A stretch of DNA of 55,585 nucleotides from Vicinamibacterales bacterium (GCA_036274235.1 DASUGC010000111.1:1-55585); one strand, 5' to 3'. Numbered from the stretch's first letter, positions 1-55,585 are shown. Notes: a model not told the origin generated them from the letters alone. Made by a program: numbers and translations.

Positions 1-546
1 GCTGTCATCGACGACGACGCCGGTGATGACGCCTCCCCTGGGAATCGCAACATTGGCGTGTTCCACCTTGCCGCCCGCGGCGAGCTGGATCGGCGTCCCC
101 GGACGGCCCGGTTTCTTCGCGCCGAATCGCGTGTCGATATAGCTGGGCTTGGAAACGGTAATCGTGTACCGCCCCGCCGGCAACGCTGAGAATGTGTATT
201 CGCCCTGGTTGCCCGTCATCGTCGTGCGTCCGCCGCGCAGTTCCGGTGCGGTCAGATTCACGCGCGCGCGCCGAAGCGGGCCGCCGCCTTCCACCGTGAC
301 GACGCCGCTGATCACGGCCGTCGCGGGCGTCTGATTGGCCTGGCCCGGCTGGCCCGCCTGACCCTGGGCCTGGGGATCGCGAACCGGCGTCTGCCCGCCA
401 CGGCCCGTCTGCGCGCCGCCCGCGCCTCCGGCGCGGCCCTGGCCGCCGGTCGTTGCCTGTGCCATCGCGGTGATGCCGAGGCCGATGCTGATCGCCGCCG
501 CGGTGACTGTGGTCACCAACCGTCCGTATTTCGACTGCATATTCAT
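1..546 (-). CDS. CarboxypepD_reg-like repeat secreted protein, N-terminal part (3' end runs off the window)
   Basis: Absent from the ORF track because there is no stop inside the window. Reverse-strand reading from ATG 546 gives MNMQSKYGRLVTTVTAAAISIGLGITAMAQ (signal peptide). A G/Q/P-rich linker follows, then ISGVVTVEGGGPLRRARVNLTAPELRGGRTTMTGNQGEYTFSALPAGRYTITVSKPSYID. This is the same unit type as the two upstream paralogues. The frame is open to position 1. Confidence 0.75.
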   Translation of the reverse strand, partial: MNMQSKYGRLVTTVTAAAISIGLGITAMAQATTGGQGRAGGAGGAQTGRGGQTPVRDPQAQGQAGQPGQANQTPATAVISGVVTVEGGGPLRRARVNLTAPELRGGRTTMTGNQGEYTFSALPAGRYTITVSKPSYIDTRFGAKKPGRPGTPIQLAAGGKVEHANVAIPRGGVITGVVVDDS

Positions 547-636
547 CTCGTCATCCCCATAGACCTGACTAAGTATGACGTGGTTACGCGGCCCGCCGAG
601 CCTCCGTATCGCGTGAAACTAGTGTGACAGGCGGCG

Positions 637-2250
637 TCACTTCAGCCGCAAGTCAACGGTGGCGCTTTCTCCTTGTGTCAGTGTCACTTGCCGGGATTTC
701 GCCAGCGTCTTAAGAAAAGCCGGATCGCCCAGTTGGCCCGCTGAAAGTGCGGTCACCGTGGACACCGTGTACGACCCGGCCGGCAGGCCGCCGATTTCGT
801 AGAAGCCGGCCGTGTCCGCGCGGGCCAGGCGAATGCGACGCGAGACCTCGGTCCAGTCGCGAGGCGACGTCGACGCCACAATGACGGCCCCGCGGGACGT
901 CGGCTTTCCGGAGGCGTCCCGCACGGTTCCCGACACGCGCGCGGTCCGGGTGAGTTCGATGCGGACGTTCTCGATCGCCGCATCTGGTCCGACTTCGAAC
1001 GGCAGATCTGTGACGTCCTGATCCTTGAGGAACACGGAGGGCGTGTAGTCCGCGCCCCACATCGGCGGCATTTCCGGCGACGGCAGCCAACGGTATCGAC
1101 CTGGCGCGACGTTTGGTATCGCGAAACTCCCGGCGCTGACCGGTCCGCTGTTCGCCGACGCCGCTTCCGGATGGTCGGCGCCCAGCGGTGACACTCCCAC
1201 CGTTCCCCTGACACCCGACGGCGCGACAACCGTGCCGGAAATCCGGCCACCAGGATGGAGGGCAACCGTCGGTGTCGCTTGGCCATTTGCGGTGACACTC
1301 ACCGCAGTTCGCGCCCACGCGCGCACCGTTCCCGGGCGGGCGATCAGGACGTACTTTCCGGCCGGCACGTCGGCGATCGTGAACCGCGCGCCAGGTTCGA
1401 TGCGCGCAGACGTCACGCCGACAAAACCCGCCCCGGCCGCATCTTGCATCAACATGACACTCATGCCCGGCGCGCCTGCGCCAGGCCCGGCAATCGATCC
1501 GGCAATGGTGCCAGTGGGTGAGGGCCTGGTCTTGATGTTCACGTCACTGCGTTGTGCATCAACGCCCACGGTGATCAGACGGGGAGTGGCCGGCGTGCCC
1601 GTTCCGTTTGCGAACGCCACACTGAGCCCGTCGGTGGCACTGACGAAGTACTGCCCGGCTTCCAAACCGATCAGGCGATAGGCGCCGCGATCATCGGTCT
1701 TCGCATTCGCCGCGACCAGGAGCCGGCTGTCGACCGGTGAATGACGGTTGATGGCGCGCACGTCGGCTCCGACGACCGGCTCATTCAGATCGTTGGTCAC
1801 CACGCCCGCGATGGTGCTGCCCCGATGCAGCGCGATCTCCAGTTCGATCGGCGCGCGCCCGGCGTTCACCGCCAGCAGCGTGCCGCCCAGGCCGGGTTCT
1901 TCGCCGAACGACATCGGCCGGTATCCAGCCGCGCCGGCCCTCACGTGATATCGGGCGGCCTTCAGGGCCGGGTAGGTGACAACGCCTCTGGCGTCCGCGC
2001 GACTGCTTCGGACGACGTCGGAACCCTCCTCGGTGATCTCGACGCTCGCATTCGGAATGTGGCGTCCCGTTTCGAACGACGTCACATGAACCGTGATCCG
2101 CAAGGTCGCCTGATCGCGCGCGAACAAGGTTGCGGTTGCCGCGAATAGGACCGCGCCGCACCATCGCACCCAAGCTTTCCCAGTTCCCGTCGTTCGCGTC
2201 GTTCGCGTCGTTCGCGTCGTTCCCGTCGTTTCCGTTGTTTCCTTCGTCAT
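637..2250 (-). CDS. CarboxypepD_reg-like repeat secreted protein
   Basis: 537-aa ORF with repeated units (IAGVVTNDLNEPVVGADVRAINR..TDDRGAYRLIGLEAGQYFVSA; VSGTVRDASGKPTSRGAVIVAS..TAGFYEIGGLPAGSYTVST). ATG 2250 overlaps the upstream stop (ATGA). The first 24 aa (MTKETTETTGTTRTTRTTRTTGTG) are encoded by a 9-bp tandem repeat. In-frame GTG 2169 (VRWCGAVLFAATATLFA, signal-like) is therefore an alternative start. Confidence 0.8.
   Translation of the reverse strand: MTKETTETTGTTRTTRTTRTTGTGKAWVRWCGAVLFAATATLFARDQATLRITVHVTSFETGRHIPNASVEITEEGSDVVRSSRADARGVVTYPALKAARYHVRAGAAGYRPMSFGEEPGLGGTLLAVNAGRAPIELEIALHRGSTIAGVVTNDLNEPVVGADVRAINRHSPVDSRLLVAANAKTDDRGAYRLIGLEAGQYFVSATDGLSVAFANGTGTPATPRLITVGVDAQRSDVNIKTRPSPTGTIAGSIAGPGAGAPGMSVMLMQDAAGAGFVGVTSARIEPGARFTIADVPAGKYVLIARPGTVRAWARTAVSVTANGQATPTVALHPGGRISGTVVAPSGVRGTVGVSPLGADHPEAASANSGPVSAGSFAIPNVAPGRYRWLPSPEMPPMWGADYTPSVFLKDQDVTDLPFEVGPDAAIENVRIELTRTARVSGTVRDASGKPTSRGAVIVASTSPRDWTEVSRRIRLARADTAGFYEIGGLPAGSYTVSTVTALSAGQLGDPAFLKTLAKSRQVTLTQGESATVDLRLK
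2183..2245. repeat. 7 tandem copies of a 9-bp unit GTTC(C/G)CGTC
   Basis: gttcccgtc gttcgcgtc x3 gttcccgtc gtttccgtt gtttccttc. On the minus strand it encodes ETTGTTRTTRTTRTTGTG at the annotated N-terminus of the 637..2250 ORF. Confidence 0.85.
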
Positions 2251-4175
2251 CTCCTCAGCACGCTCTGCCGCAGATTGAGCGACTTGCTCTCCCCCGGCTG
2301 GAGCTCGAACCGGACCGCCAGGGTCCGCAGCGTCGCCACGACGCGTTCGTCCTGCCAGTTCTCCGCCACCGCATCGTCAATCGCCACCGCCAGATACTGT
2401 CCCGGCGGCAGGCCCTTCACCGTGAATACGCCGGCGGTCGAGCTGCGCGTTTCTCTGATCCGATTCGGCGTCCAGACGCTCTCGCCGGTGGGCGCGATCG
2501 GCATGATGATGACGGTGGCTCCGGCGGCCGGCACCGCGCGCGCGTCGCGAACGGTTCCGAGGATCTCGGTGGCATGTGTCGTGATCGTGACGACCACGGG
2601 ATCGCTCCCGTCGAAGACTTCAACCGGATCGTCCAGAGCGTTCTGGCCAGCCGCTTCGATTGACTTCACGAACCAGCCGGCCGGCAGCGCGCCTGCCTGC
2701 ACGTAGTAGCGGCCGGGAATCAGATTCTGGAGATTGAACTCGTGGTTGGCCGTGAGCTGTCGGGCACCTGAGAGACCGGGTCCCGCTGGCGTAATCGTCA
2801 CGGGAATTCTCAACGCGCTGATGTCCGGCAGCTTGCCGTCGGCATCCGGCTCGCCGAAGACGAAGCCGGACAGGCTGACTTCCGGATGCATCTCGATGTC
2901 CGGAACGGTCACGTCCGCATCGCCGACTTTCACTTCCGCCTGCGCCCAGAATCCGACGGCGGTGCCCGGAGACGCATCTGCAGGCTCTTGCACAGTCGGA
3001 TCGCTGCCGGCTTCAAGCCGATAGTCACCCGGCGGTACCCGCCGGAAAGAGAAAGTGCCATCGTCTCGTGTCACTGTTGCCGCGGCGTCGTCAGTACGAT
3101 CGGAATCGAAGGCCGGTACAAGCCTGACGAACTGATTGGCGACCGCTGCCGGATCGCCCGTCAAGCGGCCGGACACGCTGTAGACGGGCACCGGAGTCAT
3201 ACGAAAATCAACGGCGTACCTGACCTCCCCGGCACCGAGCACGATTGGAAGCGCGAGCAGTTGCCGCTCCGTTGCCGGATAGAACTGCGTCACGTATCCG
3301 ATGTCCTGATCGTCCGCATCCGGGGGCACGATGGCTGCGCTCCAGATGAGATCGCGGCCGTCGGTGGTCACGCGCATCGTTTGCCCAGCGGCGAGCGGCT
3401 GGCCGTCTTCGCGGCCCGGCAGTGTGCCGGCCAGTCGCGAGAGGCCGGCGCTGATGCGGATGTCGTGCGCGGTCATGTCCAGCGCCGCCATCGGCGCGGA
3501 ATATGACGCCGCCGGAACAGAGACGATGTACTCGCCCGGGACGAGATCAAAAATGCGATAGAAACCTTGATCGTCGGTTTCTTCGACGCCGGCGGGGACA
3601 TAACGCCAGCGGCCGTTGTCGAACATCCTCCGCATGGCGACCACGCGCACGCCGATGAGCGGATCGCCGCTGTCATCGGTCACGAGTCCGGTGATCGCCG
3701 CCGATCGAAACATCTCGATCCGCATGTCGGCGATGCCCTCACCCGCATGCAGCGACACCGGCAAGGGGACGCCGCCGGGGCGGCGTTTCCCGTACGCGCC
3801 ATCGGAGTACCCGGGCTTCTGGACGATGACGATGGCTTCGCCGGGAGGAATCTGCGTAAAGAGAAAGCGTCCTTTGTCGTCGGCGATGACCGCATCCTGG
3901 ATCGATTCGCCGATGAGATGAACGACCGCTCGCGGCAGCGCGCGGCCGTGGCCGTCCACGACCTGACCGACGACGACCGCGCTGTCGGAAGCGAGCGGCG
4001 CGCCCTCGGGCCGCGGCACCACGGTGCGCACCGGTGCGACGCCGCTGGTGGCCGGCGGCGAAGAAGCCGGCGGCGTGGGTGGCGGGGGAGGGGTGGCCTG
4101 TTGAGCCGAGCCGGCGGCCGCGGCCATGGCGAGGATGACCCCCGAGAATGCGGCCCGTGCTGCCCTGCCACGCAT
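2247..4175 (-). CDS. CarboxypepD_reg-like repeat secreted protein
   Basis: 642-aa ORF with signal peptide MRGRAARAAFSGVILAMAAAAGSAQQ and a Pro-rich linker. Repeated units follow (VVGQVVDGHGRALPRAVVHLIG..DDKGRFLFTQIPPGEAIVIVQKPGY; ITGLVTDDSGDPLIGVRVVAM..DDQGFYRIFDLVPGEYIVSV; ILGTVRDARAVPAAGATVIIM..TAGVFTVKGLPPGQYLAVA). Confidence 0.85.
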   Translation of the reverse strand: MRGRAARAAFSGVILAMAAAAGSAQQATPPPPPTPPASSPPATSGVAPVRTVVPRPEGAPLASDSAVVVGQVVDGHGRALPRAVVHLIGESIQDAVIADDKGRFLFTQIPPGEAIVIVQKPGYSDGAYGKRRPGGVPLPVSLHAGEGIADMRIEMFRSAAITGLVTDDSGDPLIGVRVVAMRRMFDNGRWRYVPAGVEETDDQGFYRIFDLVPGEYIVSVPAASYSAPMAALDMTAHDIRISAGLSRLAGTLPGREDGQPLAAGQTMRVTTDGRDLIWSAAIVPPDADDQDIGYVTQFYPATERQLLALPIVLGAGEVRYAVDFRMTPVPVYSVSGRLTGDPAAVANQFVRLVPAFDSDRTDDAAATVTRDDGTFSFRRVPPGDYRLEAGSDPTVQEPADASPGTAVGFWAQAEVKVGDADVTVPDIEMHPEVSLSGFVFGEPDADGKLPDISALRIPVTITPAGPGLSGARQLTANHEFNLQNLIPGRYYVQAGALPAGWFVKSIEAAGQNALDDPVEVFDGSDPVVVTITTHATEILGTVRDARAVPAAGATVIIMPIAPTGESVWTPNRIRETRSSTAGVFTVKGLPPGQYLAVAIDDAVAENWQDERVVATLRTLAVRFELQPGESKSLNLRQSVLRR

Positions 4176-4234
4176 GGGAGTTAGGACGGCGGCCGGAGAT
4201 GGTTGGATGGATCGGCCACCGTTGGCCTCCTGAA

Positions 4235-5020
4235 TTAGAGAATCGCGATCGTCGCGACGCCGAATCCAATCAGCGCCAGCTGCCGCACGGCGTTGCGATC
4301 CAGCGTGCCGCGATGCAGCGTGGGGATCAGATCGGCCATCGCCACGTACAGAAAATTGCCGGCCGCAAAGGCGAGGATGTACGGGAGCGCGTGCGGCGCG
4401 TGCTCGCCGAACAGGAGCATGGCGCCGGCGCCGAGCAGGCCGCCGATGGCCGACGTGAGATTGAGCAGCAGCGCGCGCGCGCGTGAGTGTCCGGCTGCAA
4501 GCAGGATGGCGAAGTCGCCGGCCTCCTGCGGAATCTCGTGGGCCGCCACGGCGAGCGCCGTGGTCAGGCCCAGCGGCAACGACACGAGAACGGCGGCGGC
4601 GATGACCACGCCGTCGACGAACGTGTGCACGGCATCGCCCACGATGACGAGCGTGACGGTGGACTTATGGACATCGCACTCATGATCGTCGTGCGAGTGG
4701 CGCCACAAGACGAGTTTTTCCAGCACGAAGAACGTCATGATGCCCGCGAGGAGCGAGCCAAAGACCCGTGGAGGCGGCAAAGACGCGAGCGCTTGCGGTG
4801 TCAGCGCGAGCAACGCGGCGCCCAGCAGCGTGCCGACGGCATACGAAACGAGCCAGGGCACCACGCGATCGCGGATGGGCTGACTGACAACGAGGAGAAT
4901 CGACGCGGTCAGAAGCCCGCCGACGCTGCCGGCCACGGCCAGGGCCAGCGCGTCTATCCAAATCGGCACGGGTAGAGTATAGGGGACTGCTTCCGGCCAC
5001 TGACAACTGACAACTAACAA
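4235..5020 (-). CDS. ZIP-family divalent metal (Zn/Fe) transporter
   Basis: Polytopic 261-aa ORF with the ZIP signature HEIPQEAGDFAILL and a His-rich loop HSHDDHECDVH. The track start is TTG 5020. In-frame GTG 4969 is an alternative start. Confidence 0.85.
   Translation of the reverse strand: MLVVSCQWPEAVPYTLPVPIWIDALALAVAGSVGGLLTASILLVVSQPIRDRVVPWLVSYAVGTLLGAALLALTPQALASLPPPRVFGSLLAGIMTFFVLEKLVLWRHSHDDHECDVHKSTVTLVIVGDAVHTFVDGVVIAAAVLVSLPLGLTTALAVAAHEIPQEAGDFAILLAAGHSRARALLLNLTSAIGGLLGAGAMLLFGEHAPHALPYILAFAAGNFLYVAMADLIPTLHRGTLDRNAVRQLALIGFGVATIAIL
5000..5020. repeat. three tandem heptamers CTGACAA CTGACAA CTAACAA
   Basis: They sit at the 5' end of the ZIP transporter ORF as annotated from TTG 5020. 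If GTG 4969 is the real start, they lie in its leader. Confidence 0.7.
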
Positions 5021-5075
5021 TCAAAAACCGGGGGCCGCGCACTGCCGCGAGTTTTCTGACTCTATACTCTGGCGC

Positions 5076-5834
5076 ATGGAACGCATTGCGATTGTCACGG
5101 GAGCCTCATCAGGAATCGGACATGCCGTGGCGACGCGGCTGTCGCGCGATGGTTTTGCCGTGCTGGCGGTCGGCCGGGATCAGGGGGCGCTCGACCGGCT
5201 CTGTCGTGACATCTCGCTGTCCGGTGCCCGCGCGGAAGCGTGCGCGGCGGACGTCACCGCCGCCGACGGGCCGCGCGCAATCGTGACGGCAGCCGTGGAA
5301 CGGCTGGGCGGGATCGACGCGTTGGTCAACGCGGCCGGCGTCATTGCATCGGGCAGCGTGGCGGATACGACAGACGAGGGGTGGGACGCCATGATGGATG
5401 TCAACGTCCGCTCGCCGTTCCGGTTGATCCGGGAAGCATCGGCGTCGCTGATCGAGCGCCGCGGAGCCGTGGTGAACGTATCCAGCGTCGCGGGGCTGCG
5501 CGCGTTTCCCGGTATCGCCTCCTATGCCGTCAGCAAGGCCGCGGTCGATCAGCTCACACGCGTCGCGGCGCTCGATTTCGCGCCCAGTGGCGTCCGCGTC
5601 AACGCCGTGAATCCGGGCGTCGTCATCACGAACCTCCATCGCCGCGGCGGCATGGACGCCGCCAAGTACGCGGACTTCCTGGAACGCTCCAAGTCCACAC
5701 ACCCGCTGGGCCGCCCCGGGCAGCCCGAGGAGATCGCGGATCTGATCGCGTTTCTCGTTTCGCCGAGAGCCGGGTGGATCACGGGGGAAACGATCGCGAT
5801 CGATGGGGGAAGACACCTGACGTGTCTGAGGTAG
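5076..5834 (+). CDS. short-chain dehydrogenase/reductase (SDR) family oxidoreductase
   Basis: 252 aa with Rossmann motif TGASSGIGHAVA, NAAG, and catalytic Y-x3-K in YAVSKAAV. Confidence 0.9.
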   Translation: MERIAIVTGASSGIGHAVATRLSRDGFAVLAVGRDQGALDRLCRDISLSGARAEACAADVTAADGPRAIVTAAVERLGGIDALVNAAGVIASGSVADTTDEGWDAMMDVNVRSPFRLIREASASLIERRGAVVNVSSVAGLRAFPGIASYAVSKAAVDQLTRVAALDFAPSGVRVNAVNPGVVITNLHRRGGMDAAKYADFLERSKSTHPLGRPGQPEEIADLIAFLVSPRAGWITGETIAIDGGRHLTCLR

Positions 5835-5873
5835 GACCCTTGTCTCACAGGTAGACGTGTGATTACTCCACGC

Positions 5874-5891
5874 CCCACGGCCACCCGTGGG
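5874..5891. terminator. hairpin between convergent genes (CCCACGG-ccac-CCGTGGG)
   Basis: A 7-bp perfect stem lies between the SDR stop (5834) and the methyltransferase-like stop (5906). Flanking GGACCCTTGTC / GACAAGCGGTCC can extend the stem. There is no clear U-tract. Confidence 0.4.
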
Positions 5892-5905
5892 ACAAGCGGT
5901 CCTGG

Positions 5906-6451
5906 CTAGTCGCGTGCTTTTCTCGCCTCGAAGTACGTCACGCCTTCCGACACCGCCAGCCTCCGCGCCGCGACGAGGCCCGCCCGAATCAGGAGATTGA
6001 CGACACTATCGCTCTCCGGAGGTGGCGGCGGATTGAGCGAGCCGAACACCCCGCGCGCCGTCTCGCCGAACATCAGGATGATGCGGCCTCCCGGTTGCAG
6101 GACTCGTGTGGCCTCGCCGAGCGTGGACGTCGTTTCTGTCGATCCCATCGCCAGGTTGTGAATCACCACGATTTTGAACGTGGACGCGGCGAATGGCAGT
6201 TCCGTCAATGGCGCGTCCACGAATTCGACGATGGCGCCGGCCTTGGCGGCGGCCTGGTCCGCGCGCGCTGCGTCATCCTCGCCGCGGCCCACGACGACGG
6301 TGCGGCCGTTGAGGCGCGTAATCGTGCCGCTTTCAGCGGCGACGGAGGCGTCGCGCGCGCCCAGGAACAGCACGTGATCGCTGGCGCGCGCCCCAATCAT
6401 CGCCAGCGCCGTGCCCGGCCGCGCCGCCTCGCGCCGGAACCACCCAAACAT
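5906..6451 (-). CDS. putative class-I SAM-dependent methyltransferase-like protein
   Basis: The track ORF (to 6760) overlaps ino1 on the opposite strand, so I trimmed it to ATG 6451 (MFGWFRREAARPG...). The body has an MTase-like layout (VLFLGARD.., VIHNLAM.., LGEATRVLQPGGRIILMF). The SAM-binding glycine motif is degenerate, so the function is tentative. Confidence 0.5.
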   Translation of the reverse strand: MFGWFRREAARPGTALAMIGARASDHVLFLGARDASVAAESGTITRLNGRTVVVGRGEDDAARADQAAAKAGAIVEFVDAPLTELPFAASTFKIVVIHNLAMGSTETTSTLGEATRVLQPGGRIILMFGETARGVFGSLNPPPPPESDSVVNLLIRAGLVAARRLAVSEGVTYFEARKARD

Positions 6452-6475
6452 GAGCGAATGATATAGTTTTGCGCC

Positions 6476-7789
6476 GTGACGCAGGGTACAACCATTCGAT
6501 CGGCCGAGGGCAGACTCGGCGTTCTTCTCGTCGGTCTCGGGGCGGTCAGCACAACGACAATCGCAGGAATCCTGGCGGTCCGGAAGGGGCTCGCCAAGCC
6601 CATCGGGTCGCTCACCGAGATGGGCACCATCCGGCTCGGCAAACGCACCGAGGGCCGGTCGCCGTCCATCCGTGAGTTCGTGCCGCTGGCGCGGTACGAC
6701 CAGATGGTCTTCGGCGGCTGGGACATTTTTGAGGACAACTGCTACGAATCCGCCAAACATGCCGGCGTGCTCGAGGACAAATTACTCGACCAGGTGAAAG
6801 GCGAACTGTCGGCCATCAAGCCGATGTCAGCCGTCTTCGATCGCCAGTACGTCAAGCGCCTCGATGGTCCGAACGTCAAGAAAGGCAGGAACAAGAAGGA
6901 TCTTGCCGAGCAGCTGATCGCCGACATCCGCAAGTTCAAGGCCGACAACGGATGCGATCGCCTCGTCCTGCTCTGGGTGGGCAGCACGGAGATCTTCATG
7001 ACCGAGGCCCCGTGCCACAAGTCGCTGGCGGCCTTCGAGAAGGGGCTTGAAGCGAACGATCCGATGATCTCGTCGAGCCTCATCTATGCCTACGCCGCGA
7101 TCAAGGAAGGCATTCCTTACGCGAATGCGGCGCCAAACCTGAGCGCGGAGATTCCGGCGCTGCAGGAGCTGGCGCAGAAGACCGGATCGCCCGTCTGCGG
7201 CAACGACATGAAGACCGGCCAGACGCTGATCAAGACGATCATCGCGCCGGGGCTCAAGGCCCGCATGATCGGCGTGCGCGGCTGGTACTCCACGAACATC
7301 CTGGGCAACCGCGACGGCGAAGTGCTGGACGATCCCGAATCGTTCAAGACCAAGGAAGAGAGCAAGAAGGGCGCCCTCGACTACATCTTCCAGCCGCAGC
7401 TCTACCCCGATCTCTACAAGGACATTTCACACGTCGTCCGCATCAACTACTATCCGCCGCGCGGCGACAACAAAGAGGGCTGGGACAACATCGACATCTT
7501 CGGCTGGCTCGGCTATCCCATGCAGCTGAAGATCAATTTCCTCTGCCGGGACAGCATCCTGGCCGCGCCGATCGTCGCCGACGTCGCGCTGTTCCTGGAT
7601 CTGGCGCAGCGCACGGGCATGTCGGGCATCCAGGAATGGCTCTCGTTCTATTTCAAGAGCCCGATGCACGCGCCCGGCCTGTACCCGGAACATGACCTGT
7701 TCATTCAGCTGATGAAACTGAAGAACACGCTCCGCTACATGCGCGGCGAAGAGCTCATCACACACCTGGGTCGCGAGTACTACGACTGA
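6476..7789 (+). CDS. ino1: inositol-3-phosphate (myo-inositol-1-phosphate) synthase
   Basis: 437 aa with a GTG start and N-terminal NAD fold GVLLVGLGAVSTTTIAG. Conserved blocks include YANAAPNLSAEIP, GNDMKTGQTLIKT and RGWYSTNILGNRDG, typical of the bacterial/archaeal MIPS family. Confidence 0.88.
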   Translation: MTQGTTIRSAEGRLGVLLVGLGAVSTTTIAGILAVRKGLAKPIGSLTEMGTIRLGKRTEGRSPSIREFVPLARYDQMVFGGWDIFEDNCYESAKHAGVLEDKLLDQVKGELSAIKPMSAVFDRQYVKRLDGPNVKKGRNKKDLAEQLIADIRKFKADNGCDRLVLLWVGSTEIFMTEAPCHKSLAAFEKGLEANDPMISSSLIYAYAAIKEGIPYANAAPNLSAEIPALQELAQKTGSPVCGNDMKTGQTLIKTIIAPGLKARMIGVRGWYSTNILGNRDGEVLDDPESFKTKEESKKGALDYIFQPQLYPDLYKDISHVVRINYYPPRGDNKEGWDNIDIFGWLGYPMQLKINFLCRDSILAAPIVADVALFLDLAQRTGMSGIQEWLSFYFKSPMHAPGLYPEHDLFIQLMKLKNTLRYMRGEELITHLGREYYD

Positions 7790-7814
7790 ACCCCTTCGTT
7801 CACTGAGGCTTCCC

Positions 7815-8285
7815 ATGGGCAAATATCAGCCGGCAATCCTCGGAGGCTTGTTCATCGGCGTGCTGTCGTCGCTGCCGGTGGTGAATATCTGCTGCTGCCT
7901 GTGGATGGTCGCCGGCGGCGTGCTCGTCACATACCTCCTTCAGCAGGCGAAACCGGAGCCCGTGGAAACGGGTGACGCGGCCATCGCGGGCTTGATCGCC
8001 GGCCTGATCGGCGCGGTGATTTTTTGCGCCGCCACCGCGATCATGACGGCCATGAGCGGCACGGTCATGCAGGAGAGCATCCGCCAGTCGCTGGAGCAGA
8101 ACAGCCAGATCCCGCCGGAGACGCGTGACAAGATGATCCAGTGGTTTACTGGCAAGAACATCGCGATCATCTTCGCGGTCGTGACAATCCCGATGTTCGC
8201 GGTGTTCTCCATGCTGGGCTCGCTCCTCGGGCTCGCGTTCTTCCGGAAGAAGACGCCGCCCGCGGTGCCGCCGATGCAGGGGTAG
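7815..8285 (+). CDS. small integral membrane protein, unknown function
   Basis: 156 aa with four predicted hydrophobic helices (ILGGLFIGVLSSLPVV.., WMVAGGVLVTYLL, IAGLIAGLIGAVIFCAATAIMTA, IAIIFAVVTIPMFAVFSMLGSLLGLAFF). Third-position GC bias matches the neighbouring genes. Confidence 0.6.
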   Translation: MGKYQPAILGGLFIGVLSSLPVVNICCCLWMVAGGVLVTYLLQQAKPEPVETGDAAIAGLIAGLIGAVIFCAATAIMTAMSGTVMQESIRQSLEQNSQIPPETRDKMIQWFTGKNIAIIFAVVTIPMFAVFSMLGSLLGLAFFRKKTPPAVPPMQG

Positions 8286-8297
8286 GACGGGATTTCG

Positions 8298-10262
8298 ATG
8301 GCCATGGCAGACGCGAACCCCGAAATCCACGCGCTGCTCGATGAAGCCCGCGTGTTCCCGCCGTCGCCGGCCTGGCGGGCGGGCGCGCGCATCAACGATC
8401 CCCACGTCTACGAGCGCGCCGCCGCCGACCCGGAAGCTTTCTGGGCCGCGTTCGCCGCCGAGCTGGACTGGATCAAGCCCTGGACACAGACCCTGGACTG
8501 GCAGCCGCCCCACGTCCGCTGGTTCGTCGGCGGCCGGCTCAATGTCAGCGTCAATTGCCTCGACCGGCACGTCCGCACCGCCCGTCGCAACAAAGCGGCG
8601 CTCGTCTGGGAAGGCGAGCCCGGCGACCGCCGGACACTCACGTATTTCGATCTCCACCGGCAAGTCAGCCAGTTCGGCAACGTGCTCCGCTCGCTCGGCG
8701 TCAGGAAAGGCGACCGTGTGGCGCTGTACATGCCGCTCATTCCCGAGCTGGCGATTGCCATGCTCGCCTGCGCGCGCATCGGCGCCGTGCACAGCGTGGT
8801 CTTTGGAGGATTCAGCGCGGAGGCGCTGCGCGATCGCATCAACGACGCGCAGTGCACCGTTCTCGTCACGGCCGACGGCGGCTATCGGCGCGGCCAGATC
8901 GTTCCCCTGAAGCAGATGGCCGATGAGGCGCTCCGCGACACGCCGTCGATTCAGCACGTCGTCATCGTCAAGCGGCAGGATGGCGAGTCGATTCCCGTGC
9001 ACGTGCAGGAGGGGCGCGACCATTGGTACCACCGCCTGATGCAGGATGCCGCGCTCGTCTGCGATCCGGAATCGATGGACTCAGAGGACATGCTCTACAT
9101 CCTCTATACGTCCGGGACGACGGGGAAGCCGAAGGGCATCGTGCACACCACCGGCGGCTACCTCACCGGCGCGTACGCGACGACACGGTGGGTCTTCGAT
9201 CTGCGAGACGAAGATGTGTATTGGTGCACGGCGGACATCGGATGGGTGACCGGGCACACCTACGTCGTGTACGGTCCGCTCGCCAATGGCGCCACGGTGT
9301 TGATGTACGAAGGCGCGCCGGACTGGCCACAGAAGGATCGCTTCTGGAGCTTGATCGAACGCTACGGCGTGACGGTGTTCTACACGGCGCCTACGGCGAT
9401 CCGGGCCTTCATGAAGTGGGGCACCGAATGGCCGGCGAAACGCGATCTCAGCAGTTTGCGCTGGCTGGGATCGGTGGGGGAGCCGATCAATCCGGAAGCG
9501 TGGATGTGGTACTACGAGCACATCGGCCACAGGACCTGTCCGGTCATTGATACGTGGTGGCAGACCGAAACGGGCCACATTCTGATCTCGCCTCTTCCCG
9601 GCATTACGACGTTGAAACCGGGTTCGGCCACCAAACCGTTTCCGGGGATCACCGCGGAGATTCGCAACGCCCAGGGCGAGCGGGTTTCTCAAGGCGGTGG
9701 GCTGCTGGCCCTCACCAGACCGTGGCCGGGCATGCTTCGCGGAATTTACGGCGATCCGGAGCGATTCGTCTCCCAGTATTTCAGCCGCTGGAAGGACGGG
9801 GTCTACTTCACCGGCGACGGCGCCCGCGTGGATCAGGACGGCGACTACTGGCTGCTGGGCCGGGTTGACGACGTGCTGAACGTGGCGGGGCATCGGATCG
9901 GGACCATGGAGGTAGAAAGTGCGCTGGTTGACCACCCGAAGGTCGCCGAAGCCGCGGTCGTGGGCAAAACTCACGAAATCAAAGGCCAGGCCGTGGCCGC
10001 GTTCGTCACAGTGAAGGAAGGCGTGAAAGCCGGCGACGCGCTCGTGGACGAACTCAAGGAGCACGTCGTCCGTAAGATCGGAGCATTGGCCCGGCCGGAC
10101 CAGATTCTCTTCGCGGCGGATCTGCCGAAGACGCGTTCGGGCAAGATCATGCGCCGGTTGCTGCGAGATATCGCCGACGGCAAGGCGCTTGGCGACACGA
10201 CGACGCTGGCCGATCCGAACGTGGTGGCGAAGCTCAAAGAGCAGTACGAAGAGAATGAATAG
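8298..10262 (+). CDS. acs: acetyl-CoA synthetase (acetate--CoA ligase)
   Basis: 654 aa with AMP-binding motif [18 protein letters not shown], and C-terminal [15 protein letters not shown]. Length and motifs are canonical for Acs. Confidence 0.95.
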
Positions 10263-10331
10263 TCCCGAGTCCCTGGTCCCTTGTCCCTGGTCTGGGGAAC
10301 GAGGGACTCAGGACTCGGGACGAGGGACTGG
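10261..10331 (+). terminator. large imperfect hairpin built from 4x GTCCCnn then 4x GGGAC-type units (acs 3' end)
   Basis: The left half is aGTCCCgaGTCCCtgGTCCCttGTCCCtgg and the right half is GGGACtcaGGACtcGGGACgaGGGACtgg. GTCCCGAGTCC (10262-10272) pairs perfectly with GGACTCGGGAC (10311-10321). The element fills the acs/ABC-ATPase spacer. Confidence 0.45.
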
Positions 10332-10334
10332 CTT

Positions 10335-11036
10335 ATGCCCCTGATTGAAACCCGCGAGTTGTGGAAGACCTACCAGATGGGCACCGAGCAGGTGCATGCG
10401 CTGAGCGGTGTGTCCATCGTCATTGAGCGCGGCGAGTACGTGGCCATCATGGGCCCGTCCGGGTCCGGCAAGTCCACGTTGATGAACCTCATCGGCTGCC
10501 TCGACACGCCGACGAAAGGCACGTACCTGCTCAACGGCAAGCAGGCGAGCCAGATGAATGACGATGAGCTGGCGCGGATCCGGAACGAGGAAATCGGATT
10601 CGTCTTTCAGACGTTCAATCTGCTGCCGCGCGCGTCCGCGCTGCACAATGTCGAGCTGCCGATGATCTATGCCGGCGTGCCGGCCAAGGTGCGGCGCGAG
10701 CGCGCCAACAAGGCGCTGGAGAAGGTGGAGCTCGGCGATCGCAAGAACCATCGGCCCAACGAGCTGTCGGGCGGGCAGCGGCAGCGCGTCGCGATTGCGC
10801 GCGCGCTGGTGAACAATCCGTCGATCCTGCTGGCCGACGAGCCCACGGGCAATCTGGACTCGAAGACCGGCGTCGAAATCATGAGCCTGTTTGCGCGGCT
10901 GCACGAGGGCGGCAACACAATCATCCTCGTGACGCACGAGCCTGACGTGGCGGCCTATGCCCACCGTGTGATTCACATCCGGGACGGGAAGGTCGAGAAA
11001 GACGTGGCCCGCGAACAGGCGGCCGCGACGGTCTAG
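10335..11036 (+). CDS. ABC transporter ATP-binding protein (MacB/LolD-type ATPase)
   Basis: Walker [10 protein letters not shown], signature LSGGQRQR, Walker B ILLADEPT, and TH switch LVTHE. I trimmed it to ATG 10335 because the 18 upstream track codons lie inside the GTCCC/GGGAC hairpin repeat. No FtsX-type permease gene follows. Confidence 0.9.
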
Positions 11037-11055
11037 CGCTCCAAAAAGCTGAACC

Positions 11056-11952
11056 ATGGTTCGTTGCTGTCTGGCGATCGCGCTGGTCCTGGGGGCCGCG
11101 CGGCCTGTTTGTGCGCAGGATCTGGCGCCGGCGGCCTACAACCCTGGGCCCACGCGGATGAATGTCCTGACGTTCCTCGCCAGCTTCAACAACGGCGACG
11201 TCACCTTTGACCCCGCGCTGCCCATTGAAAATGCGCGCGCCACGATTGGCGCCGGCGTCATTGGCTACACGCGATCGTTCGGCTTGGCCGGCCGCTACGC
11301 CAACATCAGCGTCGGCCTCCCATACGGCAACGGGCACATCGAGGGGATGGTGCTCGGCGAACGCCGGCAGCGTTCGCCCGCCGGCCTCGGAGACATCGTG
11401 GTGCGGACCGCCGTGAATCTCTACGGCGCCCGGGCCATGTCGCCTCAGGAGTTTGCGTCCTACAAGCAGAAGACCATTGTGGGCGCCAGCCTTGTCGTCG
11501 TGATGCCGGTGGGTGCCTACGACTCGACCAAGGCCATCAACGTCGGCAGCAACCGCTGGGCATTCAAGCCCGAAATCGGCGTGGCGCATCGAGCCGGCGC
11601 GTGGACGTTCGAGGGCGATTTTGCGATGCTGTTCTATACAGACAACACGAACTTCTTCAATGGCGCGCTGTACGAGCAGGATCCGATTGTCGCCGTGCAG
11701 GGCCACGTGATCCGCGCGTTCAAGCCCGGACTCTGGGCCGCGTTTGACGCCAACTTCTGGCGAGGCGGACGGCCGACCACGAATGGCGTGCCGGGATCCG
11801 AGCTGCAGAAGAACTCACGCGTCGGCGCCACGCTGGCGCTGCCGATCAAGCGCCAGCACCAGTTGCGCGTTGCCTACAGCTTCGGCGCCTACACGCGCCT
11901 GGGCGGCGATTTCAACGCGCTGGGCGTGTCGTACTCGTACGTCTGGCGGTGA
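11056..11952 (+). CDS. outer-membrane beta-barrel 'transporter' (MetA-pathway/Phenol_MetA_deg-like family)
   Basis: 298 aa with signal peptide MVRCCLAIALVLGAARPVCAQ and alternating beta-strand pattern. It contains SPAGLGDIVV and an aromatic C-terminal strand GVSYSYVWR. Confidence 0.6.
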   Translation: MVRCCLAIALVLGAARPVCAQDLAPAAYNPGPTRMNVLTFLASFNNGDVTFDPALPIENARATIGAGVIGYTRSFGLAGRYANISVGLPYGNGHIEGMVLGERRQRSPAGLGDIVVRTAVNLYGARAMSPQEFASYKQKTIVGASLVVVMPVGAYDSTKAINVGSNRWAFKPEIGVAHRAGAWTFEGDFAMLFYTDNTNFFNGALYEQDPIVAVQGHVIRAFKPGLWAAFDANFWRGGRPTTNGVPGSELQKNSRVGATLALPIKRQHQLRVAYSFGAYTRLGGDFNALGVSYSYVWR

Positions 11953-11975
11953 GAGGGTTTTACCTTGTAGCGCCA

Positions 11976-12857
11976 TCAAACCCCAGCGAAATGCCCCTCG
12001 CTCACTTCGCGCAGCGGCAGCGCCTTGAAGCTCCCTGCATCGAACGGAATCCGCGGCAGCCGCCCGCCCGGTGTCAGTTGCGGGATCGCGGAGAGCAGCG
12101 CCTTTGTATATGGATGCGCCGCGGCCGTGAAAATGTGTTCGGCCGGCGCCAGTTCGACGATCCGCCCCCGATACATGACGGCGACGCGGCTGCAGATCTG
12201 CCGAACCAGGCGGAGATCGTGCGCGATGAACAGGTACGTCAATCCGAGCCGCTTCTGCAGATCGAGCAGCAGGTTCACCACCTGCGCCTGCACCGACACG
12301 TCCAGCGCCGACACCGGCTCGTCGCAGACGATGAGCGAGGGCTCGAGCGCCAGTGCGCGGGCCACGCCGATCCGCTGGCGCTGGCCGCCGCTGAATTCGT
12401 GCGGATACCTGCTGGTGGCCGCCGGATCCAGGCCGACCAGCTCGAAGAGCTGCCGGACACGCGCCTGCCGCTCATCGCGCGATCCGGCCTTGTGAATGAT
12501 CAGCGGTTCCTCGACGGTGGCGCCGACGCGCATCCGGGGATTGAGCGAGGAATACGGGTCCTGAAAGACGATCTGGAAATGGCGGCGGGCCCGCCGCAGA
12601 TCGCGCGACGACAGCGCCCGCACGTCCATGTCCTTGAAATGAATTTCCCCGGCCGTGGGCTCAATCAATCTGAGCAGGCATCGCCCCGTCGTGGTCTTGC
12701 CCGAGCCGGATTCGCCCACCAGCCCGAATGTTTCGCCCGGCGCAATCGTAAAACTCACGTCGTCCACGGCCCGAACGGCTGGACCTCGACGGAACAGCCC
12801 GCCGCGCCCGTGGAATTCCTTGACGAGATTGCGGACGTCCACGAGTGGCGCGGCCAT
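11976..12857 (-). CDS. oligopeptide/dipeptide-type ABC ATP-binding protein (OppF/DppF-like)
   Basis: Walker [10 protein letters not shown], signature [15 protein letters not shown], Walker [14 protein letters not shown] trimmed it to ATG 12857, which shares one base with the upstream stop (TGATG). Confidence 0.9.
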
Positions 12858-13853
12858 CACTTGTGGTCCTCGATCAGGGACGTGCGATCGTACAGATGAC
12901 ACCGCACGTCATGGCCGATGCTCGTGGCGGCGACGTCGGGCGGAATCTTGTCGCAGGGATCGAACCGATCCGCGCATCGCGGCGCGAACGGGCACGCATC
13001 TCCGAACCGGCCGAGCGGCGGCACGCTGCCGGGAATCGCCACCAGGCGCTCGCCCGATCGCCCGCCCGGCACGGATGCCAGCAGGCCGCGCGTGTAGGGA
13101 TGCTTTGGTGACCCGAGCAGCTCCGTCACCGGCGCTTCCTCGACGATGCGTCCGCAATACATGACGGCGACGCGATCGGCCATTTCGGCCATGACGCCGA
13201 GGTCGTGGGTGATGAGCAGGAGCGACAACCCGAACGTCTTGCGTAGATCGCGAAGCAGGTCGAGCACCTCGGCCTGGACGGTGACATCGAGGGCCGTGGT
13301 CGGTTCGTCGGCGATGACGAGGGACGGCTCGGCCGCCAGCGCCAGAGCCAGCATCGCGCGCTGGCGCAGCCCGCCGCTCAACTGATGCGGATATTCTGCC
13401 GCCCGTCGCGCCGGCTCAGGCACGCGAACCGCCTCGAGCAACTCCACGGCGCGCCGGCGAGCGGCACCGCCGCGGGCGAGGCCGTGCACCATCAGCGTTT
13501 CCGCGATCTGATACCCGATGGTGTAGACCGGATCGAGCGCGACCATGGGCTCCTGGAACACGAATCCGATGCGGCGTCCGCGGACGCGCTGCAGCTCGCG
13601 CTCGCCCTGCGCCATCAGGTCCTGGCCTTCGAACAGGATTCGGCCGCCGGCGATGCGTCCCGGTGGCGTCACCAGGCGGATGATCGAGAGGGCGGTGACA
13701 GACTTGCCGCTGCCGGATTCGCCGACCAGCCCGAGCGTCTCGCCCTTGCCGATCTGAAAGCTCACATCGTTGACGGCTGCCGCGTCGCGTCCGTCGGCCA
13801 GACGGAACACGGTCGTCAGATGCTCGACGCTGAGTAACGGGACGCGCGGCGCC

Positions 13854-13870
<17 letters not shown>
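12857..13870 (-). CDS. oligopeptide/dipeptide-type ABC ATP-binding protein (OppD/DppD-like)
   Basis: Walker [10 protein letters not shown], signature [15 protein letters not shown], Walker [13 protein letters not shown], and Cys-rich C-terminal tail [15 protein letters not shown] trimmed it to in-frame GTG 13870, which overlaps the mutase stop by 17 nt. The longer track start (13993) would lie deep inside the upstream gene. Confidence 0.85.
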
Positions 13871-15419
<1,549 letters not shown>

Positions 15420-15602
15420 GAGCCGACATTAGTCTGCCACGGTTGGGGTTTGCACGGCCGGGGCGCGCGGCCGGCGCGGATTCTGACGATGTTGTCGCGG
15501 GATGGACGGTACAGCGTCGCTGTGTGCGGATGTTTTTGTAACGCGGCGTGTATCGCGCGGCTGGTTCTCCCGCGAGACGCCGATGAGACACAGTTTTCGC
15601 GT

Positions 15603-15631
15603 TTGACAGGTTCTGGAGCGGTGTCTACAAT
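15603..15631 (+). promoter_or_regulatory. consensus sigma-70 promoter (TTGACA-17 bp-TACAAT)
   Basis: TTGACA lies at 15603-15608, then an exact 17-nt spacer (ggttctggagcggtgtc), then TACAAT at 15626-15631. It sits about 48 nt upstream of ATG 15679, which has a GGAGG RBS. Confidence 0.6.
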
Positions 15632-15678
15632 GCCCCAACCTTTTTCGGCGTGCGTTGTCCCGGAATGTGGAGGACGGC

Positions 15679-15978
15679 ATGGATTCAACGATGAAGCAGC
15701 TGGCGCGCGAATTATCAGATGCCGTGTCGGCTGCACTGGCGGATGACGCACGCGTCGAAGCGTGCCGCGAGAAAGCTCGCAACGCTGGGTTCGACATGCG
15801 CGTGTCACTCGAAGCCGTCGTCACCTTCGCGAGTCGCGACGCAGCCCCGGGCGCGAAGGGATCCCACGCGCGCAAGTCCGGTGGACGCTTCGGCCTCGAA
15901 ATGAGCGCCAACGATCGCCGCTTCCTCAAGTCGCTCCGAATCTCCGCCGACGAGCCGACCCAGAAGGAAGTCGAATAG
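15679..15978 (+). CDS. hypothetical small protein (99 aa)
   Basis: ATG 15679 is preceded by GGAGG (15669-15673) and by a consensus sigma-70 promoter. The sequence MDSTMKQLARELSDAVSAALADDARVEACREKARNAGFDMRVSLEAVV.. matches no family I recognise. Confidence 0.55.
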   Translation: MDSTMKQLARELSDAVSAALADDARVEACREKARNAGFDMRVSLEAVVTFASRDAAPGAKGSHARKSGGRFGLEMSANDRRFLKSLRISADEPTQKEVE

Positions 15979-16079
15979 CTCACGGCCCGTCGTGACCCCG
16001 CTCTCGACGGCTGGCCAGGTTCGCCGCCGTCTCATTAATTAGTTTCTCCTCAACCAGCGCATTTCGGTCCAACCGGCGT

Positions 16080-16094
16080 TGGCCCGACTCTTGC
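16080..16094 (+). promoter_or_regulatory. candidate sigma-54 (-24/-12) promoter TGGCCCgactcTTGC
   Basis: It matches TGGCAC-N5-TTGC with one mismatch and correct GG-N10-GC spacing. It is intergenic, 45 nt upstream of the OMP start at 16139. Confidence 0.5.
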
Positions 16095-16138
16095 CCCTGC
16101 TCCGGCGGGTGTTCGTCATCCAAAGGAGCCATCAACGT

Positions 16139-16819
16139 ATGCGTATCGTGAAGTCGTTTCTGCTAGGCGCCGCGATCCTGGCCTGTTTCCCGGCTGTGTC
16201 CGCCGCGCAGGAGCGGCCGTGGCACATCTACTTCGGCGGCGGTCCCACGTTCGTCGCGGGAAAGATGGGCGATCACTTTTCCACCGGCGTCGGCCCCGCC
16301 GTCGGCGCGACCTTCGATCTCAATTCACGCGTGAGCATCGGCGCGGAGTACGCCTTCCGCCGCTTCCATGCCGAAAACTGGGTGGACGTGCTTGGCGTTT
16401 CGCTGACGGCGCATCACGATACGCACCAGATCGCGGCCAACTTCATCTATAACGTGACGCCGGCCGACGCGCGCGTGCGCATCTACGCCGTGGCTGGTCC
16501 CGGCGCGTATTACCGCAAGGTGACGGTCACCAAGTACGAAGGCACCGGGGTCGTGTGCGATCCCTACTGGTACATCTGCGGCACGTACCCCATTGAGTCG
16601 ATCATTGGTTCGCGAGGCGGCTGGGACTTCGGCTTCAGCGTCGGCGCAGGGGTCGGCTTCAAGCTGGGCCAGAGCGACGACGCGGAGTTCACGATTGAGT
16701 CGCGCTATCACTTCGTGGCGGGCCCGCAGATTACACCGAACGCCGGGTCGCCCGGTTCGTTCACCGGCGGGAAGGCGAACGGTTACTACATTCCGCTGAC
16801 GTTCGGATTCCGGTTCTAA
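16139..16819 (+). CDS. outer-membrane beta-barrel protein (OmpA-N/OMP_b-brl-like, small barrel)
   Basis: I trimmed it to ATG 16139, which follows AAAGGAG (16121-16127). Signal peptide is MRIVKSFLLGAAILACFPAVSAAQ. It has alternating amphipathic strands and a terminal YYIPLTFGFRF with C-terminal Phe. Confidence 0.75.
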   Translation: MRIVKSFLLGAAILACFPAVSAAQERPWHIYFGGGPTFVAGKMGDHFSTGVGPAVGATFDLNSRVSIGAEYAFRRFHAENWVDVLGVSLTAHHDTHQIAANFIYNVTPADARVRIYAVAGPGAYYRKVTVTKYEGTGVVCDPYWYICGTYPIESIIGSRGGWDFGFSVGAGVGFKLGQSDDAEFTIESRYHFVAGPQITPNAGSPGSFTGGKANGYYIPLTFGFRF

Positions 16820-16894
16820 GGTCAGGCGGCGCCGGGGCCGTCGCGCGCGATGGCTTCCCGTCCGTCCGTTATCGCACAGGAAAAGGAGTTACGC

Positions 16895-17458
16895 ATGAAG
16901 CGCATGAAAATCGGCGCCGGTGTCGTGGCCATCGCGTTGGCATTGCCGGTCGTCCTGTTCGGCCAGAAGACCAGCTTTGACTTCGACAAGACGGCGAACT
17001 TCGCGGCATTCAAGACCTTCGCGCAGAAGAAAGGCACGCCCGCCAACGATCAGTTCGTGGACAAGAGAATTACCGATGCCATCGACGCCGAATTGATCGC
17101 GAAGGGCATGACCAAAAACGAAACCTCCCCGGACGTGACCGTCGTCTATCACGTGTCCTTGAAGGAAAAGCAGGACATCTCCACATACAACTATGGCTAC
17201 GCCGGCGGCTACGGGCCGTACGGCTGGGGCTGGGGCGGCGGATGGGGCGGCACGCAGGTGATGGTCAACAACATCACCGAGGGCACGCTGATCATCGACA
17301 TCGCCGACGCGCAGAAGAAACAGATGGTCTTCCGCGCCGTGGGCGTGAAGGAGATTGACGTCCAGGCGAAGGCCGAAAAGCGGGACAAGAACGTGGCCTC
17401 GGCCGTGAAGAAGATGCTCAAGAACTACCCGCCGCCCCCGGACAAGAAAAAGAAGTAA
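16895..17458 (+). CDS. DUF4136 domain protein (secreted/lipoprotein-like), paralogue 1
   Basis: ATG 16895 follows AAGGAG. Signal peptide MKRMKIGAGVVAIALALPVVLFGQ is followed by DFDKTANFAAFKTFAQ..VDKRITDAIDAELIAKGM..DVTVVYHV..GTLIIDIADAQKKQMVFRAV. The layout is shared with the ORFs at 20731 and 37326. Confidence 0.7.
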   Translation: MKRMKIGAGVVAIALALPVVLFGQKTSFDFDKTANFAAFKTFAQKKGTPANDQFVDKRITDAIDAELIAKGMTKNETSPDVTVVYHVSLKEKQDISTYNYGYAGGYGPYGWGWGGGWGGTQVMVNNITEGTLIIDIADAQKKQMVFRAVGVKEIDVQAKAEKRDKNVASAVKKMLKNYPPPPDKKKK

Positions 17459-17469
17459 CACCGCCCCCC

Positions 17470-18126
17470 GTGCCAGAACGCCGACTTCGGTCCGCGGCGA
17501 TCGCGATCGCGGTCGCGCTCGTCGCCGCGGGCCGGACGGCGTCCGCCCAGGCCCCATCGGCCCCATCTCCGCCCGCACGGCCGGCGTGGAATCTGTCGGC
17601 CATGCTCTACAGCTATTTCATTCCTGACGAGCGCGACTACCTCCAACCGACAGTCGCCGCGGACCGCGGCGTCCTGCACCTGGAGACGCGGGCGAACTAC
17701 GAGGGACTGGGCGTCGGATCCGCATGGGCCGGCTGGAACTTCGCCTGGTGCAAGGCGGTGACGCTCGAACTCACACCCATGTTCGGCGGCGTCTTCGGCG
17801 ATACGAAGGGTGTGGCGGCCGGCGGCCGCGGCAGATTCAACTGGGACTTCATCGAAGCCTCGAGCGAGAGCGAGTACGTCTTCGACGCGACGGGGAAGGC
17901 CGACTGGTTTTATTACAACTGGTCGCAGGTCCTCCTGTCGCCCGCCGAGTGGTGGTATGCCGGCCTCGTGGCGCAACGGACGCGGGCCTACAAAGGCGAA
18001 CGCGACATCCAGCGGGGCTTCCTCGTCGGATTCATCCTCGGGCCCGTGGACATCACGGCCCACATGTTCAATCCCGATGATGCCAGGCCGACGTACGTGC
18101 TGAGCGTGAGTGTTGGCAGGAAATAG
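17470..18126 (+). CDS. hypothetical secreted protein, probable beta-barrel
   Basis: 218 aa with a GTG start 11 nt after the DUF4136 stop. Signal peptide is RSAAIAIAVALVAAGRTASAQ. The body is aromatic-rich with alternating segments (WNFAWCKAVTLELTPMFGGVFG.., WFYYNWSQVLL..). Confidence 0.55.
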   Translation: MPERRLRSAAIAIAVALVAAGRTASAQAPSAPSPPARPAWNLSAMLYSYFIPDERDYLQPTVAADRGVLHLETRANYEGLGVGSAWAGWNFAWCKAVTLELTPMFGGVFGDTKGVAAGGRGRFNWDFIEASSESEYVFDATGKADWFYYNWSQVLLSPAEWWYAGLVAQRTRAYKGERDIQRGFLVGFILGPVDITAHMFNPDDARPTYVLSVSVGRK

Positions 18127-18162
18127 GGGACGGCGGCACGGACAAGAGCGTCACATGCCGTC

Positions 18163-19203
18163 TCACCGTCCGAACGTCCACCCCAGTGACGTCACCACGC
18201 CGACGTCCGTCCGCGCCGCCCCTTCCTTGGGCGGCTTGCTGTCGAACGTGTAGAAGACGCTGAACGTCAGCGTCAGATCCTTGTACAGCTCACGGTTGAA
18301 GGACGAATCGATCTGGACGCGCTGCCGTCCCTTTTGCGAAAAGCTTGGATAGTACTGCGTCTTGAAGTCGATCGTCGTCTTGGGCGAATCGTAGGTGTAG
18401 TACGACGTATTCGCCATGAAGACCGCTTCCAGGTTCTGGGTCGATTCGGAATCGTCAACCGCCTGCTCGTTGTTGAACACCACGCCGCCTCCCACTTCGA
18501 ACTGCGCGCGGTTCGTGTTGACCAGCCGTTGCCCGGCGGTGGCGCCAAGCTGTGAGCGGAGGACGAGGCCCAGGCTCTGGTTGCTCTCGAGCCGGCCGCC
18601 TGACGCGATGAACCACCGCAGTCCCCGATAGCGGACGTAATCGGCCGACAGCGACGCGCGATTGTCGTCTTCGGTGTCTTCCTGCTGGGTGAGCGTGGCG
18701 GAGCTGGCCATGCGGAACTGGAATGCCGGCCGCCGGTAAATCGCGTCCTGGTTGAAGGTGATCTGAGAGAGTTGCGCGGAGTGGGAGTACGAAAACCCGG
18801 CGTTGACGGAGCCTTCCAGCTTCGACCAGAAGCTGGCCCCAATCGCGGTCAGCCGCGTCACGTCGTCCATGGCCAGGATGAGCGGATTGTCCATCACGCC
18901 GATGGCGATCTGCCGATCGGCCGGGCTGCTCAGACTGCCGAGCAATCGACGCCCATCGCTGGTTTCGATCTCGAAGAGCCGCGTCGACTCCACGCGCCGG
19001 ACTTTGTCCCACTCGAAATTGATGGTGCCGGCGTCATCGGTCTTCAGCGCCAGCCGCCCACGCGACAGCGACGTGATCTCACCGGTGATGCGGTCGCCGT
19101 TGCCGAGCGTCACGACGTCGGTTTTGGGCTGGCACCACGCCGGGCTTGCGATGAAAAGGAAGACGAAGATGAAGAGGGAGACGATCACGGACCGAACGAG
19201 CAT
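18163..19203 (-). CDS. DUF481-family outer-membrane protein
   Basis: I trimmed it to ATG 19203 (MLVRSVIVSLFIFVFLFIASPAWCQ signal). The N-terminal region reads VVTLGNGDRITGEITSLSRGRLALKTDDAGTINFEW. Barrel segments follow (SLSADYVRYRGLRWFIASGGRLESNQSLGL.., TFSVFYTFDSKPP..VVTSLGWTFGR). Confidence 0.65.
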   Translation of the reverse strand: MLVRSVIVSLFIFVFLFIASPAWCQPKTDVVTLGNGDRITGEITSLSRGRLALKTDDAGTINFEWDKVRRVESTRLFEIETSDGRRLLGSLSSPADRQIAIGVMDNPLILAMDDVTRLTAIGASFWSKLEGSVNAGFSYSHSAQLSQITFNQDAIYRRPAFQFRMASSATLTQQEDTEDDNRASLSADYVRYRGLRWFIASGGRLESNQSLGLVLRSQLGATAGQRLVNTNRAQFEVGGGVVFNNEQAVDDSESTQNLEAVFMANTSYYTYDSPKTTIDFKTQYYPSFSQKGRQRVQIDSSFNRELYKDLTLTFSVFYTFDSKPPKEGAARTDVGVVTSLGWTFGR

Positions 19204-19247
19204 CGGCCGACACCCCGCAAGGATCGCGCCACCGTCGTGTCGGCCGA
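19203..19247 (-). promoter_or_regulatory. 11-bp perfect inverted repeat abutting the DUF481 start codon
   Basis: TCGGCCGACAC (19203-19213) and GTGTCGGCCGA (19237-19247) are separated by 23 nt. On the minus-strand mRNA the 3' arm ends at the A of the ATG. Confidence 0.35.
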
Positions 19248-19397
19248 TGGGGCAGGCCCAAGGGGACGGCTGACGGCCTCGAAACCAAAAGTCACGGCCC
19301 ATTGTGAGGGCGGGTGCCATCGCGTGGTTGGCGTCAGCCGAAAAGCCGCGGTCGGATTGAGGTTGTACTGATTAGCGGGAATGGGAATAATGCGGAC

Positions 19398-20705
19398 ATG
19401 ACGATCATTCGTACACTTCGCGCGCACGCACTCATGGTGCTCGGTGCGGTGACGCTGCTGCTGACGCATGCGGCGCCCGCCGCGGCGCAGATCCAACCCA
19501 CCATAACCGGTCTGACGTTTGAGCCCGTGCTCGCGCCGCAGGGCGGCTCGCTGACCGTGAAGGACTGGATTAAACAGCCGACGATGATCGGCGGCGGTTA
19601 TCGCGACGAGCTGGCCAGGCGCGGATTCACGTTCGAGGCGTCCTGGACCCAGTTCTTCCAGAACTCACCGGACACGGGCGATACGCGCGTCTGGGACTAC
19701 GGCGGCAAGCTCGACGCGAAGATGACGCAGGACTTCAGCAACATGGGCTGGGAAGGCCTGACGGGCACGGCGCATGTCGCCTTCCGGTATGGTGACGTGC
19801 CGCTTCTGGCCGGCGGCACCTTCGTACCGACGAGCTCCGCGCTGCTGTTCCCGGAAAATGAGGGCGCGTCGGCACGAGTCACCAGCTTCTATCTGACGAA
19901 GATGTTCGGCACGAACACGATGCTGCAGGCGGGCCGATTCGACAACCTCGATCGGTACGACCACACCTTCACCGGTGGAAACGGGATCGACAAGTTCAAC
20001 AACCTGGCGTTTGTGCTGCCGCCGCTGTACGCGCGTACGATTCCCCCGGTGGCCGAGGGCGTCTTCTTTACGGCGCTGAAGAACGCCGAGCCCTTCGTGA
20101 CCGTGGGTCTGCTCGAATCAACGGAGAAGGGATTCTTCAAGAACGGCGCGACGTTCTACGCGTCGGTCGCAGTGCCGCGCAGGTTCTTCGCCACGCCGTC
20201 GCACTACGTCTTCAACGTCACGGCGAGCGGGACGACGCTGACGTCCCTCGAACAGAGCCCGTACGTGTTCATTCCTCCGTTCGAGACGCCGCTCGCGACG
20301 GAAAGCAACGCATGGACATTTGATTTCACGTTCGATCAGTACTTGATCTGGGATCCCTCGACGAAGACCGGAATCGGGTTGTTCGGGATGATCGGCGCGT
20401 CGGACTCGAATCCGAGTCCCGTCGACATCTTCGGCCACATCGGCGTCGGGGGCAACAGCCCGATCAAGGGCCGGAGCCAGGATAACTTCGGCGTGGGCTA
20501 CTACTTCAACGGCATCAGCAACACCCTGGAAGAGACGCTGGCCCCGCTGGTGCGGACGCGCGACGAGAACGGCTTCGAAGCGTTCTACAACGTCGCGGTG
20601 ACCGGCTGGAGCAAGGTGACGGCGGATGTGCAGTTCATCGATCCGTTCGCGGTGGGATCGAAGACGCGGGGATTCTTCTCGATCAGGTGGAAGCTTGTGT
20701 TCTAA
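19398..20705 (+). CDS. carbohydrate-selective porin, OprB-like
   Basis: I trimmed it to ATG 19398 (MTIIRTLRAHALMVLGAVTLLLTHAAPAAAQ). The C-terminal block NGFEAFYNVAVTGWSKVTADVQFIDPF and terminal FSIRWKLVF resemble the OprB family. Confidence 0.6.
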   Translation: MTIIRTLRAHALMVLGAVTLLLTHAAPAAAQIQPTITGLTFEPVLAPQGGSLTVKDWIKQPTMIGGGYRDELARRGFTFEASWTQFFQNSPDTGDTRVWDYGGKLDAKMTQDFSNMGWEGLTGTAHVAFRYGDVPLLAGGTFVPTSSALLFPENEGASARVTSFYLTKMFGTNTMLQAGRFDNLDRYDHTFTGGNGIDKFNNLAFVLPPLYARTIPPVAEGVFFTALKNAEPFVTVGLLESTEKGFFKNGATFYASVAVPRRFFATPSHYVFNVTASGTTLTSLEQSPYVFIPPFETPLATESNAWTFDFTFDQYLIWDPSTKTGIGLFGMIGASDSNPSPVDIFGHIGVGGNSPIKGRSQDNFGVGYYFNGISNTLEETLAPLVRTRDENGFEAFYNVAVTGWSKVTADVQFIDPFAVGSKTRGFFSIRWKLVF

Positions 20706-20730
20706 AGCGTGAAACGGGACAACGGGACGG

Positions 20731-21321
20731 TCACTTCCTCTTCGGGAACTTCGCCACGATCTTCGTCATGGCTTCCTTGACGTTCCTGGCGCGTTGCTCC
20801 TCGGAGTTCGTGAGTTCGACGCGCGATTCCGCGACGCCTCGCCAGACCAGCGCGCCGCCCGCTGGCGCGGCCGCGTCGAGCACAATGGAGCCTTGCGGCG
20901 ACAGATCGAGATGCTGCGTCGCCGGCGGAAACATCGGCAGTCCCCACGTCGCGTTGGTCGGCAGGAACTGGCCCATGGCCTGCGACGTGGTGCCGGTGGC
21001 GATGAACACGTAATAGATCAATTGAAAGTCCGGCGCGGCGCCGGCGGTGGCCATCGTGTAGCCGCGCTTGACCATCTCCTCTTCGACCGTCTTCATCAGG
21101 AGCGGCTCATACTGCCGCTTGACGGGCTCCGCGCGCGCGTTTGAATCCTTCGACAGCAGAATCTTCACCTCCCCGGGATGCGGGTGCCAGGCGAACGTCT
21201 TCAGCTTCGTGAAATCGAATTTCTTGTCGATCTCCGTGCGGACGTTGATGCCCGCGACCGCGACGGCGGAGCCGAGCAGCAAGACAAGCGCGACCGTCAG
21301 GGCGTGAACTCTGGAAGTCAT
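20731..21321 (-). CDS. DUF4136 domain protein, paralogue 2
   Basis: I trimmed it to ATG 21321 (MTSRVHALTVALVLLLGSAVAVAG signal). It contains DKKFDFTKLKTFAWHP.., VEEEMVKRGYTM..DFQLIYYV.., GSIVLDAAAPAGGALVWRGVAE. Confidence 0.7.
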   Translation of the reverse strand: MTSRVHALTVALVLLLGSAVAVAGINVRTEIDKKFDFTKLKTFAWHPHPGEVKILLSKDSNARAEPVKRQYEPLLMKTVEEEMVKRGYTMATAGAAPDFQLIYYVFIATGTTSQAMGQFLPTNATWGLPMFPPATQHLDLSPQGSIVLDAAAPAGGALVWRGVAESRVELTNSEEQRARNVKEAMTKIVAKFPKRK

Positions 21322-21487
21322 AGCCCGATTATCCATGCCAGTTGGATGCCGTACGACGCCGATTGGCCTGGACGGCGCGGCTCCGGCCTCTGACGGCCCA
21401 TCGTGATGATCCGGTGGCGGCCTCGACCGCTTGCCGTGAGAGCGGCCTGATCTCGCTCGAAACGCAAGAGCTTGCGAGCGGCTCGTC

Positions 21488-21502
21488 CGGCACTCTTTTT
21501 GC
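21488..21502 (+). promoter_or_regulatory. candidate sigma-54 (-24/-12) promoter cGGCACtctttTTGC
   Basis: GGCAC-N5-TTGC is exact apart from the first T. It lies in the divergent intergenic region, 66 nt upstream of ATG 21568 and 15 nt upstream of in-frame GTG 21517. Confidence 0.5.
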
Positions 21503-21567
21503 CCCTTGCGGTGGCCGTGAACTATCGAACTGCAGACGGAGTCTGCCTGAGTATCCGGGCTTCGGCC

Positions 21568-23115
21568 ATGGTGTTCGTGCTGGCCGCGGTGCCCGGGGCC
21601 GCGCAAGGCCAATCCAATGAACAGGCGCCCACCGAGGTGGCGTGCACATCGACGGCAGGGACGCGTGCCGAATGTCCGGCCAACGCCTCAGCGGGCGCGG
21701 TGCTTCTGAAATCGACGAGCCCGGCGCGTTGTGAGCTGGGAAAGACGTGGGGGTTCGACGACACGCGGATCTGGGTGAGTGACGGTTGCTCGGCGACGTT
21801 TGCGGTGGCGCAAGCCCCGCCCGTTCCGGCGCCAACCCCTGCGCCTGATCCGGCCCCGCCGCAAACCGGCAAGACCGGATTTCTGTCGGCGCCTCCGCCC
21901 AAGCAGGGTGCGGAGCAGATTGAGACCTGGGGCGAGTTCGACCCCGGCAAGGGCTTCCTCGTCGGCCGCAGCGACGCCGGCGAACTCGAGATCAGCGCGT
22001 ACGGGTTGATTCGCTACATGAACCAGATGCCGGCGCACGCGACCTTTCTCGACCATCTCGGGAACGAACGGACCGTGGACGGGCGCAACGATCTCTATCC
22101 GCACCGCATCATGGTCTTTTTCAAAGGCTGGCTCGGCAACGAGAAGCTCGTCTACAACATTTTTTTCTGGACCGTGAATCCGACCGATCAGAAGAACTTT
22201 TTCGCCACCGTCGGCTACCAGTTCGGCAAGCGCTTCAGTCTGTATGCCGGTCTGAACGGTTTGCCCGGGACGCGCTCGCTGCAAGGATCGCATCCGTACT
22301 GGCTCGGCCACGATCGCGTCATGGCGGACGAGTTCTTTCGTCCGTACTTTTCCAACGGCATCTGGGCCCAGGGCCAATTGACGCCTGGACTCTGGTACAA
22401 CGTCATGGCCTCGAACAACCTCAGCGCGCTCGGCATCAAGGCGACTCAGCTCGATCGCAAGTGGGGCTGGGGCGGGTCGGCCTGGTGGATGCCGACTACG
22501 AAGGAATTCGGTCCCCGCGGCGGCTACGGCGACTGGGAATATCACGACAAGCTCGCCACGCGAATCGGCGTGTCGACGACCTACAGCCCGGAAGAGCGCT
22601 ACACGGACGCCAACACGGGCGGGACCGGCAACACGACGGTCAAGCTGGCCGACAGCCTGAACATTTTCGATACCGGCGCGCTGGCGCCGGGCGTGACCGT
22701 GAACTACGTGGACTACCGCCTGCTCTCCATCGACGCCGGCCTGAAATACAAGGGCATCTTTCTGCAGACGGAACTCTATTTTCGCGAATTGGACCTGTTC
22801 CGGGCGGACGGCCCGCTGCCGCTCAGCGACATTCACGACAAGGGCTTCTACGTCCAGGGCGCGTTCTTCCCGATCAAGAAGAAGATTGAGGTGTACGCGG
22901 CCACGTCGCAGATCTACGGCGACAAGAGCAACGGCTTCAGCAACGCCAGCGAGTACATCGCGGGCGGCAACTGGTATCCGTTCGACACGCGCAATCACCG
23001 GCTCAACCTGCAGTACCAGAAGGTCAATCATTCACCGGTGAGCAGCACGTTCGGCTACTACGTCGGCGGCCAGACCGGCCACACGTTCTCGACGGCGTTT
23101 TCGGTCTTCTTCTAA
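21568..23115 (+). CDS. fusion of an N-terminal Cys-rich DUF3011-like domain and a large porin-like beta-barrel
   Basis: The N-terminus VACTSTAGTRAECPANASAGAVLLKSTSPARCELGKTWGFDDTRIWVSDGCSATFAV matches the DUF3011 pattern (C..C..C..WG.d..giWV..GC.a.F). A Pro-rich linker APPVPAPTPAPDPAPPQ follows, then about 400 aa of barrel ending TFSTAFSVFF. The start is uncertain: ATG 21568, or in-frame GTG 21517/21511. Confidence 0.65.
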   Translation: MVFVLAAVPGAAQGQSNEQAPTEVACTSTAGTRAECPANASAGAVLLKSTSPARCELGKTWGFDDTRIWVSDGCSATFAVAQAPPVPAPTPAPDPAPPQTGKTGFLSAPPPKQGAEQIETWGEFDPGKGFLVGRSDAGELEISAYGLIRYMNQMPAHATFLDHLGNERTVDGRNDLYPHRIMVFFKGWLGNEKLVYNIFFWTVNPTDQKNFFATVGYQFGKRFSLYAGLNGLPGTRSLQGSHPYWLGHDRVMADEFFRPYFSNGIWAQGQLTPGLWYNVMASNNLSALGIKATQLDRKWGWGGSAWWMPTTKEFGPRGGYGDWEYHDKLATRIGVSTTYSPEERYTDANTGGTGNTTVKLADSLNIFDTGALAPGVTVNYVDYRLLSIDAGLKYKGIFLQTELYFRELDLFRADGPLPLSDIHDKGFYVQGAFFPIKKKIEVYAATSQIYGDKSNGFSNASEYIAGGNWYPFDTRNHRLNLQYQKVNHSPVSSTFGYYVGGQTGHTFSTAFSVFF

Positions 23116-23125
23116 AGGTCCGGAC

Positions 23126-24235
23126 ATGACGCGCAGCTGGACACTCGGAGTCGTGGGGTTCGTGGGCGGCGTCGCGCTGGCCGGCGCATGGCTCCTGGCG
23201 GCGTCATCGCGCGCGCATCCCGGACCACCGGAGCCTGCGCCGGCGGCCCAGGCCTACGAGCTGAACGATTCGCATTTCCATCTGACCAATTACGCGCAGG
23301 AAGGCACCGACATCCGGGCCTTCCTGAAAATCATGGGCAACCGCGTCGGCCGCGTCGCGCTCTTCGGCATCCCCCTGCAGCAGATGTGGGACAAGAACAA
23401 CACCGGCGACTTCGCGCCGACCTACTACCTGCAAAGCGATGCCCCGCTCTACTACTACTCCTTTACGGACGCGTTCATCGCGATGGCGTACCGGTCGTTG
23501 GCACCGGCCGAACGGGCTCGATTCGATCCGATGATCACGGGCTTCAATCCCGCCGACATGTACGCCGCCGATCACATCAAGCGCGTGCTGCTGACGTTTC
23601 CGGGCGTGTTCTCCGGGATCGGCGAGTTCACCATCCACAAGGAGTTCGTGTCGTCGAAGATTCCGGGCAAGACGGCGAGCCTGCTGGATCCGGCGCTCGA
23701 TCGCATCCTCGATTTCACCGCGGAGACCGGCCTCGTCGCCATTCTGCACAACGACATCGACATGCCGTTTCCGAAGCCCGGCCAGGAGCCGTGGATCGTG
23801 CCGCAGTTCCGCGAACTGGTGGCGCGCCATCCGAACTCGGTCGTGATCTGGGCCCACGCCGGCGTCGGCCGCATTGTCCATCCCCTCAAAGACCAGCTGG
23901 GGATGATGGAACGCGGCCTGGCATCGCCGCAGGCCGGGAATTTCTACGTCGACATCTCCTGGACGGAACTGGCGAAGTATGTCACCGAGACGCCCGAGTC
24001 CGCGGCGGCGATGGCCGACCTCATCAATCGCTACCCGGATCGGTTTCTGTTCGGGACAGACGAGGTGGCGCCGGCCGATGAAAAGTCCTATCTCAAGATC
24101 GTTGACATGTACCAGCCGATGTTCGCCCGGCTGACGCCGGACGCGAAACAGAAGCTGCTCAAAGGGAACTACGAACGCCTCTTCGACGAGGCGCGACGGA
24201 AGGTGCGGGCGTGGGAAGCCGCACACGGCAAGTAA
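23126..24235 (+). CDS. secreted/membrane-anchored amidohydrolase-2 (TIM-barrel metal hydrolase) family protein
   Basis: 369 aa with N-terminal hydrophobic anchor WTLGVVGFVGGVALAGAWLLAA. Metal motif DSHFHL, plus later ILHND and WAHAG His residues. The start is 10 nt after the porin stop. Confidence 0.6.
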   Translation: MTRSWTLGVVGFVGGVALAGAWLLAASSRAHPGPPEPAPAAQAYELNDSHFHLTNYAQEGTDIRAFLKIMGNRVGRVALFGIPLQQMWDKNNTGDFAPTYYLQSDAPLYYYSFTDAFIAMAYRSLAPAERARFDPMITGFNPADMYAADHIKRVLLTFPGVFSGIGEFTIHKEFVSSKIPGKTASLLDPALDRILDFTAETGLVAILHNDIDMPFPKPGQEPWIVPQFRELVARHPNSVVIWAHAGVGRIVHPLKDQLGMMERGLASPQAGNFYVDISWTELAKYVTETPESAAAMADLINRYPDRFLFGTDEVAPADEKSYLKIVDMYQPMFARLTPDAKQKLLKGNYERLFDEARRKVRAWEAAHGK

Positions 24236-24297
24236 CCGCGAATCGCGGGTTCACGGCGTCAGTGAGCGGTCAATCACACATGAGGGAGAGAGCAGGA

Positions 24298-25587
24298 ATG
24301 AGACGAGACAACCGGCACATTCGGTACGCGCAGTGGGGCATCGCCTTGATCATGGTTCTGGGCCTCGCCGCGAGCGCGGCGGCGCAAACGCAGGCCGACA
24401 CGCCGCCATTCACGACGCCGCCGGCCACGGTGTCCACGGCGCCGGCGCCGGCGACGCAGGGTCGGGCGTCGATGACGGTCTACGGGTTTGCCATGCTCGA
24501 CATCGGGCAGAACTTCAAGACCATCAACCCGAACTGGTTCGACACCATGCGCGTCACGAAGCTGCCGTCGTTCGCGGGCCAGTTCGGCGAAGACAACAGC
24601 ACGTTCGCCGGCGTCCGCCAGTCGCGCCTGGGCGTCAAGGCGACCACGCCGACCGCGCTGGGCGATCTGAAGACCACGTTCGAATTCGAAATGTTCGGGG
24701 TGGGCGTCGACGAGGGCCAGACCACGTTCAGGCTGCGCCACGCCTACGGCGAACTGGGCCACTTCGGCGCGGGGCAGTACTGGAGCGTGTTCATGGATCC
24801 GGACGTGTTCCCGAACTCCCTCGAATACTGGGGACCGACGGGCATGGTGTTCTTCCGGAACGTCCAGGTCCGCTGGATGCCGATCATGACCGACAAGCAC
24901 TCGGTGACCCTCGCGCTCGAACGGCCGGGCGCGAGCGGTGATCCGGGGATGCTGTCGAATCGCGTGGAACTCCAGAACATCATGGGCCGGAGCCCGGCGC
25001 CGGACTTCACCGGCGCCTACCTGATGAACTTCAACAAAGGCTACGTCCGGGTGGCCGGCGCGGTCCGCCGCATCGCGTGGGACGATCAGTTGAACGATCA
25101 GTTCGATCTGAGCGGTTCGGCGACTGGCTGGGGCCTGAATTTCAGCTCGAATCTGAAGCCGACGTCCAGGGACGTCGTCCGAATCCAGGTGGTCTACGGC
25201 GAAGGCATTCAGAACTACATGAACGACTCGCCGGTCGATGTCGGCATCGCGTCAAATCCGGGCAGCGCCGTCAGCCCGATCAAGGGCGAAACGATTCCGA
25301 TTCTCGGCACGGTGTTGTTCCTGGATCACACCTGGAACGACAAGTGGACCAGCACCGTCGGCTTCTCGCATCAGGACAACAAGAACACCGAGCTGCAGTC
25401 GGCCGACGCGTTTCATCGCGGCTACTACGCGCTCGGCAACCTGCTCTACACGCCGGTGGCCGGCGTGATGATGGGCGGCGAATTCCAGTGGGGCCGTCGC
25501 GAGAACAATTCTGACGGCTGGAAGTACGACGGCTACAAGCTTCAGTTCTCGTTCAAATACAACTTCTCGTACAAGCTCGGAGGCTAG
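24298..25587 (+). CDS. DcaP-like outer-membrane porin
   Basis: Signal peptide WGIALIMVLGLAASAAAQ. Family-like blocks are VRQSRLGVKA, TFRLRHAYGELGHFGAGQYWSVFMDPDVFP, WGPTGMVFFRNVQVRW, and terminal KLQFSFKYNFSYKLGG. ATG 24298 follows GGGAGAG. ATG 24280 is an alternative start. Confidence 0.7.
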   Translation: MRRDNRHIRYAQWGIALIMVLGLAASAAAQTQADTPPFTTPPATVSTAPAPATQGRASMTVYGFAMLDIGQNFKTINPNWFDTMRVTKLPSFAGQFGEDNSTFAGVRQSRLGVKATTPTALGDLKTTFEFEMFGVGVDEGQTTFRLRHAYGELGHFGAGQYWSVFMDPDVFPNSLEYWGPTGMVFFRNVQVRWMPIMTDKHSVTLALERPGASGDPGMLSNRVELQNIMGRSPAPDFTGAYLMNFNKGYVRVAGAVRRIAWDDQLNDQFDLSGSATGWGLNFSSNLKPTSRDVVRIQVVYGEGIQNYMNDSPVDVGIASNPGSAVSPIKGETIPILGTVLFLDHTWNDKWTSTVGFSHQDNKNTELQSADAFHRGYYALGNLLYTPVAGVMMGGEFQWGRRENNSDGWKYDGYKLQFSFKYNFSYKLGG

Positions 25588-25589
25588 TG

Positions 25590-26627
25590 ATGATGACAAG
25601 TCCACGTTCGATTCGTGCCGGCGCGCTGCTGGTGGGAGCCGCGTTGCTGGCGGTCTCTCCGCTCGTCCGTGCGCAGGCGCCCGCTGATATCCAGAAGGCC
25701 ATTGACGCCGCGTACTCGAAGTACCAGAACCTGCAGGAAGGCAAGAACGCCGACTACATTCCGGCGCTGGCGAAGGTCGATCCCAAGCTGTACGGCATCG
25801 CGCTGGTGACGGCCGACGGGAAGGTGTACACGGCGGGCAACGTGGCCACCGAAGTGTCGATTCAGTCCATCTCCAAGGTGTTCACGGCGGCCCAGGTGAT
25901 TCAGGAGCAGGGCCTGGACTCGATCGAGAAGCGGATTGGCGTTGACGCGACAGGCGCGCGATTCAATTCGATCATCGCGGTGGAGAGCGTGAAGGTCGTG
26001 TCCGGCGCCGGCGCGCCGGAGATGAACCCGCTGGTCAACCCCGGCGCGATTTCCGCCACCAGCATGGTGACGGGCGCGACGGCCGACGCGGTGTGGGCCA
26101 AAATCATCGGCATCCACAACGACATGGCCGGCCGGAATCTGTCCGTGCTGCAGGATGTCTACAAGTCCGAGTCCGACTCCAACCAGCGCAATCAGGCGAT
26201 CGGCGCCCTCATGCTCGCATACGGCTACATCAAGTCGAACTGGGCGCAGGCCGTGGATCTCTACACGCGCCAGTGCTCGATCGGCGTCAACGCGAAGGAC
26301 CTGGGCGTCATGGCCGCGACGCTGGCCTTCGGCGGCAGGAATCCGCTGACCGGCAAGCAGGTCATGGACCCCGCGAAGGTGCCGGGCGTTCTCGCCATCA
26401 TGGCGACCGCCGGTCTCTATGACGACTCCGGCAAGTGGCTGTATCACACCGGCCTGCCGGCCAAGAGCGGCGTCGGCGGCGGCATCATCGCCGTCTCGCC
26501 GGGCAAGTTCGGCATCGCCGTCGTGTCGCCGCCGCTCGATGACGCCGGGAACAGCGTCCGGGCGCAGAAGGCGATCGCGGACATCTCCAACGCGCTCGGC
26601 GGCAATCCGTACGCCGTCAGGAAGTAG
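25590..26627 (+). CDS. glsA: glutaminase A with N-terminal signal peptide
   Basis: About 345 aa with the serine-beta-lactamase-like glutaminase motif IQSISKVFTAAQV. Other blocks are NPLVNPGAI, LPAKSGVGGGIIAV and VVSPPLDDAGNSVRAQ. The N-terminus MMTSPRSIRAGALLVGAALLAVSPLVRAQAP looks like a Sec signal. The start region overlaps the upstream stop (TAGTGATGATG). Confidence 0.9.
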   Translation: MMTSPRSIRAGALLVGAALLAVSPLVRAQAPADIQKAIDAAYSKYQNLQEGKNADYIPALAKVDPKLYGIALVTADGKVYTAGNVATEVSIQSISKVFTAAQVIQEQGLDSIEKRIGVDATGARFNSIIAVESVKVVSGAGAPEMNPLVNPGAISATSMVTGATADAVWAKIIGIHNDMAGRNLSVLQDVYKSESDSNQRNQAIGALMLAYGYIKSNWAQAVDLYTRQCSIGVNAKDLGVMAATLAFGGRNPLTGKQVMDPAKVPGVLAIMATAGLYDDSGKWLYHTGLPAKSGVGGGIIAVSPGKFGIAVVSPPLDDAGNSVRAQKAIADISNALGGNPYAVRK

Positions 26628-26632
26628 TCGCA

Positions 26633-26676
26633 GCCGGGCCTGATTTCCCTCGATCGGCTGGGGAATCAGGCCCGGT
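26633..26676 (+). terminator. stem-loop after glsA
   Basis: GCCGGGCCTGATTTCCC (26633-26649) pairs with GGGGAATCAGGCCCGG (26660-26675), 16 of 17 by eye. TCTCGTTTC follows. It separates the porin/glutaminase operon from the GH63 gene. Confidence 0.55.
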
Positions 26677-26746
26677 CTCGTTTCAACCGCCGAAGCCTGG
26701 TCTTTTGCTCTCCGACGGTCTCAGGGTGATGCGACCGGAGAGATCC

Positions 26747-29491
26747 ATGATGAAGCTCGCCGAACATTTCAGACTCGAAGAAGCCCGTCAGAAGACGGCG
26801 CCCTGGAAGGCCTGGGGCCCCTACCTCAGCGAGCGTCAGTGGGGAACGGTCCGGGAAGACTACAGCCCGGACGGCGACGCCTGGAATTTCTTCACACACG
26901 ACCACGCGCGGTCGCGAACCTACCGCTGGGGCGAAGACGGCCTCGCCGGAATCTCCGACGACCAGCAGCGCCTGTGTTTCTCCCTGGCCCTGTGGAACGG
27001 CCGGGACCCGATCCTCAAAGAGCGCCTGTTCGGGCTGACCAACAGCGAAGGCAATCATGGCGAGGACGTCAAGGAGTACTACTTCTACCTCGACAGCACG
27101 CCGACGCACTCGTACATGAAATACCTCTACAAGTATCCGCAGGCCGAGTTTCCCTACGCGGATCTTGTGGACACCAATCGGCGACGCACGCGGGAGGAAT
27201 TCGAGTACGAACTGCTCGATACGGGCGTGTTCGACGAAGACCGGTACTTTGACGTGTTTGTGGAGTACGCCAAGGCCGGTCCGGACGACATGCTGGTGAA
27301 AATCACCGCCGTCAACCGTGGACCCGCAGCGGCCGAACTGCACCTGCTGCCCACGTTGTGGTTCCGCAACGACTGGGCGGACTGGATCGCTCCGTCGAAC
27401 CGATCGGCCGAACGTCCGGTCATCGAACAGATCCCGGGATCGGCGGGATCGACGGCCGCCGCGGCGAGCCACGGCGAACTCGGGCAGTTCATCTTCGCCT
27501 GCGACGGTGACGTGCCGCTGTTGTTCACCGAAAACGAGACGAATCACGAGCGCCTCTTCGGCGCGCCCAACGCGACGCCGTACGTGAAGGACGGCATCAA
27601 CGACCACGTCGTGGGCGGCCGGACCACCGTGAATCCCGGCCGGCGGGGGACCAAGGTGGCCGCGCACTACCGCGGCGGCATTGGCGCGGGGCAGAGCCGT
27701 GTCATCCGGCTCCGGTTGGCGAAGGCCTCGTCGATCCGCCAGGCCAGGCCGCCCTTCGGGCCGCCATTCGACGAGGTGTTCAGCGGGCGGATGCGGGAGG
27801 CCGACGAGTTCTACGCGTCGGTGACGCCGTCGTTCGTGAGCGCCGACGAGGCCAGCGTCATGCGCCAGGCCCTGGCCGGGATGCTCTGGAGCAAGCAGTT
27901 CTTCTTCTTCGACGCCGACAACTGGCTCGACGAGCACAACTCCAACCCGCTGCATTCCGGATATCGAGCCGCGCGCAATTCCGAGTGGTTCCACATGTTG
28001 AACAAGGACATCATTTCGATGCCCGACAAGTGGGAGTACCCGTGGTACGCGGCCTGGGATCTGGCATTTCACGCCCTGCCGCTCGCGATTGTGGATCCGG
28101 ACTTCGCGAAAGAGCAGATGCAGCTCATGCTGCGCGCGTCCTACCTGCACCCGAACGGGCAGATGCCCGCCTACGAGTGGAACTTCAGCGACGTCAATCC
28201 GCCGGTACATGCGTTCGCCACGTTGTTCCTCTATCGAACCGGGATGGCCGTGCGCGGCGAGAGTGACCTGGACTTTCTCAGGACCACGTTCCAGAAGCTC
28301 CTGCTCAATTTCACCTGGTGGGTCAACCGCAAGGATCGCTTCGGCAAGAACGTGTTCGACGGCGGCTTTCTCGGACTCGACAACATCGGCGTGTTCGATC
28401 GCAGCGCGCCCCTGCCGACCGGCGGCCATCTGGAGCAGGCCGACGGCACCGCCTGGATGGCGCTCTTCAGTCAGAACATGCTGGAGCTCGCCATCGAGCT
28501 GGCCGCCCGGGATCCGACCTACGAACAGATGGTGTTCAAGTTCGTGGAGCACTTCTACTACATCGCATCGGCCATGAACCGTCCGGGCGCCGACGGCATG
28601 TGGGACGAGGAAGACGGCTTCTATTACGACATCCTGCGGCTTCCGGACGGCACCGCCACGCGACTGAAAGTCCGGTCGCTGGTGGGGCTGCTGCCGCTGT
28701 GTGCCACGACCGTGATGGACGCGTTCCAGCGCGAGCGCGTGCCGAATGCGATGCGCTTCATCCAGGAACGGATGCGACGAATCCCGGAGCTGTCGGCCTC
28801 CATTCATCCCACCGGACCCGGCCACTACGGTGTGAACGACCGCGGCATCCTCGCGCTGCTCACGCCTGAGCGCCTCCGCCGCGTGCTCGCGCGGATGCTC
28901 GACGAAGGGGAATTCCTCGGACCACACGGCATCCGGTCCATCTCGAAGTTCCACGAGAAGCATCCGTACGTGTTTCACGCGAATGCGCAGGAGTACCGCG
29001 TGGATTACCTGCCGGCCGAATCGAACACCGGCATGTTCGGCGGCAATTCCAACTGGCGCGGCCCGGTGTGGATGCCGGTCAACGCGCTCATCATCCGGGC
29101 GCTGCAGAACTTCTACCTGTACTACGGCGACAACTTCCAGATTGAATGTCCGACCGGCTCCGGCCGGATGATGAATCTGTTTGACGTCAGCAAGGAAATC
29201 GCCCGCCGGCTGATCAGTACGTTCACGCGGGATGAACGCGGACGCCGTCCGGTGTTTGGCGGATCCGAGAAATTCCAGACAGACCCGCAGTGGCGCGACT
29301 ACATCCTGTTCTACGAGTACTTTCATGGGGACAACGGCGCCGGGCTGGGCGCCAGTCATCAGACCGGCTGGACTGGACTCGTGGCCAAGCTGATCGAGCT
29401 GTACGGCTTCGTGGACGGGAAGCGGCTGCTCGGGGAAGGCAAGCAGAGGGGTTTCCCGCACGAGGACGCCGGGATCGAAACCCGGCGCTAG
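26747..29491 (+). CDS. GH63/MGH1-like glycoside hydrolase ('glucosidase')
   Basis: About 914 aa. The N-terminal block WGPYLSERQWGTVREDYSPDGDAWNFFTHDHARSRTYRWGEDGLAGISDDQQRLCFSLALWNGRDPILKERLFGLTNSEGNHGEDVKEYYFYLD is characteristic of this widely annotated glucosidase family. An (alpha/alpha)6-type C-terminal region includes YPWYAAWDLAFH. I trimmed it to ATG 26747. Confidence 0.75.
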   Translation: MMKLAEHFRLEEARQKTAPWKAWGPYLSERQWGTVREDYSPDGDAWNFFTHDHARSRTYRWGEDGLAGISDDQQRLCFSLALWNGRDPILKERLFGLTNSEGNHGEDVKEYYFYLDSTPTHSYMKYLYKYPQAEFPYADLVDTNRRRTREEFEYELLDTGVFDEDRYFDVFVEYAKAGPDDMLVKITAVNRGPAAAELHLLPTLWFRNDWADWIAPSNRSAERPVIEQIPGSAGSTAAAASHGELGQFIFACDGDVPLLFTENETNHERLFGAPNATPYVKDGINDHVVGGRTTVNPGRRGTKVAAHYRGGIGAGQSRVIRLRLAKASSIRQARPPFGPPFDEVFSGRMREADEFYASVTPSFVSADEASVMRQALAGMLWSKQFFFFDADNWLDEHNSNPLHSGYRAARNSEWFHMLNKDIISMPDKWEYPWYAAWDLAFHALPLAIVDPDFAKEQMQLMLRASYLHPNGQMPAYEWNFSDVNPPVHAFATLFLYRTGMAVRGESDLDFLRTTFQKLLLNFTWWVNRKDRFGKNVFDGGFLGLDNIGVFDRSAPLPTGGHLEQADGTAWMALFSQNMLELAIELAARDPTYEQMVFKFVEHFYYIASAMNRPGADGMWDEEDGFYYDILRLPDGTATRLKVRSLVGLLPLCATTVMDAFQRERVPNAMRFIQERMRRIPELSASIHPTGPGHYGVNDRGILALLTPERLRRVLARMLDEGEFLGPHGIRSISKFHEKHPYVFHANAQEYRVDYLPAESNTGMFGGNSNWRGPVWMPVNALIIRALQNFYLYYGDNFQIECPTGSGRMMNLFDVSKEIARRLISTFTRDERGRRPVFGGSEKFQTDPQWRDYILFYEYFHGDNGAGLGASHQTGWTGLVAKLIELYGFVDGKRLLGEGKQRGFPHEDAGIETRR

Positions 29492-29495
29492 CGCG

Positions 29496-30977
29496 ATGAG
29501 ACCCTGGCCTCGCCATCCGGTCGTCTACGAGATCAATGCGTGGACGTGGCTCCGCGATCTCAGCCGGAAGTACCACCGCGAGGTGGACCTGGCCGATGTG
29601 CCCGGCGAGGAATGGGATGACCTGGCAGGCCACGGCTTCGACGCCGTCTGGTTCATGGGCGTCTGGGAGCGCAGCCCGGCCGGCATCGCGATCTCGATGG
29701 AGAAGGCGAGCCAGCTCGACGATTTTCGCCGGGCGCTTCCCGATTTCCAGCCCGCGGACAACGTCGGGTCTCCGTACTGCGTCCGCCGCTACGTCGTCGA
29801 TCCGCATCTCGGTGGACCTGACGGCCTGGCCGCGGCACGTCGGCAACTGAGCCGTCGTGGCGTGAGGCTGATTCTCGACTTCGTCCCCAATCACGTCGCG
29901 CCCGACCATCCATGGGTGACCGAGCATCCCGAGTATCTGATTCAGGGGGATGCCGACGACCTGCGGCGCGACCCGGCATCGTTTATCGCCGCTGCCGGCC
30001 GCGTCTTTGCTTGCGGCCGCGATCCGTTCTTCCCGGCGTGGTCGGACGTCGTGCAGGTGAACGCGTTTCACCCCGGCCTGCGGCGTGCGGCCCTGGAGAC
30101 GATCAACGCGATCGCCGGCCAGTGCGACGGCATTCGCTGCGATATGGCGATGCTCATGCTGAACAACGTCTTCGAGCGGACCTGGGGCGCGCGTGCAGGC
30201 GCCAGACCGGCCGACGACTACTGGCGGTCGCTGATTGCGGCAACCAGCATCGCCTGGGCCGGCTTCACGTTCATCGCCGAGGCGTACTGGGACCTGGAGT
30301 GGGAACTGCAGCAGCAGGGCTTCGCCTTCTGCTACGACAAGAAGCTGTACGACCGCATGGAACACGGCGCCGCCGAGCCCATCCGGCTGCATCTGCTGGC
30401 CGATCAGGACTATCAGCGCAGGATGCTCCGGTTCATCGAGAATCATGACGAGCCGCGGGCCGCGTCGGTATTCCCGCCCGCCAAGGCGCGCGCGGCGGCC
30501 TTCGCAATTCTGACGCTTCCGGGCGCGCGTTTGCTGCACGAGGGCCAGTTCGAGGGGCGGAAAGTCCGGCTGCCCGTGTTTCTGGGCCGGCGGCCTGACG
30601 AGCCGATCGACGCCGATCTCCAGCACTTTTATCGTCAGGTGCTCGCGGCGACGGCCCGCGACGTGTTTCGGTCAGGCGAATGGCGCCTGTGCCATCGCCG
30701 CGGCTGGCCCGACAACGAGACGGCGCTCAATCTCCTGAGCTGGTGCTGGACGAATGGTGACGAGCGATACCTGGTGGTGATCAATTTCTCCGACGCCCCG
30801 GCTCAGGGCCTGGTCCAGTTGCCCTGGGATGGGTTGCGCGGGCGGGTCTGGCGCCTCACCGACAGGGTTTCCGACGAATCGTACGACCGCGACGGATCGG
30901 AAATGCGCGAGGCCGGTCTGTACGTCGATCTCTCGCCGTGGAAGTGCAATTTGTTTCAACTGAATCTGGCCAACTGA
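29496..30977 (+). CDS. alpha-amylase-family (GH13) glycoside hydrolase
   Basis: 493 aa with GH13 regions I-IV recognisable: DFVPNH, GIRCDMA, FIAEAYWD, FIENHDE. The start is 4 nt after the GH63 stop. Confidence 0.8.
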   Translation: MRPWPRHPVVYEINAWTWLRDLSRKYHREVDLADVPGEEWDDLAGHGFDAVWFMGVWERSPAGIAISMEKASQLDDFRRALPDFQPADNVGSPYCVRRYVVDPHLGGPDGLAAARRQLSRRGVRLILDFVPNHVAPDHPWVTEHPEYLIQGDADDLRRDPASFIAAAGRVFACGRDPFFPAWSDVVQVNAFHPGLRRAALETINAIAGQCDGIRCDMAMLMLNNVFERTWGARAGARPADDYWRSLIAATSIAWAGFTFIAEAYWDLEWELQQQGFAFCYDKKLYDRMEHGAAEPIRLHLLADQDYQRRMLRFIENHDEPRAASVFPPAKARAAAFAILTLPGARLLHEGQFEGRKVRLPVFLGRRPDEPIDADLQHFYRQVLAATARDVFRSGEWRLCHRRGWPDNETALNLLSWCWTNGDERYLVVINFSDAPAQGLVQLPWDGLRGRVWRLTDRVSDESYDRDGSEMREAGLYVDLSPWKCNLFQLNLAN

Positions 30978-30992
30978 CAGGGAGTACAAACG

Positions 30993-31574
30993 ATGAAATC
31001 AGCCGGCTATCTCCGTCACGCCCTGACCCTCGTTGGAGCGGCGCTGCTTGCGACCACCACGGTCGCCGCGCAGAACGTTCCCGCGCGCAGCAAAGAAATG
31101 CTGATCTCCGTTATCGCGAAAGTCGAAGCCATCAACCACGCGACACGAGAAGTGACGCTCAAGGAGTCCTCCGGCCGTACGGAAACGTTCACCGTGGACA
31201 AGCGGGTGACGCGGCTGGATGAAGTCAAAGTCGGCGATCAGGTCATCGCCGAGTACTACGTGGCGTTTGCCGCCGAACTGCGGGCTCCCACCGCGGAAGA
31301 GAAGGCGAATCCCTGGCAGGTGCTGTCCACGACGGCGAAGGCGCCCGCGGGCACTCAGCCGGCTGCCGGCTCGCTGCGCATGGTCAAGGCCGTGGTGACG
31401 GTCGAAGGCCTGGACAGGCTGACCAGGTCGATCACCGTGTCGGGCAAGACCGGAATTCTGACCGTGGAGGTCGAGGACGTGGCCGCCCTCTCCAAGCTCC
31501 ACCTGGGCGACACCATCGTCGTGACGTTTACCGAGGCGCTGGCTGTTTCGCTGGAAAAGCGGCCTGCCAGGTAG
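30993..31574 (+). CDS. hypothetical periplasmic protein with an internal tandem duplication
   Basis: Signal peptide is ALTLVGAALLATTTVAAQ. Two similar ~60-aa units are present (VIAKVEAINHATREVTLKESSGRTETFTVDKRVTRLDEVKVGDQVIAEY and VKAVVTVEGLDRLTRSITVSGKTGILTVEVEDVAALSKLHLGDTIVVTF). Confidence 0.6.
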   Translation: MKSAGYLRHALTLVGAALLATTTVAAQNVPARSKEMLISVIAKVEAINHATREVTLKESSGRTETFTVDKRVTRLDEVKVGDQVIAEYYVAFAAELRAPTAEEKANPWQVLSTTAKAPAGTQPAAGSLRMVKAVVTVEGLDRLTRSITVSGKTGILTVEVEDVAALSKLHLGDTIVVTFTEALAVSLEKRPAR

Positions 31575-31665
31575 CCGGGTCGTGCCTGGAAACGAACGTC
31601 CGTGGGACAGGTCATTGCCGGCTGTGGCCTTCGACTATTTCTGTCGAAAAAGCCCGCGCCGCTCA

Positions 31666-31680
31666 TGGCCTGACTTTTGC
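31666..31680 (+). promoter_or_regulatory. candidate sigma-54 (-24/-12) promoter TGGCCTgacttTTGC
   Basis: It has GG-N10-GC spacing and lies directly upstream of mini-STAS paralogue 1. It contains an in-frame stop (TGA 31671-31673), so it is non-coding. A near-identical motif precedes paralogue 2. Confidence 0.5.
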
Positions 31681-31685
31681 TCGGA

Positions 31686-31964
31686 GTGAATGTCGTGGAT
31701 TGCTGGATTGGCGTCATCCATGAGGCAGACAAATGCGTGGTCCGTGTCGCGGGCACGCTGACGCGGGCGCAGGTGCCCGAACTGGCCAAGGCCTGCGCGA
31801 ATTGCGGCGTTCTCGTGCTGGATCTGCAGGATCTCGTCAATGCCGACGCGGCGGGCATCGATGCCATTCGCGGCTTTCGCGGCTCGGGCGCCACGCTGGT
31901 CGGAGCCAGCGGCTACATCCAGATCAAGATCGATTCGGCCGTCGCCGGGTCGCGGCCGGCCTAG
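31686..31964 (+). CDS. mini STAS-like protein, paralogue 1
   Basis: About 90 aa: (M)NVVDCWIGVIHEADKCVVRVAGTLTRAQVPELAKACANCGVLVLDLQDLVNADAAGIDAIRGFRGSGATLVGASGYIQIKI. The beta-alpha pattern and the LDL..L..aDaaGi segment resemble MlaB/SpoIIAA STAS folds. The start is ambiguous (TTG 31677, GTG 31686, GTG 31695). An in-frame TGA at 31671 blocks extension further 5'. Confidence 0.6.
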   Translation: MNVVDCWIGVIHEADKCVVRVAGTLTRAQVPELAKACANCGVLVLDLQDLVNADAAGIDAIRGFRGSGATLVGASGYIQIKIDSAVAGSRPA

Positions 31965-31985
31965 AAACGGAAAAACGGCAGGGCC

Positions 31986-32037
31986 GTACCCGTCGTACCC
32001 GTCGCCCGTCGTACGTGTCGTACCCGTCGTACCTGTT
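31986..32037. repeat. tandem 9-bp repeat array GTACCCGTC (about 6 units, degenerate), intergenic
   Basis: gtacccgtc gtacccgtc gcccgtc gtacgtgtc gtacccgtc gtacctgtt. It lies between the convergent mini-STAS (stop 31964) and sigma-54 activator (stop 32036-32038). Confidence 0.85.
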
Positions 32038-33688
32038 ACGCCGTCGGCCGTATCACGCCGAGCTTCTTCATGCGGAATCGCAGGGTGTTCGGGTGGATCC
32101 CGAGCCGTTCCGCCGCATTGTCCTTGCCGTTGATCCGCCAACTGCACTCATTCAGCACGGCTTCGATGTGTGCGCGTTGAACGGCATCGAGACTGTCGCC
32201 GTCAAGCTGCCGGACGGGACGTTTTCCTTCCATGAATGACTCGTCGAGCTGCAGGACTCCGCCGCCCGATCCGATCATGGCGCGCTCGATGACATTGTCC
32301 AGCTCGCGGACATTGCCCGGCCACGTATGCTGCTGGAGCGCCCGCATGACGGACGTCGGGACTTCCGTGATGCGCCTTCCCAGCTCGCGCTGATGGCGGT
32401 TGATCAGGAACCAGACGAGCCGCGGAATATCCTCGGGACGTTCCTTCAGCGAGGGAAGGCGGATCGGATAGACGCTCAGGCGGTAATACAGATCCGCGCG
32501 GAACCGGCCTTCCGCAACCGCGGCTTCCAGATCCTGATGCGTGGCCGCGATGACGCGGACGTCGACTTTGCGCGTCCGTGACGATCCGACGCGCTCGAAT
32601 TCGCCTTCTTGAAGCACGCGGAGGAACTTGACCTGGACTTCCGGCGACAGGTCGCCGATTTCGTCGAGGAAGATCGTCCCCCCGTCCGCCACTTCGAATC
32701 GGCCCTGCCGCAGCCCGACCGCCCCTGTGAACGCGCCCTTTTCATGGCCGAACAATTCACTCTCGACAAGCGTCGGGGGCAGCGCGGCGCAATTGACCCG
32801 GACGAGCGATCGCGCGTGCCGGCGGCTCCGCGCGTGCAGCGCCCGGGCGAACAGCTCCTTGCCGGTGCCGGTCGGTCCGGTCAGCAGGACGGTGGAATTG
32901 GTGGGCGCCACGAGATTGACACGCGTAAGGGCGACCTTCAAGGCCGCGCTTTCGCCGACGATGTCGTCAAAGTCGTGGTAGTTCTTGATTTCTTCTTTCA
33001 GGTAGACGTTGTCGGCCTGCAGCCGCGCATTGAGCTCCTGGATCACCACGACGTTCGAGCGCAACGCGCTCTCGTTGATCCGGGTATGCAGGGCGGCGCT
33101 GAAAATGTCCGCCATGAGCCGGAGCCGCGTGACGCACGGATTCGGCCACGGCCGATCCGCGCGGTAGGCTTGCAGGACCAGCGCGCAAATCACATTGGGA
33201 TTCGGCGCCGCGGGCACGCCCAGGATGGAGCAGGCGCCGGTCCGCTGAGCGAGCTCGCGCGCCCACACCGCGTCAATGGGCAGATCCTTCGCCGCTTCAA
33301 TCACCACCGACTCGCCCCGGGCCAGAGGCTCGGTCAGCCAGTCTTCTATCAGCACCGTCGGATCGATTCCATCGATCGGCGCGCTGGCGAATGTATCGGC
33401 GACGGTACCGGTCGTCGAGAACTGCACGAGCTGGCAGCCGTCGGCACCGGTTGCGGCGGAGATCTCATCGAGCGTTTCGATGATGGCGGGAGCAAGTTCG
33501 AGATCGTGGGCTCGGGTGAGCCGCGTGGATGCGTTTACCGCCAACTCGACGAGCTTGTCGGCGAGGGTGTCCGGGAAGTTGGGCGAGGGAATGCTGGTGG
33601 CCACCGAGGGATGGTAGCCATGCCTCCGGGCGAGTTGAAGGTACTTCTTCCGACCAGCCGGGACCGTAAATCTACTGATCGAAGTCAA
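32036..33688 (-). CDS. sigma-54-dependent transcriptional activator with N-terminal GAF domain (Fis-type HTH)
   Basis: 550 aa. The AAA+ core has Walker A LLTGPTGTGKELFARALH, the GAFTGA loop in ESELFGHEKGAFTGA, and Walker B IFLDEIGDL. The C-terminal HTH is AAERLGIHPNTLRFRMKKLG. The N-terminal ~190 aa are GAF-like. Confidence 0.92.
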   Translation of the reverse strand: MTSISRFTVPAGRKKYLQLARRHGYHPSVATSIPSPNFPDTLADKLVELAVNASTRLTRAHDLELAPAIIETLDEISAATGADGCQLVQFSTTGTVADTFASAPIDGIDPTVLIEDWLTEPLARGESVVIEAAKDLPIDAVWARELAQRTGACSILGVPAAPNPNVICALVLQAYRADRPWPNPCVTRLRLMADIFSAALHTRINESALRSNVVVIQELNARLQADNVYLKEEIKNYHDFDDIVGESAALKVALTRVNLVAPTNSTVLLTGPTGTGKELFARALHARSRRHARSLVRVNCAALPPTLVESELFGHEKGAFTGAVGLRQGRFEVADGGTIFLDEIGDLSPEVQVKFLRVLQEGEFERVGSSRTRKVDVRVIAATHQDLEAAVAEGRFRADLYYRLSVYPIRLPSLKERPEDIPRLVWFLINRHQRELGRRITEVPTSVMRALQQHTWPGNVRELDNVIERAMIGSGGGVLQLDESFMEGKRPVRQLDGDSLDAVQRAHIEAVLNECSWRINGKDNAAERLGIHPNTLRFRMKKLGVIRPTA

Positions 33689-33804
33689 ATAATCTACGGT
33701 GGGCCGTCAGGGCCCCATCAGCGGATCGGGGCCAACCCTGAAAAGTCCGCCAGTCCAGGTATTTCCGCTACCATAGGCGGGCGGCTGGTCGCCTGGCCGA
33801 CGTC

Positions 33805-35997
33805 ATGCTGGTCCTGCGTCGTGCCCTGTTCACGGGATTGATGGTCACCGCGGCCCTCTTGCCGCCAGGGCGGACCACCACGCTCGCCCAATCGCCGGCG
33901 GCCATTTCGAGCTCGCCGCGCAGGTCGGTCCTCGTCCTGTACTCCACGCGGCGCGGGGGAGTGGTGGAGGCCGTCTCCGATCCGATTCTCCGCCGGATGA
34001 TCGTCGATGGCCTCAATGGCGCGGTCGATTACTTCCCGGAGACCATCGACATTCTCCGGGCGTCCGATCGCGGCTACCAGGAGGCGCTCGCCCACTTTCT
34101 GGCGCAGAAGTACGCCGATCAGAAATTTGATCTGTTCGTGGCGATCGGGGACGCGGCCTTTGCCTTCCTGAGCCGCTTCCGGGGTCACGGTGCGGTCGCG
34201 GTGCCATTCGTTTTCTCCGTGGCCACGGAAACGAAGCCCCCGCCGAACGCGACCGGCATCATCAGCGGTCCGCATTTCAGAGACACGCTTGAAAGCGCAC
34301 TGGCGCTGCATCCCGGCACCCGGAGGGTGGCCGTCATCAGCGGCGCCTCCCAGGTCGATCGCGACTACGAAGCTCAGGCGCGCGCGGAGTTCAAAGCGCT
34401 GGAGGGGCGTGTCCAGTTCGACTATCTGGGCGGGCTCCCCATTGCGGCGGCGCTCAACCGCGTGGCCCATCTGCCGCCGCATTCCATCCTGCTGCTCACG
34501 ACCTTTGCTGAAGACAGTGAGGGGCGGAATTTCACGACGCTCGACATCACCGAACGGCTCAGCAGGGCCGCCAACGCGCCGATGTACAGCTGGGTCAACG
34601 TCAGCCTGGGACAGGGCATTGTCGGCGGGCGGATGGCCAGCCAGGAAGTGCTGATCGCGCGGGCCGGAGACCTCGCGTTGCGCGTGCTCCGAGGCGAAGC
34701 GCCCGCGACCATCCCCGTTCAGAACGTCGATTGGACCACGACGCAGTACGACTGGAGGCAACTGCGCCGCTGGGGCATCGACGAGGCCCGGCTGCCGCGG
34801 GGCGCGCAGGTCCTATTCCGCCCGCAAACGATCTGGAAGCAGTACGGCAGCTACGCGCTGGCCGGCGGCGCGCTGCTGCTGCTGCAGGCCGGTTTCATCG
34901 TGACGCTGCTGATTCAGCGCGCCGGACGCCGGAAGGCGCAGATGGCGCTCCGTGAAAGCGAAGAGCGTTTTCGTCTGATGGCCGACACGGCGCCGGTCCT
35001 GATTTGGCGGGCGGGCATCGACAAGGGCTGTGATTTCTTCAATTCTCCGTGGCTCGAGTTCACCGGCCGGCCGCTGGAACAGGAACTGGGCACGGGCTGG
35101 ATGGCCGGCGTGCATCCGGAGGATCTTCAGGGATGTATCGATCAATATGCGGCGGCCTTCGAAGCGCGGCAGATGTTTCGGATCGAGTTTCGCCTGCGCC
35201 GAGCTGACGGCGAGTATCGCTGGCTGATGGACACGGGCGTGCCTCGATACGACGACCGGAACCAGTTCGCGGGGTACGTCGGATCCTGTATCGACGTCAC
35301 CGACTACCGGCAGGCGATGGAAGACTTCAGCGAGAGCCAGCGCCAGCAGCAACAGCTGGCCGGCAAGCTGATCGACGCGCAGGAGCGGGAACGCGCGCGC
35401 CTGGCGCGCGAGCTTCACGACGACATCAATCAGCAGCTGGCGGGCCTCGCCATCTTTCAGAGCGGCATCCGGCGCCGCGCCGAGCTGCCGGCCGGCGGCC
35501 TGAGTCTCGCGGCCGACCTGCGCTTCCTGCAGGAGCGCACCGCAACCGTCGTCGAAAGCATCCGCAGCATGTCGCGCGGATTGCATCCCGTCATGATTGA
35601 GCACGCCGGCCTTGTCGCCGCGCTGTCGGCGCATTGCCGCGAGCTCGAGCGCACCAGCCTGCTCAGGTTCGAGTTCACGGCCGAGGGCAATTGCGACAAA
35701 CTCGGTGCGGCCGCCCGCTTGTGCCTGTATCGCTCGGCACAGGAGGCCCTGCGCAATGCGGTCGCCCATGCCTCCGCCAGCCAGATTACGGTGCGGCTGC
35801 GCTGTGATGGACACAACGGGGAAGTCACGATTGCCGACGACGGCCAGGGCTTTGACGAGCGGGTCGTCCGACGGCAGGCTGACGGCCTTGGTCTCATCAG
35901 CATTCAGGAGCGCGCCCGCCTGGCCGGCGGCACCTTCTGCGTCGTGACGGAAAAAGGAAAGGGCTCGTCGATCACGGTCCGGATTCCGGTCCAGTGA
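33805..35997 (+). CDS. sensor histidine kinase (periplasmic ABC-substrate-binding-like domain, TM, PAS, HisKA_3, HATPase_c)
   Basis: 730 aa with a signal/TM segment, then ~300 aa of periplasmic domain (VLVLYSTRRGG.., FVAIGDAAFAFL..). TM segment YALAGGALLLLQAGFIVTLLI is followed by PAS (ESEERFRLMADTAPVLIW..EYRWLMDTGVPRYD). The HisKA_3 H-box is LARELHDDINQQLAGL, and the ATPase has G-boxes (DDGQGFD, GLGLISIQERA). Confidence 0.9.
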   Translation: MLVLRRALFTGLMVTAALLPPGRTTTLAQSPAAISSSPRRSVLVLYSTRRGGVVEAVSDPILRRMIVDGLNGAVDYFPETIDILRASDRGYQEALAHFLAQKYADQKFDLFVAIGDAAFAFLSRFRGHGAVAVPFVFSVATETKPPPNATGIISGPHFRDTLESALALHPGTRRVAVISGASQVDRDYEAQARAEFKALEGRVQFDYLGGLPIAAALNRVAHLPPHSILLLTTFAEDSEGRNFTTLDITERLSRAANAPMYSWVNVSLGQGIVGGRMASQEVLIARAGDLALRVLRGEAPATIPVQNVDWTTTQYDWRQLRRWGIDEARLPRGAQVLFRPQTIWKQYGSYALAGGALLLLQAGFIVTLLIQRAGRRKAQMALRESEERFRLMADTAPVLIWRAGIDKGCDFFNSPWLEFTGRPLEQELGTGWMAGVHPEDLQGCIDQYAAAFEARQMFRIEFRLRRADGEYRWLMDTGVPRYDDRNQFAGYVGSCIDVTDYRQAMEDFSESQRQQQQLAGKLIDAQERERARLARELHDDINQQLAGLAIFQSGIRRRAELPAGGLSLAADLRFLQERTATVVESIRSMSRGLHPVMIEHAGLVAALSAHCRELERTSLLRFEFTAEGNCDKLGAAARLCLYRSAQEALRNAVAHASASQITVRLRCDGHNGEVTIADDGQGFDERVVRRQADGLGLISIQERARLAGGTFCVVTEKGKGSSITVRIPVQ

Positions 35998-36127
35998 TGA
36001 CCGCCCCTTTCGGGCGTCGTGATAGCGGCTCACAGCCCGTTGTGAGATGGTGATGCACTGTTGACCCCATTACCAGGCGCCGCCACGAAAATCCGTGTCA
36101 AACCGCCTGCTGACCACAGCCGGTCCT

Positions 36128-36142
36128 TGGCCTGGGATTTGC
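36128..36142 (+). promoter_or_regulatory. candidate sigma-54 (-24/-12) promoter TGGCCTgggatTTGC
   Basis: It has the same TGGCCT-N5-TTGC architecture as 31666-31680 and lies directly upstream of mini-STAS paralogue 2. Confidence 0.5.
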
Positions 36143-36146
36143 CCCG

Positions 36147-36413
36147 ATGATCGCCCGCGTGGACTGCTGGATCGGTATCGTTCAGGATGGGAATCGTCGC
36201 GTGGTGCGTTTAGCCGGCCATTTGAGCGACGCCCACGTGCCCGACCTCCTGCGTGTGTGCTCAGACGGGCGCTCCGTGGATCTGGATGTGAGCGATCTCG
36301 TGTCAGCCGACGCCGTCGGCATCGACAGCCTCCGCCGGCTTCGGGACTCAGGCGCCACCGTCATCGGGGCCCACGGGATCATCCAGTTAAAGCTGGATCT
36401 GCCGAGCAGTTGA
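36147..36413 (+). CDS. mini STAS-like protein, paralogue 2
   Basis: 88 aa: MIARVDCWIGIVQDGNRRVVRLAGHLSDAHVPDLLRVCSDGRSVDLDVSDLVSADAVGIDSLRRLRDSGATVIGAHGIIQLKL. It aligns end to end with the 31686 gene at roughly 45-50% identity by eye. GTG 36159 (VDCW) is an alternative start. Confidence 0.6.
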   Translation: MIARVDCWIGIVQDGNRRVVRLAGHLSDAHVPDLLRVCSDGRSVDLDVSDLVSADAVGIDSLRRLRDSGATVIGAHGIIQLKLDLPSS

Positions 36414-36417
36414 AAAC

Positions 36418-36468
36418 GAGGCCGGGACTCATTTCCTGGTGAGCCATCAGGAAATGAGTCCCGGCCTC
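36418..36468. terminator. perfect 21-bp stem hairpin between convergent genes
   Basis: GAGGCCGGGACTCATTTCCTG (36418-36438), loop gtgagccat, then CAGGAAATGAGTCCCGGCCTC (36448-36468). It lies between the mini-STAS stop (36413) and the NarL regulator stop (36469). Confidence 0.65.
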
Positions 36469-37104
36469 TTACTCCATCGTCAGCTTGTTCTCAATCGCGT
36501 ATCGCACCAGCTCGGCCGTGGACCGCACGCCCAGCAGATCCATGATTTCGTACTTGTGGGACTCGACGGTCCGCGGCGAGACGTCCAGAATCGCCCCGAT
36601 TTCCTTCATCCGATGCCCCTTCAGGATCAGCCGCAGGACATCGCGCTGGCGCGGCGTCAGTTCGGGAACGGTCGCGTCCTCGCGCTGGCCCATGCGCTCG
36701 ACAACTTCGCGCGTCATGGCCGGTGTCAGATACAGCCGTCCCTGCGTGACGTGTTCGATGGCCGTGACCAGTTCGTCACCCGCCGAGTCTTTGAGCAGGA
36801 TCCCTGACGCTCCGGCCTTGACCGCGCGCGCCGCCAGATCCGGATCGCGGTGCATCGTCAACACGATGATCTTGCAGGGGAGATGTTCGGCCGTGATGCG
36901 CTCGATTGCTTCCAGCCCGCTCAGCCGCGGCATCGAGATGTCAGAAATGATCACGTCAGGCTTGAGCCGTCGCGCTTCGTGGACCAGCTCCGCCCCGTCA
37001 TTGACGGCGCCCACCAGGTTGAAGTCGTGCTCTTTGAGCAGGCTGACAAGCCCCTCTTTGACGATGGCGTGATCGTCGGCGACCAGAATCGTGGTCTTGC
37101 GCAT
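36469..37104 (-). CDS. NarL/FixJ (LuxR-type HTH) response regulator
   Basis: I trimmed it to ATG 37104 (MRKTTILVADDHAIVKEGL..). The receiver has DD and the phospho-acceptor in VIISDISMP. The C-terminal HTH is LTPRQRDVLRLILKGHRMKEIGAILDVSPRTVESHKYEIM. It is the likely partner of the HisKA_3 kinase at 33805. Confidence 0.92.
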   Translation of the reverse strand: MRKTTILVADDHAIVKEGLVSLLKEHDFNLVGAVNDGAELVHEARRLKPDVIISDISMPRLSGLEAIERITAEHLPCKIIVLTMHRDPDLAARAVKAGASGILLKDSAGDELVTAIEHVTQGRLYLTPAMTREVVERMGQREDATVPELTPRQRDVLRLILKGHRMKEIGAILDVSPRTVESHKYEIMDLLGVRSTAELVRYAIENKLTME

Positions 37105-37259
37105 GGTCACTGATCCTCTCCGCACACGCCGGAGCGGCGCACCGGCGACGGCGGTTGCCCGTTCGGGCGGTCGTCGCCCCACTCACAGCCGGCCGTGTCG
37201 GTTGTGCGGCGAGTCACTCGGCGAATCATATCGTGTCAATCGGGCGCTTGGGCATCCTG

Positions 37260-37275
37260 CGGCACAGGTTGTGCA
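37260..37275 (+). promoter_or_regulatory. weaker candidate sigma-54 promoter cGGCACaggttgTGCA
   Basis: GGCAC and GC are correctly spaced (GG-N10-GC), but the -12 element is gTGCA rather than TTGCA. It lies 51 nt upstream of the DUF4136 start at 37326. Confidence 0.35.
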
Positions 37276-37325
37276 CAAAAGCCCCGGAACAGGCCCTGCA
37301 CGGGCTTCTGTGGAGGATTGCATCG

Positions 37326-37823
37326 ATGAAACGCCTCGTTATCGTGATGGGCCTTCTGGTCGCGGCCGCCGTACTCGCCCAGGCGAGCCAGTTGAAATAT
37401 GGCGCGACCGTCACGGCCGACAAAGCCACTGATTTCACCAAGATCAAGACCTACGTCTGGCAGTCAGGCTGGGACGCGAATGACAAGAAGGTGCACGCCC
37501 AGATCGTGAGCGCCATCGACAAGGAGCTCAAGGACCTCGGACTCACGCTCAAACCGTCCGGGCCAAGCGATGTGATCGTGAAGTACGCGTCGCTGCGGCG
37601 CATCGACGTGCAGGCGGATGTCAGGGGCGACGCCGCATCGGCGCGTCAGCAGCTCGACGTCGGCACGCTCGTTGTCCAGATGCTGGACCCCGGCACCGGC
37701 AAGCAGCTGTTCCACGCGCGGGTTGAAAAACCCATCGAGCTGGGGCCGGATCAGGTTGCGGCGGCCATTTCGTCGGCTGTGGGCGACATCTTCGCGAAGT
37801 ACCCGACACGAGTGAAGAAGTAG
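37326..37823 (+). CDS. DUF4136 domain protein, paralogue 3
   Basis: I trimmed it to ATG 37326, with GGAGGA at 37312. Signal peptide MKRLVIVMGLLVAAAVLAQA is followed by DKATDFTKIKTYVWQ.., IVSAIDKELKDLGL..DVIVKY.., GTLVVQMLDPGTGKQLFHARVE. Confidence 0.7.
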   Translation: MKRLVIVMGLLVAAAVLAQASQLKYGATVTADKATDFTKIKTYVWQSGWDANDKKVHAQIVSAIDKELKDLGLTLKPSGPSDVIVKYASLRRIDVQADVRGDAASARQQLDVGTLVVQMLDPGTGKQLFHARVEKPIELGPDQVAAAISSAVGDIFAKYPTRVKK

Positions 37824-37841
37824 GCCGGGCTCCAGCCCGGC
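37824..37841. terminator. short GC hairpin between convergent genes (GCCGGGC-tcca-GCCCGGC)
   Basis: A 7-bp stem lies immediately after the DUF4136 stop (37823) and before the DUF2490 stop (37855). Confidence 0.45.
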
Positions 37842-37854
37842 GTTCCCGGCGTTG

Positions 37855-38559
37855 TCAGTACGAAATCAGCAAACTGCCCGACAGGATGTGATTCATTCTG
37901 TCGGGCAGCGCATGCCCGGGCGTGAATTGATTGAGATATCCAACCTCGATCCGCACGCGGGAATTGATTGTGCGCCCGGCGCCGGCGAACAGGCGGTTTT
38001 GATCGACGCCTCCCTCCGGGTACCGGCGAGTCTCGTTCACGTGCACGAACAATTCGTCGTAGCCGATGAGTGACGTCCTGCTGCCGGGGGCGATCGGATG
38101 CGTGTATCGCACTTGCTCCCGCAGCCGGTGATCCACACCGTCATTTCTCGCGATGAATCGCTGTTCCAGCCGCGTCCGCCAACTGAACGTTCCGCCGCCG
38201 ACGGCCGCGGTGAACACATACTGTTCGAACCAGCGATACTCCATCAGCGACCCGCCAACCACCGGAAAGGTGGGCGCGAAGGCGAGCCCGCCGCCGATAC
38301 TCGAGTGCCTGTTCAGGGTGTAGCTCAGGATCGGCCGGACCGATGCGGAATCCAGTTGATTGACGCCGTCACGGCTGCGCACGAATGACTCGAACGTCAG
38401 CCGCCATGGGGATGACTTGTTCCATAAGGGCCCCTGCGCGCTGAACGTGAACCAGACGCGTTCATCGGTCATAGTCGGAATCTGGGCGCTCGCCCTGGCC
38501 GCAAGCGCCAGCAGCAGGAAAGCGCTCGCCACCAGGGGCCTCAGTCCACGTTTCATCAT
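37855..38559 (-). CDS. DUF2490-family (putative outer-membrane) protein
   Basis: 234 aa with signal peptide [26 protein letters not shown]. Blocks include [34 protein letters not shown] and [13 protein letters not shown] 38559 overlaps the gpmA stop (ATGA). Confidence 0.6.
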
Positions 38560-39302
38560 GTCTGTTTCGTCTGGTTGGCGACGGATTCCGCCGCGCGTCT
38601 TGCCGCGTCCTGATCGCCGAGGTAGTAATGCCGGATGGGCCGCAGGCTGGCGTCCAGTTCGTACACCAGCGGAATACCCGTCGGGATGTTGAGCTCGACG
38701 ATGTCGGCATCGGAGATGCCGTCGAGGTACTTCACCAGTGCGCGCAGGGAGTTTCCGTGCGCGGTGACCAGCACACGGCGCCCCGCCGAAATCGCCGGCG
38801 CGATCGTGCCCGTCCAGTACGGCACGAAGCGCTCGACCGTCTGTTTCAACGCTTCCGTCGATGGGATGTCCACGGCCGGCAGAGCGCTGTAGCGCGGATC
38901 GAACCGCGGATGGCGCGGATCGTCACGATCGAGCGGCGGCGGCATGATGTCGTAGCTGCGGCGCCAGATCTTCGTCTGCGCCTCGCCGTGTCTGGCGGCG
39001 GTCTCGGCCTTGTTCAGTCCCTGCAGCGCGCCGTAGTGGCGCTCGTTGAGGCGCCAGTCCTTTTCGACGGGGATCCACAGCAGATTCAGCTGATCGAGCG
39101 CGATCCAGCACGTGCGAATGGCGCGCGTGAGCACCGAGGTGAAGGCCAGATCGAACGTGAACCCGGCCTCGCCGATTTGCCGCCCCGCCAGCGCCGCCTC
39201 GTCGCGGCCCTTGTCCGTGAGATCGACGTCGGTCCAGCCGGTAAATCGATTCTCTTTGTTCCAGGCGCTCTCGCCATGGCGGAGCAGGACGACTTTGTGC
39301 AC
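38556..39302 (-). CDS. gpmA: 2,3-bisphosphoglycerate-dependent phosphoglycerate mutase
   Basis: 248 aa with the catalytic motif [23 protein letters not shown], plus [12 protein letters not shown] and [11 protein letters not shown]. Confidence 0.95.
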
Positions 39303-39314
39303 GCTCGACCTCAG

Positions 39315-42476
<3,162 letters not shown>

Positions 42477-42487
42477 CAACTCGGGAA

Positions 42488-42562
42488 CTGGGGAACTGGG
42501 GCGCCGGGGCGCCGGGGAACGTCGGACACGACACCCGATTCCCCAGCTCCCCAATTCCCCAG
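42488..42562 (+). terminator. long hairpin built from GGGGAACT / (A)ATTCCCC repeats, followed by a T-rich run
   Basis: CTGGGGAACTGGGG (42488-42501) pairs with CCCCAATTCCCCAG (42549-42562) with one mismatch. The interior holds GGGGCGCC GGGGCGCC direct repeats. TTTCTCAATCCGGTTTCTTGGGTTTTT follows. Confidence 0.5.
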
Positions 42563-42579
42563 TTTCTCAATCCGGTTTC

Positions 42580-45507
42580 TTGGGTTTTTCCCGTCAACAA
42601 TTTGGCAATAAGCTACCCTTTGTCGAGCCCGTGACGACCCTGCGCCGAGTCCGATCGCTGTTCCATGTGGTGCTGCCGGTGGCGGTCGCCTCGATCCTGG
42701 TATTCCTCGCGATCGTCAACGTCGCGCTGGTCAAGTCGTGGAAAGGGGAGTTCGAAGACGGGGTCCTCTGGCAGACCGAGGGATCGAATGTCGTGGCCCG
42801 CGAGGTGGATCGATATGGGGCCGGCGCGCGCGCCGGCATTCAGCGCGCAGACGTGCTGCTCATGATCGATCGCCAGGAGGTCTCGAGTGCCGAGGGGGTA
42901 CAGGCGATTCTCCACCAGGCCAGCGGGGAGAGCCGGCCGCGCTACGTCGTGCAGCGGCAATCGGAAGCCGTGCCGCTCGATCTCGAGCTACAGCCCATGC
43001 CGCTCGTGCGCGCGGGACTGTATTACTCGGTCGCGATGGTGGGAATCCTGGCGATTGTCGTCGGCGCGTCGGTCCGCCTCCGCCGGCCGAACGATCGCGC
43101 GACGCTGCATTTCTTCTGGTTGACGGTCGCGTTTTTCGGCGTGATGGCCTTTACGCCGAGCGGCCTCTACAACCGGCTGGATTACTTCTTCGATTGGGCG
43201 GATCTGATCGCCCGGCTCGCTCTGCCGCCGCTGTTTCTGCACTTCGCCTTTGTCTTTCCCGAGCGCGCGGAACCGTGGCTGCGCCCCGGGCGGCAGTGGC
43301 TGCTGGTCGTCATCTACATTCCGGCGTTCGTGCTCGGCATCGCGCGCGTGCTGCTGATGACCGGCGCCGTGGCGAAGCCGGGCGCCGTGGCCGGCCTCGA
43401 GTGGATCGAGCGGTTGTCGCTGATCTATCTGGCCATCTGCCTGCTGGGTGGCCTGGCGGTGATGGTGCGCGCGCTGACGCGGCTCCGCTCGGTCACGGCG
43501 CGGCGTCAGCTCCGCTGGATTGTGTGGGGCTCGTCGCTCGGGGCCTTGCCGTTCATTCTGCTGTATCTGGTCCCGTTCCTGCTGGGACGCGTGCCGCGCG
43601 GCGCCGAGTACACCGCCGTCCTGCTCGGGTGCATTCCGCTGGCCTTTGCCTCGGCCATCGTCCGGTACCGGCTGATGGACATCGAGGTGATTATCAAGAA
43701 GGTCATGGTCGCGGCGGCGGCCGTGATCATGCTCGCGCTGATGTATGTGGGGCTGTCGTGGCTGCTCAACAGACTGCAGCTGCCGGGCGCGGACCAGACG
43801 AACAGCCGCTTCATGGCGCTGCTGGCGACGCTGCTCGTGGCGCTGGTGGCGCCCTGGATGTGGCGCGCGATTCAGGCCGGTCTCGATCGGCTCTACTACC
43901 GCGACCGCTATGACTATCGGCGGGCGCTGCTCAGCTTTACGCGCGATTTGAACAGCGATCTCGTGCTCAGCCGGCTCAGCCAGCGACTGGTCGATCGCAT
44001 TGCCGAAACACTGGGGATCGACCGCATCGCGCTGTTCCTGCCGGATCCGAAAGGTGAGAGCGGGCAGTTTCTGGCCTACGCCGCCGGCGGCCTGTCCATC
44101 GAAACCGTACGGCCGATCGTGTCGGGATCCGTCCTGGCGGTGCGATTGATGGACGGGCAAACCGTCGCCGTTGACGATCCGGTCGGGGCTCGCAGACTCA
44201 CCGGAGACGAGGGCTCGTCGTGGCGCGAAGCCGGCCTGTTCAGCTTCGTGCCGTGCGTGTCCAACGGGCTGACGATTGCCGTCATTGCCGTCAGCCGCCG
44301 GGCCCACGGTGAACCTCTCAGCAGCGAAGACATGAGCCTGCTGACCGCCGTCGCCGGCCAGGCGGCCACGGCGATTGAAAACGCGCGCCTCTATAGCCAA
44401 CTGCAGGACAAGGCCAACGAGATCGAAACCGTGCGTCAGTTCAACGCGAACGTCGTCGAATCGCTGACCGACGCGCTGGTCGTCGTGGACCTGCAGGATC
44501 GCGTCCTGCTCTGGAACCGCCGGGCGGAGACGCTGGTCGGCGTGGACAGCGCGCACGCGGTCGGCCAGCCGATCTCGGATCTGTTCGAGCGCCCGTTCCA
44601 CGACGCGGTTGTCGCGGCCCGGCGGGACGCGCCGTCGGGCACGACGCTCTTCCGCGTGCAGCTGTCAGCGGCCGCAGACGATCGACGCGAAGCGCTCGTC
44701 AACCTCGCCATCGCGCCGCTCGAACGCGATCGCGAGCAGGCGGGCTGGATCCTCGTCATCGCCGACGTCACCGATCGCGCGACGCTCGAGGAGCAGCTCC
44801 GATTGTCCGAGCGCATGGCCTCTATCGGCCTGCTCGCCGCCGGCGTCGCCCACGAGGTGAACACGCCGCTCACCGGCATTTCGAGCTTCACGCAGATGCT
44901 GCTGGATCGATCGGAGCCCGGCGATCCCCGCAAGGAACTGCTGGAAAAGATCGAACGCCAGACGTTCCGCGCGGCCAAGATCGTCAACAACCTGCTGAAC
45001 CTGGCGCGTCCGAATACGAGCGAGGCGCAGGCGGTGGACGTCAACGTGGTCATCGGCGACATCCTGTCGTTGCTCGAGCACCAGCTCCGGACCAGCCGGG
45101 TGCAGGTGCGCCGCGATCTGACCGATCAGGACGTGCCCGTGCGCGGCATCGAGTACAAGCTCCAGCAGGTGTTTCTGAACCTGTTTCTGAACGCGCGCGA
45201 CGCCATGCCGGGCGGCGGGTGGCTGTCGATCTCCACACGCGTGCGCGGGCGCGAAGTGCTTGTCGAGGTGTCCGACACGGGCGTCGGCATTCCGCCCGAG
45301 CATCTGGCGCGCATCTACGATCCGTTTTTCACGACCAAGGCGGAGGGCCGGGGCACGGGGCTCGGCCTCTCGGTCACGTACGGCATCGTGCAGGAGCACG
45401 GCGGCGTACTCGTCTGCGACAGTGCGCCGGGCGAAGGGACGAAGTTCCGGCTCGTGCTGCCCCTGGCCGCCGCCGAGGTTCCCCAACCCGAAGCGCAGCC
45501 TGGTTAG
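42580..45507 (+). CDS. multi-domain sensor histidine kinase (TM, PDZ, polytopic membrane region, GAF, PAS, HisKA, HATPase_c)
   Basis: 975 aa with a TTG start from the track; a nearby GTG (VTTLRR..) is possible. It has a PDZ-like segment (VVAREVDRYGAGARAGIQRADVLLMIDRQEVSS..) and about 7 hydrophobic helices. A GAF domain follows (..GLTIAVIAVSRRAHGEPLSSEDMSLLTAVAGQAATAIENARLY), then PAS. The H-box is GLLAAGVAHEVNTPL, and the N/G boxes are FLNARDAM, DTGVGIP and GTGLGLS. Confidence 0.9.
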   Translation: MGFSRQQFGNKLPFVEPVTTLRRVRSLFHVVLPVAVASILVFLAIVNVALVKSWKGEFEDGVLWQTEGSNVVAREVDRYGAGARAGIQRADVLLMIDRQEVSSAEGVQAILHQASGESRPRYVVQRQSEAVPLDLELQPMPLVRAGLYYSVAMVGILAIVVGASVRLRRPNDRATLHFFWLTVAFFGVMAFTPSGLYNRLDYFFDWADLIARLALPPLFLHFAFVFPERAEPWLRPGRQWLLVVIYIPAFVLGIARVLLMTGAVAKPGAVAGLEWIERLSLIYLAICLLGGLAVMVRALTRLRSVTARRQLRWIVWGSSLGALPFILLYLVPFLLGRVPRGAEYTAVLLGCIPLAFASAIVRYRLMDIEVIIKKVMVAAAAVIMLALMYVGLSWLLNRLQLPGADQTNSRFMALLATLLVALVAPWMWRAIQAGLDRLYYRDRYDYRRALLSFTRDLNSDLVLSRLSQRLVDRIAETLGIDRIALFLPDPKGESGQFLAYAAGGLSIETVRPIVSGSVLAVRLMDGQTVAVDDPVGARRLTGDEGSSWREAGLFSFVPCVSNGLTIAVIAVSRRAHGEPLSSEDMSLLTAVAGQAATAIENARLYSQLQDKANEIETVRQFNANVVESLTDALVVVDLQDRVLLWNRRAETLVGVDSAHAVGQPISDLFERPFHDAVVAARRDAPSGTTLFRVQLSAAADDRREALVNLAIAPLERDREQAGWILVIADVTDRATLEEQLRLSERMASIGLLAAGVAHEVNTPLTGISSFTQMLLDRSEPGDPRKELLEKIERQTFRAAKIVNNLLNLARPNTSEAQAVDVNVVIGDILSLLEHQLRTSRVQVRRDLTDQDVPVRGIEYKLQQVFLNLFLNARDAMPGGGWLSISTRVRGREVLVEVSDTGVGIPPEHLARIYDPFFTTKAEGRGTGLGLSVTYGIVQEHGGVLVCDSAPGEGTKFRLVLPLAAAEVPQPEAQPG

Positions 45508-45520
45508 GACCATCATCCAC

Positions 45521-46906
45521 ATGCCGACGACCAACGCATCCATCCTCGTCGTGGACGACGAGGAAATCATCAGAGAGGCGCTCGAAGCGCTGCTCACCGC
45601 CGAAGGCTATCGGGTCACGACGGCCGCGACCGGCCAGCAGGGACTCGACGCGATCGGCGCGAAGCCCGTGGATGCCGTACTGCTGGATCTGATGCTCCCG
45701 GACAAGACCGGGATCGAAGTGCTGGATGAAATCCGCCGGCAGGACGATGAGCTGCCGGTGATCATGATCACGGCCTACGGCACGATCGAGGGCGCGGTCG
45801 CCGCCACCAAGCAGGGCGCGTTCTACTACTTCACGAAGCCGTTCAAGAACGACGAGGTCCTGGCCGTCCTGCGGAACGCGATCGAACGCCGCCGGCTGGT
45901 CCGCGAAAACCGGGAGTTGCGCGATCGGTTGCGCGCCGGCGCCCACCGCTTTGACGACATCATCGGCGGCAGCGCGCCGATGCGGACCCTGTTCGATCTG
46001 ATCGCCCGCGCCGCGCCGAGCCGCGCGACGGCGCTGATTCAGGGCGAGAGCGGCACGGGCAAGGAACTGGTCGCGCGCGCGTTCCATCGCCGATCCGCGC
46101 GCGCCGACAAGCCGTTCATCACGGTCAATTCCGGCAACTTGCCGCCCGACCTGCTCGAGTCGAACCTGTTCGGTCACGTCAAAGGCGCCTTCACCGGCGC
46201 CGTGTTTCCGAAGCGAGGCCTGTTCGAGCTCGCGGACAAGGGAACCATCTTCTTTGACGAGATCGGCAACATCCCGATCGACACGCAGTCAAAGCTCCTG
46301 CGCGTGATTCAGGAGCGCGAGTTCATGCGGCTCGGCGGCGTGGACACGATCAAAGTGGACGTCCGGATCATCGCCGCCACGAACGTCAGCCTGAAGGACA
46401 TGGTGAAGCAGGGCAGGTTCCGCGAGGATCTGTTCTACCGGCTGAACGTGATTACCGTCGGCCTGCCGGCCCTGCGGGAGCGGCGCGAAGACATCCCGCT
46501 CCTCGTGCAGCACTTCCTGGACAAGTACGGCGAGGAGAGCCGGCGCGGCGCCCTGGTCATGACGCCGGAAGCCATGGACCGTCTGATGGCCTACGACTGG
46601 CCCGGCAACGTGCGCGAGCTCGAAAACGTGATCGAACGGGCGGTCGTGCTCTGCGCCGAACGTGAAATCGGCGTGGACCTGATTCCCGACCACGTCAGCC
46701 CGTTCCCCGTGCTGCCCGCGCCGGACGTCGCGATTCCCCCCGACGGCATCCACTTCCGCGAGGTCATCATCGGCCACGAACGCCGCTACATCGAAGCGGC
46801 CCTCGACGCCGCCGGCGGCGTGCAGAAAAAGGCCGCGGAGCTGCTGCACATCAAGGCGACGACGTTGAACGAAATGATCAAGAGATACGACATCCGCAGG
46901 AAATGA
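45521..46906 (+). CDS. NtrC-family sigma-54-dependent response regulator
   Basis: I trimmed it to ATG 45521 (MPTTNASILVVDDEEIIREAL..AVLLDLMLPD receiver). The AAA+ core has GESGTGKELVARAFH, the GAFTGA loop (FGHVKGAFTGA) and IFFDEIGN. The C-terminal Fis HTH is AAELLHIKATTLNEMIKRY. Confidence 0.93.
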   Translation: MPTTNASILVVDDEEIIREALEALLTAEGYRVTTAATGQQGLDAIGAKPVDAVLLDLMLPDKTGIEVLDEIRRQDDELPVIMITAYGTIEGAVAATKQGAFYYFTKPFKNDEVLAVLRNAIERRRLVRENRELRDRLRAGAHRFDDIIGGSAPMRTLFDLIARAAPSRATALIQGESGTGKELVARAFHRRSARADKPFITVNSGNLPPDLLESNLFGHVKGAFTGAVFPKRGLFELADKGTIFFDEIGNIPIDTQSKLLRVIQEREFMRLGGVDTIKVDVRIIAATNVSLKDMVKQGRFREDLFYRLNVITVGLPALRERREDIPLLVQHFLDKYGEESRRGALVMTPEAMDRLMAYDWPGNVRELENVIERAVVLCAEREIGVDLIPDHVSPFPVLPAPDVAIPPDGIHFREVIIGHERRYIEAALDAAGGVQKKAAELLHIKATTLNEMIKRYDIRRK

Positions 46907-46907
46907 C

Positions 46908-46982
46908 GGGGACGGGGGCGCCGTCCACAGGTTTTGCACGGGGATCAAATGTGCGAAACCTGTGGGCGGCGGCCCCGTCCCC
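46908..46982. terminator. ~27-bp-stem hairpin between convergent genes
   Basis: GGGGACGGGGGCGCCGTCCACAGGTTT (46908-46934) pairs with AAACCTGTGGGCGGCGGCCCCGTCCCC (46956-46982) with 2-3 mismatches. It lies between the NtrC-type regulator stop (46906) and the GT stop (47058). Confidence 0.6.
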
Positions 46983-47057
46983 CTGACTGGCCGGCCATCG
47001 GCATTGCACCATCAACGGTCGCAGAACGCCGGGCTGAAGCCCGGCGGCTACGGCGGC

Positions 47058-48509
47058 CTACGCCCGTCCCCTGACCCGCCGGCCCCGATCGTGCCGGCCG
47101 CGATCCCGCTCCGGCCGGCCTTCCCTGTCCGGACGGCGATCGCGTTCCCGCTCCGGCCGCCGGTCGCGCTCCGGCCGATGATCGCGCGGGCGATCGCCCG
47201 GAGCGGGGCTTGGGCCGGCGATGCGCGCGAACAGGCGCTCGTACTTCCGCAGGATGCTGCCCCAGCGGTAGTGGCGGTTGATGTAGAGCTTGCCGTTGTG
47301 GCCGAGCGCCGCGCGCAGCTCGGCATCGCGCATCAGCAGTTTCAGGGCCTCGCAGAACTCCCAGCGGTCGGCGTAGTACAGCCCCGCATGGCTTTGCCGG
47401 CAGTGCTCGACCAGCACCTCCGACTGCGCGTTGACGAGCACCGGCGTCCCGGCGGCCATGGCCTCCAGCGCCAGCAGCGACAGGCTCTCGTACGGTGAGG
47501 GCACGACCACGACCGTGGCGGCCTCGAGCGCGTGCAGCCGTTCCTCGTCGGGCAGCAGGCCCGCGAAGCGCACGTGCGGATCCTCGGGGAGCGGCATCAT
47601 CTTCGCGCCCATCAGCATCAGCGTGGCATCGCCATGTTCGCGGACGTAAGCCTGGAAGTACTCGAGCAGTTCTTCGCAGCCCTTGCCGCGATCGATGCGG
47701 CCGCCGTAGAGGACAAACGGCTCGTGAATGCGGTGCCGGCGGCGGAACGCATTGGCCGGACCTTCCAGGTGCGGCGCGAGCGGCTCACGCTTGTCGGCGC
47801 CCTCGAGCCGCCGCTGCCACTCGAATTGCGGCCGTTTGTCGAAGCCGCTCTCCGCCTCTTCATGGCCGTCGCCGTCACTTTCGGTAATCGCCTCGCCCTC
47901 CGGCAAATCGATTCCGCAGCCGACGACATCCTCGACGACCGTGCGAAGCGTGAAGCGGGAGGAGACAAAGCGGCGCTCGGCCTCGGTGTTCCACGCGATC
48001 GCGGCGGCGCTTCCGAAGACCTCGCGGTACATGTCGAGGTGAATCGGCGGCTCCTCATGCGCGGTCGGGACGAGGAGAGACTTGGACGGCGCAATCCGGA
48101 TGCCCAGCACGGTTGGCGCGTAGAGATAGGTGAAAAAGACGAGCACGTCGTACGACTGATGATGCCGCTGGATGTAGTCGATGAGGCCGGGCGACCATGG
48201 CCCCTGCTGCTTGAGCCATTCCGACTCGTCCTGGCCGGTGTGGCGTTCGTGATACACGCGTTCGGACAGCCGGTTGAAGGCCTGCATGTCGCGTGTGCGC
48301 GATGTGGCAAACCGTCGCACGGTCACGCCGCGCATCCGGTCGGCGCCTTCCGGATACTCATTGGCCCACGTCAGGTAATCGCGCGCGCACGTCGTCAGGA
48401 CATCCACCTGGTGGCGCGCCGCCAGCCGTTCGGCCACGAGCCGGCAGTGATGCTCGGCTCCGCCCAGGATGTCGGTTCCGTACCGCTGCACGACAAACGC
48501 GATTCTCAC
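47058..48509 (-). CDS. GT4 (GT-B fold) glycosyltransferase, type A' paralogue, with Arg/Asp/Glu-rich C-terminal tail
   Basis: 483 aa starting at a GTG in a GTGA overlap. The N-terminus MRIAFVVQRYGTDILGGAEHHCRLVAERL parallels the gene at 50802. The C-terminal Rossmann half has VVVPSPYESLSLLALEAMAAGTPVLV (E-x7-E region). The tail is RPRDHRPERDRRPERERDRRPDREGRPERDRGRHDRGRRVRGRA. Confidence 0.85.
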   Translation of the reverse strand: MRIAFVVQRYGTDILGGAEHHCRLVAERLAARHQVDVLTTCARDYLTWANEYPEGADRMRGVTVRRFATSRTRDMQAFNRLSERVYHERHTGQDESEWLKQQGPWSPGLIDYIQRHHQSYDVLVFFTYLYAPTVLGIRIAPSKSLLVPTAHEEPPIHLDMYREVFGSAAAIAWNTEAERRFVSSRFTLRTVVEDVVGCGIDLPEGEAITESDGDGHEEAESGFDKRPQFEWQRRLEGADKREPLAPHLEGPANAFRRRHRIHEPFVLYGGRIDRGKGCEELLEYFQAYVREHGDATLMLMGAKMMPLPEDPHVRFAGLLPDEERLHALEAATVVVVPSPYESLSLLALEAMAAGTPVLVNAQSEVLVEHCRQSHAGLYYADRWEFCEALKLLMRDAELRAALGHNGKLYINRHYRWGSILRKYERLFARIAGPSPAPGDRPRDHRPERDRRPERERDRRPDREGRPERDRGRHDRGRRVRGRA

Positions 48510-49573
48510 GACCCTACGGTCTCCAGGATCTTCAGGAAGGCGGGCTCGATGCGGCGGCGATCGAAGTCCCGCACACGCGCGCGCTGTCCGGCAAGCACAC
48601 CCTGCCGGAACGGCTCGTCGTAAATCAGGCCGCCGAGCAGCTCGGCGGCCATCTCCAGATCTTTCGGCCGGAACGACACACCGGCGCCGCCAAGTGTCTC
48701 CGGCACGGCGGTGCCGGCATACGCGAGCACGGGGACGTCCATCGACATGGCCTCGACGAGCGGCACGCAGAAGCCTTCATGTTCGCTCAGCGACACGTAG
48801 GCATGCGCGTGTCTGTAGTACGCCGCCAGCTCGTCTTCCGGCACCGCGCCGGTAAACCAGAAGCGATCGGCCGGAATCCTGAACGTCTGCACCATGGCCT
48901 GCACGGCCTCGAAGTAGCCGGGCACCACATCGTATCTGCCTACGAAGATGAAGCGGTAGTACGCATCCACATAGCGCATGTAGTGTTGTGCCAGGTGCAC
49001 GTGATGGTCGATGCGCTTCTGCGGCGCGATGCGGCCGACGAACAGGATGTTCACGAAGTCGTCCTGGAGCAGCCGGTCGAGCGCGGGGACGGGCGGCGCC
49101 CGGCGCAGGCGCTCGATGTCCACCAGAATCGGCAGCACCCGAGTCTCGGCGAACCCCAGTTCGTCGAGCTCCGCGCAACTGAACGCCGACGCGCCGGTCG
49201 CCAGATCCACGCGGCCGGCCAATGCCGCCAGCTCCTGCCGCGCGACCGCCGAGGTTCGCGCCATGCCGGCGTCGTACGGCGCGAAGAATCGGGCCGGTGT
49301 CACATTGTGGTACGCGAGGATGCGCGCGCCCGGCAGCCGTCCGAATGCGGCGCTCATGGGCGAGGCGGTCGCGAAGTGCAGGATGGTCACGTCGGCGTCG
49401 CGGGCCTCGGGCTCCTCCCAGGAGTAAATGTCCGACTCGAGCGCGCGATCGACGTGGATCGCAAAGATCTCCGATTCGTGTCCCCATCCCCGGCAGAGAT
49501 CGCGCAATCGCCGCGCCTGGTCTCCCACCGCGTCGCCCTGGTGTGCCGATGGCACCCACTGGTGGACGATCAC
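48506..49573 (-). CDS. GT4 glycosyltransferase, type B' paralogue
   Basis: 355 aa starting at a GTG in a GTGA overlap. MIVHQWVPSAHQGDAVGDQ parallels the gene at 49570. The C-terminal half has YVSLSEHEGFCVPLVEAMSMDVPVLA. Confidence 0.85.
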   Translation of the reverse strand: MIVHQWVPSAHQGDAVGDQARRLRDLCRGWGHESEIFAIHVDRALESDIYSWEEPEARDADVTILHFATASPMSAAFGRLPGARILAYHNVTPARFFAPYDAGMARTSAVARQELAALAGRVDLATGASAFSCAELDELGFAETRVLPILVDIERLRRAPPVPALDRLLQDDFVNILFVGRIAPQKRIDHHVHLAQHYMRYVDAYYRFIFVGRYDVVPGYFEAVQAMVQTFRIPADRFWFTGAVPEDELAAYYRHAHAYVSLSEHEGFCVPLVEAMSMDVPVLAYAGTAVPETLGGAGVSFRPKDLEMAAELLGGLIYDEPFRQGVLAGQRARVRDFDRRRIEPAFLKILETVGS

Positions 49574-50805
49574 CGGCGGTCCACCACGTCGGCGACCGGG
49601 GCCGTGTCCGCGGCCGGCGGCAGCGACTGAAACGCGGACGGCCGCGTCTCACGAATGACGTCCAGCTCCTCCGCCAGCTGAAACTGACGCCAGAAGTCGG
49701 CCGCAATCGGAATCGAGGTCCGGACGGGCGCCGCGATCACGCGCTCGACATGAGCGATCGTCTGCCCAGCGAAATCCGTCGCCTGCAGTCTCGCCAGCGC
49801 GGCGTCCTGCGCCTGCAGTACGCGCGCCTCGAGCGCCTCGTCCGTCGCGACGGCATCGATCAAGCCGGCCACCTCGAGCGGATCGTCCCTGTCATACAGG
49901 AGCCCGCCGCCGTCCATGGTGTCGGGCACGGCGGCCGCGGCCCGCGCGATCACGGGCACGCGCTTGTAGAACGCTTCCATGAGCGGCACGCAGAAGCCTT
50001 CGTGCTCGCTCGCGGATAGAAAGACGTCCGCGACGTCATAGAGCGCCGTCAGTTCGGCGGCGCTGACCTGACCGAGGATATGCACGCCGTGTGCGTCGCC
50101 GCCAAGCCGCCTCGCGAGCGCGTACAACTCATCTCGATAATCGGGAAAGTGCGCGTGGGATCCGGCCAGCAACAGCCGCGCCGGACGCCGGGACAGCAAT
50201 CGATAGGCGTGAACGTACCGGATGAGCTGATCCGGGCGTTTGTTGGGGATCAGCCGCCCGACGAACAGGATGTTCACGGCCTCGTCGTCAAACGCGTCGA
50301 GGATGCGCGAATCGGGCGTCGCGTCCAGATGCGAGAAGTCGGCAATGAGCGGCTGAATGTCCGTGGGCGTGAATCCCAGTTGCTCCAGTTCGCGGCGGTT
50401 GTACTCGGACACGCCGAGGGCGAGACTGACTCTCGAGGCGTACGCCCGCAACTCGCGGCGGCCGTGGAAGGTCTGCCGGACGAGGCCGGGATGCTCGCCG
50501 AGGAAGTATTCCGGCGGCGTGATGTTGTGGTACGTGAGAATCATCCGGCTCGGAACGGCGTAGGCGGTCCGCAACGCGCGCGATCCCAGCGAGAACTGAG
50601 CGATCACGACGTCGTCTGGCCGGACGACCTCGGGCAGCTCGCGATAGTCCCGCGTCAGATGTTCCAGTCGAGGGTCCGCGGTCTCCGCGAAGATGTCGGT
50701 GTCAAAACCCGCATCGCTGAGCACGCGGAACGTGCTGAGCGCGTGTTGACCGATGGCGTCGCCGTAGCCGAGCGACGCCAGCACTTGAAAGACGCGCGGT
50801 CTCAC
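49570..50805 (-). CDS. GT4 glycosyltransferase, type B paralogue
   Basis: I trimmed it to GTG 50805 (GTGA overlap with the upstream stop). (M)RPRVFQVLASLGYGDAIGQH aligns with the N-terminus of the 48506 gene. It also has FLSASEHEGFCVPLMEAFYKRVPVIA. Confidence 0.85.
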   Translation of the reverse strand: MRPRVFQVLASLGYGDAIGQHALSTFRVLSDAGFDTDIFAETADPRLEHLTRDYRELPEVVRPDDVVIAQFSLGSRALRTAYAVPSRMILTYHNITPPEYFLGEHPGLVRQTFHGRRELRAYASRVSLALGVSEYNRRELEQLGFTPTDIQPLIADFSHLDATPDSRILDAFDDEAVNILFVGRLIPNKRPDQLIRYVHAYRLLSRRPARLLLAGSHAHFPDYRDELYALARRLGGDAHGVHILGQVSAAELTALYDVADVFLSASEHEGFCVPLMEAFYKRVPVIARAAAAVPDTMDGGGLLYDRDDPLEVAGLIDAVATDEALEARVLQAQDAALARLQATDFAGQTIAHVERVIAAPVRTSIPIAADFWRQFQLAEELDVIRETRPSAFQSLPPAADTAPVADVVDRR

Positions 50806-52082
50806 CGCAACACCGCGCCGGAGGGAGTGCCATCCAGCACCGCGCGCGCCGGCGGCAGCGATCGCCGATGGCGGGCGACGAAACCCGGCAGCGGCGCCAT
50901 CGCGGTGCCGGCCGGCTCGCGCGACACGCGCTCGAAGAAGTCGCGGTACTTTCGTTCGACCGAGGGCCACGTGTAGTAGCGCTGGTAATATTCACGACCC
51001 TGCCGGCCCAGGATGACGCCGGCCGGTCCCGTGGCGTCCAGATAGTGCAAGCCTTCGATGAACTCGCGAGCCGTTTCGTAGAACAGTCCGCCCTGGCTGC
51101 GCAGGCACTGGCCGCGCAGCACGTCGCAGCGTCCGTTGACGAGCACCGGCTTGCCAAGGCCCCATGCTTCGAGCACGACAATTGACAGGCTCTCAAAGGG
51201 CGACGGCATGATCAGGACGTCCGCCGCGGCCATGCCGTCGAACTTGTCCTCGTCTGGCAGGTACCCCAGGTGCCGGATCCGTGGATGCGACGGCACGTCG
51301 AGCTGTGTGGACCCGATCAGAACGAGATCCAGGCCCTGCGGGTACGCGGCGGCATATTGCTGGAAGTGCGCGAACAGTTCCGCGCAGCCTTTGTTCGGAT
51401 CGATCCGGCCGACGTAAATCGCGAACGGCCGCTTGATATTGAACTTGCGCCGGAATCGGCCGGGCTCCGGGCGGTCCGGCATGTTCGACCCGACGCCGAT
51501 GACGCTGCTCAAGCCCTTCCGATGCGTGATGCCGTCGACCATCGCGCGCTCTTCCGGCGTGAGATAGACCACGCCGCGCGCCCCGGCAATGACCGGCGCG
51601 AAGACACTGAGTCCAATCGCGGGCTCTCGTTCCGCCGTGGGAATGAGCACCGCCTTGCCCGGCACCGCGCGCGCCCCGTGATACGCCAGGTAATAGCGGA
51701 AGCTGACGAACACAAAGAAATCGTGCTCCGCCTCGTGACGTGCGATGTGGCGGATGAGGGCAGGGCTGTACGGCCCCTCGCTCCGCAGCCAGTTCAATTC
51801 GTCGGCGACAGAATGTTCATGCTCGAACACCCACTCCGAACGGAGGCCAAACTCGCGCGGATGCCGGGTCCGCCTGACAGGGAACCGCCGCACCGCGATG
51901 TTGTTGACCCGCTCTTCGCCGGCCGGATACTCGTTGCGCCACGTGACGTAGTCGTGCGCGCACGTGGTGAGCACCTGGACGTCGGCAAAGCGCGCCAGCC
52001 GCTCGGCCACATGCCGTGCGAGCAATTCAGCGCCCCCGTTGATCTCCGTCCCGTACCGCTGGACGACGATCGCCAGTCTCAC
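50802..52082 (-). CDS. GT4 glycosyltransferase, type A paralogue
   Basis: 426 aa starting at a GTG in a GTGA overlap. It has MRLAIVVQRYGTEINGGAELLARHVAERL and LIMPSPFESLSIVVLEAWGLGKPVLV. Confidence 0.85.
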   Translation of the reverse strand: MRLAIVVQRYGTEINGGAELLARHVAERLARFADVQVLTTCAHDYVTWRNEYPAGEERVNNIAVRRFPVRRTRHPREFGLRSEWVFEHEHSVADELNWLRSEGPYSPALIRHIARHEAEHDFFVFVSFRYYLAYHGARAVPGKAVLIPTAEREPAIGLSVFAPVIAGARGVVYLTPEERAMVDGITHRKGLSSVIGVGSNMPDRPEPGRFRRKFNIKRPFAIYVGRIDPNKGCAELFAHFQQYAAAYPQGLDLVLIGSTQLDVPSHPRIRHLGYLPDEDKFDGMAAADVLIMPSPFESLSIVVLEAWGLGKPVLVNGRCDVLRGQCLRSQGGLFYETAREFIEGLHYLDATGPAGVILGRQGREYYQRYYTWPSVERKYRDFFERVSREPAGTAMAPLPGFVARHRRSLPPARAVLDGTPSGAVLR

Positions 52083-52951
52083 AGATCGGATCCGCCCTCA
52101 TCATCCGGGCCGTCGTCACCCTCCGGCGGCTCGTGACCGGCGTCGGCCGGCGCGTTGGACTGCTGCGTGGACTGACCGGCGGCATTCGGGCTGTCCGCGA
52201 GGTTCTGACCCGGACGCCGCCGCCGGCGGCGACGACGTCGCCGGCCGTCTGGCCGGCCCGGTCCCTGACCTTGTCCGGGCGCGCCCGCGGCGCCTGGCTG
52301 GCCCGGCGCGCCCGCCGGCGAAGTGCTCGCCCCGCCGTTCGCAGCCTGGCCTGTCCCGGCCGCCGGAACCGGCGCGCCGGGACCGATCTTCGGCGGCGGC
52401 GGAATCGGCACCCACCCGCGGCTGCGGCTGCTCGTACCTGTCGTACCCGTACCTGTCGTACCCGTAGTACCCGTCGTACCCGTCGTACCCGATCGATACT
52501 GCACCACGCCCTCAAGCGACTTGGCGCGCCGTTCATCGAAGTCGAGCCGGCTCGACAGCGCTTCCACTTTCATCTTGAGGTTCTGCGTCTCGATTCCGAG
52601 TCGCGTCACCTCGACGACCAGGTTGTGGATGATCTCGAAGTACAGATTGAGATCCGCCATCAACTGTTTCTGGACCCGCTTGAGAATGGGATGCGCCAGC
52701 ATGAGCATCCAGCGGCGCGGTCCGCGGTGGCGGTGATACGTGGAGGGCTCGTTGCTGCGCTGCCGGAACTGCTCGAGCAGATCGGATCGCAGGTTGCTCG
52801 GGTCGGCGAACTGCTCGAGCTTGACGCTGGCCAGTTGCTGCAGCTCGGCGTCCGTGTAGTCGGCCCCGCGTTTCTCGCGGATGCGCGCGCGAATCTGTTT
52901 CATGATCTGCTCGACATCGACCGAGTCAGATCGCACGTGTAGGTCAGACAT
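52079..52951 (-). CDS. hypothetical protein: N-terminal helical/coiled-coil region plus long disordered G/T/P/R-rich C-terminus
   Basis: 290 aa. The N-terminal part is VDVEQIMKQIRARIREKRG..LVVEVTRLGIETQNLKMKVEALSSRLDFDERR. Then comes SGTTGTTGTTGTTGTGTTGT (encoded by a 9-bp repeat), P/G/A-rich sequence, GRRRRRRRRRRPG, and an acidic end EGDDGPDDEGGSDL. AAGGAA lies upstream of the ATG. Confidence 0.65.
   Translation of the reverse strand: MSDLHVRSDSVDVEQIMKQIRARIREKRGADYTDAELQQLASVKLEQFADPSNLRSDLLEQFRQRSNEPSTYHRHRGPRRWMLMLAHPILKRVQKQLMADLNLYFEIIHNLVVEVTRLGIETQNLKMKVEALSSRLDFDERRAKSLEGVVQYRSGTTGTTGTTGTTGTGTTGTSSRSRGWVPIPPPPKIGPGAPVPAAGTGQAANGGASTSPAGAPGQPGAAGAPGQGQGPGRPDGRRRRRRRRRRPGQNLADSPNAAGQSTQQSNAPADAGHEPPEGDDGPDDEGGSDL
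52434..52493. repeat. tandem 9-bp repeat array GTACC(C/T)GTC inside a CDS
   Basis: gtacctgtc gtaccc gtacctgtc gtacccgta gtacccgtc gtacccgtc gtacccgat. On the minus strand it encodes GTTGTTGTTGTTGTGTTGT within the 52079..52951 ORF. Confidence 0.85.
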
Positions 52952-52975
52952 ATGACATTCCTTGGCTCCGGGCGG

Positions 52976-53848
52976 TCATCGCCACGGCCCGTAGAGGATC
53001 AGGACCACCGAAGCGGCCCACAGCGCCACGCATATCTGCACGGGGCGATCCTCGAGGAGCGTGTCGGATGGGCTTCCCCCGCCGTCACGCTGATGAACGA
53101 GATAAAGGTACCGGAAGATGCCGTACAGCGGGAACGGCACGGTCCAAATCAACTGCGCCGTGCCGAATCGCTGCTCGGTGTCGGGACTGATCGTGTAAAA
53201 CGCGTAGGCCAGCAGGGTGGACGCGGTCACCACGCTGATCATCTGATCAAGGAGATAGGGGCTGTACTCGGCGAGGCTTCTTCGGTGCGAGCCTGCCGTG
53301 TGGGTGAGCGCGACGATCTCGGCGCGCCGCTTGCTGAGGCCGAGAAACAACGCGCCAAGCAGGGTCAGCAACAGCAGCCAGTGACTGAACGTCACCTGGA
53401 CTGCCGCGGCGCCCCCCGCCGCGCGCAGCACGAACCCCGCCGCCAGCAGGAGGACGTCCAGAATGACGATGTGTTTGGCCCAGAAGGTGTAGGCGGTCAT
53501 CAGGGCCAGGTAGGCGGTCGCCACGGCGCCGAACACGTGGTTGATCCAGAACGCGGTGCCGAGCGACACGGCGGCGAGCACCGCCGCCGCGCCAATCGCG
53601 GCGCCGATGCTGAGCGCGCCGGAGGCGATCGGGCGGCTCGCCTTGGCCGGGTGCAGGCGATCGGCTTCGCGATCGTGCACGTCATTGAGGAGATAGACGG
53701 AACTCGACAACAGGCAGAAGACGATGAAGGCGGTGATCGCCAGTTGCACTGACACGGGATCGGTCAGCTTCTGCCCGAAGATCAGGCCCGCGAAGACAAG
53801 GACGTTCTTCGTCCATTGCCGCGGGCGCATCGCGCGGACCAGGTGCAT
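52976..53848 (-). CDS. UbiA-superfamily prenyl-phosphate phosphoribosyltransferase (decaprenyl-phosphate 5-phosphoribosyltransferase-like)
   Basis: 290 aa and polytopic. MRPRQWTKNVLVFAGLIFG and the Asp-rich motif YLLNDVHDREADRLHPAKASRPIASG match the DPPR-synthase (mycobacterial UbiA/Rv3806c-type) branch rather than quinone prenyltransferases. Confidence 0.75.
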   Translation of the reverse strand: MHLVRAMRPRQWTKNVLVFAGLIFGQKLTDPVSVQLAITAFIVFCLLSSSVYLLNDVHDREADRLHPAKASRPIASGALSIGAAIGAAAVLAAVSLGTAFWINHVFGAVATAYLALMTAYTFWAKHIVILDVLLLAAGFVLRAAGGAAAVQVTFSHWLLLLTLLGALFLGLSKRRAEIVALTHTAGSHRRSLAEYSPYLLDQMISVVTASTLLAYAFYTISPDTEQRFGTAQLIWTVPFPLYGIFRYLYLVHQRDGGGSPSDTLLEDRPVQICVALWAASVVLILYGPWR

Positions 53849-53885
53849 GGGTTGGGCAGAGCGGAGCGCCGGCTCCGCTCCGGCG

Positions 53886-54224
53886 TCAGGAGTAGCTCTT
53901 GAGCGCGTCCGACTCCGACTCGAACGTCTCGAAGACCGTCAGGAGCTTGGTGATCATCAACAGGTCCGTGATGCGCTTGGTCAGATGGACCAGTTTGAGC
54001 TGTCCGCCCTGTCGGCTCACCGTTGTATACGTGCGGACGATTTCGCCGAGGCCCGCGCTGTCGATGTACGGCACTTCGCCCAGATTCAGCAGGATCTTCT
54101 TGCGATCCTGCTGGATCAGCGAGTTGATCTTGTCCTTGAGGACTTCGTCGCCCTCGCCGAGTGTGATTTTGCCTTTCAGGTCGAGAATCGTCACGTTGTT
54201 GACGACTCGTTCCTCGATCTGCAT
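53886..54224 (-). CDS. STAS-domain anti-sigma-factor antagonist (SpoIIAA/RsbV-like)
   Basis: I trimmed it to ATG 54224, which follows AAGGAG. The 112-aa sequence is MQIEERVVNNVTILDLKGKITLGEGDEVLKDKINSLIQQDRKKILLNLGEVPYIDSAGLGEIVRTYTTVSRQGGQLKLVHLTKRITDLLMITKL. It keeps the phosphorylatable Ser context (IDSAGLG). Confidence 0.88.
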   Translation of the reverse strand: MQIEERVVNNVTILDLKGKITLGEGDEVLKDKINSLIQQDRKKILLNLGEVPYIDSAGLGEIVRTYTTVSRQGGQLKLVHLTKRITDLLMITKLLTVFETFESESDALKSYS

Positions 54225-54244
54225 GCGAACTCCTTTTTTTAAAC

Positions 54245-54355
54245 TGGGGGGACTTCGTCCCCGCCAGACCCCCCTGACGCGCTCACTCGCGGGGGCCCCT
54301 TGGCCCCGCTCCGTTCGCGCGGCTCGCTCGCACGGCTCGCTTGCGGCAGCCGGGG
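54245..54355 (-). repeat. related GCGAG-rich element in opposite orientation
   Basis: The minus strand reads gccgcaagcgagccgtgcgagcgagccgcgcgaacggagcggggccaaggggcccccgcgagtgagcgcgtcaggggggtctggcggggacgaagtcccccc. It shares with sub-repeat b at 55396 a cgcgagKgagcg box followed by a G-run/C-run hairpin. The similarity is loose and judged by eye. Confidence 0.45.
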
Positions 54356-54492
54356 GAGCCGATTCTCTCCGCACGCCGTTCGCGCGCGGCGATATTAAGG
54401 GCCATAGTCTATACGGAAAGACGCTGGCTGGGTGCTTAGACACCAGGCAAGGGGCTTGGGGGCGCGGGTCCTTCGGGATAACGTGTAGGCCT

Positions 54493-55311
54493 GTGGAAAA
54501 GCGGTACGCCCCTGACCCCGGTGTCATTTTCGCCGTGGCCATCCTTCTGAGCCTGCCGGCCGTCGCGAACGCCCAGGCCCCGGCCCCCAAGCCCCGATTC
54601 GGCATCACCGACAACTCATTTCTAGTGGAGGAGGCCTTCAACCAGGACCCAGGGGTATTCCAAAACATCTTCATGGTGACGCGCTCGACCGACCGGCGGT
54701 GGGATGGGGCGTTTACACAGGAATGGCCCGTCCGGAGCCTGCGCCATCAGTTCTCCTACACGCTGCCGGCCAGCATGGTTTCCGGCGATGCGGCGATGGG
54801 AGACATCCTCCTGAATTACCGCTTCCAGCTATGGACCGAGGGCAAGCTGCCGGCCTTTTCCCCGAGAGTCAGCGTGATTCTGCCGTCGAGCGAGGAGCGG
54901 CGCACGCGCGTGGGTTCGGATCCGGGCTGGCAGTTCAATCTGCCATTCAGCCGCGCATTCGGCCGGTTATACCTGCACGGTAACGCCGGTGCCACCTGGA
55001 TCAAGGATCGCGTCGAATCGAATGCACGGCCGGCGGAGTGGACCAACATCCCCAGCTGGGCCGCCAGCGCGAACTGGGCCATCACGCCGATGTTTCAGGC
55101 GATGTTCGAAACCTACGGCCAAAGCGCGTCGCAGATCGACGCCGTGCGCGAAAACATTGTGATCGTGTCGCCTGGGTTCCGGACAGGCTGGAACTTCGGC
55201 GACCGCCAGGTCGTCGTCGGCCTCGCCGTCCCATTCACGCGCGGCGACGTGCACGACAAAGGCGCGATTGTGTACGGGTCGCTGGAGATGCCGTTTCGAA
55301 AACGACGGTAA
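54493..55311 (+). CDS. outer-membrane beta-barrel protein ('transporter'/MetA-pathway-like), start uncertain
   Basis: The track ORF (from 53899) runs antisense through the STAS gene, so I kept only the part from in-frame GTG 54493. Signal peptide is VIFAVAILLSLPAVANAQA. Barrel-like segments include FTQEWPVRSLRHQFSYTL, GDILLNYRFQLW and GWNFGDRQVVVGLAVPF. Confidence 0.5.
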   Translation: MEKRYAPDPGVIFAVAILLSLPAVANAQAPAPKPRFGITDNSFLVEEAFNQDPGVFQNIFMVTRSTDRRWDGAFTQEWPVRSLRHQFSYTLPASMVSGDAAMGDILLNYRFQLWTEGKLPAFSPRVSVILPSSEERRTRVGSDPGWQFNLPFSRAFGRLYLHGNAGATWIKDRVESNARPAEWTNIPSWAASANWAITPMFQAMFETYGQSASQIDAVRENIVIVSPGFRTGWNFGDRQVVVGLAVPFTRGDVHDKGAIVYGSLEMPFRKRR

Positions 55312-55330
55312 CGACGAGAACGACGGGAAC
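55302..55330. repeat. three copies of the same repeat family in inverted orientation (ACGACGGTA ACGACGAGAA ACGACGGGAA)
   Basis: The reverse complement reads ttcccgtcgt ttctcgtcgt taccgtcgt. It spans the stop codon (55309-55311) of the last OMP gene. Confidence 0.7.
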
Positions 55331-55346
55331 AACTAATAAAACAGAC

Positions 55347-55585
55347 CGCGAAGCCCCGAGCGTAGCGAGGGCGCTGAGCGGCCGAGCGCCGGGAGGCGCG
55401 AGGAGCGTTTGGGGGTGGGGCCCCAAACGCAACTAAAAGAAAGTCCGCGAGGCCCCGGAGCGTAGCGAGGGCGACGAGCGGCCGAGCGCCGCGAGCGGCG
55501 AGAAGCCGCGAGTTTAAAAGACGAGCGGCGAGAAGCCGCGAGCCTAAAAAGAAGAGGCGCGAGGAGCGTTCGGGGGTGGGGCCCC
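55347..55585 (+). repeat. modular GCGAG-rich repeat cluster (sub-repeats a, b, c, each present twice), continuing past the window end
   Basis: Sub-repeat a is ccgcgaRgcccc(g)gagcgtagcgagggcgMYgagcggccgagcgccg, at 55347-55392 and 55446-55492. Sub-repeat b is ggcgcgaggagcgttYgggggtggggcccc, at 55396-55425 and 55557-55585. Sub-repeat c is cgagcggcgagaagccgcgag, at 55493-55513 and 55523-55543. Units are separated by A-rich spacers (aaaaca, aaaagaaag, tttaaaaga, ctaaaaagaaga). Confidence 0.8.

Follow-up and report, generated by a model that had tools for sequence, protein, structure and literature searches.

Several described systems resemble, each in part, the two small paralogous STAS-fold ORFs (mini-STAS) found in a 55,585-nt stretch of DNA (the window) from a Vicinamibacterales bacterium, a soil acidobacterium. 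SpoIIAA and RsbV share with mini-STAS the fold (TM 0.71–0.77), the small size, the single domain, and the conserved Asp and Gly on either side of the phosphosite, where helix 2 begins. In contrast to both, mini-STAS carries Ala or Val in place of the phosphorylated Ser and two near-invariant cysteines, its locus contains no gene for a cognate GHKL kinase or PP2C phosphatase, and it is preceded by a sigma-54 type promoter and linked genetically with an enhancer-binding protein instead of a sigma/anti-sigma pair. MlaB (structural matches 7ch7_E and 6xbd_K) is a small STAS protein without regulatory phosphorylation that binds the ATPase MlaF, and some mini-STAS homologues are automatically annotated as "MlaB component"; however, no mlaFEDC genes lie near mini-STAS, the neighbouring ATPase is an AAA+ activator and not an ABC subunit, and binding to it is putative. 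In the PspF–PspA and HrpR/S–HrpV–HrpG systems, sigma-54 activators are controlled by a small protein which they themselves induce, the logic proposed here for mini-STAS (activator-adjacent gene, sigma-54 control, feedback on the activator). PspA and HrpV are not STAS proteins, though, PspF lacks the GAF-like sensor domain present in the mini-STAS-linked activator, and the mini-STAS interaction is deduced from gene linkage.

The activator itself belongs closest to NifA, FhlA, and NorR, with which it shares the domain order (GAF-like, AAA+ with GAFTGA, HTH_8), NifA being its best match in the PDB; the palindromic site ∼100 bp upstream of a −24/−12 promoter and its face-of-helix phasing are also typical of this class. 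It differs from NifA in scoring 383 bits, below the equivalog cut-off of 528, and from the class in its presumed site (TCAC-N8-GTGA, not TGT-N10-ACA) and putative regulon (envelope proteins, porins, and hydrolases). Leaderless mRNAs, finally, are known from actinobacteria, Deinococcus, archaea, and a few proteobacterial genes. Like these, the mini-STAS reading frames start at, or within a few nucleotides of, the predicted 5′ end and lack a Shine–Dalgarno sequence, but they have a sigma-54 type promoter, invariably use GUG, and have a predicted leader of 1–5 nt instead of zero.

The best reading of the locus, which we regard as probable from sequence comparison, is that the mini-STAS genes depend on an activator, are near-leaderless, and probably exert feedback on their regulators. 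Each gene would be transcribed from its own sigma-54 promoter, with a palindromic TCAC-N8-GTGA enhancer acting from a whole number of helical turns upstream, and the neighbouring NifA-like GAFTGA enhancer-binding protein is the best candidate to bind this dyad and activate transcription. The resulting mRNA would be translated leaderless, or with a leader of about five nucleotides or less, and the same pair of enhancer and promoter would drive neighbouring genes for outer-membrane and envelope proteins, porins, and hydrolases. Mini-STAS, once induced, would tune the output of the system by binding one of its regulators, candidate targets being the activator and, in two-copy lineages, also the kinase/NarL pair. 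Neither a module of mini-STAS and activator nor the combination of a sigma-54 promoter with a leaderless mRNA was found described in the searchable literature; mini-STAS with a sigma-54 promoter and enhancer beside an activator gene thus appears to be an undescribed module. Its components in the window are as follows.

31609..31630, no strand: degenerate palindrome AGGTCATTGCCGGCTGTGGCCT, putative weak upstream activating site (UAS) of copy 1
31666..31680, plus strand: sigma-54 type −24/−12 promoter of mini-STAS 1, TGGCCTGACTTTTGC, kept in the related loci L001 (9972) and L002 (10002)
31695..31964, plus strand: mini-STAS 1 coding sequence, GTG start, 89 aa
GTG 31686 and TTG 31677, plus strand: alternative in-frame upstream starts of mini-STAS 1, both within or close to the promoter
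32036..33688, minus strand: sigma-54 enhancer-binding protein with GAF-like N-terminus, AAA+ domain with GAFTGA loop, and Fis-type HTH
33805..35997, plus strand: sensor histidine kinase with PAS, HisKA_3, and HATPase_c domains and a periplasmic-binding-protein-like N-terminus (weak match)
36030..36045, no strand: enhancer dyad TCACAGCCCGTTGTGA, its centre 90 nt upstream of the copy-2 promoter
36128..36142, plus strand: sigma-54 type −24/−12 promoter of mini-STAS 2, TGGCCTGGGATTTGC, conserved in relatives
36159..36413, plus strand: mini-STAS 2 coding sequence, GTG start, 84 aa
ATG 36147, plus strand: alternative in-frame start of mini-STAS 2, downstream of the −12 element but before the predicted transcription start
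36469..37107, minus strand: NarL/FixJ-type response regulator (receiver and GerE HTH), 212 aa from ATG 37107

The whole-length paralogy of the two ORFs, claimed in the initial annotation, was borne out by a gap-free alignment of 80 residues (51% identity, 76% similarity, E 3e-30). Compared with L002, synonymous codon changes outnumber non-synonymous ones (22/10 for copy 1 and 32/4 for copy 2), indicating purifying selection. The same annotation had reported near-identical motifs upstream of both ORFs, and both indeed read TGGCCT-N5-TTGC exactly; an in-frame TGA lies inside that of copy 1 (31671–31673, 24 nt before GTG 31695), and the GTG of VDCW follows the C of TTGC by 15 nt in copy 1 and 17 nt in copy 2, which leaves spacers of 14 and 16 nt.

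Enrichment of the motif was not seen by count within the window (four TGGC-N7-TTGC matches versus a shuffle mean of 2.1), but all four matches are intergenic and directed at a start codon, and enrichment was evident across relatives. Among 38 mini-STAS gene copies from Vicinamibacterales-type genomes and metagenomes, GG-N8-TTGC was kept in 33, against a background expectation of 0.005 per slot of 15 positions; in 32 of these the start codon follows after 12–17 nt, in the remaining one after 22 nt. The nominal P of 1e-71 is overstated because the copies are phylogenetically related; throughout, the statistics count related loci as independent. The position of the motif is unchanged in orthologues and distant relatives alike, and its N positions vary freely (as they do in the copy-1 orthologues of L001 and L002) while the core is kept, as one would expect if the site is functional.

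In 548 kb, the exact dyad TCAC-N8-GTGA occurred 59 times versus 5.6 expected (∼10-fold enrichment). An exact dyad was centred 48–110 nt upstream of 33 of the 73 exact TGGC-N7-TTGC motifs, only four other dyad–motif pairs were found within ±400 nt, and the spacing between dyad and promoter was periodic at 10.5 bp (Rayleigh p 4e-6). Dyads with one mismatch were not enriched across the whole window. The copy-2 dyad lies at the identical distance from its promoter in L002. For copy 1, the palindrome contains a 6/8 dyad (TCATTGCCGGCTGTGG, 31612–31627) centred 46 nt before the promoter; the orthologous site in L001 (TCATGGCCTGCCGTGA) is a 7/8 dyad centred 48 nt upstream, which falls in the 48-nt phasing class. 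That the copy-1 dyad of the window is degenerate counts against the main reading, as does the missing enrichment of one-mismatch dyads. Overall, conservation and phasing make it very likely that the −24/−12 motif is a functional sigma-54 promoter with the dyad as its enhancer.

Beyond the initial annotation, the mini-STAS promoters share this dyad with other genes of the same island and, judged by sequence, belong to a larger envelope-gene regulon.

15980..16819, plus strand: OMP beta-barrel gene, predicted regulon member; exact dyad 15980–15995, promoter TGGCCCGACTCTTGC 16080–16094
18163..19307, minus strand: DUF481 gene, predicted regulon member; exact dyad 19292–19307, promoter TGGCGCGATCCTTGC 19231–19217
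21391..23115, plus strand: DUF3011 gene, predicted regulon member; 7/8 dyad 21391–21406, promoter CGGCACTCTTTTTGC 21488–21502
37183..37823, plus strand: DUF4136 gene, possible regulon member; 7/8 dyad 37183–37198, weak −24/−12-like TGGGCATCCTGCGGC 37249–37263

Because the dyad also marks the promoters of neighbouring envelope genes (OMP, DUF481, and the DUF3011 operon), a sigma-54 regulon is indicated, and because these genes use the same pair of enhancer and promoter, the mini-STAS genes would be members of the activator's regulon; of its genes, they would be the ones with the tightest linkage to the activator gene. The OMP gene may start at GTG 16109, 14 nt past the promoter, or at ATG 16139, which is preceded by the Shine–Dalgarno sequence AAGGAG. 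For the DUF481 gene, a 13-nt spacer precedes ATG 19203, with identical geometry in L001. The DUF3011 gene has a 14-nt spacer to GTG 21517 (the spacing to GTG-AAC is kept in L001 and L002) and leads a series of genes on its strand (amidohydrolase, DcaP porin, glutaminase, GH63-like, amylase-like, and 193-aa). The weak promoter-like motif of the DUF4136 gene lies 58 nt from the dyad centre, followed by a GGAGG Shine–Dalgarno sequence and ATG 37326; the orthologue in locus L013 has TGGCAGAGTACTTGC with a dyad. Start distances in the regulon are bimodal, being either 13–16 nt without a Shine–Dalgarno sequence or at least 22 nt, mostly with one.

As the −12 element ends 14 or 16 nt before the GTG, the transcript would have no room for a Shine–Dalgarno sequence, and a leader of about five nucleotides or less is predicted for the mini-STAS mRNA, which we consider likely. 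A natural control supports the near-leaderless idea of the initial annotation: GGAGG is absent from all 32 promoter-proximal copies but present in five of the six others (Fisher 1.2e-5). A leader of 2–5 nt is not strictly leaderless. It could alternatively be that the sigma-54 promoters are real but the protein is mainly made from longer transcripts reading through from the 193-aa gene (copy 1) or the kinase gene (copy 2), with translation starting at GTG 31695 via GGAG 31683–31686 or at ATG 36147, and with the short sigma-54 transcript poorly translated or serving another role. Leaderless initiation at GUG is inefficient in E. coli and weak in model bacteria, no strong terminator separates either mini-STAS gene from the same-strand gene before it, each of the three copy-2 orthologues has an in-frame ATG 12 nt before its GTG, and copies of the copy-1 lineage carry a Shine–Dalgarno-like 4-mer (GGAG, GAGG, or AAGG) inside the spacer, 7–8 nt before the GTG, that could function in transcripts reading through from the gene upstream. 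However, most family members have neither such a sequence nor an upstream in-frame start (the latter is absent in six mini-STAS loci), and a complete GGAGG is confined to copies that lack the promoter or have it at 22 nt. In addition, GTG is the start in 33/33 Vicinamibacterales-type copies compared, protein conservation begins exactly there, and the spacing of 12–17 nt is kept across rearranged loci with differing upstream neighbours. Longer transcripts as the main source of the protein are therefore considered unlikely, and near-leaderless translation is preferred.

The mini-STAS proteins almost certainly have the STAS fold, as the AF2 model (pLDDT 87, pTM 0.73) found its best PDB matches with Foldseek in SpoIIAA (1thn_B, TM 0.77), RsbV, TM1442, and MlaB, and 40 of 51 family members matched Pfam STAS_2. 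The fold claimed at the outset is thus upheld, although both window proteins are individually sub-threshold against Pfam STAS (15 bits for copy 1, no match for copy 2). Besides 57 close homologues, the family comprises 1085 cluster representatives at E ≤ 1e-3; among the best 147 of these, Cys3 is kept in 95%, Cys34 in 92%, and Asp51 in 99%. Position 53 is A, V, or I in nearly all members. The SpoIIAA phospho-Ser, proposed at the outset to be replaced by Ala in both copies, is indeed missing from both; in a profile alignment to SpoIIAA, its position holds Ala (copy 1) or Val (copy 2). By its sequence, mini-STAS is a distinct subfamily with the signature (V/M)DCWIG...AG-L...AC...L-SAD--G...G, without a phosphorylatable Ser and with two near-invariant Cys, the pair being a possible redox or metal input.

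Because the structural matches are led by SpoIIAA and RsbV in complex with their kinases, mini-STAS could be an ordinary partner-switching antagonist, linked to the sigma-54 activator only via the control of its expression. It would then pair either with the product of a gene located elsewhere (an anti-sigma factor or a GHKL kinase) or with the adjacent kinase through its HATPase domain; this kinase scores near threshold against HATPase_c_2 (26.1 bits versus a cut-off of 27.4). Duplicates adjoin NarL/kinase genes in two independent lineages, and the canonical STAS gene with IDSAG, correctly annotated elsewhere in the window (53886–54233, minus strand), implies that the organism has such circuits. 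We nevertheless consider this improbable, given that a phosphorylatable residue at the phosphosite is missing in almost all members (Thr in 4/144), that no RsbW/SpoIIAB-type kinase or PP2C phosphatase gene lies at the locus, and that the kinase is absent from most loci, the activator being the constant neighbour. Feedback, by analogy with PspA/PspF, HrpV/HrpS, and MlaB/MlaF, is the most likely role of mini-STAS; that it acts by binding a regulator of the locus is suggested tentatively.

The activator (minus strand), PAS/HisKA_3 kinase (plus strand), and receiver-GerE regulator (minus strand) were found as initially annotated, like every other feature listed there, at the positions given. The activator assignment is firm (Sigma54_activat E 4e-70, HTH_8, GAFTGA loop visible in the translation), but its GAF domain is weakly supported (Pfam E 0.042; profile match to the PtsP GAF domain in the PDB, E 1.4e-3). 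That the neighbouring activator (32036..33688) binds the dyad is predicted as probable, although a second sigma-54 activator, encoded within ORF 45260–46906, is another candidate in the window. The activator gene is absent within 8 kb in about a quarter of loci. As to a conserved locus order, mini-STAS beside the activator was confirmed, but the two-copy bracket around the kinase occurs only in the window, L001, and L002. The conserved core, by sequence comparison, is one mini-STAS gene beside a NifA-like activator with a GAF-like domain; the bracket is lineage-specific, and mini-STAS duplications arose repeatedly.

Two convergent gaps follow the mini-STAS genes.

31975..32043, no strand: gap between mini-STAS 1 and the activator gene
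36418..36468, no strand: 24-bp near-perfect hairpin filling the gap between mini-STAS 2 and the response-regulator gene

The first contains a minus-strand terminator-like hairpin with a T run (31987–31975) and imperfect tandem CGTACCCGT-type repeats (31985–32043). The second hairpin is likely a bidirectional terminator; miRNA-like Rfam matches near mini-STAS 2 are due to it and were rejected as spurious. Mini-STAS and activator are convergent and adjacent in 18 loci, with gaps of 71 nt in the window and down to ∼10 nt (L012), and no plus-strand terminator with a T run follows copy 1. Sigma-54-driven transcription of the small gene into the 3′ end of the activator or regulator gene could thus lower their expression by collision or antisense RNA, the protein being secondary. 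This is very unlikely, as purifying selection clearly acts on the protein, whose fold is conserved and which has invariant residues, the hairpin lies 3′ of copy 2, and in distant relatives the two genes are adjacent with identical promoter geometry but co-oriented, which makes collision impossible.

The chance that neither small ORF is a gene and that the motif is a coincidental GG-N10-GC in GC-rich DNA is negligible: the unremarkable motif count in the window and the missing Pfam match of copy 2 would fit it, but it is refuted by the confident STAS model with its Foldseek matches, the close homologues and 1085 representatives, the synonymous-dominated codon changes, and the survey of 38 copies, motif, dyad, and phasing being conserved across loci.

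The two mini-STAS genes of the window (G+C 65%; nearest relatives, soil metagenome contigs and Vicinamibacterales/Acidobacteriota MAGs) lie on either side of a sigma-54 activator gene and a sensor kinase gene, in the following order.

Genes of the mini-STAS locus
31695-31964, plus strand: small ORF 1 (mini-STAS 1; longest form from TTG 31677)
32036-33688, minus strand: 550-aa sigma-54 activator
33805-35997, plus strand: 730-aa PAS/HisKA_3/HATPase_c kinase
36159-36413, plus strand: small ORF 2 (mini-STAS 2; longest form from ATG 36147)
36469-37107, minus strand: receiver-GerE response regulator

The initial annotation had described the two small ORFs as paralogs, each preceded by a near-identical -24/-12 motif, and both descriptions hold. 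The proteins align without gaps over 80 residues (51% identity, E 3e-30), and the motifs read exactly as quoted, TGGCCTGACTTTTGC at 31666-31680 and TGGCCTGGGATTTGC at 36128-36142; both have the form TGGCCT-N5-TTGC, with GG and GC 10 nt apart as in sigma-54 promoters. Also confirmed were the in-frame TGA within the copy-1 motif and the distance from the motif to the GTG opening VDCW, the first residues of the mini-STAS proteins (15 nt in copy 1 and 17 nt in copy 2). A scan for the sigma-70 consensus returned nothing near either mini-STAS gene. No rpoN was present among the Pfam-scanned ORFs; the use of sigma-54 is implied by the Sigma54_activat domain of the two activators encoded in the window (the GAFTGA loop was checked in the GAF-like one).

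Conservation of the motif was borne out by 38 gene copies, comprising two each from the window and the syntenic metagenome contigs L001 and L002, and the remainder from 29 species-representative genomes and two further metagenome contigs. GG-N8-TTGC was found ahead of the start codon in 33 of them, at a distance of 12-17 nt in 32 copies and of 22 nt in one (L021), where the expected background for that slot was 0.005. In all 33 sites, GG and TTGC were invariant and the intervening positions variable (consensus TGGC-gTGcGTc-TTGC). The motif is kept 12-14 nt before GTG in the loci L028, L032, L033, and L034/L035, and in a Gemmatimonadota homolog (L030), a perfect TGGCAC-N5-TTGC precedes the ATG by 17 nt. 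Chance as an explanation is excluded.

The start codon was GTG in all 33 Vicinamibacterales-type copies compared; ATG occurred only in the Gemmatimonadota relative. Codons 2, 3, 5, and 6 vary synonymously while the GTG stays fixed, and in six loci there is no alternative in-frame start between the upstream stop codon and the GTG (in L005, TAA immediately precedes it). Thus, the invariant GTG is the start of the mini-STAS genes, and its invariance may reflect a constraint tied to the transcription start, or deliberately weak initiation. Because the -12 element lies only 12-17 nt from this codon, gene callers misplace mini-STAS starts: TTG 31677 of the window and the called starts of L002 (10001) and L033 (2292) all fall inside the promoter. 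Automatic calls for the family are often TTG or GTG codons inside or beside the -24/-12 motif (compare ATG 36147), and many database entries carry 20-95 surplus N-terminal residues, probably a systematic misannotation caused by the missing Shine-Dalgarno sequence.

At sigma-54 promoters, transcription usually begins ∼12 nt past the -12 C, which places the predicted 5′ ends near 31692 (copy 1) and 36154 (copy 2), leaving 3 and 5 nt to the respective GTGs. The initial annotation had suggested nearly leaderless mRNAs on these grounds, and the distribution of ribosome-binding sites agrees with it. A full GGAGG 5-7 nt before the GTG was present in five of six copies in which the motif is either lacking (L005, L006, L007, L009, and the first copy of L018) or at the longer distance (L021), versus 0 of the 32 promoter-proximal copies (Fisher 1.2e-5). 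Shine-Dalgarno sequence and promoter proximity are thus complementary, a contrast that serves the leaderless reading as a natural control. As judged from promoter geometry, the mini-STAS genes probably have leaders of about five nt or less. The strongest rival is that the protein is mainly made from longer read-through transcripts. Weak Shine-Dalgarno 4-mers occur in a minority of promoter-proximal copies, including copy 1 of the window, whose lineage keeps GGAG, GAGG, or AAGG 7-8 nt ahead of the GTG; in the copy-2 lineage, an in-frame ATG is retained 12 nt upstream of that codon. Read-through transcripts could use either.

Most mini-STAS promoters are preceded by a TCAC-N8-GTGA dyad (candidate sequence, TCACAGCCCGTTGTGA). 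Exact dyads numbered 59 in the 548 kb examined, versus 5.6 expected from base composition, a ten-fold enrichment. Of 73 exact TGGC-N7-TTGC motifs, 33 had an exact dyad centered 48-110 nt upstream, and only four other dyad-motif pairs occurred within ±400 nt. The distances between dyad and motif cluster at ∼48, 57-58, 68, 79, 89-90, 100-101, and 110 nt, with a periodicity of 10.5 bp (Rayleigh p 4e-6; p-values are generous owing to the relatedness of the loci). An enhancer-binding protein acting through DNA looping would be expected to give such face-of-helix phasing. A putative upstream activator site (usual range roughly 80-150 bp) was found at both window genes, as an exact dyad in copy 2 and a 6/8 match in copy 1. 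Conservation and phasing make it highly likely that the motif is a functional sigma-54 promoter with this dyad as its enhancer. One-mismatch dyads were not enriched across the window (14 versus 21 expected); the dyads considered here are the exact ones, plus those with 7/8 matches only when paired with a promoter.

A second conserved box, tCCAAcGnGTTGAGAC, containing the palindrome CAAC-N2-GTTG, lies ∼4-6 nt upstream of the dyad in most single-copy mini-STAS promoters (L004, L008, L010, L011, L013, L015, L019, L022, L024, L026, L027, and L031; position ∼7860-7880). It is absent from both window copies and from L001 and L002. A (c/t)GAGAC element precedes some non-STAS dyads as well. The NarL-type regulator is a candidate binder of the box.

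All three exact dyads of the window are intergenic, and each faces a -24/-12 motif. Together with the weaker, promoter-paired sites, they delineate the following putative regulon.

Dyad-linked promoters in the window
OMP beta-barrel gene, plus strand: exact dyad 15980, motif 16080-16094; DUF4136 and unknown genes follow
DUF481 gene, minus strand: exact dyad 19292, motif 19231-19217, ATG 19203
DUF3011 gene, plus strand: 7/8 dyad 21391, CGGCAC-N5-TTGC 21488-21502, GTG 21517
mini-STAS 1: 6/8 dyad in a palindrome (31609-31630), 46 nt upstream; the L001 ortholog has a 7/8 dyad at 48 nt
mini-STAS 2, plus strand: exact dyad 36030, motif 36128
DUF4136 gene: 7/8 dyad 37183, 58 nt before a weak TGGGCA-N5-CGGC

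The DUF3011 gene is the first of a series on one strand, continuing with amidohydrolase, DcaP porin, glutaminase, GH63-like, amylase-like, and 193-aa genes and stopping just short of mini-STAS 1. The short spacing between promoter and start codon recurs in this set. The DUF481 gene has 13 nt to ATG 19203, identical in L001; the DUF3011 gene has 14 nt to GTG 21517, with a GTG-AAC start common to L001 and L002; and for the OMP gene, a start at GTG 16109 would give 14 nt (an alternative, ATG 16139, follows an AAGGAG Shine-Dalgarno sequence). Short spacing is thus a trait of the regulon, not of the STAS genes alone. Among non-STAS dyad-linked promoters overall, the first ORF-opening start lay 13-16 nt past the -12 C in 9 of 33 cases (peak at 14); the others were scattered between 7 and 75 nt, at 22 nt or more mostly with a GGAG-type Shine-Dalgarno sequence.

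The product of the 32036-33688 gene has the sigma-54 interaction domain (PF00158, E 3.8e-70), an AAA lid, and a C-terminal HTH_8 (E 7e-8), and the GAFTGA loop is visible in its translation. Its nearest PDB relative is NifA (E 8.5e-87), and the best NCBIfam models are NifA, FhlA, and NorR, all under their equivalog cut-offs; the NifA alignment begins only at residue 122. That the protein is a sigma-54 activator, as the initial annotation had it, is clear; its designation as a GAF activator is less so. Within the N-terminal 220 residues, the GAF signal is weak (Pfam GAF, E 0.042 across the full profile length), and a search profile built from 15 orthologs matched the PtsP GAF domain 3ci6 weakly (E 1.4e-3) and other GAF proteins more weakly still. 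The N-terminus is best described as GAF-like, a tentative assignment. Within this domain, Cys66 (VD-C-QLVEF) is invariant in 15 of 15 orthologs; together with the two conserved mini-STAS cysteines, it is suggestive of thiol chemistry. In L018, a locus with a tandem mini-STAS pair, TGGCGTCAAGATTGC at 7393-7379 (minus strand) precedes the activator ortholog's ATG by 15 nt, which hints at sigma-54-dependent autoregulation there; the region upstream of this motif showed no dyad matching at 7/8 or better. That the adjacent activator binds the dyad is an assignment that rests on conserved linkage, and it is somewhat favored.

This linkage extends well beyond the window. The order mini-STAS, activator (convergent), kinase, mini-STAS, NarL-type regulator (convergent), and DUF4136 is repeated in L001 and L002. 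Elsewhere, the usual layout is a single mini-STAS gene convergent with the 3′ end of an activator ortholog (60-67% identity), on whose strand a CheY-like receiver gene, a NarL-type regulator gene, and in some loci a kinase gene lie upstream. By our own tally, an activator ortholog was present within 8 kb in 23 of 32 loci and immediately convergent in 18 of these. Hence, the pairing of mini-STAS and activator claimed initially is conserved, but the two-copy bracket is just one variant, confined to the window, L001, and L002. With the single copy as the usual state and duplications being lineage-specific (the window/L001/L002 pair, the tandem pair of L018, and the independent pair L011 + L022), the conserved unit is one mini-STAS gene plus the activator. 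L011 and L022 belong to one MAG (contig CAWBCA010000002.1), with one copy by the activator (L011) and one by a NarL-kinase operon (L022); in the L018 pair (8001 and 8572), the first copy has a GGAGG Shine-Dalgarno sequence and the second the sigma-54 motif. Two ancient subfamilies, one activator-linked and one NarL-linked, were considered and ruled out, as the NJ tree resolves the copies as lineage-specific duplications.

That the mini-STAS gene, often convergent with the activator gene, exerts its effect mainly by convergent transcription is unlikely. Distant members (42-49% identity; L028, L032, L034/L035, and the contig of family member P0049) have activator and mini-STAS adjacent and co-oriented, and a dyad-like site is kept in the short gap between the two in L028, L032, and L034/L035. 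Codon changes relative to the L002 orthologs are predominantly synonymous (synonymous/non-synonymous: copy 1, 22/10; copy 2, 32/4). In L033 and L034/L035, the mini-STAS gene is co-oriented with RND efflux genes (membrane fusion protein, AcrB-like, and outer-membrane factor; L033 4062-8573, L035 1055-2218), which follow it, and in L034/L035, the activator lies directly upstream. This suggests that the module may control different envelope functions in different lineages.

At the protein level, homologs of the two ORFs fell into 19 and 38 clusters (44-95% identity), and an exhaustive profile search yielded 1085 cluster representatives (E<=1e-3), of which almost all are 65-180 residues long. The 2127-aa protein P0143, considered as a mini-STAS repeat array because of its 15 family-profile matches, was a false positive (a GA-like-domain repeat protein). 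Taken alone, the window proteins were sub-threshold or without match in Pfam and NCBIfam: copy 1 reached 15 bits for Pfam STAS (cut-off 22.6), copy 2 had no STAS match in Pfam, and SpoIIAA matches in a sequence-profile search of the PDB were marginal (E 0.04). The fold was therefore established via the family alignment and a structure model. STAS_2 (PF13466) matched 40 of 51 family members at E<=0.1 (best, 6.8e-8), and precomputed PF13466 matches exist for several homologs. An AlphaFold2 model built on the 51 members (pLDDT 87, pTM 0.73) has the beta-beta-alpha-beta-alpha-beta-alpha topology of STAS domains. Its best structural matches in the PDB (Foldseek) were SpoIIAA (1thn_B, TM 0.77), RsbV (6m36), TM1442, a Haliangium antagonist, and MlaB; the top 15 were all STAS- or SpoIIAA-like, including a DUF3478 protein with a SpoIIAA-like fold, at TM <=0.77. 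The mini-STAS proteins almost certainly have the STAS fold, as first proposed from their residue pattern.

The family signature is (V/M)-D/E-C-W/R-I ... A-G-x-L ... A-C ... L-x-S-A-D-x-x-G ... G, with Cys3 (95%), Cys34 (92%), Gly20 (100%), Asp51 (99%), and Gly65 (99%) conserved. The loss of the phosphorylatable serine, likewise noted initially, was corroborated by profile alignment: SpoIIAA Ser58 corresponds to Ala53 in copy 1 and to Val in copy 2, and across 144 representatives this position is mostly A (60), V (43), or I (15), with T in four. SpoIIAA/RsbV antagonists, in contrast, have a phosphorylatable Ser/Thr (DSSG/DSxG) and an adjacent kinase/PP2C; no gene for an anti-sigma kinase or PP2C phosphatase was found at 30-38 kb of the window, nor in L001/L002. 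MlaB is encoded with the mlaFEDC ABC transporter genes, none of which lie beside the mini-STAS genes; their neighbors are activator, kinase, regulator, DUF4136, and porin genes. The mini-STAS protein is thus a STAS-fold protein but not a phospho-regulated antagonist of the SpoIIAA/RsbV type. Classical partner switching is a less likely rival, whether the partner were a GHKL protein from another locus or the kinase of this one; the latter is a HisKA_3 sensor kinase, in which the HATPase_c_2 match is sub-threshold, and the substitution at the phosphosite weighs against either partner.

Beyond sequence conservation, we infer the functional steps as follows. The activator would bind TCAC-N8-GTGA and drive sigma-54 transcription of the mini-STAS genes, and via the same kind of promoter also that of a regulon of envelope, porin, and hydrolase genes. 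With their predicted leaders of about five nt or less, the mini-STAS mRNAs would be translated by the leaderless route. Their products may then bind a regulator of the system, by analogy with PspA/PspF, HrpV/HrpS, and MlaB/MlaF, and the two cysteines could provide a redox or metal input. Feedback through binding of a regulator of the locus is possible, if rather doubtful. Less likely still is the composite picture of a dedicated, non-phosphorylatable partner of the sigma-54 activator (or of its kinase/NarL companions) that possibly senses redox state or metals via its pair of cysteines, exerts feedback, and is made from leaderless sigma-54 transcripts. If true, it would be a new job for STAS domains, and binding to the activator would extend STAS partner switching from sigma-70-family to sigma-54 control. 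If the activator is not bound, the family would retain its value as a marker gene for a regulon of porins and envelope proteins.

The components are of known kinds: a STAS fold, an enhancer-binding protein of the NifA class, a -24/-12 promoter, a palindromic upstream activator sequence, and leaderless mRNAs. Sigma-54 transcription is well known from textbooks, but to our knowledge nearly all work on it concerns Proteobacteria and a few Firmicutes, where ordinary leaders with ribosome-binding sites follow the promoters. Vicinamibacterales (Acidobacteriota) are an abundant, barely studied soil order. The searchable literature held nothing relevant on leaderless sigma-54/rpoN transcripts, STAS proteins with enhancer-binding proteins, sigma-54 enhancers of Acidobacteria, or sigma-54 in Vicinamibacter. 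We found in it no description of a STAS subfamily that is itself sigma-54-controlled with a sigma-54 activator as its constant partner, of sigma-54 promoters routinely ending 12-17 nt from start codons, or of a TCAC-N8-GTGA enhancer of an acidobacterial regulon. The repeated promoter geometry predicts leaderless sigma-54 mRNAs and, if true, this would be the first regulon, as far as we found, with sigma-54 promoters routinely abutting start codons. The dyad is a clean, computationally predictable enhancer code, whose phasing allows an entire regulon to be mapped in genomes of uncultured organisms. The STAS subfamily comprises about a thousand sequence clusters; it lacks the phosphosite and has an AAA+ transcription activator as its constant genomic partner.

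Several further features of the window were observed. The gap between mini-STAS 1 and the activator 3′ end is filled with imperfect tandem repeats of a CGTACCCGT-type unit (31985-32043) and contains a terminator-like hairpin with a T run on the minus strand (31987-31975). A 24-bp hairpin (96% complementary; 36418-36468) occupies exactly the interval separating the mini-STAS 2 stop codon from that of the response-regulator gene; Rfam returned no RNA family for 31000-37500, with only spurious miRNA-like matches on this terminator hairpin. At 53886-54233 (minus strand; Pfam STAS E 7e-17, IDSAG phosphosite), adjoining a UbiA prenyltransferase gene, is a gene for a canonical anti-sigma antagonist that has no relation to the mini-STAS family. 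A second sigma-54 system consists of two overlapping ORFs, each called from the first possible start, for a PDZ-GAF-PAS-HisKA kinase (42580-45507) and an NtrC-type activator of receiver-AAA+-HTH architecture (45260-46906), and is followed on the opposite strand by a group-1 glycosyltransferase gene cluster (47058-52082).
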